The notes under the pieces: model-generated
The model's input: only the letters and a program-made list of their open reading frames with translations
Told to the model about the DNA's origin: nothing
The model's database searches: none
Shown here: positions 1 to 64,000 of the stretch, in pieces
Position numbering within the stretch: the stretch's first letter is position 1
Layout of the letters: every line of letters begins with the position of its first letter
Translations under genes and position numbers: made by a program
Assembly: GCA_048938105.1 (NCBI GenBank)
Contig: JBHLMN010000006.1
Location: 128,001 to 192,000 of the forward strand
DNA: 64,000 nucleotides
Direction: 5' to 3'
Source: Promethearchaeota archaeon
Lineage (GTDB): Archaea; Asgardarchaeota; Heimdallarchaeia; Hodarchaeales; Hodarchaeaceae

Positions 1-10503: not shown

Positions 10504-10519
10504 GAAGTCATACCCGAGG

Positions 10520-11011
10520 TTAGAAACGACCATTTGAGAACTTATCATTCTGAGATTCATGTAAAGAGCGTGAAATCCAACCTGTATTAGCCTTTCGAGA
10601 ATCAAATAGTGGAACATAAGGTTTGATATCTAGTAAAGGAATGGAATCAAGCATATCTACTCCACGAATATTGAGAATGTTTCTTGAGGGATTAAGAGAG
10701 AATACTTCCACTATCGAGATAGCAATTGGATTTGGGCGAAGAGGAGCTCTTGTGAAGAAAATACCCCGTTCTTCCTCATCTAAAAAAGGAATAATCTTCA
10801 ATTTCACCTCATTTGCTCTATGAAAATAATAGATTAATTGGAGATGGGTAAAATCCTCCAAATCATCTAATCCCTTAACATATTAAGAAAAGATTTCAAT
10901 CCAACCCTCCGCATTAGAGTAACAGGATTGAATGGGGGTTCCTTCTTTTTCTTTAAACGGTGTTCAAATATACCCAATAACCTTAAATTAGACAATTTGT
11001 GAATTTTCCAT
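10520..11011 (-). pseudogene. trmO: tRNA m6t6A37 methyltransferase TrmO/TsaA with three in-frame stops
   Basis: From ATG 11011: MENSQIV*FKVIGYI*TPFKEKEGTPIQ...IEIFS*YVKGLDDLEDFTHL...GIFFTRAPLRPNPI...LLDIKPY; stops at 10988-10990, 10964-10966, 10883-10885. Confidence 0.85.
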
Positions 11012-11042
11012 TCTATTACCTCGTTTCTAACAGAATAAGAGG

Positions 11043-11855
11043 TTAGATTCCATCAATGTCTATTTCATGTGGTTCAAAGAGTTTTCGTCCCTCCATACCA
11101 CCCGCTACGGTTATGATTTGACCTGAAATGTGACTTGCAAGCCTATCTGAAGAGAGAAACACAACAATCCTTGCAATATCCTCCGAGCGAGCCAATTTCC
11201 GAAGTGGCATTGTTTGAAGCGCACTTCGAACACTTTCATGATCTTTCAAGAATTCTTCAGTCATTGGAGTAATAGTCCAGCCTGGTGCTACAATGTTAAC
11301 TCTTCCACGAGACGCGATATGAATTATTTCATTTTTTAATGAAAGCATTAATCCATGGAGACCCGATTTTGATACAGCGTAATCCGCATGTCCTGCTTCT
11401 CCAAATACTCCAGCAGTGCTGCCAATGAAGACAATACTAGCAGATTTTTTAGGAAAGGTGACTAGATTTTGTATAAATTGTTTACTACACATAAAAGCCG
11501 CACGAAGATTGATTGCTATAGTTTTATCCCATTTTTCTAGTGCCATTTCATGAACAGGAACAGATTTTCCTGGCCAGATACCATGGTTTACCACAAGACG
11601 ATCTATCCGTCCATAAGTGTCAATACTGTCTTGAAAAAGCTTTTCAGTTTGTGATTCTGAGGACAAATCGGCTTGAAGTAAGCAATGATCGCCTACTAAT
11701 TCTGAACTAAATTTTAAAATCTGTTCTTTATTTTTATTATAATGAAGAGAAAGGCAGCAGCCTTCTTCATCAAATAGCTGAGCAATTGCTTGCCCAATAC
11801 CTCCACTTGACCCAGTTATTAAAACATGCTCACCATTGAGTCCTGAATCCACCAC
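11043..11855 (-). CDS. SDR family oxidoreductase
   Basis: TGSSGGIG, YAVSK, VNIVAPG. Confidence 0.93.
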   Translation of the reverse strand: MVDSGLNGEHVLITGSSGGIGQAIAQLFDEEGCCLSLHYNKNKEQILKFSSELVGDHCLLQADLSSESQTEKLFQDSIDTYGRIDRLVVNHGIWPGKSVPVHEMALEKWDKTIAINLRAAFMCSKQFIQNLVTFPKKSASIVFIGSTAGVFGEAGHADYAVSKSGLHGLMLSLKNEIIHIASRGRVNIVAPGWTITPMTEEFLKDHESVRSALQTMPLRKLARSEDIARIVVFLSSDRLASHISGQIITVAGGMEGRKLFEPHEIDIDGI

Positions 11856-11933
11856 GAATCACCTAGGAAATTCTTAATTTACTATTCTAATAACTGTAGT
11901 TAATTTTCCCAACTTTCGTTTTAATCCTTCTTA

Positions 11934-12737
11934 TTAGGGATTATCTATAGATAGATCGGAAATTATTGGCCAATGATCTGATGGAAAAATAGAGGGATCT
12001 TTTCCGGGATTATCATGAATAATTTGAGTGTTTTGAATTTTAATAGAGCTATTGACCCATATATAATCAATGATAGATCTACCATTCCATGATAGAATGG
12101 ATCTTTTCTTTCCTTTAAATCCATGAGCTGTAACAGCCCACCGGAATTTTTTATCCTGAATACTGTAAGTTTCGCGAAGATATTGACTTAATTTCAGATA
12201 TTCTTCCGAATTCCTTCCAAAGTTTAGGTCTCCACTCAATATTATTGGTTGATTAGGAGAATAGTTATCTATTTTTGAAATCACTAGTGAAATGCTCTTC
12301 AATCTTATCGAAGATTTTGTATTTTCAAAGTGTGTATTATAGACAGCAAATGGTATGTCATTTATAAAATTAATCCATGTACAAATTCTAAATAATCCTC
12401 CCCAAGTATTAGAACATGTATTGGGCGTATCACTTAACCAAAATGTCCCACTATTCTTGATTTCAAGCTCACGATAAAAGATAGGACAAAATTCTCCTGC
12501 TCGTATCCCATCATCCCGCCCAACCCCTTCGTACTTATATTCAGGGAGATTATTATTTAGAAACTCGAGTTGGTCTTCATAAACCTCCTGAAATCCAATT
12601 ATATCAGGTTTATATTTTTTAATTATCTTTAAAACCCTATTTTTACGGTTTAACCAAATATTTTTAGGATTTGAATAGTCACGGGAATTTTTTATATTAA
12701 AAGTCATTATACGAATTTTTTTCCCCAAAATTATCAC
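11934..12737 (-). CDS. Endonuclease/exonuclease/phosphatase family protein
   Basis: IMTFNI, DIIGFQEV, SGDLN, IDYIW, SDHWP. Confidence 0.92.
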   Translation of the reverse strand: MIILGKKIRIMTFNIKNSRDYSNPKNIWLNRKNRVLKIIKKYKPDIIGFQEVYEDQLEFLNNNLPEYKYEGVGRDDGIRAGEFCPIFYRELEIKNSGTFWLSDTPNTCSNTWGGLFRICTWINFINDIPFAVYNTHFENTKSSIRLKSISLVISKIDNYSPNQPIILSGDLNFGRNSEEYLKLSQYLRETYSIQDKKFRWAVTAHGFKGKKRSILSWNGRSIIDYIWVNSSIKIQNTQIIHDNPGKDPSIFPSDHWPIISDLSIDNP

Positions 12738-12920
12738 TTTTTTTCAGGATTCACAATGAATTAGTAGCATTTATTTAAAAGAATGGATGTGATTTTTTCA
12801 AAAAATGAAATTTTAAGAAGAAATAACTTGAAAGCACCTGTACGAGTTCAGATGCTGTCCATTGTTAATTATTACTTAAATTGATAACTATATTCTAGTA
12901 TTAATTCTTGGTTGTCCATT

Positions 12921-13976
12921 TTAGTAGATCGAAATCTCAAAAAATGACTGAAGATTTGTGATCAGTGTATAAGCCTGTGTTATCGCTTCTCTAGTTTCAT
13001 TACAGGTAATGGTTAAGTTGATTTCTCCCTTTTTGGGTGATTCTACCTTGACAAGGGCTGTACCTAAAGAAGACAACCGATATGATATTTCACTCTTTTG
13101 TTTAATTCCAGTAATGATTTTTTCATCCCCAGTTATGGTAATTTCTTGCCATAGATCATCCCATGATGGTTCTCTTGGTTTTCCGGTAATTTTCAGCTCA
13201 AGGGAAACTTTAGGAAGATTTGGTTGTTTTAGACTCCCATTCATAACAATTTGATTATTGTTAAATCTCACTTTAATTTCCTTCATTGACCCAGAATATG
13301 GAATAAGACGAACAACAAGATCAGTATTACTTTGGTCAAAGATCATATCTTGAACACGATACTGAATGGAAGATAACTTGAATCGTATATCAGCAGTTAC
13401 GAATTCTCTAGGTGGTTTTGCATCAACTGCTTCCTTAAAAACTTTTAAGTTGGATTTAACAGCATTTAGGTCAAAATTTGACCTTCTTGATATCTCTGGA
13501 CCTAGTTTTGATAACGGGAGATCAGGAGTTAATTCAACAGATCCTTTAGAAATAATTCTTTGTTCCATTCTAGGAATTTCTTTTTGAGTAATTGATGTTA
13601 TTCTATGGGGATATTCTCTCCTTACCCAAATCCGAAGCCAAATAAATGAAGTGATTAAAATGGTTGGTAATCCTAACACGACAAAACCGATTATAAGCAA
13701 CTCTATAGGATCCATTGATCCAAATGTAATCGTATATCCCATAAAATTGAATACAAACTGGAATACGTAAAAAATATAAAAAATATAAAACATAGCAAAA
13801 ACTAAACCTACTCTTAACCAAAATGGGCCTTTCCCCCAAACTATCCTTTCAATAAACTGGTCAAAACTATTCACATTTCTAATTAGAAGATCAGGATACC
13901 ATCTTTCTGATTCCTTATTGTATGGTTGTCTCTCTGACTTATCATTATTATTGCTATGGGGCTTTCTTTCAGACAT
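12921..13976 (-). CDS. Hypothetical 2-TM membrane protein with large C-terminal soluble domain
   Basis: Two hydrophobic segments near N-terminus; 29 bp downstream of the 1412-aa gene. Confidence 0.8.
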   Translation of the reverse strand: MSERKPHSNNNDKSERQPYNKESERWYPDLLIRNVNSFDQFIERIVWGKGPFWLRVGLVFAMFYIFYIFYVFQFVFNFMGYTITFGSMDPIELLIIGFVVLGLPTILITSFIWLRIWVRREYPHRITSITQKEIPRMEQRIISKGSVELTPDLPLSKLGPEISRRSNFDLNAVKSNLKVFKEAVDAKPPREFVTADIRFKLSSIQYRVQDMIFDQSNTDLVVRLIPYSGSMKEIKVRFNNNQIVMNGSLKQPNLPKVSLELKITGKPREPSWDDLWQEITITGDEKIITGIKQKSEISYRLSSLGTALVKVESPKKGEINLTITCNETREAITQAYTLITNLQSFFEISIY

Positions 13977-14005
13977 TCCATCATTCAGCTTAGCTATTGT
14001 TCTGA

Positions 14006-17000
14006 TCAGTTGATATTGGCTGCATTTTCATCCAGTTTGGTTCCACAATGATAACAAAATCGACTTTTTTCTGGGACAATGTCCTTACCGCAAGAAGGAC
14101 ATCGTTTACCCAATCTCTCTTTATCTTCTTCACTTGGTACTAGAATTTCATTATCTGTTATGTCAAGTTCGAATAATTTCTCCGGAGAGACGCCCATTTC
14201 TATAATAAAGACTTCTCTTAACTTTTTAAGATAAGAGTAAAAGGATTCTTCACTTATTTCTCCATAATCTAGATGTAGGGCCCGTTTACGATAATACTCC
14301 TTCTTATATTCCTCCCATTTTTCGTGCTTCTCTTTTGTAACTATCGATTTATCAGCAAAGATAGTGTCAAATCTCTCTATAACTTTTATTAGAGGAATCT
14401 TTACTTTTTTTAGAATCGTCACATCATCTATAACTTGCTGAGCGGGGCGAGTCTCAATTCTTTTAACCATAGCTCTGATTGCATCATCCTGATGATCTCG
14501 AAAATTCTTTACAACTTCGATTGTCTTTGGTGAAAGAGTATGTCTCTTTTCAAGCTGGTTAAGTAAATAGTTAATTCTTCCGACGTAACTGTGCTTTAGA
14601 GTTTTCAGTTCATTTATAATTTTTAATTCCTCTTGATCCAATTTAGCATCTTTTAGAACAATTTTATCTTTCGTAGTTGTTTGCTTTTCATCTTCTGTTT
14701 TTTTATCTTCATCTGGAAATAGTTCTTCTATTACTGCAGATGGTTCTGTTTGTGAATCAGGGACTGATTTTTTCGTTTTCCTTAGTGATTCCTTTGCCTC
14801 AATAGCATAATCAATATCTACGTCCTCTAATTCAAATAAATTTTCAGAAGGAGTACCTATTTCCGTAACAAGGAATTCCCTTAGCTTTATAAGATAGGAA
14901 AAGAAGGATCTTTGACTAGTTTCTCCATAATCTAGATGTAGGGCCCGTTGACGATAGTACTCCTTCTTATGTTCCTCCCATCTTTTTCGTTTCTCATTTG
15001 AAACTATTGATTCATTAGCAAAGAGAGTATCAATTCTCTCTACAACTTTTGTTAGAGGAATCTTTTCTTTGGTTATTTTGGGTTTCTTTATTATTGAACT
15101 TATGAATGCTAGCGTCTTCTCAAGAGCTTGTTTCTCATCATCTTGCAACTTTTTAGTATCAAATCCCTGTAAAAACTTCTGGGAACGGTTTAACATACTC
15201 TGAAAAATTCCCTCGCTTAAATTAGAGTTTAAATACAGGTCTATCTGTTCAACAAACCAGGTTCTCCACTCGCTGATTTCTTTGTCAGCTGTAACTAAAG
15301 TTTGATTTACCTTTAATACCTCTTTCAAGAGCTCGTAAACAGTTTTCTCTACAACCACACCTTCCTGAGGGCTCTCTGTTATTGGTTTTATGTATCTAGT
15401 GAGTATAGCATCAATAAGAGCGCGTATCTCATCCAGGACTCGCATCTCATCAACTTGTAACTCATGAAAGTCTAAGAGATATTGTTTTTGGTATCGTTTT
15501 AACATCTCTTCATATCTACCTGCATTTATCTCTGCATTTTGATAACGATCAGTCTGTCGAAAAAACCAATTATTCCATTCTTGATGATGAGGTGTTTTAA
15601 GTGTTTGATTAAGTTTTAATACCTTCTCTTGTAATTTCGAAATGATTGATTCCATATCCGTAATTTCTGGAGTGACCTGAACCTCCAGTACTGTTTCTTT
15701 AAGTGTAGTATCCCAAGAAGGACGTTTTGCAACTTTTGATTCTCTTCTTGGCGTTTTTCTTATTTTTCTCCTTCTTTCTTTCTCAGGAAGTAGTCTCTCT
15801 TTTTGTTGATGGATTGTCTTTAATAGGTCATACAGGAAGGTGTTAATCTCTTCGTATTCCAATACCTCATCAGGTTGCATATCCTCAATATTGATTTTTA
15901 ATAACGATTCTCCAGAATATCGTAACATCCTTTCAAAAGTACCTAAGTCTATTTTACCTTGCCGATATCGTGTAATTCTCCCAAGCAGCGACCTATGCCA
16001 CTCATATATTTGTTTGTTTGAGTTAGCTAACCTCTGACTTACTTCTAACATTTTCTCAAGGAGCTTAGAGGTTTCTTTTCCTATAATAATGGATTTCTGA
16101 GGAGGTGAAATCTCATCGAAGGGCTTAGATTCAATGAATTCAGAAGATTCTATTGACTGATATTCGTAGAAAGAAAAAGCTCCAGCTTCCAACGCTTTTT
16201 GGTAAGTTTGAAAGTCAGGGAATCCCCCTTTTCGGATTTTCATGACAATTTCAAAATCAGGTGCCTGATAATGATCAATTTCTTCCAACTCGGAATAGTT
16301 TGATGCTCCTAGGTCTTGTGCTCGTGTATAGCTTGAATAGTCAGGAAATTTCCCCCTTTTCATTTTTTGTGCAATTTCAAGATTAGGAGCTTGTAAATCT
16401 TGAACTAGTTGATATTCACTGAAAGATGATGCCCCAACCTCCTGAGCTTTTTGGAAGGCTAGAAAGCTAGGAAATCGCCCTTTTCGGATTTTCATGACGG
16501 TATCAATATCGGGAGCTTGAAAACGATCAAGATCTTGTAACTCAGAGTAATTGAGTGCTCCCAAGTCTTGTCCCCGTTTAAAGCTTGAATAGTCAGGAAA
16601 CTTCCCCCTTTTCATCTTTTGCGCTATTTCATAATTGGGGGCTTGTAACTGATCTATGAACTTCAGTTCTGAGTAGTTTGGTGCTCCTAGGTCTTGTGCT
16701 CGTGTATAACTTGGATAATCAGGAAAGTTGCTTTTTTGAACTCTAATTGCAGTCTCTAAATCTGGTGCATGTAAGTCATCAACTAAATGAAATTCTAATA
16801 CATTTGAAGCTCCGACTCCTAGAGCTTTTTGAAAAGTAATATAATGAGCAAATCCACCTTTTTTGATTTTATCAGCTGTTTCACGATCGGGGGCTCCAAG
16901 ACGTTCAATGAATTCCAATTCGGAGAATGTTCGGACACCTACGTCTTGCGCTCGCTGATATGATTTATAATCAGGAAATTTTCCTTCCTTGATAGCTTTT

Positions 17001-18244
17001 TCTTCGATAATTGAAACTGTAGCAACATCAAGATCTTTGGTCGGGGTTTTTGGTTCTTTTACTTCTATCGCAAGTTCTTCTTCTTGTGCAAGTTTACCTA
17101 CATAAGTGGGTTTACCTTCTATTCCAACCCAGCTATTGAATCCACAAAATGGACAGGGCGGATCTACCATTCCTTTAATTTCCATAAGAGATTCAAATTC
17201 TCTTTTCTCAACTCCTCTGAGGCAACGAGAGCAAAAGATCGCCTCATTATGTTTTATTTTCGTTCCTGATAACATAGAATAAGCACTTATTGTCTTTTGT
17301 AACACAAAGTTTCTCGTATTAGTCGTTATTTTCGCTATCCGCTCCTTATAAGGATAGATGACTCCAAGGAAGAAGAAGAAAGCGATAATTATGAGAATTT
17401 CTAATTTAATAAGAACTGGGTCTACATCAGGGATAGGAAGATCTATCAAAGCGATAATAGCGATAACAGCAATCAACCCGATCCAATGTAAATTATTCCA
17501 TACGCCATAAAATGATTTTTTTAGTGTTTGTCCGATAACAATCAAGCTGGTTTCAAGAATGTTCACGATTGAACCAAAAACCATGCTAAGAAACTTTTTA
17601 ACGCGGGCTGGTAAATTTTTAAGGCCCCGACCAAGATATCTGAAAAATCCACCGACTGTAGTTTTTATTAATTGCCAAAGAGTTGAGAAAAAGGCAACAT
17701 ATTCGAAGTTTCTCACTCTATACCAGAGAATAGTAAAAAGGTTAACAATTTTGTCATCAAGATCTGTACGGTGGGAAGTGAATCCAATAATTGTTATGAT
17801 TCCACCAATAAGCTCTATAATGAAGAGTAATTCAAATTCCAAATCTATGAAAGGGAAAATGAGAAGAGGTAAAAACATTATAAAAACGCCAAGATAGGCA
17901 ATAATCGCTCCCAATGCCCCCCATTCAGAATAATCTCTCCATCGAAGAACATCTAATACTATCCCAAAAAATAAAATAAGGCCTGTGACACCAAAAAGTG
18001 CAATTGCATATTTTCCACCCGCTAATTCTTGCCTTGCAAGGCCAAGAGACACTGTGGCTAGTATAGCTAATACAAAGAGACTTGTTCCAATCAAGGTCAA
18101 TTTTGAGAAAGAAACTATCTCTGAAAAAGACGCTTTTTTGAACGTCTTTCTTTCTTTCTTCACTTCCTTTATCTCCTTAGATTCATTGACAAATGAATCG
18201 TCCTTAGACCCTTTTTCTGGAATACTTGTTTTATCTGAATTCAT
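14006..18244 (-). CDS. 1412-aa membrane-anchored multi-repeat protein with two zinc-binding motifs
   Basis: N-terminal TM segments, CSRC..CPFC, internal repeats, C-terminal CPSC..CYHC. Confidence 0.9.
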   Translation of the reverse strand: MNSDKTSIPEKGSKDDSFVNESKEIKEVKKERKTFKKASFSEIVSFSKLTLIGTSLFVLAILATVSLGLARQELAGGKYAIALFGVTGLILFFGIVLDVLRWRDYSEWGALGAIIAYLGVFIMFLPLLIFPFIDLEFELLFIIELIGGIITIIGFTSHRTDLDDKIVNLFTILWYRVRNFEYVAFFSTLWQLIKTTVGGFFRYLGRGLKNLPARVKKFLSMVFGSIVNILETSLIVIGQTLKKSFYGVWNNLHWIGLIAVIAIIALIDLPIPDVDPVLIKLEILIIIAFFFFLGVIYPYKERIAKITTNTRNFVLQKTISAYSMLSGTKIKHNEAIFCSRCLRGVEKREFESLMEIKGMVDPPCPFCGFNSWVGIEGKPTYVGKLAQEEELAIEVKEPKTPTKDLDVATVSIIEEKAIKEGKFPDYKSYQRAQDVGVRTFSELEFIERLGAPDRETADKIKKGGFAHYITFQKALGVGASNVLEFHLVDDLHAPDLETAIRVQKSNFPDYPSYTRAQDLGAPNYSELKFIDQLQAPNYEIAQKMKRGKFPDYSSFKRGQDLGALNYSELQDLDRFQAPDIDTVMKIRKGRFPSFLAFQKAQEVGASSFSEYQLVQDLQAPNLEIAQKMKRGKFPDYSSYTRAQDLGASNYSELEEIDHYQAPDFEIVMKIRKGGFPDFQTYQKALEAGAFSFYEYQSIESSEFIESKPFDEISPPQKSIIIGKETSKLLEKMLEVSQRLANSNKQIYEWHRSLLGRITRYRQGKIDLGTFERMLRYSGESLLKINIEDMQPDEVLEYEEINTFLYDLLKTIHQQKERLLPEKERRRKIRKTPRRESKVAKRPSWDTTLKETVLEVQVTPEITDMESIISKLQEKVLKLNQTLKTPHHQEWNNWFFRQTDRYQNAEINAGRYEEMLKRYQKQYLLDFHELQVDEMRVLDEIRALIDAILTRYIKPITESPQEGVVVEKTVYELLKEVLKVNQTLVTADKEISEWRTWFVEQIDLYLNSNLSEGIFQSMLNRSQKFLQGFDTKKLQDDEKQALEKTLAFISSIIKKPKITKEKIPLTKVVERIDTLFANESIVSNEKRKRWEEHKKEYYRQRALHLDYGETSQRSFFSYLIKLREFLVTEIGTPSENLFELEDVDIDYAIEAKESLRKTKKSVPDSQTEPSAVIEELFPDEDKKTEDEKQTTTKDKIVLKDAKLDQEELKIINELKTLKHSYVGRINYLLNQLEKRHTLSPKTIEVVKNFRDHQDDAIRAMVKRIETRPAQQVIDDVTILKKVKIPLIKVIERFDTIFADKSIVTKEKHEKWEEYKKEYYRKRALHLDYGEISEESFYSYLKKLREVFIIEMGVSPEKLFELDITDNEILVPSEEDKERLGKRCPSCGKDIVPEKSRFCYHCGTKLDENAANIN
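14162..15064 (-). repeat. Two 80-aa (240-bp) intragenic repeat copies, 663 bp apart
   Basis: KIPL..V.ER.DT.FA...KKEYYR.RALHLDYGE at 14162-14401 and 14825-15064; ~30-bp identical DNA core. Confidence 0.9.
15084..16063 (-). repeat. Three diverged ~80-aa helical repeats
   Basis: L...VL...Q.L......EW......I..Y.....G.F..ML pattern, three times. Confidence 0.7.
16157..16984 (-). repeat. Tandem 42-aa (126-bp) repeat, about 6.5 copies
   Basis: Consensus GKFPDYxSYxRAQDLGAxNYSELxxIDxLQAPDxExAxKxKR. Confidence 0.92.
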
Positions 18245-21200
18245 TGTTCATCACTCCTCTCTGTTCTACCTTTCAGATTTGAAAGTTTAATAGAATCCCT
18301 CATCAGGAAAGTAATCATGACCAGGATTATTCCGGGAGCAATGAAAGGGATTCCAAGTATGATGAGAATTAGGTTTGGTTGGCCAGCCCAAGCTCCAAGT
18401 AATGTTTCGACCTCTGACTCCAAAATTCTTTGGATATTAAGTAAGGTAAAATTCTGTACGAATTTTGCTATTAGTTCAATAAAAATACCTAGAATTGGTA
18501 GATTTTCTGCTAGGAAAATTTTCGTCCACTCTCCCGAAGGATCAAATATTCCAGATAGAATTAGCACAATTCCATAAAAGATTGCTGAAACAGACAAAAT
18601 TACGAAAAGAATTAGTATAATAGAATCTATCATAGCCACAACTAATTGGCCTAACTGAGTAAATGCTTTAGATAGTAATTTCACAACTGTATAACTTGCT
18701 TTGATAATAGCAGCTTTGGCAGCAACAAAGAAGTTATAAATAGAATGGGCTAATTGAACGAAAACATTACGAATAGTAATGAACAATTGTTGAATGAAAT
18801 GATTAACCTGAACGAACCACGCAGTGTAAAGAAGACCAAGGCCACAAACCAACAACCCTATTCTGACCAACAAATGAAGGTCTGGAAAGACAGCTCTCAG
18901 TATCACAAGTGGACCAGCAAGAGTAGCAAGAGCTCGTAGAATATCTATACGGTGATCCCAGGTATAATGGAGGAAGGTTACAACCGATAAGTAAGCTGAA
19001 CGAACTGCTTGGATAATAGCATTCTTGATAGCAACAAGTACATTGTAAAAAGCATGAATTGTCCGAATAAAAGCGTCTCTAAGAGAAATAAGGGATTGTT
19101 TGATAAAGTGATTAGTTTGGTGAAACCAAGCCACATAGAGAAGAAGAAGGCCTAGAAAGGTTACCACAATAGTTATGAATGGATCGATGAATGGATAACC
19201 AAAGAGAGGTAGAGAGAAGGTTAAGATAATCAGTAAAGATCCAATAATTGTTAAAATACTACGTAAAATATTAATGCGATGATCCCAGGTATAATAGAGG
19301 AAGGCTACAATCGATAAGTAAGTAGAACGTGCAGCTTGGACAATAGCATTCTTAATGTCAACCAGAAAATCTTTGATCTCTGTTCTCCATAACAACCCAT
19401 TTTCTGTAAGACCAATAAACATTAAGGCTAAAGAAATTCTAATCTCTATTGACTCAAGAGGAAGCGGGATAGATGAGACGAAAAATATTACTCCCCAAAG
19501 TACTACACCAATACTTAGAATAGTTCCAACACTTCTGAAAGATGGATGTCCATACCAAATAGCAACTGTTAGAATATACCCACCAACGAAAAGGACTGAT
19601 GCGATTAGAAAATCAGTATACCAGAAAAAAAATCCAATTCCGATGAAGATAAATGCTACAGTTGTGGTTGAGTAACGAATAATCTCCTTGTAATAAGTAC
19701 GAATAAACAGGGCTGTTTTCTTGTATGTTTCTTTCAAGAAACGAACAAAGGCGCGAAATGCTTGAGCTATCGCATTTTTAGTATCAACCAAAAACTTATG
19801 GATGGTATGAGCAACTTTCTTAATTCCTTTAACAATTGAAACAACAGTATGAGTAAAAACATGCCAAAGCTCTATTCGCCAGACTATTCCATCCACCATA
19901 ACACCAACGAGTACCAAGCCACCTGGAATCCAAATAGCCAGTACATCATTGGAACCTAAAACAGTAAGCAGTAGAACGAATCCACAAAGGAAGACTGTAG
20001 TACTAAGAGTCGTTGTAACTGCCCTGAAATTGGCATGTTTGTACCAAATCGCCACACCCACAACGTAACCTATCAAAAAAGGAATTAAGGGTAGTTCGGG
20101 AGGTAATCTAAAAATCCACGATATTAGGGGACCAAGAATCATTAAACCAAGAGCAAAGGTTGTGATAACATCGCGGTAATATGTTTGGAGGAACTGAACT
20201 ACAGAATGGTAGGTGTTTTTTAGGAAAACAACAAATCTATGATAAGTCCGAACACTGGCGTTTTTTAGAGTAATGAGGGATTGTTTGGCAAAATGATTGG
20301 TTTGATAGAACCAAGCAGCATAGAGGAAGAGAAAACCTAGAATTACTACCCCTATACTAATACTTAGATCAATTTGATACTGTGGAGTCACCAAAGCAGA
20401 TAAGAAGAAGGCTGAAATAATCAAAAGAGATCCAATGATTGTTAATAAGGCACGTATAATATCAACACGATGATCCCAAGTATAGTGGAGGAAAGCTAGA
20501 ATTGTAAAATAGATTGAACGGCTTGTTTGAACAATTGTATTCTTAACAACAACGAGGAAGTTATAGATGGCATGATTGGTTTGATGGAACCAAGCGACAT
20601 AAAGGAGAGGCCCTCCAATGATCAAACCCCACCCGACACCACTCAGATTTAAAAACAAGGTGTTAAGGGAAACAGCAAAACCAAAAGCAACAATAAAAGC
20701 ACCAATAATCGTTAAAAAAGCTCGCAGAATACCGACGCGGTGATCCCAGGTATATTTAAGGAAAGCTTTTATTGTCAAATACATTGACAGAACTGTCTTA
20801 CGAATTAATTGAATAGTAGTACGAACGACTTGTACAACAGCATTTTTGACAGCGACAAGAAAATTGAAAATTTCTTGTCTCCAGATAATTCCATTCTCTC
20901 CTAATCCAATGACAATTAACACTCCAGAAATGAGGAGAGGGAGAGGAATAGGCCAAAGTACACCTGAAATAATGTAAGGATATAGTAGATAAAGACCCCA
21001 AAGAAGAATTAAGGTACTTAAAGCCGTAGAAATCTTTCTAAAATGAGTATGGTTTAACCAAACGACAACTCCGAAAACATAACCTCCTAAAAAAAGGCTT
21101 AAAGGTAATCCAATGGCATTATCCCACCCTATGAACCCTAGAGCCATGATCGAAAACGCAATAATGAACAGAAATAATCTAGCAATTAAAAATTTATATA

Positions 21201-21699
21201 CACTTAACCAAAACAATAGAGGCTCATCAATTCGAGTCATCTCAGTAAATGCGCCAATTGCTATCAGAACAAGGCCTAGACCAAGTAGAGGGAGAAAGAT
21301 AGATTTTAGGACTGAGATATTATAATTTGATAAAAAATCTGCTGGAATTAATGATAAAAGACTAACAACAAGCGTTAGAATCAATCCAAAGAGACCTATG
21401 AAACCTCCAAGATTAGTTGATTTATTTCTGTTCTCATTAATCCATCGTAATTGAGCAAATCCTAAAAAAATTCCCCCCAAAAAAGCAATCAAGAGAAAAG
21501 TAATTAAAACTAAAGGAAGAATGTTGTTTGGTTCACTTGGATAGTATATCGGACCTATTTCTACAATCAAAAGCCCTAATACTAGTAAAGATGCAAAACG
21601 GACTAAATTACGTATTTGATTTTCCCGATGTATATATTTTTTAGGGCTAAATTCCTCAATCTCTTCAAAATTTGTTGAACTTTTCTCTGTCTCAATCAA
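18241..21699 (-). CDS. 1152-aa polytopic membrane protein of repeated TM-hairpin and amphipathic-helix modules
   Basis: YTWDHR x4, AWFxQxNH x4, GY..W..H..FR x3, (E/D)-containing NG/DG..WRxE x3; ATGA overlap with next gene. Confidence 0.9.
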   Translation of the reverse strand: MIETEKSSTNFEEIEEFSPKKYIHRENQIRNLVRFASLLVLGLLIVEIGPIYYPSEPNNILPLVLITFLLIAFLGGIFLGFAQLRWINENRNKSTNLGGFIGLFGLILTLVVSLLSLIPADFLSNYNISVLKSIFLPLLGLGLVLIAIGAFTEMTRIDEPLLFWLSVYKFLIARLFLFIIAFSIMALGFIGWDNAIGLPLSLFLGGYVFGVVVWLNHTHFRKISTALSTLILLWGLYLLYPYIISGVLWPIPLPLLISGVLIVIGLGENGIIWRQEIFNFLVAVKNAVVQVVRTTIQLIRKTVLSMYLTIKAFLKYTWDHRVGILRAFLTIIGAFIVAFGFAVSLNTLFLNLSGVGWGLIIGGPLLYVAWFHQTNHAIYNFLVVVKNTIVQTSRSIYFTILAFLHYTWDHRVDIIRALLTIIGSLLIISAFFLSALVTPQYQIDLSISIGVVILGFLFLYAAWFYQTNHFAKQSLITLKNASVRTYHRFVVFLKNTYHSVVQFLQTYYRDVITTFALGLMILGPLISWIFRLPPELPLIPFLIGYVVGVAIWYKHANFRAVTTTLSTTVFLCGFVLLLTVLGSNDVLAIWIPGGLVLVGVMVDGIVWRIELWHVFTHTVVSIVKGIKKVAHTIHKFLVDTKNAIAQAFRAFVRFLKETYKKTALFIRTYYKEIIRYSTTTVAFIFIGIGFFFWYTDFLIASVLFVGGYILTVAIWYGHPSFRSVGTILSIGVVLWGVIFFVSSIPLPLESIEIRISLALMFIGLTENGLLWRTEIKDFLVDIKNAIVQAARSTYLSIVAFLYYTWDHRINILRSILTIIGSLLIILTFSLPLFGYPFIDPFITIVVTFLGLLLLYVAWFHQTNHFIKQSLISLRDAFIRTIHAFYNVLVAIKNAIIQAVRSAYLSVVTFLHYTWDHRIDILRALATLAGPLVILRAVFPDLHLLVRIGLLVCGLGLLYTAWFVQVNHFIQQLFITIRNVFVQLAHSIYNFFVAAKAAIIKASYTVVKLLSKAFTQLGQLVVAMIDSIILILFVILSVSAIFYGIVLILSGIFDPSGEWTKIFLAENLPILGIFIELIAKFVQNFTLLNIQRILESEVETLLGAWAGQPNLILIILGIPFIAPGIILVMITFLMRDSIKLSNLKGRTERSDEQ

Positions 21700-22130
21700 A
21701 TCTATCCAACTCTTTTACTACTCTTAATACAGACCTGTGTTAGAGACAAAATCTTTTCTTGATATTTTTTAGACTCTCTTTTAAGTATATCAGATTTTAA
21801 ATTACTCTATTTTTATGTTATATAAAATTTTCCATGAAAAATATAATTATAAAACATTGTGATTGTCGATTTCTGAAAATATAAAATTGTAGAAACAAAA
21901 ATTTTCAAAGATCCAGCTTTAAAAGTTGAAATTTTTCTAGATAATGGACATGATTCTAGAGAATTGCTACAGACAGACAATCTAGTATTATAAATATACA
22001 AATCAACTGTTTTTGATTGAACCTGATTAGTTTTATTTGTTCTCTTTGAATTGTGAAGGAAAGCTTTATTACAACAATGAAGACTAAACCATTTTATAAT
22101 GCGATTATTAGACATGGTTTATTTCGCAAA

Positions 22131-22190
22131 AAAGATCTTTAAAAAATCTGATGAAGTTTTCCCCGAGAAAATACTTTGTGGTGGAAACAA
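22131..22190. promoter_or_regulatory. Conserved promoter/operator element, copy 1
   Basis: ctttaaaaaatct...gagaaaatactttgtggtggaaacaa; similar to 32461-32518. Confidence 0.6.
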
Positions 22191-22261
22191 ACAAATTAAT
22201 CCTAAGATTTGCCTGATTAACGAGAAATTCACTTAATTAAAATCAAATTGGAATTTATAGT

Positions 22262-22975
22262 GTGATAAATATGGATTTATTGTCTGATTTACAGCCGACT
22301 CTTGAAATTTTGGATAAGATAGTAGCATTTGAGAAAAAGATGGAATACAACAGGCTTTTGTTATTCTTATGCCTTGCTGGATTTATTGCTATTATTGGAG
22401 GCTGGATTGAATATGTATGTTACCATTTCTTGTTTGTAGATTCCACTTTCTTCATTCTTGGTTTAACCTCTATCGCTGAACCAGTTCTATTTTTAGGATT
22501 ATGGCTTATTTATCTTATACCCCTCATTGGCATCATCATATTTACCACTGGAATTTCTCCAGGCTTTATTAATTGGAATAAAGCGTACCGAAACATAGGG
22601 GCTATAACAATAGGATTATTCATTCTTACACATGTGTTAGTGTTGTTAATTGGTTCAATAGATGCTCCTGATTCCCAATTCATCCCAATTATATGGGGTA
22701 CAATGATATGTCTTGGTTTCCTGCTCGCTAGTAGAATTTTATTCTTAGAAACGAGAAATAAGGAGATACAATTAGGGTTTTTAGCATTCGGAATATTTGG
22801 GTTAGTACTTGGTATAATTTCCTCAATGATTTTTTATCCGTTTAGTAGCGAATTAGCAATGTTTCTCTTTTGTAACATTTTTGGTGTCGTTTTGATTGGA
22901 GCTAGCATGATTAGTTACTGGAAAGTTGGTATATCACCACAAGAAGCTAAAAATAACTATAGGAAAGCTGATTAG
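22262..22975 (+). CDS. Hypothetical integral membrane protein (6-7 TM)
   Basis: Hydrophobic helices; abuts the wHTH regulator gene. Confidence 0.85.
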   Translation: MINMDLLSDLQPTLEILDKIVAFEKKMEYNRLLLFLCLAGFIAIIGGWIEYVCYHFLFVDSTFFILGLTSIAEPVLFLGLWLIYLIPLIGIIIFTTGISPGFINWNKAYRNIGAITIGLFILTHVLVLLIGSIDAPDSQFIPIIWGTMICLGFLLASRILFLETRNKEIQLGFLAFGIFGLVLGIISSMIFYPFSSELAMFLFCNIFGVVLIGASMISYWKVGISPQEAKNNYRKAD

Positions 22976-23296
22976 ATGAAGGAGAGACCAGTTTCCATAG
23001 AAACCCTTATTGGTGAGTTAAACTCAACTCTACACGAACCAGTACGTTTAGGAATACTGATGCTACTTCATTTGAACTCTTCTCTTACTTTTAGTGTAAT
23101 TCAAAAAGGACTAGGTGTAACATCTGGAAATTTAAACACTCATTTGACAAAACTTGATACAGAGGGCTTTATTGTTAGAGAAAAAACATTTGTGAATTAT
23201 CGACCCAGAACGGTCATTTACATTACAAAAGAAGGGAGAGAAGCCTTAAAGAAGTATTCTAAATCACTGAAACGAATACTGATAGAAATTTCATAA
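22976..23296 (+). CDS. Winged-HTH transcriptional regulator (ArsR/HTH_34 type)
   Basis: LHEPVRLGIL...TSGNLNTHLTKL...RPRTVIYITKEGREAL. Confidence 0.92.
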   Translation: MKERPVSIETLIGELNSTLHEPVRLGILMLLHLNSSLTFSVIQKGLGVTSGNLNTHLTKLDTEGFIVREKTFVNYRPRTVIYITKEGREALKKYSKSLKRILIEIS

Positions 23297-23317
23297 TATA
23301 TTGAAGGAGACCCTATA

Positions 23318-23363
23318 TCTTTTTTTCTAGCTCTAACATACATTTCTACTCTAGAAAAAAAGA
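23318..23363. terminator. Probable bidirectional terminator (13-bp inverted repeat with T7/A7 tracts)
   Basis: tctttttttctag (23318-23330) and ctagaaaaaaaga (23351-23363) between convergent genes. Confidence 0.6.
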
Positions 23364-23394
23364 AAGGGGAAGAAAGACAACGAGACTATTTGAC

Positions 23395-25416
23395 TTATCT
23401 TTTCATCTTTTTCAATGTTAGAATGGATATGATGGAGAAAACAACCATGATTCCAGTCATACCTGGTGAGATTGATGGCAATGCATAAGTTTCATCTGTT
23501 TCTTCTGTCTTTGATTTAGTTGTTTCAACTACTGAAGTCACAGTTTCTGTTACAGTCACGGTGCTTCGAAAGGGGTCTGCAGGGTACATCTCTCGGGGAT
23601 CGTGGGCATTCATTCCAAAGATAGGATTGTAGTGATTGATACCCATTTCTTGATACCCCCATTCGTACCCTCGGAGAACCTTCGCCCAAGTGGACTGATT
23701 TATTTCCCAAGATTGTGCCTGAATCCCTAGTCGACTATCAATGAAGTCGTAAGTTCCGTCTTTAAGACCTGCAACTGCAGTGGTAGCCTCTTTCACCACC
23801 TTGTAAGTGACTGGCGATAAACTGGGTGTTGGAAGCCAGTTACCACCGCCTAACATATGAGGATCATGACCCATGATAGTCGGATCATAAAAAGGATTAA
23901 CTTTGATGAAAATGGTGTCTGCATCAGGATATGAATCAAACATGTAAGCTCCACAACCTATTGGAGGATGTTTGGTATTTGTATCATCAGTTTTCCATTC
24001 CCAAAATGGAGTTTTTTCCATTTCAGCTTTTTGTAAGATAGGTATGTTACCAAATAAGACGGTTTCCACATAAGGATAGAACTTGGGTAAAGTGAACGTG
24101 ATTTCCATATCACCCGTTTTCTGAATATTGCTAGCATCACCCACAATATTGAGTAATGTACCTCGGTTTGGACCCCAGACATCTTCATCTAAAGCAGCCT
24201 GATAGGTAAAGAGGACATCATCAGCGGTTACGGATGTGCCATCAGTCCATTTAACTCCGTCTCGGATAGTAACTGCCCATGTTAAGTAGTCTTCACTATG
24301 AGCCCAAGATTTAGCTAGCCATGGAATCGCATGAGTGAGATTGTAATTACCTCTTCGCCTAGAGAGACGACAAAAGATGTTGTCAAGAATGATGAAATCA
24401 TAATAACTATTAGACATCAGAGGATTAAGGTCAATATAGTCTCCTGGTTGTGCGATAATAGCTGAGGTTTGACCAGTAATTGATAGGTTAGCAAGATTTT
24501 GTCTAAAACCATGAAATAGATCAAATCCTGCTGCATTTATATCCATGGCAAAAACATCAATTTCCTGTCGAATGATAGCTGTAGGCACTTGATCATAATA
24601 CCATTGTTGATATTCTTTCAGGAGTTTGACTCGTTCACCAGGGTCAGGTTCCGCATAAATGTCCGTCCATAACGCAGTCACATTTGGGTATGCCTTATCC
24701 GCCCATTTACCAGAGGTTGGAGCCCCATCCTCAATCCAGTAACAATTAGGTCCTGGAGGAAAGTGATCTTTATCATAATATTCGTTATATGTTGGATCAG
24801 GGGAAGCATCATAACCAACAAAAAACATATCATAACCGCCGTGATCATAATCATAACCAGTACCGACTGGATCAAGGAATAAACGGGGCATAAGTATATT
24901 CCAGTTCCACCAATCTATTGATGCATCAATACCAACATTATTCAGTGCATAACAGATCAGTGATGCCCATTGACTCCTAGCAGTGTTCGTAGTTGGACAA
25001 ACAAGGGTCATTTTGAAATAAGGTACATTTGTGTGGGTAGCATTGGTCCATTCTATATATTCCTCGTATTTTAAACCAAAAACTTCCTCCAAAAGTGCTC
25101 TAGCCTTTGAGGTACTATATTCCCTCACTTGGATACTTGCCTCATATACTCCTTCGAAATTCACCCCGATAGGGGAGGCAATTGGTACTGCGAATCCATG
25201 ATGCAACCCATCAATGATCGTCTGACGGGGAATACAATAATCTATTGCCTGTCGAATTTTTTGCCGATCATAGGCATCAAGGTTGTTATAATACCATTCT
25301 CGCCCTTTTCCTTCCCATGGTGCTGTATTAGCAGCACTAACTGGAACATTCAAAAAAACAGTATATGTCCCAAATATTAAAAGGAAAAATAGCAAAATTA
25401 TTCTTGTTTTATTCAT
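23395..25416 (-). CDS. Family-5 (peptide/nickel) ABC solute-binding protein, circularly permuted, C-terminally anchored
   Basis: Signal peptide; KIRQAIDY; PWLAKSW..SED..TW...IRDGVKWTDGTSVTADDVLFT; T/E-rich linker, TM helix, basic tail. Confidence 0.9.
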   Translation of the reverse strand: MNKTRIILLFFLLIFGTYTVFLNVPVSAANTAPWEGKGREWYYNNLDAYDRQKIRQAIDYCIPRQTIIDGLHHGFAVPIASPIGVNFEGVYEASIQVREYSTSKARALLEEVFGLKYEEYIEWTNATHTNVPYFKMTLVCPTTNTARSQWASLICYALNNVGIDASIDWWNWNILMPRLFLDPVGTGYDYDHGGYDMFFVGYDASPDPTYNEYYDKDHFPPGPNCYWIEDGAPTSGKWADKAYPNVTALWTDIYAEPDPGERVKLLKEYQQWYYDQVPTAIIRQEIDVFAMDINAAGFDLFHGFRQNLANLSITGQTSAIIAQPGDYIDLNPLMSNSYYDFIILDNIFCRLSRRRGNYNLTHAIPWLAKSWAHSEDYLTWAVTIRDGVKWTDGTSVTADDVLFTYQAALDEDVWGPNRGTLLNIVGDASNIQKTGDMEITFTLPKFYPYVETVLFGNIPILQKAEMEKTPFWEWKTDDTNTKHPPIGCGAYMFDSYPDADTIFIKVNPFYDPTIMGHDPHMLGGGNWLPTPSLSPVTYKVVKEATTAVAGLKDGTYDFIDSRLGIQAQSWEINQSTWAKVLRGYEWGYQEMGINHYNPIFGMNAHDPREMYPADPFRSTVTVTETVTSVVETTKSKTEETDETYALPSISPGMTGIMVVFSIISILTLKKMKR

Positions 25417-25940
25417 TTTTTTTTCTCCAATTCCAGTTACAAATTCTTGTTCTTTTTCACTTTCTTTTCTATTAACAAGTAATATTGCAATTTAAACTGT
25501 ATAAGGAGCATTTTTCTGCTCCCCAGGGAGTATTGTTGTTAAAATCTCCATAAATAAGCATATTGAAACAGCTAAAGCATTGTGTGAAGAATAATCTTAA
25601 TGTTATAAAAGTTTATCGAAAAAGTTTATAATATTAATCATCCAAATAATGTATATTCATCATTTAGATTACCTAATAACACAATTTCCTCAATTGAAAA
25701 CCTTTTAGAATGAAAACTTTTCTCCAAAACATATTAATTCAAAGAATTTCATATCAAGATGTTTATCATATTACACATTTGTATTTATTATATACTTAAA
25801 TGTTGGATCTTTATTATTAGTTATAAATATCACATTCCTATATATAACAATACTGTAAAAATTTCATAAATAAATTTATAAGGTATAAATCACTCTAGTA
25901 AATGAATACTCGAAAATACTTCATTCATAGCTGAAATGCA

Positions 25941-27116
25941 ATGGTTGGCTTAGCAACTGTTACTAACGAAACTGTGACATTCGAACCCCTTTTTATTGAT
26001 ATCCTCGAGGACAACATCAATGAGCAACACTCACGAATCCTTGCTTTGATGTTTAGACTTGGTGGTTACACCACTTTGAATGTCTTGACAAATCTTATCG
26101 GCATTGCTCAACCTACTGTTAGTATTAGAGTAGATGAACTCGTGAAAAAGGGATATATTCGAAAAAACACAGAGCTAATGCCAATGGCGCTCGTTCTTCT
26201 ATTGACTCAAGATGACTTGGATATTCAGCTAAGAAAGCGATTAGAAGTACAACGAAATGCCGCCAAATTTCTCCAACAAGCATCTGACATTAAGAATATG
26301 CAGCTGGTTGAAGACACCTTCATAAAAGCAATTCAGATTTTATATGATACTGAAGAGATTTTAGCTAAGATGATTGCATATATTTATCTCCATCAGAGAA
26401 TTGCAAGAAATAAACTATACCAAATGATTGATCCTGAGGATTCTAAATTTGGATCCATAGATGAACAGGAAAGGGATAGAAGGAAGAAAGATGCGATCAT
26501 TACTTCTCGTCCTGAAATTTTTCACATCATCTACAAGAAACATCAGAAGAAAGCGATGTTTATTCAACCCCGACTTCCATTAAAACTATTTGTGAAACAT
26601 CGTTTAGTATACCTAGAATCATTATACACATATTATAGGGAACTCTTGTTGAAGTTAGGCTCTTTTATGTCAGATGAATACGAATCAATTATTCCTCATC
26701 AACTTCTCAACTATCCTTCTGAATTAAAAATACGAATAGAGACTTGTTTAAAGCACTATTCAATGATCAGAGTCATTGACAATGCAGTCTATCGTCATAA
26801 TAATGGGACTAATGGCGTTGTAGATTTGATTGTTACACGTAATAACTTCTCTCAAAACCATAAAGTGATGATACTTTCTAATAAGAGTATTAAGCTTCCG
26901 AAAACAATAGACACTTCCCAATTTGAGATACGTCCTCTCAAAGGCCGTATTAGCCGGGATTATATGAACCGTGATTTCATTATCTTTGGTAATCATGGTT
27001 GTTTAGTCCTTCCGTCCCAACCTAGATCTATTCCTTATTATAATATCGCACCACGGTTCACCTCATCAGTACTGGATATTTTTAAGGCGAATTGGAGGAA
27101 TTCTACTGCTATCTGA
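25941..27116 (+). CDS. Winged-HTH regulator (TrmB/MarR-like) with extra domains
   Basis: LTNLIGIAQPTVSIRVDELVKKGYI; C-terminal alpha/beta domain ending IFKANW. Confidence 0.75.
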   Translation: MVGLATVTNETVTFEPLFIDILEDNINEQHSRILALMFRLGGYTTLNVLTNLIGIAQPTVSIRVDELVKKGYIRKNTELMPMALVLLLTQDDLDIQLRKRLEVQRNAAKFLQQASDIKNMQLVEDTFIKAIQILYDTEEILAKMIAYIYLHQRIARNKLYQMIDPEDSKFGSIDEQERDRRKKDAIITSRPEIFHIIYKKHQKKAMFIQPRLPLKLFVKHRLVYLESLYTYYRELLLKLGSFMSDEYESIIPHQLLNYPSELKIRIETCLKHYSMIRVIDNAVYRHNNGTNGVVDLIVTRNNFSQNHKVMILSNKSIKLPKTIDTSQFEIRPLKGRISRDYMNRDFIIFGNHGCLVLPSQPRSIPYYNIAPRFTSSVLDIFKANWRNSTAI

Positions 27117-27126
27117 TTTTCTACGC

Positions 27127-27693
27127 TTGATTAAAGGGTTTGTTTTATTTATTGGACCTAGCTCTGCTGGTAAAACCAGTATTTTAAGACGCCTTGTGAC
27201 AGGAAAATTCGAACATCAGGAACCGACGTTAGGATTTTCCGAAGAAAACGTAGCAAAAGTAAGAATAATTGAAATTGGAGGACAATCTACTTTTAGGCAT
27301 TATTGGAAGGATGCTATTGATCAAAATCCTGTAAATATCTTCTTTGTTATCGATGTAACTAAAGAAAAGGACTACAGTGAGTATGTGGATTTTATTGAGG
27401 AATATGAAGGCAATTACCCCCAAATCGCACAAATGACTGTTTTAACTGCCAACAAAATAGATCTAGTACAGAAAATCCCGACTCATCTAAATAATGTCAC
27501 GATTCCAATTCAATGCAGTGCAAAGACTGGAGAAGGAATGTTAGATATATTAGAGATGATTGCCAGTCACCGAAATGAAGCTGAAGCAGTAATACAACCT
27601 CAACGAATTGAGCAAAGTAACAGTGAACAAACCATCAACAATGATGAAGAAAAGGCAGAATCGATATTAAGGGAATTTCAAGGAAAATTCTAA
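27127..27693 (+). CDS. Arf/Rab-like small GTPase
   Basis: GPSSAGKT, PTLG, IEIGGQ, NKID, CSAKTG. Confidence 0.92.
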   Translation: MIKGFVLFIGPSSAGKTSILRRLVTGKFEHQEPTLGFSEENVAKVRIIEIGGQSTFRHYWKDAIDQNPVNIFFVIDVTKEKDYSEYVDFIEEYEGNYPQIAQMTVLTANKIDLVQKIPTHLNNVTIPIQCSAKTGEGMLDILEMIASHRNEAEAVIQPQRIEQSNSEQTINNDEEKAESILREFQGKF

Positions 27694-27749
27694 TAAAATG
27701 TATCGAATCCTTATTTTAAAGGGATAACAATCATCGCCAAAGAAAACCT

Positions 27750-27789
27750 AGAACGACGGAAAATAGCGGTCTTCTTCTTCTGTCGTTCT
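27750..27789. other. 12-bp stem-loop downstream of GTPase gene (terminator or RNA element)
   Basis: agaacgacggaa / ttctgtcgttct, one G-U pair on the + strand. Confidence 0.55.
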
Positions 27790-28319
27790 TGAATAATGGA
27801 ATTTAAATGTGATTACCATCGCATAAATTGCGAAATTTGACACTAAACAGTTACAACGCATTTCTATATTCATTAATGCAACAAGATAATTTTATTAATA
27901 CAGAACTGGTGACAGGAAGTTGGGTGCCCTTCCTCCTCCAGCCTCCCCTTATTCAATATATATATTTTGTATGTTATAAAAATGTTGCGCTTCTAATTAT
28001 TATATAAAATGTCCATAATATTCTTAGAATTATAAAATTACCGTGTAAAAAACTTTATTCTTAAAATATCAGTTAAATTTTCTATTAAAACTAATCCTAA
28101 AGCTTTATATTTGAAAAGAAATGATATAGTCTCTAAAATAAAAAGAAAATTAAAGAGAAAATAATTATAATACTTCGAATAAGATAAAGACTTAAATTTG
28201 GTAGATATTTAAACTTATTCTCTTTTATAATTTGTATTATAAAAAACTTATAAGAAATGAATATATATTCCTTTTTCTAAGAAAAGGATATTTCATTTAC
28301 AGATGTTATGAAACAGCCT

Positions 28320-29411
28320 TCAAGTGTATGTTGGTACAAACTGAAAACATTCTGAGATTAAGGTGGTAGCTTCTTTATAATCTTCTTCCTTAATAATCGC
28401 TTCGGGAAGAACAGCTTCAAACCTATCAACAAACTTCTCCGAAAAACTCTCAAGAGTATTTATAAGTAATTTTGACGTTTTGACAGTAACTAATACAAAA
28501 GAGAATTCACTCTTATGGTTAATGACTAGTATTGATTTATCGAGGTGGATCTCCCGAACATTTGGGTAGTGTAAAGACTCTTTTAAAATGGTGCTAATTC
28601 CTTCAGTTTCTTCTGAGAAAAACGCTTCACCTGTGGGAGTATCTTGAGTACTTATCCAACGATGAGAAAAAAGAAGTATACCCTCATTGTTGAAAACAGC
28701 TAATCTAGACGTCTTATAAGGTAAAAGAAAAAATATTTGAGGTTGAAATGTAAATGGAATCGCCATCAATATTATTCCAATCAAGAACAATATTTCATTA
28801 ATACCCAATCCAGGGGGGATAAATGTAGTAATGATGTTAATAGAAGGAATGATCCCCATGAAGATGGTTCCTACCAACACCATAATTGAGTATCGTTCTA
28901 AATTTTGGGGACTGTTGATAGAGAGTTTAACAGCATAATAAGTCCATAATAAGGATCTAAAGGAATATAACATAGCTGCAGCGTAATAAGTATGTACGAT
29001 AACATCTTTCGCTGCTTGACCTGGTACTAAAGCATAAATTAAGACTGTAGCTACAATTAAGCCTAAAATTGTAGTTTTTATTGGATCAACAGATGTTCGA
29101 TTAATATAATCGACAAATAACAGTAGGAACAAAGTACTAGGTAGCAAAACAAAGTAACCAATATATCCAAGGAAAGTTGCCAAAGTCATTTGAAAAAATG
29201 GGAATGGCACATCGATTTCTGATAAGAGTAAGATAGTGGATATAGTTGTAAGTCCCATCCAAAAAAACAATCCTCCCCAATCTAGCGCCAAATAGAGAAA
29301 ATGAGGATGTTTTTGCTTCAGATATCTGTATAATGAAACTATCGGAACAATGGCTAAAAATGGTACTGTTAATAAAGCAACAATATTTTCAAAAGCTAAA
29401 ACTAATGCCAT
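28320..29411 (-). CDS. ~7-TM membrane protein with probable C-terminal longin-like domain
   Basis: About 7 hydrophobic helices, then RLAVFNNEGILLFSH...FSFVLVT...LESFSEKF (beta-beta-alpha-beta-beta-beta-alpha pattern). Confidence 0.75.
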   Translation of the reverse strand: MALVLAFENIVALLTVPFLAIVPIVSLYRYLKQKHPHFLYLALDWGGLFFWMGLTTISTILLLSEIDVPFPFFQMTLATFLGYIGYFVLLPSTLFLLLFVDYINRTSVDPIKTTILGLIVATVLIYALVPGQAAKDVIVHTYYAAAMLYSFRSLLWTYYAVKLSINSPQNLERYSIMVLVGTIFMGIIPSINIITTFIPPGLGINEILFLIGIILMAIPFTFQPQIFFLLPYKTSRLAVFNNEGILLFSHRWISTQDTPTGEAFFSEETEGISTILKESLHYPNVREIHLDKSILVINHKSEFSFVLVTVKTSKLLINTLESFSEKFVDRFEAVLPEAIIKEEDYKEATTLISECFQFVPTYT

Positions 29412-29620
29412 CTTATAAAACGGGCTTAGATCAATTTGGCTCTGTTGAACTTGGTAATAATTTAAGAATCTTTGTGATATCCATAATTTGAATGAAACAA
29501 AGAAGGAAAGCCAATTCTTGTAGATTTATTCCCCTCCCGATTTTCATTATTTAAATACCATTTTTTTTCCAGATATGATTGGAATTGTTTTTTTAACCAA
29601 GTCTCGTTATTCTCTTTTCT

Positions 29621-31345
29621 TTACGATAAAATAAAACTTAATATCTGTTTCTCAACTTGATTAAGCAAATCAGGTGTGATTTCTGAAACTTTTGAGTATT
29701 TTCTTAATATTAAATTTAATGTGTCACAAATGTCTTTTTTATACAACATTATTATAGAGTCGAATTGTTTGGAATAAAACAACAACAAAGCTGCAGGAAC
29801 TTCCCCCATATGTTTTATAACTCTTAAATCTTCAATTGAGTCATCTATAACTTTAATCCAATATGATACAAAATTCCAACCTTCTTGTAGAACTGTAATA
29901 GTCTTTTCTTCTTCTTTTAAACTTGTAAGAGGAAATGGTCCATACATTTCACCTTCTTTTCCATATTGGTATAGCACAGCACTATACTCTAACATAGATT
30001 GAAGTTGATGGTTACTAAAAGGACAGTTCTCATTTTTTCCCTGAATAATCAATCCTTTATCTGTGAATGATCCAAAACATAATCCTAGTCTTATTTTTTG
30101 CTTGTCAACTTGCTTCAATAATAGTTTCCTTGGAGAACTTACTCGTTTTCGCCATAGAAGGACTCCAAAAAGTAAACTTACTACAATTATAATTACGAAC
30201 AGTGCGAAAATGAACCGAAATAAAGGTGTAAAGATATTTTGTACTGAAAAAGGCCCAAAAAAGGCAGTACTTGTTATATCATTCTCCAAACATGATGCTT
30301 GAACCCTTATACAATAGCTAGAACCATCCTCGACCATCATTGTGTCAAAAATGTAACTATTCGTCCGAAGATCTGATATTAGATGTTTCCAAATTCTTTG
30401 ATCCTTAGAAAAATGCAGAGAGTATATAATATCATATTTAAATGAATCAATTGCTTCTATCCATTGAATGAGAACTTTTCCTTTCAATTTTTCCTTATTG
30501 ATTGGATTTATGATTATCGGGTCTGTTAATAGGTGTTTTTGAGGAGGATTCGGATTACTTAAGGGGTAAGTATCGTTGTTATTAGCAGATCCAGTAATTG
30601 AGTACGATTCATCAATGATACCATCAGCATCAACATCAAATTCGATCCAATCACTCCAGAAATTAAAAGCAAATTTATTACAAAATCCATTGTCATTAGC
30701 CTGACAGTTATAATTATTGTTCTCAGAGAAATCATTCAGTTTTATGATATTTAGCTCTGAGTCTTCCCCTATTTCAATACCGTAATGACTATTATTGGAA
30801 ATCAGGTTTTCTGATATTATATTCTTTTTAGAAAAGTAATCCAATTGGATTCCAACTTCGTTATTGAAGAAGGTATTATTGGTGATATATCCGTTTGAAA
30901 CATTGTTAAATAAAATACCAATTCCTTTCCCTTTTCCATTAAAAAAGCATTTTTTTATTTGAAAACACATGTCTGAATTGTTTATTTTGATTGAATCCCC
31001 AATATTAGTGAAATTATACCCCTTAATAATATAAGGATTTGTTATTGTTCCATTCCCCCTCCAATTCTCTGTAGTGGCCAACTTATCAAAATCATTATTA
31101 CTATCAATACTTATGGGTTCATGTTCCACAGTTTCTAAAGTATCATAGAGATACCTTGAAAAAAGGGTATTATCTTTGGATCTTAGTCCAACTAACTGAT
31201 CATAATAGTAAGATGTAGAATGATGTTTCGTTTGAATATCGTTCATATCGATACTAGAAATTAGACTCAATGTAGAAATTATTAGTATAACAAAGCTAAT
31301 ATTCCACAAAAAGATTCTTTTTTTCATTATTTTCCCATATATCAA
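29621..31345 (-). CDS. Single-pass receptor-like protein: NosD-type beta-helix, beta-sandwich, TM, cytoplasmic domain
   Basis: GNGTITNPYII, N-rich N.I.NN..GI repeats, TM helix, QSMLEYSAVLYQ...YGPFP. Confidence 0.85.
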   Translation of the reverse strand: MIYGKIMKKRIFLWNISFVILIISTLSLISSIDMNDIQTKHHSTSYYYDQLVGLRSKDNTLFSRYLYDTLETVEHEPISIDSNNDFDKLATTENWRGNGTITNPYIIKGYNFTNIGDSIKINNSDMCFQIKKCFFNGKGKGIGILFNNVSNGYITNNTFFNNEVGIQLDYFSKKNIISENLISNNSHYGIEIGEDSELNIIKLNDFSENNNYNCQANDNGFCNKFAFNFWSDWIEFDVDADGIIDESYSITGSANNNDTYPLSNPNPPQKHLLTDPIIINPINKEKLKGKVLIQWIEAIDSFKYDIIYSLHFSKDQRIWKHLISDLRTNSYIFDTMMVEDGSSYCIRVQASCLENDITSTAFFGPFSVQNIFTPLFRFIFALFVIIIVVSLLFGVLLWRKRVSSPRKLLLKQVDKQKIRLGLCFGSFTDKGLIIQGKNENCPFSNHQLQSMLEYSAVLYQYGKEGEMYGPFPLTSLKEEEKTITVLQEGWNFVSYWIKVIDDSIEDLRVIKHMGEVPAALLLFYSKQFDSIIMLYKKDICDTLNLILRKYSKVSEITPDLLNQVEKQILSFILS

Positions 31346-31537
31346 ATGATTAGAATTTAATATTGTTAAATTTTTTCTAGTAGTCCAATGATTGATATTT
31401 CACTACTTTGTATTAAATTGTATTGTAAATACTATTTTCAGAACAATCTGAGTTTATAGAACCCTATTACACCTAAAATTATATTCTATCAGATTTATAA
31501 CTGATCCTGATTATTAATGTCATGAGAAAATTGGTTT

Positions 31538-32254
31538 TTAGAAAAATGAGAGAACTCGGATATCATTTTCAATATGGTCAAGTTTTTCAGGATTAAAAAC
31601 AGAAATATCTGAAATAGTACCCATCATCGATTTAAATAAGTTGATAAGATGTTTTTTTCGCATTATTATCAATGACTCGTATTTTTTCGGATAGTATAAC
31701 AATAGAACCGCAAGAACACCCCCACTTGGAATTTTCATTCTCGTATCCTTTACTGTAGGATCTATTACCTGGAATCCAAAAGAAATAAAATGCATTTCTT
31801 CTTCTGGTAAGCCTTGTTTCTTTTCCCCCATCCTTATACTAGTTAAAGGAAAAGGCCCGTATATAGTTTCAATTTCTCCATGTTGATAGAGAACTGCACA
31901 ATATTCCAGCATTGATTGAATAACTGATTCATTAAATGGACAAGATTTAGTTTTTCCTCGGATACTCAATCCATCGTCAGTGATCGAACCCAAGCAAAGC
32001 CCCATCTCTATAGCCCTTGGTTCGAATTGTTTTATTGACTCTACTTTTCTGGATTCCCTAGATGTTTTACGCCAAATAATTAATCCAATAGCTAAGAATG
32101 ATAAGAAAATTAGTAATAGAATGTAAATGATATTTTCAAGAGAAAATGCAGGGGGAATAAAGACACCAAGCCAAAAATCAGAAAATAAAATTAATAAAAA
32201 AGGCATCAAGAAGAGTAAACCAAAACAGATACTCCAGATTACTCCTTTTTTCAT
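31538..32254 (-). CDS. 2-TM protein carrying a paralogue of the neighbour's cytoplasmic domain
   Basis: GLCLGSITDDGL...CPF...QSMLEYCAVLYQ...YGPFPLTS matches the C-terminus of 29621-31345. Confidence 0.85.
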   Translation of the reverse strand: MKKGVIWSICFGLLFLMPFLLILFSDFWLGVFIPPAFSLENIIYILLLIFLSFLAIGLIIWRKTSRESRKVESIKQFEPRAIEMGLCLGSITDDGLSIRGKTKSCPFNESVIQSMLEYCAVLYQHGEIETIYGPFPLTSIRMGEKKQGLPEEEMHFISFGFQVIDPTVKDTRMKIPSGGVLAVLLLYYPKKYESLIIMRKKHLINLFKSMMGTISDISVFNPEKLDHIENDIRVLSFF

Positions 32255-32460
32255 GTGATTCCCTTATTTAGCTTTTTCCCTACTTAACTTAGATTAGTTT
32301 CATTTCAAGTAAGAGAGATGAAATTTCTTTTCTTCATTAAGACCTTTTACTAGATAAAACTACTTCCTTTCTATTTGAACTTTTGAATGTTTTCATTGTT
32401 ATTGAGGGTGTTTTGACATATAATCCTCACAATTACAGTTCTAAGAAGGAAAGATACACT

Positions 32461-32518
32461 AAAGCTTTAAAAATCTCGAGTAGTTTTTTCCTGAGAGAAT
32501 ACTTTGTGCCACAAACAA
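32461..32518. promoter_or_regulatory. Conserved promoter/operator element, copy 2 (palindrome TTTGTG-C-CACAAA)
   Basis: ctttaaaaatct...gagagaatactttgtgccacaaacaa. Confidence 0.6.
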
Positions 32519-32599
32519 TCTTTATTGTATTTGATAATTTACAGTTATGATTACGTTTTCTCGTGCTTATTGAGCAATCATTGCAAATCTATTCACTTT

Positions 32600-32908
32600 T
32601 CATTTGTTAGAGATAGCAGCCACTTTGTCTTCCATCTTTCTTGGTTTGTCTTTACGATCATCGATACGTAGTTGAGTTAAAACTCGTAATGCACCAGCTT
32701 TCAGAATGGCTTCATGAGCAAGCCTAGTCACATCAAAAATTTGTTCTAGAGAATCAGCTTCAATAACTGTACCCATAGGATGATGGATAACTTTTATTCC
32801 TTTGTAATTATCAATCTCTTTTGCTGCTTCTCTCACGAATTTACTTAAACTAGTTCCTACTCCTACTGGAAATGTAGTAATATCTGCTATGATCTTGGTA
32901 CTCATCAA
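32600..32908 (-). CDS. MTH1187/YkoF-family thiamine-binding protein
   Basis: PVGVGTSLSKFV, PMGTVIE, LRIDDRKDK. Confidence 0.92.
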   Translation of the reverse strand: MMSTKIIADITTFPVGVGTSLSKFVREAAKEIDNYKGIKVIHHPMGTVIEADSLEQIFDVTRLAHEAILKAGALRVLTQLRIDDRKDKPRKMEDKVAAISNK

Positions 32909-32969
32909 TAACCACCTATTATTTTTGTATAATTATTTAGTAATCAGGAAATATCGAACTTTATCAAAG

Positions 32970-33998
32970 TTATTTAATTTCTTTCCAAATTCCCTCTGTG
33001 TTACACGGTACTGGTAGGTCCTTCATTGTCAACAATCCTGGATTTGCTAGGAAAATCCTTGGAATTAAGTTGACAACCATTGCAACAGTACCCAAATCCC
33101 CATGTACTCCACCCTCAATTTTTTGAGATATATGTGGTGTTCCTTCAATAATAATGTTATCAAATTCCTCATGATCACCAGCATAAGCAATAAAATCTAA
33201 AATGATCAGATCTGCGTCTCTTTTCTTAGCCACTGCTTTACTCTGGAGGCCACTCACAAATCCTTTTGGTATAGTGCAATAAGAAGTTGTAATATCCCTC
33301 TCTGCTATGACTGCTCTTGGAGGAAATTCAATGATTTCGTCACTAGTCATACCTAAAGCAGACATAATCATCTGCATAGACTGGGTTAAACCAACATGAC
33401 CAGTGATTTCCTTATTGTCAATTTTTTGCCTAAACTCCTCAAGCGAAAGACCTGTTCCGATTTTTTCTTGGAAAGGAAAACGTCTATTTGCAGAGTTCAT
33501 CATCCGTGTTATTGACATCTTCTGAACAGTTTGACAGGGAGCTGTTAGCACAATAGGTAATAAATCCATTAAAAATCCTGGATTAATGCCTGTTCCCACT
33601 ACGGATACATTTTTTGCCTTAGCAAGCTCATCGATTTCGTTAGAAAGCTTCGGAAAATACTCAAAGGGATAAGACAACTCTTCACATATAGAAATGACAT
33701 TACTACCAGCATTTATTGCTTCTATAATGATTGTTGAAACCTTCTCCAAAGAAGAAGATGTCAAAATTATCACAACATCAGCCTGTTTCTGATTTAAAAG
33801 CTTTTTTAGATCTGATTGAATCCTAAGTTTTGGCCCACTTGATAAATCTAATATTTCAATTAACTCCTTGTCCACAAGATTTGGATTAATATCAACTACT
33901 CCAATTAAATCTATATTCTCACGTTCGATTAACAACTTCGATATTTGCTGCCCTATAGCCCCTAATCCTACTTGAATCACACTAAATTTTGTTTTCAT
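32970..33998 (-). CDS. NAD(P)-dependent amine dehydrogenase (2,4-diaminopentanoate dehydrogenase/DapB-like family)
   Basis: GLGAIG, NVISICEEL, GTGINPGFLMD. Confidence 0.85.
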   Translation of the reverse strand: MKTKFSVIQVGLGAIGQQISKLLIERENIDLIGVVDINPNLVDKELIEILDLSSGPKLRIQSDLKKLLNQKQADVVIILTSSSLEKVSTIIIEAINAGSNVISICEELSYPFEYFPKLSNEIDELAKAKNVSVVGTGINPGFLMDLLPIVLTAPCQTVQKMSITRMMNSANRRFPFQEKIGTGLSLEEFRQKIDNKEITGHVGLTQSMQMIMSALGMTSDEIIEFPPRAVIAERDITTSYCTIPKGFVSGLQSKAVAKKRDADLIILDFIAYAGDHEEFDNIIIEGTPHISQKIEGGVHGDLGTVAMVVNLIPRIFLANPGLLTMKDLPVPCNTEGIWKEIK

Positions 33999-34109
33999 TG
34001 GAATTTGGCTCTTAATAATTTTGATACTTAGTTCTGTAAAGGATAATTCAATACAAATAATTTTTGTTTATTATAAGATCCTGTTATGACTAATAATTAT
34101 TGGGGTCTA

Positions 34110-35069
34110 TTAGTTTAAATCAAAAAAATCTCGTGCATTTTGCCAATAAAATCGTTTAAGGACGGACTGAGGAAGATTAAGTCCATTAATGAAAGTAGGA
34201 GGATTAGGATTGTCCTCATCTGAAAAAGGTAACTCAACTTTAACATTGCTCTCCCAAAATACACGCTGTGCCCAGTAACGAGTCGCAAAATAATCTTCTG
34301 GATGATCACCCCATCCCACAGACAAGTCAGTAGCAAAAAGAATTCTATCCTGGTAACGGATAATGAAATCACGAGCTTTCTGAATATCTTTCCCCAGCTC
34401 ACGTATAATCCATTTTGTAGAAGCCGTATCTACATATAAATTAGGAAATCTCATAAAGAGCTTCTCTAATTGGGCTAAATTTTGGATTTCAGGTAAGCTC
34501 CCAAAGTGAACACTTATCACTTTAAGAGAGGGGTGTCTTTCTAAAACAGCTATAAAATCGTTGACTACTTGAGATTTTGTGTTATACCGTGCAGCATCCT
34601 GATACTTTGTTTCGTACCATATGTCAGGATCAGCCACATGAATATCTAATGGAAGACCATAATCTTCAATTCGAGTAAAAACAGGGTCAAAAATAGGATC
34701 CGAAATAGAAACAAGCTTCTCTGTATTAAAGAAATCTATTTGTCTTGGGCCGAACCACGTTTTGGTGAGGGTATAATTCAGACTATGAGCTTCATCAACA
34801 GCTTCTATTATTGGTTCGGGTTTTTTTTCAGCAAAAGCTTGCATAGGTAAATAATATGCAAATATAATTTCAGCAGCTTTTCCATTCTGTTCCAGAGTTT
34901 TCTTCACTTCAGGTTGGGCAATACCCATATATTTCCTGACGCCATAAAGTTGACCCCATTTTTCAAGTTCGTTAAACGCATTAGCGTCCCAAATATGAAT
35001 ATGAGAATCACAAATTTTTGTTTTAGGGGGGAGTAAACCAGCTAAAGGATCGCTCAGATTAAATTTCAA
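34110..35069 (-). CDS. Amidohydrolase_2 family metallohydrolase
   Basis: DSHIH, IHVAD, VHFG, RILFATD. Confidence 0.85.
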   Translation of the reverse strand: MKFNLSDPLAGLLPPKTKICDSHIHIWDANAFNELEKWGQLYGVRKYMGIAQPEVKKTLEQNGKAAEIIFAYYLPMQAFAEKKPEPIIEAVDEAHSLNYTLTKTWFGPRQIDFFNTEKLVSISDPIFDPVFTRIEDYGLPLDIHVADPDIWYETKYQDAARYNTKSQVVNDFIAVLERHPSLKVISVHFGSLPEIQNLAQLEKLFMRFPNLYVDTASTKWIIRELGKDIQKARDFIIRYQDRILFATDLSVGWGDHPEDYFATRYWAQRVFWESNVKVELPFSDEDNPNPPTFINGLNLPQSVLKRFYWQNARDFFDLN

Positions 35070-35233
35070 AAGAAAACCTCATTAAACACACACAAAAAGG
35101 AAATTTATCAGCGTGGATTTGGTAAATAAGATAGATAATAAGAAATTTCCATTCAGTGAAAAAAGAGAAATGAGATAAAGTGTTTCTATTTATCTAAAAA
35201 AGTTAAGCTAGTTACCGCATGGACAGTTAGCTC

Positions 35234-35959
35234 ATGCCCCAAGTAGTTTATATCCCAATAAAAGCAATAATATTTGATTTTGATGGAACACTTGTTGATA
35301 CTAAGCAATATTACTTTGGGATGTTAGCAGAATATCTTCAAGTGGATCTTGTTCGTGTATTCTCTAAAGCAGATGAGTTAATATTCTCTAAGCTCACCTC
35401 ACAGGAAAGAAACGTAAAATGGAAAATAGTAATGGGCCTTTATCAAGTTTCACGAGCTTTAGGATTTAGTTACATTAAATCTTTGAGAGCCATGTTTTTT
35501 GTAGGACGGAATCAATCAAAACAATTTTCTTCAGCTCAACCAACAAAAGATACGATATTAGCTCTAAAGCGATTACATTCTACTGGAATCAAATTAGCTA
35601 TTGTAAGTGATTCACCACGAAAAAAAATAAACATATTTCTGAATAAGCATCTCAAAGGTATAAATTACTTTCCAGAAGACTGTATTTTAGCCTCGGGGGA
35701 ATTTGGAAAACACAAGGAGGAAGGATTTGTATATTTTCTTCGGAAATTTAATCTAACAAGCACACCTCGGAGCTGTGCGATGATAGGAGACTTAGGGGGG
35801 GATATTATTGCAGGAAAAACAATTGGAATTACTACGTTCGCATTCGCCGCAGGTTATTCCACTCCTGAAATTTTACTTGAAAATGAACCAGATGCTATTT
35901 ATGAAACATTACTTGAGATGGAGAGATCTATCCACCTTTTTCTTGCCGAAGAGAAATAA
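35234..35959 (+). CDS. HAD-family hydrolase
   Basis: FDFDGTLVDT, MIGDLGGDI. Confidence 0.92.
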   Translation: MPQVVYIPIKAIIFDFDGTLVDTKQYYFGMLAEYLQVDLVRVFSKADELIFSKLTSQERNVKWKIVMGLYQVSRALGFSYIKSLRAMFFVGRNQSKQFSSAQPTKDTILALKRLHSTGIKLAIVSDSPRKKINIFLNKHLKGINYFPEDCILASGEFGKHKEEGFVYFLRKFNLTSTPRSCAMIGDLGGDIIAGKTIGITTFAFAAGYSTPEILLENEPDAIYETLLEMERSIHLFLAEEK

Positions 35960-35970
35960 AACAATAGGTT

Positions 35971-37485
35971 TTAAGTATCAATCCATCCTCTGGCTTTACT
36001 TATTGCTTTATTCCAGTAGTGTATCATTTCTGTTCTTCGTTCTTCGTCTATATGGGGTTTAAAAACACGATCAATTTCCCATTTTTCTCTTAATTCATCT
36101 ATATTCTTCCAAAAGTCTACAGCAAGCCCGGCAGCATATACAGCTCCAAGAGCTGTTGTTTCTTCAATTTTAGGACGTATACATTCTATGTTCAACAAAT
36201 CAGCTTGGATTTGCATCAGTAGATTATTCTTGGAAGCCCCCCCGTCTACTCGTAAACTCTGCAATTTAATCCCACTATCTATCTCCATAGCACGGAAAAC
36301 ATCAAAAGATTGGAAAGCAATGGATTCTAGGACTGCTCGAGTGATATGACCACGATTACTTCCCCTAGTAAGTCCAACTAGAGTCCCACGAGCTGTAGTA
36401 TCCCAATGTGGTGCAAATAAGCCTACAAAAGCGGGAACAAAATACACTCCCCCATTATCAGCAACAGAAGCTGCTAAATCTTCTGATTCAGAAGCAGATG
36501 AAAAAAGTTGTAATTGATCTCGTAGCCACTGTATAGCGGCTCCACTAATTGCAATACTACCTTCTAACGCGTAATAATTTTCTTTTTTAAGTCCATAAGC
36601 AACAGTTGTGAGAAGTCCTGAATTAGAGTGTACAATCGTCTTCCCTGTATTTAATAAGAGGAAGTTACCAGTTCCATAGGTATTCTTTGCATTTCCAGGA
36701 TCAAAACATGTTTGACCAAATAACGCTGCCTGTTGATCTCCAAGATCCCCAGAGATGGGAGGGCTACCTTCCATTCCTTTTACGGCTATATGACCATACA
36801 GTTCAGGGTCACTTGATGGTCTAATTGCTGGAAGTACTGATCTAGGTATTGATAACTGCTCTATTAATTCATCATCCCAATCAAGTGTTTTTAAATTCAT
36901 CAACATGGTTCGAGAAGCATTTGAAACATCGGTTACGTGTACACCACCATTAGTGCCTCCTGTAAGATTCCAGATTAACCACGTATCAATATTCCCAAAA
37001 AGTAACTCTCCTTTCTCAGCTTTTGAATGAGCTCCTGGTACATTGTTTAATAACCACCGAATCTTAGGACCAGAGAAATATGTGGCTATAACCAGACCAG
37101 TTCGTTCTTTAATAAGTGGTTCTATATCCTGTCTTTTGAGTTCCTCACAAATTTCAGTAGTTCGTACACATTGCCAAACAACTGCATTATGAATTGGTAG
37201 TCCAGTTGTACGATTCCAAACGATCGTTGTTTCACGCTGATTGGTCACACCAATCGCAATCAGATCTTTAAGAGTAAGATGAGTCTTTTTGAGAGTTTCT
37301 CTAATTACTAATTGGGTATTAGTCCAAATAGCTAGAGGATCATGCTCAACCCATCCTAGCTGTGGAAAAATCTGTTCGTGTTCCTTGTAATGAGACCCAA
37401 TAAGGTTACTATGCTTATTAAACACCATAAATCGTGTACCAGTGGTTCCTTGATCAATCGCACCAATATACTCTTCTTTTGTCAT
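35971..37485 (-). CDS. glpK: Glycerol kinase (start corrected to ATG 37485)
   Basis: IDQGTTGTR, TNQRET, GDQQAALFGQ, KNTYGTG, ETTALG; AGGAG RBS before 37485. Confidence 0.96.
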   Translation of the reverse strand: MTKEEYIGAIDQGTTGTRFMVFNKHSNLIGSHYKEHEQIFPQLGWVEHDPLAIWTNTQLVIRETLKKTHLTLKDLIAIGVTNQRETTIVWNRTTGLPIHNAVVWQCVRTTEICEELKRQDIEPLIKERTGLVIATYFSGPKIRWLLNNVPGAHSKAEKGELLFGNIDTWLIWNLTGGTNGGVHVTDVSNASRTMLMNLKTLDWDDELIEQLSIPRSVLPAIRPSSDPELYGHIAVKGMEGSPPISGDLGDQQAALFGQTCFDPGNAKNTYGTGNFLLLNTGKTIVHSNSGLLTTVAYGLKKENYYALEGSIAISGAAIQWLRDQLQLFSSASESEDLAASVADNGGVYFVPAFVGLFAPHWDTTARGTLVGLTRGSNRGHITRAVLESIAFQSFDVFRAMEIDSGIKLQSLRVDGGASKNNLLMQIQADLLNIECIRPKIEETTALGAVYAAGLAVDFWKNIDELREKWEIDRVFKPHIDEERRTEMIHYWNKAISKARGWIDT

Positions 37486-37573
37486 TTCTATTTCTCCTAT
37501 GATATGAAAAGATAGGTAATGATTATTAAGATTCCAAAATGACCTTTTACATATAGAATAGTCTCTTAAAATG

Positions 37574-38101
37574 TCATGAGACTGAGATAATTGATTGGTT
37601 AATGTATTTTTTAATGCTGTCGAGGGGTGATCTTGTTTTACGATTCTGTACTGCAACAATTCTGTAATTCTTGGTCTGTGGAAATTGAGTTAAAAATTCC
37701 GTTAAGATCATTTCTCTAACCACAAGAATGTTTCCATGTTCACGTGATAATACTGCTTTCAACACTGGAAAGTAACCACTTCCCTGAAGCTCTAAGGGAC
37801 CGATTTCATCAATAAAGAGATAGTCAGTACCTAAGCTCGTTTGAATACTGGTGATTGTACGCTTAAGATTGGCCTTATGAATACGAAAATGACCTATTGG
37901 TATAAATTCATCAGATTCATTGGCTTCAAATGAAATTTTAGCTCTTTCAGCAATTAAATAGAACCATTTCTTATCATTTTGCAATGTGATTACTCCACCT
38001 TTTGATACAGGCAGTTGATTAAGATATTCTAACACCTGCCAACATAAGGTGGACTTTCCTGCATCCTTTGGGCCTGTAATAATGAATGAATATATTGTCA
38101 T
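37574..38101 (-). CDS. P-loop NTPase (THEP1/NTPase_1-like)
   Basis: ITGPKDAGKST, FIDEIGPLEL. Confidence 0.85.
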   Translation of the reverse strand: MTIYSFIITGPKDAGKSTLCWQVLEYLNQLPVSKGGVITLQNDKKWFYLIAERAKISFEANESDEFIPIGHFRIHKANLKRTITSIQTSLGTDYLFIDEIGPLELQGSGYFPVLKAVLSREHGNILVVREMILTEFLTQFPQTKNYRIVAVQNRKTRSPLDSIKKYINQSIISVS

Positions 38102-38306
38102 AATTTCCAGACAATCCTGATCTGATTTATATAAATCAGTAAAGGCGCTATAACAAATAAATAAGTTATCGGAAAGGGAAAATTGAATGGAAAAAGAAAT
38201 CTTTTAACGAGCAAATAAAACTCTATCTCAAAGAAACAATGAAACTAACATATCTAAACTGAGTAAAACCAAACCCATAAGTAAAATAAGGAGAAATAGG
38301 TGGAAA

Positions 38307-39416
38307 TTACCCAACATCAGTTATTCCATCTCCAGTTATTGCAAAAACAGTCTCATTTTCTGGAAGTAGGGGTGAATCAGCAATTCTGGCAATTCGTCGT
38401 TCACCTTTGGACTTTCGGAGATAAACTCGAGTGTGACTTGCATGAGCGACAATATTCCCCCCGACTGGCGCAGTGGGATCGCCAAAGAACATATCAGGTT
38501 TCGAATGAACCTGATTAGTGACGATAACTGCCAAATTACCAACCTCAGCAATTTTAAGAAGTGTATGAATGTGTTGGTTCAGCTTCTGTTGCCTACCAGC
38601 AAGTGTTCCCCTTCCGACATATTCTGCACGGAAATGTGAAATGAGAGAGTCCACAATAAGTAATCCAATCGTTTCTGTTTGACTATCTTTAGCAACCTTC
38701 TCAGCTAAAACCATTTGATGGTCACTATTGTAGGCTCTGCCATGCATGATGTTTTTCAAGACTCGTTTGATATCTAGATCCCCTTCCCAGCGCTTACTCA
38801 TATCAAGGATTCGTTCAGGACGGAAAGTTCCTTCAGTATCGATATAAACTACTTTTATAGGATTTTTATCGTCGGTATTCAAACCACCCATCTCACGAGG
38901 AAGCTGAGCTGTAATACAAAGTTGATGGGCAATCTGGGTCTTTCCAGTTCGGTATTCTCCATAAAATTCTGTCATTGAACCAGTTTCTACACCACCTCCA
39001 AATAGATCATCTAATGAAGCAGAACCCGTTGTGATTTTTAACATGTTCCGCCGGCGTTCTAGTACTTCCTCGGCCGTTGTAAATCCAAAATCCAAGGCAT
39101 CTCTGGCTGCTTGAATTATTTTCCGCGATGTTGCTTCACCTAGATTCCCCACTGCAACTAATTCCCCAATACTGACTGTTGCAAGGGATTCTAAGGTTCC
39201 AAAGCCAGAATCTTGAAGTTTCTTGGCAGTAGCTGGCCCTATACCTGGAAGATCGTTAATATCGTTTATTCCCGCATTCTTATCTTTCGACACTATTGGG
39301 GAGGAGCTTATATTATCAGTGTTAGGAGGTGTTGTTATTACTTTAGTCTCTTCAGAATTATTAGTCTCTTCACTTTTCTTATTGCGCGATGATGTCTTTC
39401 TTTTACGGGGTGGCAA
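38307..39416 (-). CDS. radA: DNA repair and recombination protein RadA
   Basis: HhH DLPGIGPAT, GEYRTGKTQ, YIDTEGTFRPER, FRAEYVGRG. Confidence 0.97.
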   Translation of the reverse strand: MPPRKRKTSSRNKKSEETNNSEETKVITTPPNTDNISSSPIVSKDKNAGINDINDLPGIGPATAKKLQDSGFGTLESLATVSIGELVAVGNLGEATSRKIIQAARDALDFGFTTAEEVLERRRNMLKITTGSASLDDLFGGGVETGSMTEFYGEYRTGKTQIAHQLCITAQLPREMGGLNTDDKNPIKVVYIDTEGTFRPERILDMSKRWEGDLDIKRVLKNIMHGRAYNSDHQMVLAEKVAKDSQTETIGLLIVDSLISHFRAEYVGRGTLAGRQQKLNQHIHTLLKIAEVGNLAVIVTNQVHSKPDMFFGDPTAPVGGNIVAHASHTRVYLRKSKGERRIARIADSPLLPENETVFAITGDGITDVG

Positions 39417-39766
39417 AATTAATCAAACCTTGAATGTGTTCTAAGACAGATAATGTGAATTTATGGGTATTTTTAACTCAACAGAGTGTAATGTCAATAT
39501 GATACTGTGTTAATTTACTTATTACTAGTATCATCAAGGAAAAAGCAGATTCACTATAGATTAACTGCGATGAGAAAAAAGATTCAAGTAGTGGATGGGA
39601 ATGTTACTAATACTTGAGCTGGATTCTTAGCGTTTAAATGAACTTTTCCTACTATGATAACGAAATAGTCAGTTCTATCCATTTTCGTCATTTTCACTGA
39701 TCTCACTCTATAATTTGACTGATTGCACTAGAATTAATAGCTTATATTTCACACATTCTTTTTGAT

Positions 39767-40600
39767 CTAACTTTGCCATGTAATGGAAACAGGATTTCGG
39801 ATGGGAATCTTAGAGTACTCATATACAGGATAACCCATTGATAGGACTGCAAAAACCTTGTACTTTTCTATTGAGATCCCTAACTTTTCTGCTATCTTTG
39901 GTTTTCGGCGAATTGCTTCAACAGCGTAACCAATGTTTACGGTTCCTAATCCGTTCACATGTGCTGCCAACATTAAGTAAGCAACAGCGTATCCAACATT
40001 TAATGACGCTAATGAGTCATCATCAGGTGTATACACCACAATAATCACTGGAGGATCATAAAAAAGAGCATCTCTCCCTTTATCAGCTTCTGTTAGCCAA
40101 TAACTCCACTTTCGAATCCGTCGTAAAGTGACAGTATCTTTTAATTGCGATGATTCAAAGATTTTCAATACATTAGCATAAAAACTTCTCACATTCGCCA
40201 CAAATGAAGCTATGGCTTGATCTTGAAGAATAAGATATTCAACATTCTGTAGATTGCTAGCTGTTGGAGCATATCGTGCTTCAGATATGAGTTGTTCTAT
40301 TAAATCCCTAGGGATCGCCTTTTTTTCAAAATTCCTAATCGATCGTCTTGTTTGAAATACAGTATACAAATCTTGAGGACTGATTCTTTGAGTAGTTGGA
40401 ATCTCTCGAAATTGCGTGGAATCGAGTTTGTCATGTCTAATGGCATTTTCAGGGCAAATGGCTATACAGTGTCCGCATAGAATGCAATATTCTTCAAACT
40501 TAACCCTTACAATGTCTTGGTTCATTTTAAAAATAAGTGAGGGACATGTTTTAACGCAATATCCACATTTAATGCATAATTCTGGTATTATTTCGATCAT
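39767..40600 (-). CDS. Nitroreductase with N-terminal 2x[4Fe-4S] ferredoxin domain
   Basis: CIKCGYCVKTCP, CILCGHCIAICP, RRSIRNF, APTASNLQ. Confidence 0.93.
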   Translation of the reverse strand: MIEIIPELCIKCGYCVKTCPSLIFKMNQDIVRVKFEEYCILCGHCIAICPENAIRHDKLDSTQFREIPTTQRISPQDLYTVFQTRRSIRNFEKKAIPRDLIEQLISEARYAPTASNLQNVEYLILQDQAIASFVANVRSFYANVLKIFESSQLKDTVTLRRIRKWSYWLTEADKGRDALFYDPPVIIVVYTPDDDSLASLNVGYAVAYLMLAAHVNGLGTVNIGYAVEAIRRKPKIAEKLGISIEKYKVFAVLSMGYPVYEYSKIPIRNPVSITWQS

Positions 40601-40792
40601 TTACGTTTTGCCACTCCTAAAGGTTAAATATTTTTATTTTGATCCTAGTTTTTTTTGTTTATAATTTTTCTTTCGAGAGTAAATATTATGGTTTCCAGTT
40701 GATTTTGGCCTAAAATGTACTGAATTGCAAGTTTATCCTAGGAAAATAGCAAAACTCAATGTTTAAAATATAAAATTATAATAATTTTACCA

Positions 40793-43700
40793 GTGTACAA
40801 GATGACTCTTGAACCTCTTTTACAAAGATACGACATCCCAGATGATGTAAAGAGAGAAATTGAATTAACAATTGCTGATCAAAGAAAAACAAAGAGAAGA
40901 TTTCTTAAAACAGAAACAAGACTCCAGTATCTACTGAAATCCAGTCCAGCAATAATATATTCCTGTGAACTTCGGAATGAGTTTCCAACAACTTTTATAA
41001 GCGAAAATGTAAAGAAGATAACTGGCTATGATGTCCAGGACTTTATAAATAATCCGAGTTTTTGGATTAACCATATCCATCCTGATGATAGACAGAAATC
41101 AGTAGAACACTTCAAGGATATAGTACAAAAGGAGCATGTTCGGGAGATCTATCGTTTTCAACATAGAAACGGCTCCTATCTTTGGATGATGGATGAAGCT
41201 TCTCTTATTCGCGATACACAGGGAAAATCCATTGAAATTGTAGGTTATTGGACTGATATCACAAAACAGAAAGAAGCCGAAGATAAATTGCGAAAGAGTG
41301 AAGAAAAATATCGAACTCTTTTCGAAAACATTCCAATTGGCTTATATAGGAACACACCCGGTAATAAATTTCTCGCAGCAAACCAGACATTTGTCAAGCA
41401 GGTTGGATTGTCTTCTTTTGAAGAACTATTATCCATTACTCCTGATCAGCTAGCAACCAGACGAAATTATAACCGAGAACGTTTTCTAAAGGAAATAAAT
41501 ACTAAAGGAAAAGTTCAAGGATTAGAATTTGAATTGAAAAAATCTGATGGAACATCAATATACATCAGGGAAAATGCTAGAGTAGTAAAGGATTCAAAAG
41601 GAGTAATTATATGTTATGAAGGGAGTGTTGAAGATATTACTGATCGTGTTCTTGCCGAGGAAGCATTACGTGAGAGTGAAGAGAAGTATAGAAGTTTAAT
41701 TGATAATCTTTCTGATATTGTTACAGAATTAGATTCAGAGGGAAACTTTACTTTTATTAGCCCTCAAGTTGTTGATATTCTTGGCTATAAACCAGAGGAG
41801 GAAATTGGTAAAAACGGATTTGATTTTATCCATCCCGATGACTTGGGTAAAGCCTTAGAACTCTTTCAAAAAGTATTCACGGGAGAACAAATATATAATT
41901 TTGAATATAGGGCTAAACATAAAAATGGCCATTATATCCCAGTGTCAGTTTCAGGCCGAATAATAGAAAAAGATGACGAATTTAAACTAATTAGCATAAT
42001 TAGAGATATAACAGAGAGGAAAAAGGTAGAAGAAGCTCTAAAAGAGTCAGAAGAAAAATATCGGCTTCTTTTTGAATCGGCTCCTATAAGTATCGGAGTT
42101 TCCACTATTGAAGGAAAACCAATCGCCTTTAACCAAAAAACTTCCGAAATTATGGGATATCCTTCAGATGAACTTCCACAAGTTGATTTAAATGACACTT
42201 ATGTGGATCCAGAAATTCGCAAAATAGCTATTCAGAAATTACTTACATCAGAGACAATTAAAGATTGGGAGGTACAACGTAAAAAAAGTGATGGCTCAGA
42301 ATACTACGTTGTACTTAATGCTCAAATAGTTGAGCAAGGAGGCCAAAAAGTAATCCTTTCCACCATGCAAGACATAACTGAAAATAAACTTTCAAAAGAA
42401 AAGCTCAAAAGAAGTGAAGAAAGATATCGGATGTTGTTTAACGAGTCTCCAATTAGCTTATGGGAGTTAGACGGTTCCGAGGTTAAACATTACATTGACA
42501 ATTTAATTTCAGATGGAATAACAGATCTTCAAGAATACTTTGAGATTCATACAGAAGAAGTTAAAAAATTACTGAAAAAGGTAAAAATACTTGATATTAA
42601 CTCTGCCACATTAAAACTGTATAAAGCGAAGCGGAAGGAAGATCTTCTTCAGGATTTATCAGTTGTCTTCGGAGAAGAATCGTTCCCAGCATTTAAAGAT
42701 ATCATTCTTTCGGAAGGAAAACAAGCATATGAAATTGAAACAGTTAATTATACATTAAAGGGGGATAAGATTCATGTTCTGGTTAGTATGACTATTGTTC
42801 CTGGATACGAACAGTCTTTTGCAAGGTTAATTGTTTCAATAGTAGACATCACACATCGGATCAAAATGGAAATAGCACTCCGAGAAAGTGAGGACAGGCT
42901 GAGAGGATTTATAGACTCTGCTACAGATAGCTTTCTTCTACTTGATTCTGAATTAAATATAGTTGAGGTTAATAATAATTTAACAAAAGAATGGAGTTTT
43001 AATAGAGAAGAAATAATAGGGTTGAATATTTCAGATTTAAGTGAAAGAGCAATATTTAATTCCCCTATAGAGTATATTGAGCGATATACGCAAATATATG
43101 ATATCTTGAAGACAGAAAAAATGTATGATGAGGAGTTTAAAGTTTTACATCCTAAGCGTGGAGAAAGGTACATTTCTGTTAGAGCTTTCAAAGTAGGTAC
43201 AGGATTAGGAATTATTAGTAGAGATATTACTTTGCAGAAACAAGCAGAAGAGCAGCTTCAGAGAGAAAGGGAAAATCTTTATAGAATCTTAAACTCAACT
43301 GATGACCTAATATATATTGTGGACTCCCAGCATGAAATCCAGTTCATTAATGCTGCTGCAGAGAAAGAATTTGGGCCTTTAGGAGGGAAAAAGTGTTACG
43401 ATTATTTTAATAATTTTACTGAGGCATGTTCATGGTGTACAATGGCGAAAGTTATTAGTGGGGAAACAATACGCCGTGAAAAAACCTTACCTAGAAATCA
43501 AAAGACTTATGATATGATAGATACGCCTTTAAGGAATTTAGATGGAAGTATCTCAAGTTTAGCGATCTTTAGGGATATTACTGAGCGAAAACAAATCGAT
43601 GAGTCTCTCAAAGAGAGTGAACATAAGTTTCGAACCTTTATTGAAACGCTCCCTCAACCTGTATGGATCTATCAAGGCTATTATTGTCGTTACGCTAATC

Positions 43701-46546
43701 CAGCAGCAGAACAGATAACAGGTTACTCAATGTACGAACTATCTTCAATGAAGTTCTTGGACTTTCTCCATCCTGATTACAAAAATATGGCAATTGAAGG
43801 AGGTAAAGCTATAGAAACTGGAAGATCTCCGCCAATCACTAGTGCTATTGTGAAAATCATAACTAAAAGTGAGGATGAAAAGTGGTTAGATGCTCGATTA
43901 GAACTCATTGAATTTGAAGGCAAACGAGCAACTCTTATAACCGCCATGGACATTACTGAGAGAAAACAAGCAGAAGAAGCATTATGTGAAAGTGAAACTA
44001 AATATAGAAACCTAGTTGAGCGTGCGCAAGACGGAATTGTAATTGTTCAGGGTGGTAAATTAGGTGATAATATTACATTCCTCAACCAGCGATTTGCTCA
44101 GATGCTTGGATATAAACCTGAAGAACTCCTAAACAAACCATATACACAGGTAGTTCATCCTGATGTTCTTCCTAAAATTATGGAACGTCGTTATGCACGA
44201 TTAGCTGGTCAGGAAGTTCCCCTTATCTATGATTCAAAACTAATAATGAAAGATGGTAGTTCATTAGATGTGGGGCTTAACCTTGGAATGATTCATTATC
44301 AGGGGGAAGAGGCAGTTCTAGCGATTGTCAGAGACATCACTGAACGGAAACAAGCAGAGGAACAGCTACAATATCAAGCTAATCTGTTGAAATTTGTTTC
44401 AGACGCAGTGATTGCAAGTGACCTAGACTTCCGCATCACAAGTTGGAACAAGGCTGCTGAACTCATCTATGGCTGGCAAGAAGAAGAAGTCCTAGGAAAA
44501 AATGTAGGAGAGCTATTGCAGCAGGAATATCCATATGATATAAGAGAAGATGTGATAAAGGATTTCATGAGAGAAGGGGTCTGGCAAGGCGAAGTTATTC
44601 AGAGAAGAAAAGATGGAATGGTTATTAACATCCTTTCATCGGTAGCTTTAGTCAAAGATAGAACTGGAAAGCCAATAGCTGCACTCGCAGTAAATCGAGA
44701 CATTACCAAACGTAAACAGATAGAACAGGCTCTAAAAGAAAATGAGGAGAGGTATCGGTCTTTTATTGAAAATTTTCAAGGTATTGCTTTTAAAGGATAT
44801 GAAGATTATTCCCAGGAGTTTTTCCTTGGGAAAGTTAAAGAGATAACAGGTTATTCAGAGGATGATTTTTTTTCTGGAAAATTAGTTTTCAAGGATTTAA
44901 TCCACCCTGAAGATATACAACGAATAGCGAATGATGTTGTTAAGTTTTATTCTTCCTCTGAAGAATCACATCGAAGAGAATACCGTATTATAGATAGATA
45001 TGGGACGGTGCACTGGCTTCAAGAAGATATTACGAAGTTTATTAGTGAAAAGGAAAATCGAATGGGTGTTTATGGAACAATTCAAGATATTACCAAAAGA
45101 AAGCAAGCAGAAGAAGCTTTAAGAAAGTCAGAAGTAAAATATCGGCTTCTTTTTGAATCTGCGCCAATTGGAATTGGTATTTCCAATCTTAAAGGCCGTG
45201 TGCTTGAAGCTAATCAAAGAATCTTAGAAACAATGGGTTACACTTCGGATGAGATTAAAAATGTATCTCTTAGTGATACTTATGTTAATCCAGAAGATCG
45301 GAGGAAATTAATCAGAATTTTATTGGAGTCTGGATATATAAAAGATTTTGAGGTAAAGCTCAAACGAAAAGATGGAACTCCCTATCACGCCTTGTATAAT
45401 ATTGCTCTGATGGAATTGGAAGATCAAAAAGTTTTCCTTACTACCCTACGTGACCTGACAGAATGGAGGGAGATGGATAAAGCTAAAAGAGATACAGAGG
45501 AAAGATTACGAAAATTTATGGAATCGGCTACCGATGGATTTACTCTTCTTGATTCGGATTTAAACATCATCGATATTAACATAGCAGGTTTGACTGAGCT
45601 GGGGTTACCAAAAGAAAAAGTAATAGGGATGAATCTTCTGGATATTTTTCCCAAATTAAAGGGTACTAAGACGTACAACCAATATATCGAAGTTTTAAAG
45701 ACAGGAAATCCATATTATATCGATGATATTGCTTCTGCTCCTCGCATCAGACAAAAATACTACTCCTTACGAGCTTTCAAGGTAGGGGAAGGGCTTGGAA
45801 TTATTACAACAGACATTACTGATCGTGTGAAAGCAGAAAAGACTAGAGAAGAACTAGAACAGCGACGTGACAGCTTTGTTTGGATGACCAGTCATGAACT
45901 CAGAACGCCTTTGACTGTTCTTACAGGTTATTGCGACTTTTTAGTTGAACATATCGATGATTTAGCCCAAAAACGCATAACGAATATCTTAAATGTTATG
46001 AAAAGTAATTTAGACAGATTAGAACGATTAACTAGCAAAGTAAGCACGATAGGGCAAATTGAACGAGGTGTATTTGAAATAGAAAAAACCTCAATGAATT
46101 TGTGCGACTTTCTTCAAGATACATTAGAGCCTTATCACCAACTGTTAGGAAACCAGTTTGAATTCAAAGGATGCTTAGAGGATCAACCAATAATTGTTGA
46201 AGGGGATCCAAACAGGTTACAACAGGTGATAGATAATATTATAGGTAATGCGATTAAGCAGACAGATAAAGAACACAGGAAAATTAGGGTTATATCAAAA
46301 ATATCCCCATCAGGTATTATCATTGAAGTTTCTGATAACGGTGCAGGGATTGAACCAGATGATTTAGAGGTAATTTTTGAGCAGTTTGTAAGTATTCCAA
46401 CTGAATTCTCTGCGACTGGTACAGGGATCGGATTGTACTTATGTCGGAAAACACTGGAAGCACACAACGGAAGAATCACCGCCCAAAGTAAAGGGCCTGG
46501 GCATGGAGCAACCTTCATCATTGAGCTCCCAAGGAAAAAACTTTGA
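40793..46546 (+). CDS. Cytoplasmic sensor histidine kinase with 13 PAS domains
   Basis: 13 PAS/PAC units ending DIT/DLT; SHELRTPL, NAIK, DNGAGI, GTGIGL. Confidence 0.95.
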   Translation: MYKMTLEPLLQRYDIPDDVKREIELTIADQRKTKRRFLKTETRLQYLLKSSPAIIYSCELRNEFPTTFISENVKKITGYDVQDFINNPSFWINHIHPDDRQKSVEHFKDIVQKEHVREIYRFQHRNGSYLWMMDEASLIRDTQGKSIEIVGYWTDITKQKEAEDKLRKSEEKYRTLFENIPIGLYRNTPGNKFLAANQTFVKQVGLSSFEELLSITPDQLATRRNYNRERFLKEINTKGKVQGLEFELKKSDGTSIYIRENARVVKDSKGVIICYEGSVEDITDRVLAEEALRESEEKYRSLIDNLSDIVTELDSEGNFTFISPQVVDILGYKPEEEIGKNGFDFIHPDDLGKALELFQKVFTGEQIYNFEYRAKHKNGHYIPVSVSGRIIEKDDEFKLISIIRDITERKKVEEALKESEEKYRLLFESAPISIGVSTIEGKPIAFNQKTSEIMGYPSDELPQVDLNDTYVDPEIRKIAIQKLLTSETIKDWEVQRKKSDGSEYYVVLNAQIVEQGGQKVILSTMQDITENKLSKEKLKRSEERYRMLFNESPISLWELDGSEVKHYIDNLISDGITDLQEYFEIHTEEVKKLLKKVKILDINSATLKLYKAKRKEDLLQDLSVVFGEESFPAFKDIILSEGKQAYEIETVNYTLKGDKIHVLVSMTIVPGYEQSFARLIVSIVDITHRIKMEIALRESEDRLRGFIDSATDSFLLLDSELNIVEVNNNLTKEWSFNREEIIGLNISDLSERAIFNSPIEYIERYTQIYDILKTEKMYDEEFKVLHPKRGERYISVRAFKVGTGLGIISRDITLQKQAEEQLQRERENLYRILNSTDDLIYIVDSQHEIQFINAAAEKEFGPLGGKKCYDYFNNFTEACSWCTMAKVISGETIRREKTLPRNQKTYDMIDTPLRNLDGSISSLAIFRDITERKQIDESLKESEHKFRTFIETLPQPVWIYQGYYCRYANPAAEQITGYSMYELSSMKFLDFLHPDYKNMAIEGGKAIETGRSPPITSAIVKIITKSEDEKWLDARLELIEFEGKRATLITAMDITERKQAEEALCESETKYRNLVERAQDGIVIVQGGKLGDNITFLNQRFAQMLGYKPEELLNKPYTQVVHPDVLPKIMERRYARLAGQEVPLIYDSKLIMKDGSSLDVGLNLGMIHYQGEEAVLAIVRDITERKQAEEQLQYQANLLKFVSDAVIASDLDFRITSWNKAAELIYGWQEEEVLGKNVGELLQQEYPYDIREDVIKDFMREGVWQGEVIQRRKDGMVINILSSVALVKDRTGKPIAALAVNRDITKRKQIEQALKENEERYRSFIENFQGIAFKGYEDYSQEFFLGKVKEITGYSEDDFFSGKLVFKDLIHPEDIQRIANDVVKFYSSSEESHRREYRIIDRYGTVHWLQEDITKFISEKENRMGVYGTIQDITKRKQAEEALRKSEVKYRLLFESAPIGIGISNLKGRVLEANQRILETMGYTSDEIKNVSLSDTYVNPEDRRKLIRILLESGYIKDFEVKLKRKDGTPYHALYNIALMELEDQKVFLTTLRDLTEWREMDKAKRDTEERLRKFMESATDGFTLLDSDLNIIDINIAGLTELGLPKEKVIGMNLLDIFPKLKGTKTYNQYIEVLKTGNPYYIDDIASAPRIRQKYYSLRAFKVGEGLGIITTDITDRVKAEKTREELEQRRDSFVWMTSHELRTPLTVLTGYCDFLVEHIDDLAQKRITNILNVMKSNLDRLERLTSKVSTIGQIERGVFEIEKTSMNLCDFLQDTLEPYHQLLGNQFEFKGCLEDQPIIVEGDPNRLQQVIDNIIGNAIKQTDKEHRKIRVISKISPSGIIIEVSDNGAGIEPDDLEVIFEQFVSIPTEFSATGTGIGLYLCRKTLEAHNGRITAQSKGPGHGATFIIELPRKKL

Positions 46547-46994
46547 ACCAGAAGGATACTTCTAGAGTTCTCTTTCTATCATAGATTCAAGGATTTTCTT
46601 GAGATTTAGGTGTTCCTTTCTGATTATGAAAATATAAAATTCATTTTCAACGATCACTCCCTCTCTAATGTTTTAAATTACCAAAGGAAATAGCAATCTC
46701 TAAAGCTATAATAAGTTCATCTCTAATGATTAATTGATAATTACCATAATAAAGCTATGCTAACACACGAGTCTCTTTCTTATTTTTCTGATTTTTCTTA
46801 TTAATCTTATCTCTTCCTAAAAATTTACAAAAAAAGTAAAGAGGATAGTAAAAAAGCGTCTACCAAGATGACAAACAGCCACTAATACTTGGAAATTAGT
46901 CTCCTTAACGTTTAAAGTATCCCAATATATTTCTAGAGCAAGTGATGCAATAATACGAAAGTGAAGTAACTTATCCGACAAAAATGTGAAATAA

Positions 46995-48266
46995 ATGTCT
47001 AATACAAACACAAACTTCTCTGCGCTTTTCGCTAACTTCAAATCAGTTTTTAGAGAAGAAAAAGTGTTCTCAGCTAATTATATTCCTAATCATCTTTGGC
47101 ATCGAGAGGAGGAGATGAAGAGCCTAGTTAACTATTTCAGGTCAATAATAACGGACCCTATCTCATCCTCCCGTAAAGTTGTTTTATACGGCCCAATAGG
47201 TACTGGAAAGACAGTTGTTTCCAGAGCTTTCGGGAAAGATCTCACCAAACATCTTAGAAAAAGACATAAACGAGGGGATCCCGTTTTCTGGTTTTTTCAC
47301 GTTAATTGTCGCAAAACCAAGACTCCTCACCTCATTCTAACTACGATCCTGAGAGAACTGGTTCCAGGTTTTCCTTTGCGCGGGTATAGTGTTGATGAAC
47401 TTCTCCGAATGTTCTCTTTACTATTACACGAACAAAATTTAGTGTCATTACTTGTTTTAGATGAGATCGATTATCTACTTCCTGATAATAGGACTGATTT
47501 TCTTTATGCATTGTCTCGTATCGAGGAGGGTGACCCTAAAATCCGAGAAGACCATTTTTCGAATTTTCCAGGTAATCAAACTGAATCTCGTTTCAATTTA
47601 TTATGCTGTACTCGTGACAAGAATTTTCGCTACCATCTTGACTCCTCTACCGCCTCCTCCCTTGGTAGAAACTTCATTACATTCCCTCCTTATACACGAA
47701 ATCAGCTTTTTGACATTGTGAGCTCCCGTGCAGAACTGGGACTCTGTAAAAAGAGTTTTGATGATGAACTAATTGAATCAATTGCTGGTCTGGCGGAAGA
47801 ATCTGGGGATGCTCGATTCGTAATTGAATTGTTATGGCGAGCTGCTAAACTTGCTGACCGAGAAAAGAACGAACAAATCACAGTTGAGCATGTACGCAAA
47901 GCAATTGTTTCTGTACTTCCTATTGAGAAATCAATTGTTGATGATTTAAGTACCCATCAAAAATTGCTCCTCTTAAGCATTGCCAAGCTCCTTATTAATA
48001 ATAAGTCATTTGTAACTACCCCAGAGGTAAAGAATGCTTATGTGAGTATTTGTGAGGAAGCAGGAGTACGCCCTCGTCGTCAAACTCAAATTTGGGCTTA
48101 TTTGAAAGATTTAACTAGACTAGGCCTCATTCAACAAGAAGTAAAGAACCGTCATAAGAATGGACGGTCGGAAGGGAGGATTACGACTATACAAGTCCGT
48201 GATATCCCCGTAATAGATATCATTCAGTCCTTAGGCCATTTAATTGAGGATTCTTCACAATCCTAG
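46995..48266 (+). CDS. cdc6: Orc1/Cdc6 replication initiator
   Basis: YIPNHLWHREEE, GPIGTGKT, LVLDEID, GDAR, C-terminal wHTH. Confidence 0.93.
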   Translation: MSNTNTNFSALFANFKSVFREEKVFSANYIPNHLWHREEEMKSLVNYFRSIITDPISSSRKVVLYGPIGTGKTVVSRAFGKDLTKHLRKRHKRGDPVFWFFHVNCRKTKTPHLILTTILRELVPGFPLRGYSVDELLRMFSLLLHEQNLVSLLVLDEIDYLLPDNRTDFLYALSRIEEGDPKIREDHFSNFPGNQTESRFNLLCCTRDKNFRYHLDSSTASSLGRNFITFPPYTRNQLFDIVSSRAELGLCKKSFDDELIESIAGLAEESGDARFVIELLWRAAKLADREKNEQITVEHVRKAIVSVLPIEKSIVDDLSTHQKLLLLSIAKLLINNKSFVTTPEVKNAYVSICEEAGVRPRRQTQIWAYLKDLTRLGLIQQEVKNRHKNGRSEGRITTIQVRDIPVIDIIQSLGHLIEDSSQS

Positions 48267-49283
48267 GCCAAGAAAAAGCCAATTTACGCCAAACCATATT
48301 ACTCCTCCAAGTATAGCAGCGACTGGTACAGTAACTATCCATGATATAACTATCGTTTTTACCATTTTTCTTTGAATAGGTGACCTTTCTGCCCAACCAA
48401 CGGCAATCATGGCTGCTATTAAAACATGAGTTCCACTTAAAGGGAATCCTAGAAGCGTCCCTAATGTCATAATAAGTGTAACCGAAATCATTGAAGAAAG
48501 TCCAGAACTTGGAGTCATCTCAACAAGTTCTTTTGCTACAACCCGAATTACTATTTTTCCTATTATTATTAGGCCTAACGCCATGCCAAGGCCGCCTATC
48601 AGCATCATTACCCACATGTTTGTTGTTATAGTTTCACTTTCAAGTATTGTTAAACCTAAAACTGGTGCAATAGAGTTTGCAACGTCATTTCCGGCCCTAG
48701 ATGCAGAACTAATAATCAAGAATAGGCTTAAAGCATAAATGTATGCCTGATCTTTTTTCTGTTTACCTGTGAATCCTTCAACAGACTCATCAAGACGTTG
48801 TATCCAAAAATGGACTGTAGCTGCAACGGCAAACCCAATTAAGGGAGAGAGAATCCATCCCAGAAAGATCAAGAGGAGTACCCAATAATCGACTGCATTT
48901 ATTCCCCATTCGGAATAAGTAAAACCTGCCGTAATAGCGACTCCTATAATTGCACCAACGACTATTTGAGTAGTTGATATCGGTAAGGGGATGATTGTCA
49001 CATGTCCCACAAGTATGATTATCATAACCAGCAATACAGTAATGACCATAGCATTCGTCAATGTATTACCTTTTATCAAATCTTCCCCTAAAGTTTTCAC
49101 CACAGCTTCTCCTAAAAATACACCTAAAACCGAAAAAATAGCCCCTAAAATCACAGCAGTTCGCAAAGAAAATGCCCCTGCTGCTACTCCTGGTGCCATC
49201 ATCTCATCATTACTACCTGCAGCAAATGCAACTGCAAAAGCCATTAATACTGCAAATATAAGAATGATTATCTCGAAAGACAA
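48255..49283 (-). CDS. pit: PiT-family inorganic phosphate transporter
   Basis: GSND, PISTTQ, AGNDVANSIAP, PLSGTH. Confidence 0.92.
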   Translation of the reverse strand: MSFEIIILIFAVLMAFAVAFAAGSNDEMMAPGVAAGAFSLRTAVILGAIFSVLGVFLGEAVVKTLGEDLIKGNTLTNAMVITVLLVMIIILVGHVTIIPLPISTTQIVVGAIIGVAITAGFTYSEWGINAVDYWVLLLIFLGWILSPLIGFAVAATVHFWIQRLDESVEGFTGKQKKDQAYIYALSLFLIISSASRAGNDVANSIAPVLGLTILESETITTNMWVMMLIGGLGMALGLIIIGKIVIRVVAKELVEMTPSSGLSSMISVTLIMTLGTLLGFPLSGTHVLIAAMIAVGWAERSPIQRKMVKTIVISWIVTVPVAAILGGVIWFGVNWLFLGLGL

Positions 49284-49338
49284 TGAATTTTAAACTCCTA
49301 TTAGTTTAAACCTTTTTAAAACAAAGATTAATTCAATT

Positions 49339-50025
49339 TTAACCATATTTCACCGTCATAGTTTGAATATAGTCTGCAGTCTGTTCTGCTGCCTCAGCGA
49401 CTTTAACCATACTTACTGAAATGGTGTACAAATACGCTGAGTCTTTAGGAGTATAATCAGGAGAATGTAATCGCCCAAAAATATGAAAGTCAAGGTCTCG
49501 TGCTTCCTCACGCATAGTTTCAACTTTATTTGCATAGTTTCGGGCTTTATCATAATCTTCATCCAAATACTTAAGAGCATCTTGAAGATAATCGGTGCAA
49601 TGATGTACTTTTTCTGCTAGAATTGGCATTTCATGTGGAATTCGTTTAGGAAAATCCTGTTTTGAAACCAAACGTCGAATAACTACTTCAGTTCGATTAA
49701 CTATAGTATCCATATAGCGGACTAGACGATGACGATCTTCAGTTGCCTGTGGGAGATAAGCACCTTTAGAAAAGATACTGTTAATTAGCTCTGCTTTAAT
49801 ATCGTCACAACGTCTTTCAGCTTCTATTATTTCATCTTTTAATTGGAGAATTTTAAGTCGAGCCTCAGCATCTTCTTCATGATTGGACCATATAATTATA
49901 GCTGTGCATAGCTTAGCAGAGGCGACTTGAAGTTCTTTTGCTAGGTTGTCAAATAGCTCTTCTCCTCGTTTCCAAAGTTTTTTATCTCTTCTGAACAACA
50001 TTATGCTTACCTTCTGACATTTCAA
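49339..50025 (-). CDS. DUF47/PhoU-like phosphate transport regulator
   Basis: EAERRCDDIK, ATEDRHRL; upstream of pit. Confidence 0.88.
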   Translation of the reverse strand: MKCQKVSIMLFRRDKKLWKRGEELFDNLAKELQVASAKLCTAIIIWSNHEEDAEARLKILQLKDEIIEAERRCDDIKAELINSIFSKGAYLPQATEDRHRLVRYMDTIVNRTEVVIRRLVSKQDFPKRIPHEMPILAEKVHHCTDYLQDALKYLDEDYDKARNYANKVETMREEARDLDFHIFGRLHSPDYTPKDSAYLYTISVSMVKVAEAAEQTADYIQTMTVKYG

Positions 50026-50194
50026 GGATTTAAAATGTCTTTATTAATTTAGACACTCCTTTTTACTTTATAATGTAAAACAAAAGATCTTTTTCTCTAA
50101 TTGCATTTGGTTCCGTCAATAAAAGATTTATAATATTATTTAGGGGGAATCATAATTCAGATGAACCGACTTAATTTGGAGGTCGTATTTTCAA

Positions 50195-51172
50195 TTGGAG
50201 AAAGATAAAGAATTTTTTATCAGAAATTTAACAATTGATGATGAATATGACATTATTACTGCTGATTCAACAGTCAAAGATGCTGCTCTGAAAATGAAAG
50301 AGCTTGGTATCCCTGATTTAGTTGTTGTTGATAATGATAATAATGTATTAGGGGTGATTGCAGATTTCGACATCGTAACGGGACTTGTAGCTGAAGGTTT
50401 ATCTGCTGAAGCTGCTAAAGTAACTGAAATCATGTATACTATTGACCCAGTACACAAAGACACACCTGTATCAACTGCTTTCACTCGAATGCGTGATTTA
50501 GATGTATCGGTTGTTCCAGTTGTTGAAAACGAAAAATTGATTGGAGTCGCAACCATCACGGACTGCTGGGGTTTTTTACCAGAAAAATATGAAGACCAAA
50601 AGGGATTAATCGCAATTAATAATCCCCGATTCGCGAATTATAGCTTTACACTTCTGATGACCTTATTTTACTTTTGTTTTGGGATTTTAGCGCCATTAGT
50701 TGGCATTACAGGGTTCTTAAAAGCACCAGTTATGGGTTACACTGATGAGATAGCAACATATTATCTATTTGAGGCCCGAGGAGGAGGAGGTTTTTGGTTA
50801 CGCTATATTGATGTGCAAGGCGACTATAACCTATTATGGATTGGGGTATTTTTTTACGGGATTTTATTTCTAATCTTTGGTATTATCAGTGCTTTTGCCA
50901 TCTTTCAATGGGCGAATGCTGATTACAATCAGATAAAATTAACTAGAAATTGGCAGATAATTGGACTTGTTGTAGGTACCATAAATTTACTATTAGAATG
51001 GATTTTATTTCTGATCATATCATTAGTTGGTGCTTTACGGGTTTCAGGTGCCGTCAATTTTGATCTCATTGGCCTTGGAGTATCTGGATTAGCTATAATT
51101 TTTCTTATTGCTGCAGTCTCTAGGGATATTCTCTTCCGTGAGAGTATGATATCCACTTCCAAGGAGGAATGA
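50195..51172 (+). CDS. CBS-pair protein with C-terminal 4-TM domain
   Basis: Two CBS repeats (LVVVD...LGVI; VPVVE...LIGV) followed by four TM helices. Confidence 0.88.
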   Translation: MEKDKEFFIRNLTIDDEYDIITADSTVKDAALKMKELGIPDLVVVDNDNNVLGVIADFDIVTGLVAEGLSAEAAKVTEIMYTIDPVHKDTPVSTAFTRMRDLDVSVVPVVENEKLIGVATITDCWGFLPEKYEDQKGLIAINNPRFANYSFTLLMTLFYFCFGILAPLVGITGFLKAPVMGYTDEIATYYLFEARGGGGFWLRYIDVQGDYNLLWIGVFFYGILFLIFGIISAFAIFQWANADYNQIKLTRNWQIIGLVVGTINLLLEWILFLIISLVGALRVSGAVNFDLIGLGVSGLAIIFLIAAVSRDILFRESMISTSKEE

Positions 51173-52830
51173 GTCTCGTGCCTCGCGGTGGTGGTGGTTT
51201 CCGAGGCGGGGGTTTTGGTGGTGGCGGTTTTCGTGGTGGGGGATTCAGAGGAGGTTCACGTGGTTTTCGAGTAGGAAGTGTTCGCTCATCTGGTCGTCCT
51301 TTTGGCCGCACAGGTGCCCGGCGAACTGTATCACGAGCTCCAATGGGGAGAAGTTATCATAGACCTCATCATCGACGTTATTGGGGTGGTTATTGGCGAC
51401 CTTGGTGGAGAAGGCCATGGCATTGGTATTGGTGGTGGGGGCGTCCTTGGAGGCCTTGGTATTATGGTCCAGTTTACTGGGGTGGTGGATTAATTCTTGC
51501 AATAGTTGCATTATTAATTTTTCTTCCACTTATTGGAGTAGCTTTCTGGTTCCCCTTTACTAATGCTTCTTCAAGTGGTATTGTAACCTATTCTGATACT
51601 CAGACATTATACTACAATGAATATTGGTATGAGAAAGAGTATTTATCTCAAGGTCAGACTATTGAATACCGTATCGAATCTAAAAGCGAAGTAACCTTCA
51701 TAATTTGGAACCAACCATTTGAGAATTTTAACACAAAGACTTTATTGGGTAATTACAGCGAAAAAGGTATGGTTGTTCAAGGTAATCATGATTATCAATA
51801 TATTGGTTACTTTCTGAAACCTGGTTCTCGACTAGATTATCAATTTAATGTCACCATAGGAGGACCCATTGAATTCTTCGTCACAGATGCTAACGATTTG
51901 AATCGTTGGAATAACTGGGAAACTATCACCCCTAAAGATTCCTATTTAGGATCTCTTGAATATAGTGGTGGAGTTGACATCATTGATGCTCAGGATTATT
52001 ACCTTGTGTGGTATAATAGTGGATCAAATCCTGTTACAATTGACTACACTGTTGAATATTCTGCAGTGGGTGCATTCGACTTCAGTGAAGCACCTGTAGT
52101 TGAAAGTGATGTGGTTGAACCTGTATCCGGTTCACTATCAGTTCCTTCCAGTAGCGATTGGTACTTCTTTGTATACTTTGATCCTTTTGTTAATCCAGCA
52201 GAATCAGTTGATATTACCTTTGATGTCTCCTATCATACCGAAGTGACTTATGATCAGAAATGGAAAGATTTTACACCAGTTCTACTTCTAATTGGTTTTA
52301 TAATTGTTGTTTTACTGGTTATTGCTATTATTCAACGAAAAACAGCTAAAAAAACTCCCCCGACTGAGACTGTAGCTGCAGCGACCACAACTCCTACAAC
52401 GACCGAAACCGTTCCAGTATCAACAGCGAAGAAATGTCATCGCTGTAATTCACCTTCTAAACCTGGTGATGTCTTTTGTGTAAATTGTGGTGCAAAATTA
52501 ACAGGAAGAGATTACGGTGTTTCAACAATAACCACACCAGCTTCCGCTAAAAACTGTCAAAGCTGTGGTCAGCCCATTATTCCAGGAAGTCGCTTCTGTA
52601 AATACTGCGGTGCTAAGATAGAACAGGAACCCAAGCCACATAAATATTTCCCTGATGAAAGAGAGGCCTTTTTCTGCCAATTAGATAACGAAAAGCACCC
52701 CTCAACTGATTCAGCTTACGAATGCGATCAATGTGCGCGAAAGGTCTGTGGTGACTGTTATGATAATATTACTAAAACAGGCGTAACTCGTTGTCCCTAT
52801 TGTAAAGGAGAGTTGTATAAGATCCAGTGA
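51169..52830 (+). CDS. Two-pass membrane protein: RGG tail, beta-sandwich ectodomain, double zinc ribbon, RING-like finger
   Basis: RGGG/FRGG repeats, two TM helices, CHRC..CVNC, CQSC..CKYC, terminal CDQC..CGDC..CPYC; ATGA overlap with CBS gene. Confidence 0.88.
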   Translation: MSLVPRGGGGFRGGGFGGGGFRGGGFRGGSRGFRVGSVRSSGRPFGRTGARRTVSRAPMGRSYHRPHHRRYWGGYWRPWWRRPWHWYWWWGRPWRPWYYGPVYWGGGLILAIVALLIFLPLIGVAFWFPFTNASSSGIVTYSDTQTLYYNEYWYEKEYLSQGQTIEYRIESKSEVTFIIWNQPFENFNTKTLLGNYSEKGMVVQGNHDYQYIGYFLKPGSRLDYQFNVTIGGPIEFFVTDANDLNRWNNWETITPKDSYLGSLEYSGGVDIIDAQDYYLVWYNSGSNPVTIDYTVEYSAVGAFDFSEAPVVESDVVEPVSGSLSVPSSSDWYFFVYFDPFVNPAESVDITFDVSYHTEVTYDQKWKDFTPVLLLIGFIIVVLLVIAIIQRKTAKKTPPTETVAAATTTPTTTETVPVSTAKKCHRCNSPSKPGDVFCVNCGAKLTGRDYGVSTITTPASAKNCQSCGQPIIPGSRFCKYCGAKIEQEPKPHKYFPDEREAFFCQLDNEKHPSTDSAYECDQCARKVCGDCYDNITKTGVTRCPYCKGELYKIQ

Positions 52831-52880
52831 TTTACTACAATCCCCCCTTTACATTTACTTTCCCCATTCTTCAATATTTT

Positions 52881-53852
52881 TTATCTCATTTCAGGAATAA
52901 GATGTGGTGGGTGTTCTCCTCGATGCATCGCAAGAACATTAATTGCTACCATTTCGGCCATTGCATTACGGGCCTGAGTTGTTGCAGATCCAATATGCGG
53001 AGTCAGTACAACATTCTGTAACTCTCTTAGTTCTGCTGGAATAGACGGTTCATTATAAAATACATCTAATCCCGCTCCTGCAATAACCTTGTTTTTCAAT
53101 GCGATTATCAGATCTTTTTCATTGACTACCCTACCTCGAGATGTGTTGATAAGATAAGCAGAGGATTTCATTAAAGATAGTTCATCTTTAGATATCAAGT
53201 GATGGGTTTTTGGTGTGTACGGAACATTTAGACTTACTATATCAGCCTCCTTAAGCACTTCTTCAAAAGTATTTTTGAAAATTAAACCGTATTGATCCTC
53301 AATATCATGTTTACGAGTTCTCGAATGATAAAGAACCTTCATATCAAAACCAACTGCTCGTTTTATTACAGCGATCCCGATACGACCTAAACCTATTATC
53401 CCGAGAGTTTTTCCAGTAATCTCAAACCCAAGCAGATATTCTGGTAACCAACCTGGGAAATCATTATTACGGCAAATCCTATCTCCTTCAACAATTCTAC
53501 GGGTTATTGCGAGAATTAATCCCCAAATTAGATCAGCAGTTGCATTTGTTAATACACCAGGAGTGTTGGTAACGAGAATATTTCTTCTTTTAGCTGCATC
53601 GATATCAATATTGTTGTATCCTACAGCATAATTCGCAATTCCTTTAAGAGAAGGTGCTAGATCCATCAAGCTTTCTGTTATCTCAACAGATAAGAGAGGG
53701 ATCAGAAAGTCAACTGTTGGCAGTACTTTTTGAAGCTGAGTGGGTATTGGAAGCTGTTCATCCAAAATCTCCACTTCCATTATTTCGCTAAGGATCTTCA
53801 GACCTATTTCAGGGATTCTATGAGTACAAAGTACTTTTGAACGTGAAACCAT
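52881..53852 (-). CDS. gyaR: Glyoxylate reductase / D-2-hydroxyacid dehydrogenase
   Basis: GLGRIG, INTSRG, LDVFYNEP, TPHIGSAT. Confidence 0.9.
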   Translation of the reverse strand: MVSRSKVLCTHRIPEIGLKILSEIMEVEILDEQLPIPTQLQKVLPTVDFLIPLLSVEITESLMDLAPSLKGIANYAVGYNNIDIDAAKRRNILVTNTPGVLTNATADLIWGLILAITRRIVEGDRICRNNDFPGWLPEYLLGFEITGKTLGIIGLGRIGIAVIKRAVGFDMKVLYHSRTRKHDIEDQYGLIFKNTFEEVLKEADIVSLNVPYTPKTHHLISKDELSLMKSSAYLINTSRGRVVNEKDLIIALKNKVIAGAGLDVFYNEPSIPAELRELQNVVLTPHIGSATTQARNAMAEMVAINVLAMHRGEHPPHLIPEMR

Positions 53853-54064
53853 TCAAACCACTAATTTTCTTCCTTTTACTTAGCTTTAGAGCTTTTTATT
53901 AATTATTTCTAGGAATTATGTAGTTTAATATTCAGAATTTATGTTTTAGTCATTAAAATTTAGTTTTCAAAACAAAATTATTTACTACCACTTTCCATAA
54001 TCGGTAGATAAGTTTTTGTAGATCTTGATGGAGTCATCTTGGACAGTGGATGGTTTGTAAGTAA

Positions 54065-54877
54065 TTGCATAAAGTTGTTCTATTCATCCTGATTTTGACC
54101 TTTGTTATGATTTCAAGAGGAAGTGGAAAGAATGAATTCCCTATAAACGCTTGCCCTTTTTCTCTAGGGGACAGAGCAGAGTATGAGATTTGGGGAGAAT
54201 GGCAAGGAAAGGATCGTGCATTAAACCATGGAAATAATACTGGGCTACAGAAATTTATCACGTTAAATAGGACTCAATCACATATTTTGATTTATGAGAC
54301 CAAATCAGAAAAAATCAGGGGAATATTTGAAGGAATGCTTAAGACATGGTTGGTTGAGGCTAGTTCTTACTGGATCTATGATGTTACATCACGAAATCTA
54401 GAAGGAACTGATTCCTACGCCTGGTTGTGGATCCGCGCCACCGATATTGGAAAAGAAAATCCTAGGATTGAAATTTTCGATTTGATTTTTCAAATAACTG
54501 GTACAAAGGAGTTCTTTTATTTTGGACAAATGAGAAGCGCTTGGGTTGCTACTTATAATAAATTCCTGGACGATCCGATAAATGCTCTTCATGTAATTAG
54601 TTACGAATTTTGGTTTGACATTAAAACTGGATTGATGTTATATTATGTTGTTAGACTTAATGCTTTTGATTTGCAAGGCAGATTGGTCGAATGGTCTTAT
54701 TACTCAACTAGATTGAACTTTACAACAGTTAATCTCAATTCAAGCTATTTATTTAATGAGAAAAATGGAATCTCAGAAAATACACCAACAATACTCTTGT
54801 ATCCAGTTTCAATCATTACCTGTTCACTGATTTTGATATTCATTCGCTTGATACGAAAAGGGAAGGATAGTATGTAA
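54065..54877 (+). CDS. Secreted, C-terminally anchored hypothetical protein
   Basis: N-terminal hydrophobic stretch, beta-rich core, C-terminal TM and basic tail. Confidence 0.75.
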   Translation: MHKVVLFILILTFVMISRGSGKNEFPINACPFSLGDRAEYEIWGEWQGKDRALNHGNNTGLQKFITLNRTQSHILIYETKSEKIRGIFEGMLKTWLVEASSYWIYDVTSRNLEGTDSYAWLWIRATDIGKENPRIEIFDLIFQITGTKEFFYFGQMRSAWVATYNKFLDDPINALHVISYEFWFDIKTGLMLYYVVRLNAFDLQGRLVEWSYYSTRLNFTTVNLNSSYLFNEKNGISENTPTILLYPVSIITCSLILIFIRLIRKGKDSM

Positions 54878-54921
54878 ATGATGGAGCTAGATCCATGAAT
54901 CTTTTCGCATTATAACGTATT

Positions 54922-56037
54922 TTATTCAAGATAAACTGCTATTTCTTCTAGGTCAGTGAAACTTGGGATCCTCATATTTTGCATTCTACAGTATTCTTGC
55001 AGTCGTAAATCAAGTTCATTAGTTTTTTTTAATATCTCTTGGAAATTATTTCGGTTTATATCCTCCATAAGATCAGGTAATCTTAATTGATTGTAGTATG
55101 CCTTAATTTCCTCAAAAAAATTGAAGCTATCAACATTTACGATAAGCTTTCCCTCATATTGAGCGAGTTCTTCTGCAATCCATATTTGGAGTTCTGTTGC
55201 AGCATAACAGACAGCAAGGATATCCCTCTTATGACAAGCAGATAAGATTTTATTGATATATGCCTTCATGCTAATATAATTGTTACAAAATGCCTTTTTT
55301 TTATTAGCTTTGATTATCAACTCTTGTTGTTTTTTTAATACTAGTTGTCTTAGGTTATGTAACAATTCTCGCCCTAAGGTTATCATTTCATCAAAATTCT
55401 TAGTTGTACTAAGATTTGTTACCAATTTTGAATAATTAGCAGGCAGGATTGGAAAATGAAAGACCTCATGTAAATTTGATCCCCAATTTTTTGTTAAAAA
55501 GGAATTGTTAATTAGGGAGAGGTTTTTGACCGATTTATTAATTAGTTGCCAAATAGCCCACCGAGCAGAGAGAAGATCATTGTTCTTCTTAGCCAGTATA
55601 ATTTCTTCAAGGTGAGAATATCCAGAATTGAAATTCTTTACTATTTGCTTAAAATTTTCTTCTTCATTACGTTTAGTTTTCTCAACCAATGAATTAAAAC
55701 GGGTTTCATCAGAAGAAGACCGCGTATAAAGCACTTTGCTGTTATTGAATAGGGCTGCTGACACGGCCCAAGGACTACTGTTTTGCATTCCTGAAGCTAT
55801 TAATTCAGCTTGTTTCCAATCCATTTTCCAGAAATCAACCGTATGACCTTGAAACATGAACTCCCAGGGTAAATTAGACTCTTTTTGACTATCAACGATT
55901 GCGAACATATCTAGATCAGAAAACTCATTATCGATTGCTTGAGCAGTAGATCCATAAAGAACAACTATAGCTATCTCATTAGGAAAAAGTTTTACAGCTT
56001 GATCTTTAAGAAATCCTGCTAATTCTATTAATTTCAT
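54922..56037 (-). CDS. Pol-beta-like nucleotidyltransferase (KNTase-like)
   Basis: LYGSTA...FSDLDM followed by helical domains. Confidence 0.85.
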   Translation of the reverse strand: MKLIELAGFLKDQAVKLFPNEIAIVVLYGSTAQAIDNEFSDLDMFAIVDSQKESNLPWEFMFQGHTVDFWKMDWKQAELIASGMQNSSPWAVSAALFNNSKVLYTRSSSDETRFNSLVEKTKRNEEENFKQIVKNFNSGYSHLEEIILAKKNNDLLSARWAIWQLINKSVKNLSLINNSFLTKNWGSNLHEVFHFPILPANYSKLVTNLSTTKNFDEMITLGRELLHNLRQLVLKKQQELIIKANKKKAFCNNYISMKAYINKILSACHKRDILAVCYAATELQIWIAEELAQYEGKLIVNVDSFNFFEEIKAYYNQLRLPDLMEDINRNNFQEILKKTNELDLRLQEYCRMQNMRIPSFTDLEEIAVYLE

Positions 56038-56052
56038 ATGACTCCCAAGTGT

Positions 56053-57615
56053 TCATTTCTCCTTTGAAGAAAAGACTTTTGTTCCTCCAACAATAGTATG
56101 TTCTATCAAATTATCATTTAACTGTGATGGGTCTATTTCTAGAGGAGATTTTGACAGAATCATGAAATCTGCATATTTCCCTTCCGTTATACTGCCCAAT
56201 TTAGAACCCATGAATAGTGCTTGGGCGTTATTAATTGTATATGCTTGAATTGCCTTATCAATAGATATTTTTACTTCAGGTGAGGGAAAACTAATTGCCT
56301 GTTTTATGCCATATAAAGGAGAAAGAGGCATATTATCCGAACCAAAATAGACCTTCATTCCGTTTTGAAGGATTACAGCAAATCGATTTAATTTCATAAA
56401 ACGTTCTTTTCCCAGGCGTTGTTCATAAAGTTCGCCTGGATATTCCCATTTAAGAAAATTAGGTTGCATAGAGAGAAGAATTCCTAATTTTTTAGCTTTC
56501 TGTATCTGATTATCATTAACCATTTCAGCGGGTTCTATGCGATGTTGACGAAACGAGGTATTCTTTCCAGCTTCCTTAATTCCTTTCTCATAACAAATAA
56601 GGAGTTTATCTATAGCTAGATCACCAATCGCATGAATACACAAAGTAAAATCATTTTTTTCAGCTAAAATTACTTGGGAAATAAGTTCATCTTCATTCAA
56701 AAACTGGTCTCCGTTCCCTTCTGCATCTTGATATGGAAGATTGATCAAAGCAGTGTACGCGCCGAGTGCTCCATCAAAAAATCCCTTAAAACCTGAAAAT
56801 CGTACTTTAGAGGAACCCCAATTTTGAGTAAGTCCAAGTTGTGCAAATTCAGTTATCAATTCACGAGATGGGTTTAAAAAAATACGGATTGGTAATTTTC
56901 CTTCCAAATCAAGATTAAAATATGCCTGCATAATGTTTTTTTGGCCGTCGGGTATAATTGTGAGATTATCTACCACACTAGTTATACCCTTGGAAGCAGC
57001 GATAAAAGCTGATTTTTCTATGCTCTCTGGAATAAGGTGTTTATAGTATCGTGAAAGATCTAACCAGACATCTTTCAAAATTCCAGTTGGTCTTCCTGAG
57101 GAATCTTTTACGACACCAGGATGAGATTCGGATATTGGTAATTTCTCTAATGCAAGTGAATTTACGACCACTAAATGTCCATCTTCTCGATGCGTGTATA
57201 AAGGATTTTCGGGACTAATTGCATCTAGATCTTCTTGTTTCAGAAACTCTTTTCGATCTTGCCATTTTGATTCGTCCCAATTCGAAGCAAATACCCATTC
57301 TCCTGGTTCTCTTGTTTTAACTTCAGTTTCTAATTTTTTTATTACATCCTCATAAGTTTTGAAAGAACCTAGATCAATGGAAATGACTTTTGCTTCTTTC
57401 CATAAGTGTGTGTGAAGGTCAATGAAACCGGGGATGATAGCTTTTCCTCCCGCATCCCAAGAAGAAATAGCTTTTTCCAAGATTTGTGATTTAAATTCTC
57501 CAATATAAGTAAATTCATTGCCTTTAATTCCTAATGTTTCAGCTAATTCTTTATCTGAGTCCATCGTGATAATGTTAGCATTATAAATTACCCAATCATA
57601 ATATTTAGCAGACAT
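56053..57615 (-). CDS. YtcJ-like amidohydrolase (Amidohydro_3)
   Basis: PGFIDLHTH, DGHLVVVNS, KGFFDGALG, IHAIGD, FGSD. Confidence 0.92.
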   Translation of the reverse strand: MSAKYYDWVIYNANIITMDSDKELAETLGIKGNEFTYIGEFKSQILEKAISSWDAGGKAIIPGFIDLHTHLWKEAKVISIDLGSFKTYEDVIKKLETEVKTREPGEWVFASNWDESKWQDRKEFLKQEDLDAISPENPLYTHREDGHLVVVNSLALEKLPISESHPGVVKDSSGRPTGILKDVWLDLSRYYKHLIPESIEKSAFIAASKGITSVVDNLTIIPDGQKNIMQAYFNLDLEGKLPIRIFLNPSRELITEFAQLGLTQNWGSSKVRFSGFKGFFDGALGAYTALINLPYQDAEGNGDQFLNEDELISQVILAEKNDFTLCIHAIGDLAIDKLLICYEKGIKEAGKNTSFRQHRIEPAEMVNDNQIQKAKKLGILLSMQPNFLKWEYPGELYEQRLGKERFMKLNRFAVILQNGMKVYFGSDNMPLSPLYGIKQAISFPSPEVKISIDKAIQAYTINNAQALFMGSKLGSITEGKYADFMILSKSPLEIDPSQLNDNLIEHTIVGGTKVFSSKEK

Positions 57616-57751
57616 TCGACCTCAATTTCCTTTTTATAGACATGAAGAGTCATATTAAATGTGGTTTTCTTTTTAACAAAGCTCAGATAAATGGACTTTG
57701 AAAAGACAAATATAGGACATAAATCCCTGCTTTAGATTATATTCAAGCGGT

Positions 57752-58810
57752 GTGTACTCATTCATGGCAAAACAAACAATAAATGACCAAATTGTCGAAC
57801 TCGACATGGGACAAGGTGGGAAAAAAATGGATATCTTATTAGACTTCATTACAGCTCGAATTGAAATCAAAAGAACCCCAAAAGGTGTAGGCGTTGAGGC
57901 TTTTGATGATGGCGCAATTATCCCTTTTGATGTCACTTCCACTGACTTAGTTATTACTACTGATTCTTATACAGTTTCTCCTCTTTTCTTTCGTGGTGGG
58001 AACATTGGAACATTAGCTGCAGCAGGCACAATTAATGATTTATTAATGATGGGAGCAAAACCTCTCGCAATTACACTGGCATTAATTATCAAAGAGGGAT
58101 TCAAGTTCTCTAGTTTAGGAAAAATTGTTGATACAATTTCGGAAATTACTTCTCGATATAATATTGGTATTGTTGCAGGCGATACTAAAGTTCTTCCTCA
58201 AGCTACAATGGTTGAAGCGGGAATTTTCATTAATACCACAGGGATTGGAATGATTCAAGCGGGAAAACGAATCATGGATAGATCTGTTCATCCTGGTGAC
58301 AAAATTATTGCTTCTGGTACTTTAGGGGATCATGGTTTTGCGATGTTAGTTAGCCGAGAAGGGATTGAACTTGAAACCAATCTCAGCTCTGATGTTGCAC
58401 CTCTAAACAATTTAATCGCACCTATTCTTGAATATCGTATTCATGCCATGAAAGATCCAACACGAGGAGGTTTAACGTCAGTACTAGTAGAATGGGCTGA
58501 AAAATCCTCTGTTTCTATTTGGATTGACGAAAATCAAATACCTATATCTGAAGAAGTCCAAATAGTATCAGAAATTTTTGGTATAGATCCTTTGAATGTC
58601 TCCTGTGAAGGAAAAGCCATCATCGCAGTCCATCCTGATGATGCTAAAACAGTTCTTCAAATTTTGAAATCTTCCTCCCTTGGTCAAAATGCTGCGATAA
58701 TCGGTGAGGCAAAAAAAGAAAGAAAAGGACAAGTATTCATGAAAACAGCTATTGGAGGACATAGAATTCTTGACAAACCAGTAGGGGAACCCATTCCCCG
58801 AGTATGCTGA
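57752..58810 (+). CDS. hypE: Hydrogenase maturation carbamoyl dehydratase HypE (start may be ATG 57764)
   Basis: TTDSYTVSPLFF.GG.IG, GDTKV, DPTRGG, C-terminal PRVC. Confidence 0.95.
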   Translation: MYSFMAKQTINDQIVELDMGQGGKKMDILLDFITARIEIKRTPKGVGVEAFDDGAIIPFDVTSTDLVITTDSYTVSPLFFRGGNIGTLAAAGTINDLLMMGAKPLAITLALIIKEGFKFSSLGKIVDTISEITSRYNIGIVAGDTKVLPQATMVEAGIFINTTGIGMIQAGKRIMDRSVHPGDKIIASGTLGDHGFAMLVSREGIELETNLSSDVAPLNNLIAPILEYRIHAMKDPTRGGLTSVLVEWAEKSSVSIWIDENQIPISEEVQIVSEIFGIDPLNVSCEGKAIIAVHPDDAKTVLQILKSSSLGQNAAIIGEAKKERKGQVFMKTAIGGHRILDKPVGEPIPRVC

Positions 58811-58820
58811 TTAACTCAAT

Positions 58821-59078
58821 TTATGTGCCAGAGGTAGATGTTTCTTCTTTTTCTTCTAATTTCCAAATCTCTTCCCACATTGCAAGCGTTTCCATGGCTT
58901 CTTCTGGCTCCATTTTAGAAACAGCATATCCCGTATGAATTAAAATCCAGTCACCAACTTCGATCTTTTCAGGCATCAGTGCGATGCTTACTTCACGACA
59001 AACTCCTTTTCCAAAATCAGCTATAACAAGATTATCGTCAATATACTTCTTGACTTGAGCAGGAATTGCTAGACACAT
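58821..59078 (-). CDS. hypC: Hydrogenase maturation chaperone HypC
   Basis: MCLAIP, VGDWILIHTGYA. Confidence 0.96.
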   Translation of the reverse strand: MCLAIPAQVKKYIDDNLVIADFGKGVCREVSIALMPEKIEVGDWILIHTGYAVSKMEPEEAMETLAMWEEIWKLEEKEETSTSGT

Positions 59079-59171
59079 CTTAAGCTAATACATCCATTTA
59101 TCTAATCAGGTGAATAATCTCCTTTTTATGATTTAAATTTTGTTGTTTGATATTCTTACGTCAAAATCAAG

Positions 59172-59951
59172 TTACTCTTGAGGTGAATCAAGAACATTGA
59201 GAATTGTAGGAACATCAATCTGCTCAAAATCTATCCTTAACGATCGTAGCAATGCACCAAGTAAAATTCCTGCATACATCGGTAAATTGAGAAATGTTAT
59301 CCAATCTATTAACACCCATGTTGTAACATCTAAAGATAAATTATCTACTCCTTTCAGCACTAACCACGAAAAACAAGTGATGAAAGTAAATCCTATACAA
59401 CATGTTCCTAAGAAAAATATTAGTTGGGTTAATTCCAGAAGTTTTAACTCTTCTCCTTCGAACTGATCAAGTACGAGATTAATTCGTACAATCGCTTGAA
59501 TGAAGATGTATAGGAGGGAAGTAATCGCTGTAAAGTATACAAATAGCTCTATGTTTAAAGTAATAGTTAATAGGTAGATATTTGGTTTAATGGCAACTAG
59601 TGCGGCTGATCCTATGGCAGCACCGAAAATAGGTAATAAATATCTTTCAATTTCTCGTGAACGATTGAGAAATGCTGATAAATATGAATTTCCAACCTCA
59701 AGAAAAAGTAACCAAACGAAAAAATTAGTAATCAGAAATAGTTGGAGCTGAGCTGATGGGGGGAAAAAAACAGCTATGAAGAGAAGAAAAAATATCAATG
59801 TGCTAAAAAAGAACGTTATCGCGATATGAAGCATAGTTTTTTCCTCTTTCTGCCTATAATTTCTAAAGAATACTAGAAAATTAAGAAAAGACAGACTAGT
59901 TGTAAGAAACAAAGGTAAGGCTAATATTAGGATTTCTAACCAGCCAACCAT
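59172..59951 (-). CDS. Hypothetical ~7-TM membrane protein
   Basis: Hydrophobic helices throughout; TAATG overlap with upstream gene. Confidence 0.8.
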   Translation of the reverse strand: MVGWLEILILALPLFLTTSLSFLNFLVFFRNYRQKEEKTMLHIAITFFFSTLIFFLLFIAVFFPPSAQLQLFLITNFFVWLLFLEVGNSYLSAFLNRSREIERYLLPIFGAAIGSAALVAIKPNIYLLTITLNIELFVYFTAITSLLYIFIQAIVRINLVLDQFEGEELKLLELTQLIFFLGTCCIGFTFITCFSWLVLKGVDNLSLDVTTWVLIDWITFLNLPMYAGILLGALLRSLRIDFEQIDVPTILNVLDSPQE

Positions 59952-60157
59952 TAATAATACCCCTCTGATTTTTCTTCATTGAGACCTAACTCATGATATA
60001 TCCTAGCAGCGTACTCTTTCGCCCATAATTCTGTTCTTTCCTCAAGAACTTTTGCAGCTAAGACACTAACTTTTAAATTCAAAATTTTTGCATTTTTTTC
60101 CAGAATTTCTCTAGTTTTACTATTGATTCGTATGGATAATACCGTTGTTCGAGGCAT
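59951..60157 (-). CDS. Small ribbon-helix-helix-like DNA-binding protein (start ATG 60157 or GTG 60172)
   Basis: MPRTTVLSIRINSKTREILEKNA....VSVLAAKVLE. Confidence 0.7.
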   Translation of the reverse strand: MPRTTVLSIRINSKTREILEKNAKILNLKVSVLAAKVLEERTELWAKEYAARIYHELGLNEEKSEGYY

Positions 60158-60276
60158 AAGGAAATCTCTCACTTATAACAAAAGTAAACGTTGTACACGA
60201 GGAGTTATCAAGTCATCTAATAAATTTCTGTATTAATTGTATTCCTATAATGATCTCAATAGAAGGCATCTAACGT

Positions 60277-61236
60277 ATGGCGGATCTCATTATTAGTGTA
60301 GAAACAGATAACAGAACAGTAACACCTTCTTTTACTAATCGTATTCTGATCTGGATTTTAGCTATCCGAGCACCCTTTTTTACGGCTTCAATCGTTCCAC
60401 TTGTTCTTGGAATGGCGATTGCTTGGTATGATACGAAGATATTTAATCCTCTTTTAGGTCTCTTAACCCTCCTTGCAGGAGTTGCTATTCATGCCGGGAC
60501 TAATTTGGCTAATGATTATTTTGATCAACCCACAGATGATATAAATCAAAACTTTTCTCCATTCAACGGGGGATCACGTATGATTCAAAATAATGTTTTA
60601 TTACCCCGCCAGATTCGTCTTGCCTCAATTATTTGCTATTTTGTAGGTATTGTGACCTCTATCTTCATCATTACAAGCACTGGAGGAATTTTATTACTAT
60701 TCTTCTTAGGAATCGCTGTATTATTGGGTTTATTTTATACGGCTCTTCCTGTTCGGTTGAGTTACCATGGATTAGGAGAAATTGCCGTTTTTGTTGGATT
60801 TGGGCCATTAGGAGTGTTAAGTGCTTATTACATTCAATTAGGTGATATCAACTGGCCCTTAACATTGATAGCTTCTATTCCAATTGCTTTTTTGATAGCA
60901 ATGGTTCTTTTCATTAATGAATTTCAGGATATTGAAGCTGATCAGGAAGCAGGAAAGAGGACACTCGTTGTTGTATTGGGAAAAACTAGAGCAGTTAGAA
61001 TCTACATAATAGGTATGATTTGTGCTTATGTCTTCATTCTGATAGGAATCATTGGTGCAGTTTTTCCTGTTTTCCTTTTATTACCTTTTATCACGATTCC
61101 AATAGCAGCTAAAGCCATTCTAACAGCAAAAAGAAATTATATGTTAATAGAAGAGTTACAACCTGCTAATGCTACAACAATTCTTACTCATTTCACTTTT
61201 GGTATCATGATGGCACTAGCATTCATTTTAGCTTGA
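60277..61236 (+). CDS. menA: 1,4-dihydroxy-2-naphthoate prenyltransferase (UbiA family)
   Basis: NLANDYFD, GGSR, NEFQDIEAD..AGKRTL. Confidence 0.9.
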   Translation: MADLIISVETDNRTVTPSFTNRILIWILAIRAPFFTASIVPLVLGMAIAWYDTKIFNPLLGLLTLLAGVAIHAGTNLANDYFDQPTDDINQNFSPFNGGSRMIQNNVLLPRQIRLASIICYFVGIVTSIFIITSTGGILLLFFLGIAVLLGLFYTALPVRLSYHGLGEIAVFVGFGPLGVLSAYYIQLGDINWPLTLIASIPIAFLIAMVLFINEFQDIEADQEAGKRTLVVVLGKTRAVRIYIIGMICAYVFILIGIIGAVFPVFLLLPFITIPIAAKAILTAKRNYMLIEELQPANATTILTHFTFGIMMALAFILA

Positions 61237-61244
61237 AAAACAAT

Positions 61245-63164
61245 TTATTCGAATAGATATCGAAGTGTTTTGTGTTCTATATGTTCAGGAAACTCAGGAA
61301 CCTCCCAGGTAAGGATAGTTACTTCGTCAGCTCTTTCAATTGTTGCATTTTTTGCCAGACCACTCTGAGCGAATGATTTCAATAAATGAATTGCTGCCTG
61401 ATTACCAATAATTAACTCAGTTACGAAATGTGTAACCCCTCGTTCAACAGCTCGTTTTGTAAGATACTCAAGGAAGAATCTAGCAAGTCCCATGTTCCGA
61501 TATTTTTCATGGACAAGTAAAGAAATCTCTGCAGTTTGATTATCATATAAGATATAAAAATGACCTGTTCCGATTATCTGTTCAGTTGATATTGGGTTTA
61601 GAAAAGCAGCTATTCCCATATCCCGAGAGAAATCAATATTTGCTTCTTTTTGCGCTTTCTCATGGGGTAAAGCTCTAATTGCGCTAAAATATCTTGAATA
61701 TCTACTTTGATCGGACAGGGAATAAAAGAATGTTCTCAGTTTGTCTTCATCACTGGTTAAAATGGGTCTAATCCGAACAGTGGGCCCATTTTTTAATGTA
61801 TAGTACTCTTGACATTCTAATGGGTGTAACATAATGTCTGGAGGGTCGTTGTATATTTGATCTTGGTAGCAATAACCGTATTCCTTTGCTTTTTCTAATA
61901 GTTGTTTTCGAAATTTTGGATGTGCTAATTCAATCATAGCAAGAACACGTTCTCTAAGAGTAGCGCCATGAAGATAAGCAATCCCATATTCACTAACTAC
62001 ATATTCAATATCTGCTCGTGTTATGGCAACGCCTGCTCCTGGTGACAAATGTGACACGATTCTAGATTTCAAGCCATCGTGAGATGTAGACGGCAATGCA
62101 ATAATTACTTTTCCTCCTTCTGATCGAAGAGCTCCCCTGTGTAGATCCACAGCTCCCCCAATACCACTATAAAGATAATGACCCAAGCTGTCAGCAGCCA
62201 CTTGGCCTGTTAAATCAATTTCCAAGGCTGAGTTCATTGTAACCATTCTAGGATTTTTAGCGATTATATCTGGATCTAAGACATAATCTGAAGAATAGAA
62301 TTTAAATTTAGGATTATTATCAATCGTTTTATATAGTCGTTGTGACCCTATGCAAAAAGCTGATACCGTTTCTCCCTTATGTAGAGTTTTCTTTGAATTT
62401 GTTATTACTCCAGATTCTATTAGTTCTAAAACACTATCTGTAATCATTTCAGAATGAATTCCTAAGTTTTCTCGATTTGAAAGGTATTTTAGAACGGCAT
62501 TTGGCACGCTACCAATACCAATTTGAAGTGTTGATCCATCACCTATTAATGTAGCTACATTTTTAGCTGCCCGCTCTATCTGGGGAGTGGTTCGCGGTGG
62601 AACCCATTCTTGTAATGGTGCATGATTTTCCACCATAAAGTCGATGCTAGATGTGTGAATTAGGCTATCACCATGAGTTACAGGCATTTCAGGATTGATC
62701 TCTGCTATTACTAAACGAGCATTTTCCACAGCTGATTTAGTCACATCAACACCAATTCCTAAACTCACATACCCCGAATCATTTGGCATAGAAGTTTGAA
62801 TTAAAGCTACATCAACCGGTAGAATACGTTTCTTAAATAATTCGGGTATCTTTCTTGAAGATACTGGCGTATAATCAGCTCTTCCTGTTCTCACTGCTTC
62901 TCTGATATTAGCAGTAATAAAGAAACTATTGTATCGAAACCGTTTTGTGTACTGATCTTTGACATATGGAGCTGAGCCAAAAGAAATCACATGATAAATT
63001 TCGTTGTCTTCCGTATGGATTTCCATATTAGAAAGATGGAGTAGTAATAATCGAGGTTGAGCACATCCAGTTCCAACGAAGATCCGATCCCCAGGTTTTA
63101 TATGAGAAAGTGCAAAATCAGGGGAAGTTATTTTCGGTTCTTCTGGTTCAATTGGCTGATACAA
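61245..63164 (-). CDS. Acetyl-CoA hydrolase/transferase fused to GNAT acetyltransferase
   Basis: LQIGIG, GIHSEM, EIDLTGQ, VVSEYG; GNAT AEISLLVHEKYRNMGL. Confidence 0.93.
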   Translation of the reverse strand: MYQPIEPEEPKITSPDFALSHIKPGDRIFVGTGCAQPRLLLLHLSNMEIHTEDNEIYHVISFGSAPYVKDQYTKRFRYNSFFITANIREAVRTGRADYTPVSSRKIPELFKKRILPVDVALIQTSMPNDSGYVSLGIGVDVTKSAVENARLVIAEINPEMPVTHGDSLIHTSSIDFMVENHAPLQEWVPPRTTPQIERAAKNVATLIGDGSTLQIGIGSVPNAVLKYLSNRENLGIHSEMITDSVLELIESGVITNSKKTLHKGETVSAFCIGSQRLYKTIDNNPKFKFYSSDYVLDPDIIAKNPRMVTMNSALEIDLTGQVAADSLGHYLYSGIGGAVDLHRGALRSEGGKVIIALPSTSHDGLKSRIVSHLSPGAGVAITRADIEYVVSEYGIAYLHGATLRERVLAMIELAHPKFRKQLLEKAKEYGYCYQDQIYNDPPDIMLHPLECQEYYTLKNGPTVRIRPILTSDEDKLRTFFYSLSDQSRYSRYFSAIRALPHEKAQKEANIDFSRDMGIAAFLNPISTEQIIGTGHFYILYDNQTAEISLLVHEKYRNMGLARFFLEYLTKRAVERGVTHFVTELIIGNQAAIHLLKSFAQSGLAKNATIERADEVTILTWEVPEFPEHIEHKTLRYLFE

Positions 63165-63488
63165 CTATAACCACCCTATAGAAATAGATTGATTGGTTTT
63201 TCGTAAAAAGTTAGCTTCGATTATCATAATGATTGAGGTTGTTAATTCATTCATGCTATTTTTGAATTTGAGGAGTTTTAAATTCAACGTTCATAAGCGG
63301 ATATAATTCAATTATTTCATAACTATATCATTATAAAATTCACATTCTTAAGTCAGGAACTTTTAACAATAGTTAATAGCAAACTCCTTTATTCTGAGAG
63401 TTAGAGTTTTTAAGCAAAGCTTAAACTCTTTACATAACCAATAATAAGAACTCTTTGACTATTTCTAATGAAAAGAAAGTGATAAAGC

Positions 63489-64000
63489 ATGCTAGATAGT
63501 GTTTTCGATCCAATACAAATTGAAATAGACTTAAAAAGTCGGATCAAAGGAGATATTGCCATTGACGATATCACTCGAAATTTCTATAGCACTGACGCTA
63601 GTGTTTATAGAATCGTGCCTTCATGTATCGTTTACCCCACAGATAAAGAAGATGTAAAAGAAGTAATAAAATACGCCAATAGAAAGGGGATTCCTATACA
63701 CGCAAGAGGAGCAGGGTCTGGATTAACAGGTTCAAGCTTAGGACCTGGAATTGTACTTGCCTTTAGAAGATATATGAACCAGATTATTGATATAAACGAA
63801 AAAGAGAACTATACAATTGTCCAACCAGGAGTAATTTGTGGGAATTTAAATCACGAACTAGCAAAAATCCGAAAAATAGTTTTTGTTGATAATTCTTCAG
63901 AAAATTATGCCTCTATTGGAGGTATGATAGGAACAAACTCATCAGGGGCACATGCTGTAAAGTATGGATATATGGCAAATTTTGTTGAGGAACTTACGGT
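63489..64000 (+). CDS. FAD-binding oxidoreductase (GlcD/D-lactate dehydrogenase type), truncated by window edge (absent from ORF track)
   Basis: YSTDASVYRIVP..IVYP, ARGAGSGLTG, IGGMIGTNSSG. Confidence 0.92.
   Translation, partial: MLDSVFDPIQIEIDLKSRIKGDIAIDDITRNFYSTDASVYRIVPSCIVYPTDKEDVKEVIKYANRKGIPIHARGAGSGLTGSSLGPGIVLAFRRYMNQIIDINEKENYTIVQPGVICGNLNHELAKIRKIVFVDNSSENYASIGGMIGTNSSGAHAVKYGYMANFVEELT

Follow-up and report, generated by a model that had tools for sequence, protein, structure and literature searches.

Genes and regulatory features at the locus

Within the window, that is, the whole stretch of 64,000 nucleotides of Promethearchaeota archaeon DNA that was analysed, three minus-strand open reading frames follow one another in the same orientation: A (18241-21699, 1152 aa), B (14006-18244, 1412 aa) and C (12921-13976, 351 aa). 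The stop codon of A and the start codon of B overlap in an ATGA at 18241-18244, and 29 nt separate B from C, an arrangement described in the first-pass annotation and reproduced by the ORF list. Hydropathy likewise agrees with its view that all three products are membrane proteins, with ~25-28 transmembrane (TM) segments in A, 6-7 at the N-terminus of B and 2 in C; topology was derived from just two sources, hydropathy and loop K/R counts. A starts with a TTG codon that aligns with Met1 of its homologs. The reported lack of enzymatic and transporter motifs also stood, as Pfam and NCBIfam gave no such family for A, B or C at E<=1 and the sole match at that level across the operon was a zinc ribbon at the C-terminus of B. 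Neither a known transporter nor a phage family was recovered for A (no match in Pfam, NCBIfam, PADLOC or PHROG). The features are as follows.

12921-13976, minus: gene C, 351 aa, with a basic N-terminus, 2 TM and a cytoplasmic 'C domain' (translation, hydropathy)
12924-13535, minus: C domain, aa ~148-351 (similarity to a receptor tail)
14006-18244, minus: gene B, 1412 aa, N-terminal membrane domain and ~1040-aa cytoplasmic arm (ORF and translation)
14033-14107, minus: C-terminal zinc ribbon of B, aa 1380-1404 (Pfam Zn_ribbon_3)
14090-14413, minus: module M copy 2 of B, aa 1278-1385 (self-BLAST)
14732-15076, minus: module M copy 1 of B, aa 1057-1171 (self-BLAST)
15086-16126, minus: three ~100-aa helical modules of B, aa 707-1053 (self-BLAST; modelled as up-down helical bundles)
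16148-17035, minus: seven 42-aa repeats of B, aa 404-699 (self-BLAST, AlphaFold2)
17144-17233, minus: zinc ribbon 1 of B, C338-x2-C...C364-x2-C (alignments; common to the B' family described below)
17345-18139, minus: B membrane domain, aa 36-300, ~6 TM, which defines the B/B' family (hhalign)
18241-21699, minus: gene A, 1152 aa, polytopic membrane protein (ORF and translation)
18244-18732, minus: A C-terminal domain, aa 990-1152 (has a homologous counterpart in compact A' of other genera)
18733-21108, minus: A repeat region, aa 198-989 (fragment self-BLAST, motif map, loop K/R counts)
21109-21699, minus: A N-domain, aa 1-197, 5 TM (invariant columns in the homolog alignment)
21700-22115, minus: candidate 5' leader, ~415 nt
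22137-22195, minus: conserved promoter region (five-genome alignment, exact genome pattern matches)
22262-22975, plus: divergently transcribed gene for a 237-aa polytopic membrane protein, kept next to the regulator gene in relatives
22976-23296, plus: 106-aa winged-helix regulator, HTH_34 (Pfam PF13601, E 3.6e-21)

The promoter region comprises a GTTTG..CACAAAG box and an inverted repeat of the TTCTC-N3-GAGAA type (operator core 22157-22178), together with a TATA-like TTTTTTAAAG at 22137-22146, ~26 nt before a conserved ATG at 22115. Promoter and operator are kept in the five aligned genomes. The exact operator pattern has two matches genome-wide, both inside the window, and the second precedes a beta-helix receptor operon 10 kb away; in three relatives, beta-helix or lectin receptor genes stand between the promoter and A. 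The ~415 nt upstream of A are probably a 5' leader, in which no Rfam family was matched. A 100-aa ORF at 21813-22115 is unlikely to be coding, because its translation does not look protein-like and its differences from the closest relative, in an alignment read by eye, are mostly non-synonymous. On the other strand, the 237-aa protein (no Pfam family) and the HTH_34 regulator keep their divergent order in four relatives (L009, L010, L013 and L014), and the regulator is a candidate for binding the operator. An ABC/FtsX exporter gene also lies nearby with unrelated genes in between, as part of the general synteny of the genus.

Modular construction of the three proteins

Homologs of A (n=16) are all from the Heimdall group. 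The N-domain carries the invariant motifs QLRW.NE.RNKSTNLGG and E.TRIDEP, both in predicted cytoplasmic loops. Between aa 198 and 990 two module types, X and Y, recur with E-values down to 1e-28; three X modules of 3 TM each (GGY..W..H..FR..NG..WR) alternate with Y modules, in which a ~45-aa K/R-rich amphipathic helix is followed by WDHR or TYY(R/K), a TM hairpin and WF.Q.NH. Each hairpin pairs two ordinary TM segments of ~17-22 residues, with a loop of 4-15 residues between them. The structure model of A is unusable (pLDDT 53, pTM 0.25).

Fragment self-BLAST upheld the earlier description of both A and B as built from repeats. In B, the 42-aa repeats match one another with E-values down to 1e-36 and resolve into 21 units of 14 residues, each a short helix and a turn; a 252-bp period of 80% identity is still visible in the DNA at 16194-16648. 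This region is predicted to form an alpha-solenoid by AlphaFold2 (pLDDT ~90, one 9-10-residue helix per 14 residues), for which no fold match was found in PDB or Atlas. The three helical modules that follow were modelled at pLDDT 78-87, ~60-77 and ~67-82, respectively, and VIA-align returned generic four-helix bundles only, with Z 10-11.6, under the level that the tool treats as meaningful for helical proteins. The two M copies, of ~110 aa each, are 69% identical, and the terminal Zn_ribbon_3 match (E 6.3e-6) falls just under the gathering cut-off. The positive-inside rule and the zinc ribbons place the arm in the cytoplasm, in agreement with the large cytoplasmic repeat scaffold that had been proposed. 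In having short-helix solenoid units and helical bundles in series, the arm resembles the talin rod and designed alpha/alpha toroids; however, the best fold rows are non-significant (a designed toroid, Foldseek E 0.019; four-helix bundles including talin, Z ~9-11.6) and no sequence relation was found. Its 14-residue unit is, moreover, much shorter than those of HEAT, ARM or TPR proteins. The arm may be dispensable or fast-evolving, since the 42-aa repeat occurs in only 6 of 19 genomes of the genus and some shorter genus forms of B stop right after the zinc ribbon. Proteins of other genera carry this solenoid too, after a membrane anchor or a receptor ectodomain (beta-helix, FG-GAP/TSP3) and, in most cases, ahead of a C-terminal RING finger.

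In a relative (G009), the gene directly downstream of B encodes an 853-aa beta-helix receptor, the cytoplasmic tail of which shares 46% identity with the C domain (E 2e-65). Of 21 genomes of the genus, 16 have the C domain, frequently in several copies; it is also found downstream of B in G014 and G003 and as a remnant in G007. Sequence similarity places C in a receptor-tail family, as a member that lacks an ectodomain, and C is not an orphan. The M modules of B resemble the N-terminal part of a soluble paralog in which an M-like module (E 1e-6 to 1e-7) is fused to a C domain (E 1e-63). As regards the three-gene operon put forward by the first-pass annotation, A and B are conserved and translationally coupled, but the place of C is taken in relatives by beta-helix receptors or is empty, and a fixed three-gene unit is not supported.

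A class-wide two-gene module with RING-bearing members

Outside the genus, the counterpart of A-B is a compact gene pair in which a polytopic A' of 500-900 aa overlaps a B' of 400-530 aa made of ~7 TM helices, a zinc ribbon and a RING-H2 finger; no paper describing it was found. The B membrane domain matches that of B' with hhalign Prob 94% and E 1.5e-7 (A2 against compact B'). The C-terminal domain of A matches that of A' with Prob 95.3% and E 2.1e-8 (profiles A1 and A7), more weakly with a single sequence, and such scores can be inflated by composition in membrane proteins, as A7 against A8 reaches Prob 91% at 7% identity. Gene order and the zinc ribbon after the membrane domain are also shared. 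Within the class, a profile of the B membrane domain has matches in 46 of 82 genomes and in 13 of the 18 genera sampled. Among 1.84 billion representative proteins it retrieves no more than 82, and the family does not extend beyond Asgard archaea. The same profile gives one match per genome in this genus, so that A-B is regarded as the ortholog of the compact pair. The window's genes differ from it in that A is 1.3 to 2.3 times longer, by module duplication, and in that B has the ~1040-aa arm and no RING, the finger that directly follows zinc ribbon 1 in B' being absent from that place. Pfam zf-RING_2 is matched at full length in 8 of 10 B' proteins, and is found in 24 of 53 family representatives; none of the 11 genus homologs of B has a Pfam RING, whereas zinc ribbons were found in all 11. 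The C-domain and beta-helix receptor genes and the HTH_34 regulator are attached to the pair in this genus only and do not accompany compact A'/B'. A-B is, on these homologies, a genus-specific, greatly enlarged, RING-less orthologous version of a class-wide two-gene module.

Among solved RING-H2 ligases the B' profile matches Arkadia/RNF165 (E 7e-9), and compact B' is a candidate membrane-embedded ubiquitin ligase. Its layout, a multi-span domain followed by a cytoplasmic RING-H2, is that of Hrd1/synoviolin (with Der1 and Hrd3) and gp78/AMFR, eukaryotic polytopic E3 ligases that also act beside another polytopic protein. However, the B' profile matches the RING regions alone of synoviolin, Hrd1 and AMFR (E 2e-4 to 1e-2), with no membrane-domain similarity detected; the window's B has no RING, and the expected location of the archaeal protein is the cell membrane rather than an ER. 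The zinc ribbon and RING of B' together also align with the tails of GATOR2 (MIOS, WDR24, WDR59) and IFT-A (WDR19/IFT144, IFT122) subunits, both elements being covered at E 3.6e-8 to 1e-4. This likeness is limited to the compact relatives, as the window's B kept the zinc ribbon and lost the RING, and it does not extend to a coatomer-type beta-propeller or solenoid architecture. For the window's own A-B, the tie to ubiquitin indicated by these alignments is one of ancestry only.

The coupling of the two genes is conserved beyond the window. The synteny search found A and B homologs on the same contig, overlapping or abutting, in 7 genus-level pairs (10 B homologs being known), and 14 loci of other genera were also examined, the two genes being neighbours throughout wherever the contig reaches far enough. 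Among 12 of the latter, a large polytopic gene overlaps or abuts B' directly upstream in 11; its product has 501-901 aa in 10 of these, and in the other only 358 aa remain because the contig stops within the gene. The contig of the twelfth ends before the upstream gene is visible. G025 shows this layout as well, as does G207 with a partial B'. The diverged N-terminal TM block that the earlier reading saw in A and B proved significant with class-wide profiles, and in the same register (LRW..LG..G; G.F.E.T..D): the A/A' and B/B' N-domains align over 124 columns with hhalign Prob 95.3% and E 2.1e-8, whereas genus-only profiles gave a weak match (Prob 4.5%, E 0.009). The 4-TM core of the A N-domain is thus paralogous to the B N-domain by hhalign. 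A heteromeric membrane complex, as had been suggested, is consistent with this conserved coupling and paralogy, and a complex prediction lends it weak support. It was run on a compact pair (L039, 507 + 407 aa) in place of the window's A and B and scored 0.44, the best of 3 controls scoring 0.00, with at least 68% contact agreement between runs and a partner pLDDT of at least 65. Of 80 solved complexes 58 attain the pass mark, and so do 2 of 110 mismatched pairs; passes at 0.60 or under came from only 7 of the 80 and from both of those mismatches.

Possible roles of the enlarged pair

The explanation that we tentatively prefer, at slightly under an even chance, is that A-B arose from a membrane pair resembling a ubiquitin ligase and serves as a regulated docking platform at the membrane. 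Most likely, the paralogous 4-TM N-domains would continue to hold A and B together as a heteromeric core within the cytoplasmic membrane. A would have been enlarged by duplication of TM-hairpin and amphipathic-helix modules, and B would have lost its RING and gained an arm of ~1040 residues composed of the 21-unit solenoid, three helical bundles, two M modules and the terminal zinc ribbon. This arm most likely serves as the docking platform at the inner membrane face, where it may bind the tails of C-domain-family receptors, namely C itself and the beta-helix receptors beside A-B in relatives; gene neighbourhood and one fusion paralog, with modest M-like E-values, suggest such docking. The divergent HTH_34 regulator and its membrane partner would probably control the operon through the palindromic operator. 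The output might still be the attachment of a ubiquitin-like modifier, by means of a RING or E2 that is recruited in trans, or else scaffolding or signalling alone.

The first of these outputs is the core of a rival explanation, which is unlikely but survives best: A-B would still be a membrane ubiquitin(-like) ligase whose arm recruits a RING protein or an E2 in trans, with C-domain receptors as substrates in surface-protein turnover or quality control. The RING-H2 finger of ancestral B' and the physical joining of the solenoid to RING fingers in four carriers from other genera are in its favour. E2 genes occur in all 5 genomes tested, with 4-5 in the window's genome, which also has 8 RING matches; all 8 RING matches lie on contigs other than the window's, where no RING gene was found. 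Neither a RING nor an E2 gene lies in or beside the operon, however, binding of either by the arm is a conjecture, and loss of the catalytic finger from 11 of 11 genus homologs fits a changed function at least equally well.

Membrane shaping, the idea with which the first-pass annotation linked the locus to cell shape and endomembrane precursors, found no support and appears rather improbable. It holds that the A hairpins and amphipathic helices bend or tubulate membranes like reticulon/REEP, with B as a cytoplasmic scaffold. By sequence pattern, the TM hairpins and long K/R-rich cytoplasmic-face amphipathic helices of A do recall reticulon/REEP/Yop1, and the proteins are very large and repetitive, in a family limited to Asgard archaea. 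Against this, Pfam searches gave no reticulon, REEP or other shaping family, A is far larger, its hairpins look like full-length TM pairs and not short wedges, and compact members carry a RING finger, which favours a role as a ligase or in signalling. Conservation in A is, in addition, strongest in polar motifs of predicted cytoplasmic loops, as expected of a binding or active site and not of a protein acting by shape only.

A role for A as a channel or as a transporter from an undescribed family, with B as a regulatory or anchoring subunit, seems improbable. The many TM segments, invariant charged or polar residues near the membrane and the nearby ABC/FtsX gene might suggest it, but A matched no transporter family in Pfam, NCBIfam or solved-structure sequences, family members have anywhere from 11 to 28 TM segments owing to module duplication, a variation that would be unusual in a defined translocation pore, and the exporter gene is parted from A-B. 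Finally, that the enlarged, RING-less pair has no specific function and is decaying or drifting neutrally is very unlikely. The RING loss, the variable length and composition of the arm within the genus and in-frame stops in some relatives might suggest it, but neither frame is interrupted in its 1152 or 1412 codons, homologs share 45-69% identity along most of their sequence, many columns being invariant, and promoter, operator and gene coupling are all conserved.

For the docking platform that we prefer, the class-wide relatives reveal an unforeseen ancestry, in that the B family normally ends in a RING-H2 finger, which has been lost in this genus.

The three-gene unit and the architecture of its proteins

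The unit consists of three genes for membrane proteins, referred to here as A, B and C:

18241-21699, minus strand: A, ORF of 1152 aa with a TTG start
14006-18244, minus strand: B, ORF of 1412 aa
12921-13976, minus strand: C, ORF of 351 aa

At the level of gene organization, the ORF listing bears out the co-orientation and tight linkage described in the first-pass annotation, as the stop codon of A overlaps the start codon of B in an ATGA, and the gap between B and C measures 29 nt. Homologs of A have their Met1 where A has its TTG start. By hydropathy, A is predicted to contain around 25-28 membrane segments and C 2, and B has 6-7 within its first 300 residues. The same annotation had seen no enzymatic or transporter motifs, and Pfam and NCBIfam agree: no enzyme or transporter family was found in A, B or C, the sole match being the C-terminal zinc ribbon of B. 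PADLOC and PHROG scans of the three proteins returned nothing but generic zinc-ribbon and winged-helix matches, with no anti-phage defence or phage family. A full-length transporter or phage match, named beforehand as one result that would speak against the annotation, was found in none of Pfam, NCBIfam and PHROG. Searches of solved-structure sequences with residues 300-1412 of B, with C, and with profiles of A and of its compact relatives in other genera (A') gave nothing meaningful, and ESM Atlas feature searches with A and with C gave no usable match.

Self-BLAST also confirmed that both giants are built from repeats. By fragment self-BLAST and motif mapping, A comprises an N-domain (aa 1-197), alternating X and Y modules, and a C-terminal domain (aa 990-1152). 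The X module has 3 TM segments and the motif GGY..W..H..FR..NG..WR, and the Y module a K/R-rich amphipathic helix of about 45 aa followed by WDHR or TYY(R/K), a TM hairpin and WF.Q.NH. The AlphaFold2 model of A, made with 17 homologs, reached a pLDDT of 53 and a pTM of 0.25 and was left out of fold searches. In B, the repeats make up a long arm, predicted to be cytoplasmic:

B aa 404-699: seven 42-aa repeats (self-BLAST)
B aa 707-1053: three repeats of ~100 aa (self-BLAST)
B aa 1057-1171 and 1278-1385: two M modules of ~110 aa, 69% identical

AlphaFold2 modelled residues 376-1412 of B with a mean pLDDT of 70, rising to about 90 over aa 412-699, where the model contains 21 helices of 9-10 residues, one per 14 residues, each 42-aa repeat being three helix-turn units. 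The modules beyond were modelled, with moderate confidence, as helical bundles. Fold searches of the arm brought no significant match: Foldseek against the PDB returned nothing at E<=0.001, Atlas structures gave TM scores by matched row of at most 0.33, and a wide VIA-align search yielded generic helical bundles alone, whose Z of at most 11.6 does not exceed what helical models give as background. At the DNA level, a 252-bp period with 80% identity at 16194-16648 shows that two units of the repeats of B were duplicated later.

Compact relatives and the RING-less state of B

Among 5.8 billion clustered proteins, 16 relatives of A and 10 of B were found, with seven A/B pairs on shared contigs; the source records name the organisms as Hodarchaeales, Heimdallarchaeota or Promethearchaeota archaeon. 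A is present in 6/9 sampled genomes of its genus, and the other 190 sampled genomes of the phylum contain a single weak match to it. The weak matches of B beyond the genus led to much smaller proteins, termed B'. Within the class, a profile of the membrane domain and zinc ribbon of B matches 46/82 genomes, from 13/18 genera, typically in open frames of 410-540 aa beyond this genus and once per genome within it. The profile of the membrane domain alone found only 82 proteins among 1.84 billion representatives, which makes B/B' a small, lineage-restricted family; literature searches found no account of A'/B'.

The synteny comparison proposed at first pass showed that the A-B linkage is kept within the genus, with the two genes overlapping or abutting in five loci (L009, L010, L011, L013 and L014), and that the order with a polytopic gene upstream extends to other genera. 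All 12 further loci taken from other genera carry a B'-type gene of 407-532 aa with ~7-9 TM segments, with five CxxC motifs in all but one. In 11/12, the gene immediately ahead of B' encodes a large polytopic protein and overlaps or abuts B' (501-901 aa and 11-21 TM in ten, the eleventh being a 358-aa fragment cut by the contig end), and in the twelfth the contig ends short of that gene. The same order was found in genome G025 and, ahead of a partial B', in G207. In L021, from a genome of another family, CheD and CheC genes directly precede the compact pair and are read from the same strand (L021:6882-8032, minus); such neighbours were not found in the other loci.

The membrane domains of B and B' are homologous, with an hhalign Prob of 94% and E 1.5e-7 (alignment A2 of the window's B against the B' protein P0037), and the window's B keeps the loop motifs LR..G after TM2 and GF.E.YDLN.K after TM4. 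A C-terminal domain is likewise common to A and A' (alignments A1 and A7, Prob 95.3%, E 2.1e-8). The zinc ribbon just after the membrane domain of B (C338/C341/C364/C367) is invariant in the genus and aligned with that of B'. In B' the C-terminus consists of this ribbon and then a RING-H2-like finger, C-x2-C-x12-C-x2-C-x4-H-x2-H-x3-W-x6-C-P-x-C. Pfam zf-RING_2 matches 8/10 B' proteins at full length, with scores of 18.5-28.7 bits against a gathering cut-off of 27.3 (all eight within 9 bits, two passing), and 24/53 family representatives. The B' profile also matches solved RING-H2 ligases, best illustrated by Arkadia/RNF165 (E 7e-9), together with synoviolin, Hrd1 and AMFR. The likeness of the full-length profile to the Hrd1/gp78-type ligases (Hrd1, synoviolin and AMFR) is confined to the RING region. 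Ribbon and finger further match the tails of IFT-A and GATOR2 subunits.

Within the genus, the 11 B homologs contain no RING family by Pfam and show no match to a RING pattern. The zinc-binding elements of the window's B are two 4-Cys zinc ribbons, with no eight-ligand cross-brace RING domain. Since the RING is missing from all 11 homologs and the shorter B forms of the genus stop right after the zinc ribbon, the window's B is best described as a RING-less derivative with an added arm.

The shared, diverged N-terminal TM block of A and B claimed at first pass could be recovered in the register originally given. With genus-only profiles the likeness is slight (Prob 4.5%, E 0.009), the invariant W, G, G, T and D columns coinciding, and with class-wide profiles it reaches Prob 95.3% and E 2.1e-8 over 124 columns in the same register. 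Because this match is significant and the register constant, A and B share paralogous 4-TM domains, with the proviso that scores between membrane-protein profiles may be inflated; such an arrangement would suit a pseudo-symmetric heterodimer. A match between the full A' and B' profiles (hhalign Prob 91%, 7% identity) was set aside as a probable composition effect. Complex prediction for the compact pair of L039 (507 + 407 aa; alignments A7 and A8) scored 0.44, the best of three controls being 0.00, with at least 68% contact agreement between runs and a partner pLDDT of at least 65. The mark for such predictions was attained by 58/80 solved complexes and 2/110 mismatched pairs, and at 0.60 or under by just 7 of the 80 and both passing mismatches, so that the model gives weak support to A'-B' binding for this pair. 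The prior for binding was already high, given that translational coupling is conserved.

Solenoid, receptor tails and probable control of the locus

The 42-aa repeat is sporadic in the class, occurring in 14/300 genomes of the phylum (one beyond the class, marginal at E 1.9e-4) and in just 6/19 genomes of the window's genus. Its carriers elsewhere include proteins with an extracellular beta-helix, one TM, the repeats and a RING (G218); four TM, repeats and a RING (G115 and G233); predicted N-terminal TM segments, repeats and a RING (G029); repeats and a RING in a frame cut at its N-terminus (G202); and an FG-GAP/TSP3 ectodomain, one TM and repeats (G037). Membrane-anchored carriers with a C-terminal RING in other genera are:

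L060:2422-4107, minus strand: solenoid repeat and RING
L061:2496-5624, plus strand: solenoid repeat and RING
L063:2448-4208, minus strand: solenoid repeat and RING
L020:1534-4176, minus strand: solenoid repeat and RING

As these carriers put the repeats between membrane anchors and RINGs, the solenoid is read as a cytoplasmic spacer or adaptor in membrane-anchored, mostly RING-ended proteins. The L060 protein, with its extracellular beta-helix, looks like a receptor-type ligase.

Regarding C, its apparent orphan status was rejected, the single homolog having come from a length-limited search; a wider search finds its cytoplasmic domain in 16/21 genomes of the genus, often as several paralogs of 850-1140 aa. 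In G009, the gene that directly follows B encodes an 853-aa beta-helix protein whose C-terminal part, a TM segment with the tail behind, shares 46% identity (E 2e-65) with residues ~91-349 of C. G014 and G003 likewise have the C domain downstream of B, and G007 retains a remnant there. An Atlas structure search of C gave TM scores of 0.32 at most. On another contig of the window's genome (C4), a soluble 336-aa paralog joins an M-like module to a C domain (L072:4297-5307, plus), the former matching both M copies of B at E 1e-6 to 1e-7 and the latter C at E 1e-63. On the grounds of this fusion and of the gene neighbourhood, it is proposed that the arm of B and C-domain tails work together and would contact each other. 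A further C-domain protein, of 334 aa with 3 TM, is found at L073:3034-4038.

Upstream of A, the intergenic region contains a conserved element with an inverted repeat (22157-22178) and a TATA-like box ~26 nt ahead of a conserved ATG at 22115. The 100-aa ORF at 21813-22115 (minus) was rejected as a gene, being not protein-like and differing from its nearest relative mostly at non-synonymous positions; more likely, the A operon has a ~415-nt leader here, matched by no Rfam family. The genes around this element and its second copy are:

22262-22975, divergent from A-B-C: 237-aa polytopic protein, linkage with the regulator kept in four relatives
22976-23296, divergent from A-B-C: HTH_34 regulator, linkage kept in four relatives
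32485-32506, minus strand: second copy of the operator/promoter element
31538-32254, minus strand: 238-aa 2-TM protein, downstream of the second copy
29621-31345, minus strand: 574-aa beta-helix (NosD-like) receptor with a TM at ~aa 367 and a cytoplasmic tail, second copy upstream
28320-29411, minus strand: 363-aa 7-TM protein, downstream of the second copy

The two window copies are the only exact operator matches genome-wide, and the genes behind the second probably belong to the same regulon as A-B-C. In L010, L013 and L014, type-I receptors of beta-helix or lectin type lie between the A-B promoter and A, and Thiamine_BP, DAP_DH_C and Amidohydro_2 genes flank the HTH_34 pair. Since these same genes flank the second operator copy in the window (32600-35069, minus), it seems that the ancestral locus was split or rearranged here and its promoter duplicated.

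A match with one mismatch on contig C49 is inside a coding gene and was treated as chance. A third operator-like site, with 2 mismatches including the CACAAAG box, is intergenic on contig C35 (64996-65017, plus; L049:2997-3018), ahead of a 241-aa 5-TM gene; kinship of that gene with the 237-aa protein was rejected for lack of similarity. The winged-helix protein and Arf-like GTPase pair (window 25941-27693, plus) adjoins the HTH_34 gene in L009, and in the window a family-5 solute-binding protein gene (23395-25416, minus) parts them. The TrmO_N ORF at 10520-10861 (minus) is listed with 113 aa, covering profile positions 31-116 of 116; as its L014 ortholog has 163 aa, its start is probably further upstream or at another codon.

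Readings of the unit and their meaning

The best reading, a tentative one, is that of a regulated membrane platform in which A and B would form a heteromeric core inherited from a membrane RING-ligase-like pair, and the newly grown cytoplasmic arm of B would dock receptor tails. New are the giant ortholog that lacks a RING, the solenoid acting as a spacer ahead of RINGs, the recognition of what C is, and the operator. Possible but unlikely is a ligase that would act in trans; all 5 genomes tested encode E2 enzymes, among them the window's own, which has five PF00179 matches, four above cut-off. Rather improbable is a receptor scaffold derived from a membrane ubiquitin ligase, on whose B arm beta-helix/lectin receptors would dock by a common tail, to be passed by A-B to ubiquitin-like modification or turnover in trans. 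The interpretation of the first-pass annotation stands in part: A and B are a conserved coupled pair with paralogous N-domains, and its membrane-shaping role is improbable, as Pfam at E<=1 gave no reticulon homology or TB2/DP1/HVA22 (REEP) domain in any of the three proteins. Hydropathy predicts TM hairpins, as pairs of 17-22-residue segments with loops of 4-15 residues, the structural model of A being unreliable. That A is a transporter is very improbable, given that no family match was found in Pfam, NCBIfam or solved-structure sequences, and decay of the unit is scarcely credible.

Eukaryotes have their closest known relatives in the Heimdall-group archaea. A hallmark of how eukaryotes control the quality of their endomembranes and turn over receptors is the use of RING ligases embedded in the membrane together with polytopic partners. 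The window shows evolutionary plasticity in the archaeal candidate for such a module: one genus has lost the catalytic finger, and both of its subunits have become giant repeat proteins, linked with surface receptors and probably with a regulator of their own. Three modules found in no library, namely the 14-residue helix-turn solenoid that links membrane anchors to RINGs, the receptor-tail C domain and the M module, give concrete protein-protein hypotheses for Asgard cell-surface signalling. If the receptor-scaffold reading were true, the unit would represent an Asgard precursor of receptor down-regulation in eukaryotes or of ERAD-type membrane quality control, and would show ligases splitting into catalytic and adaptor subunits.
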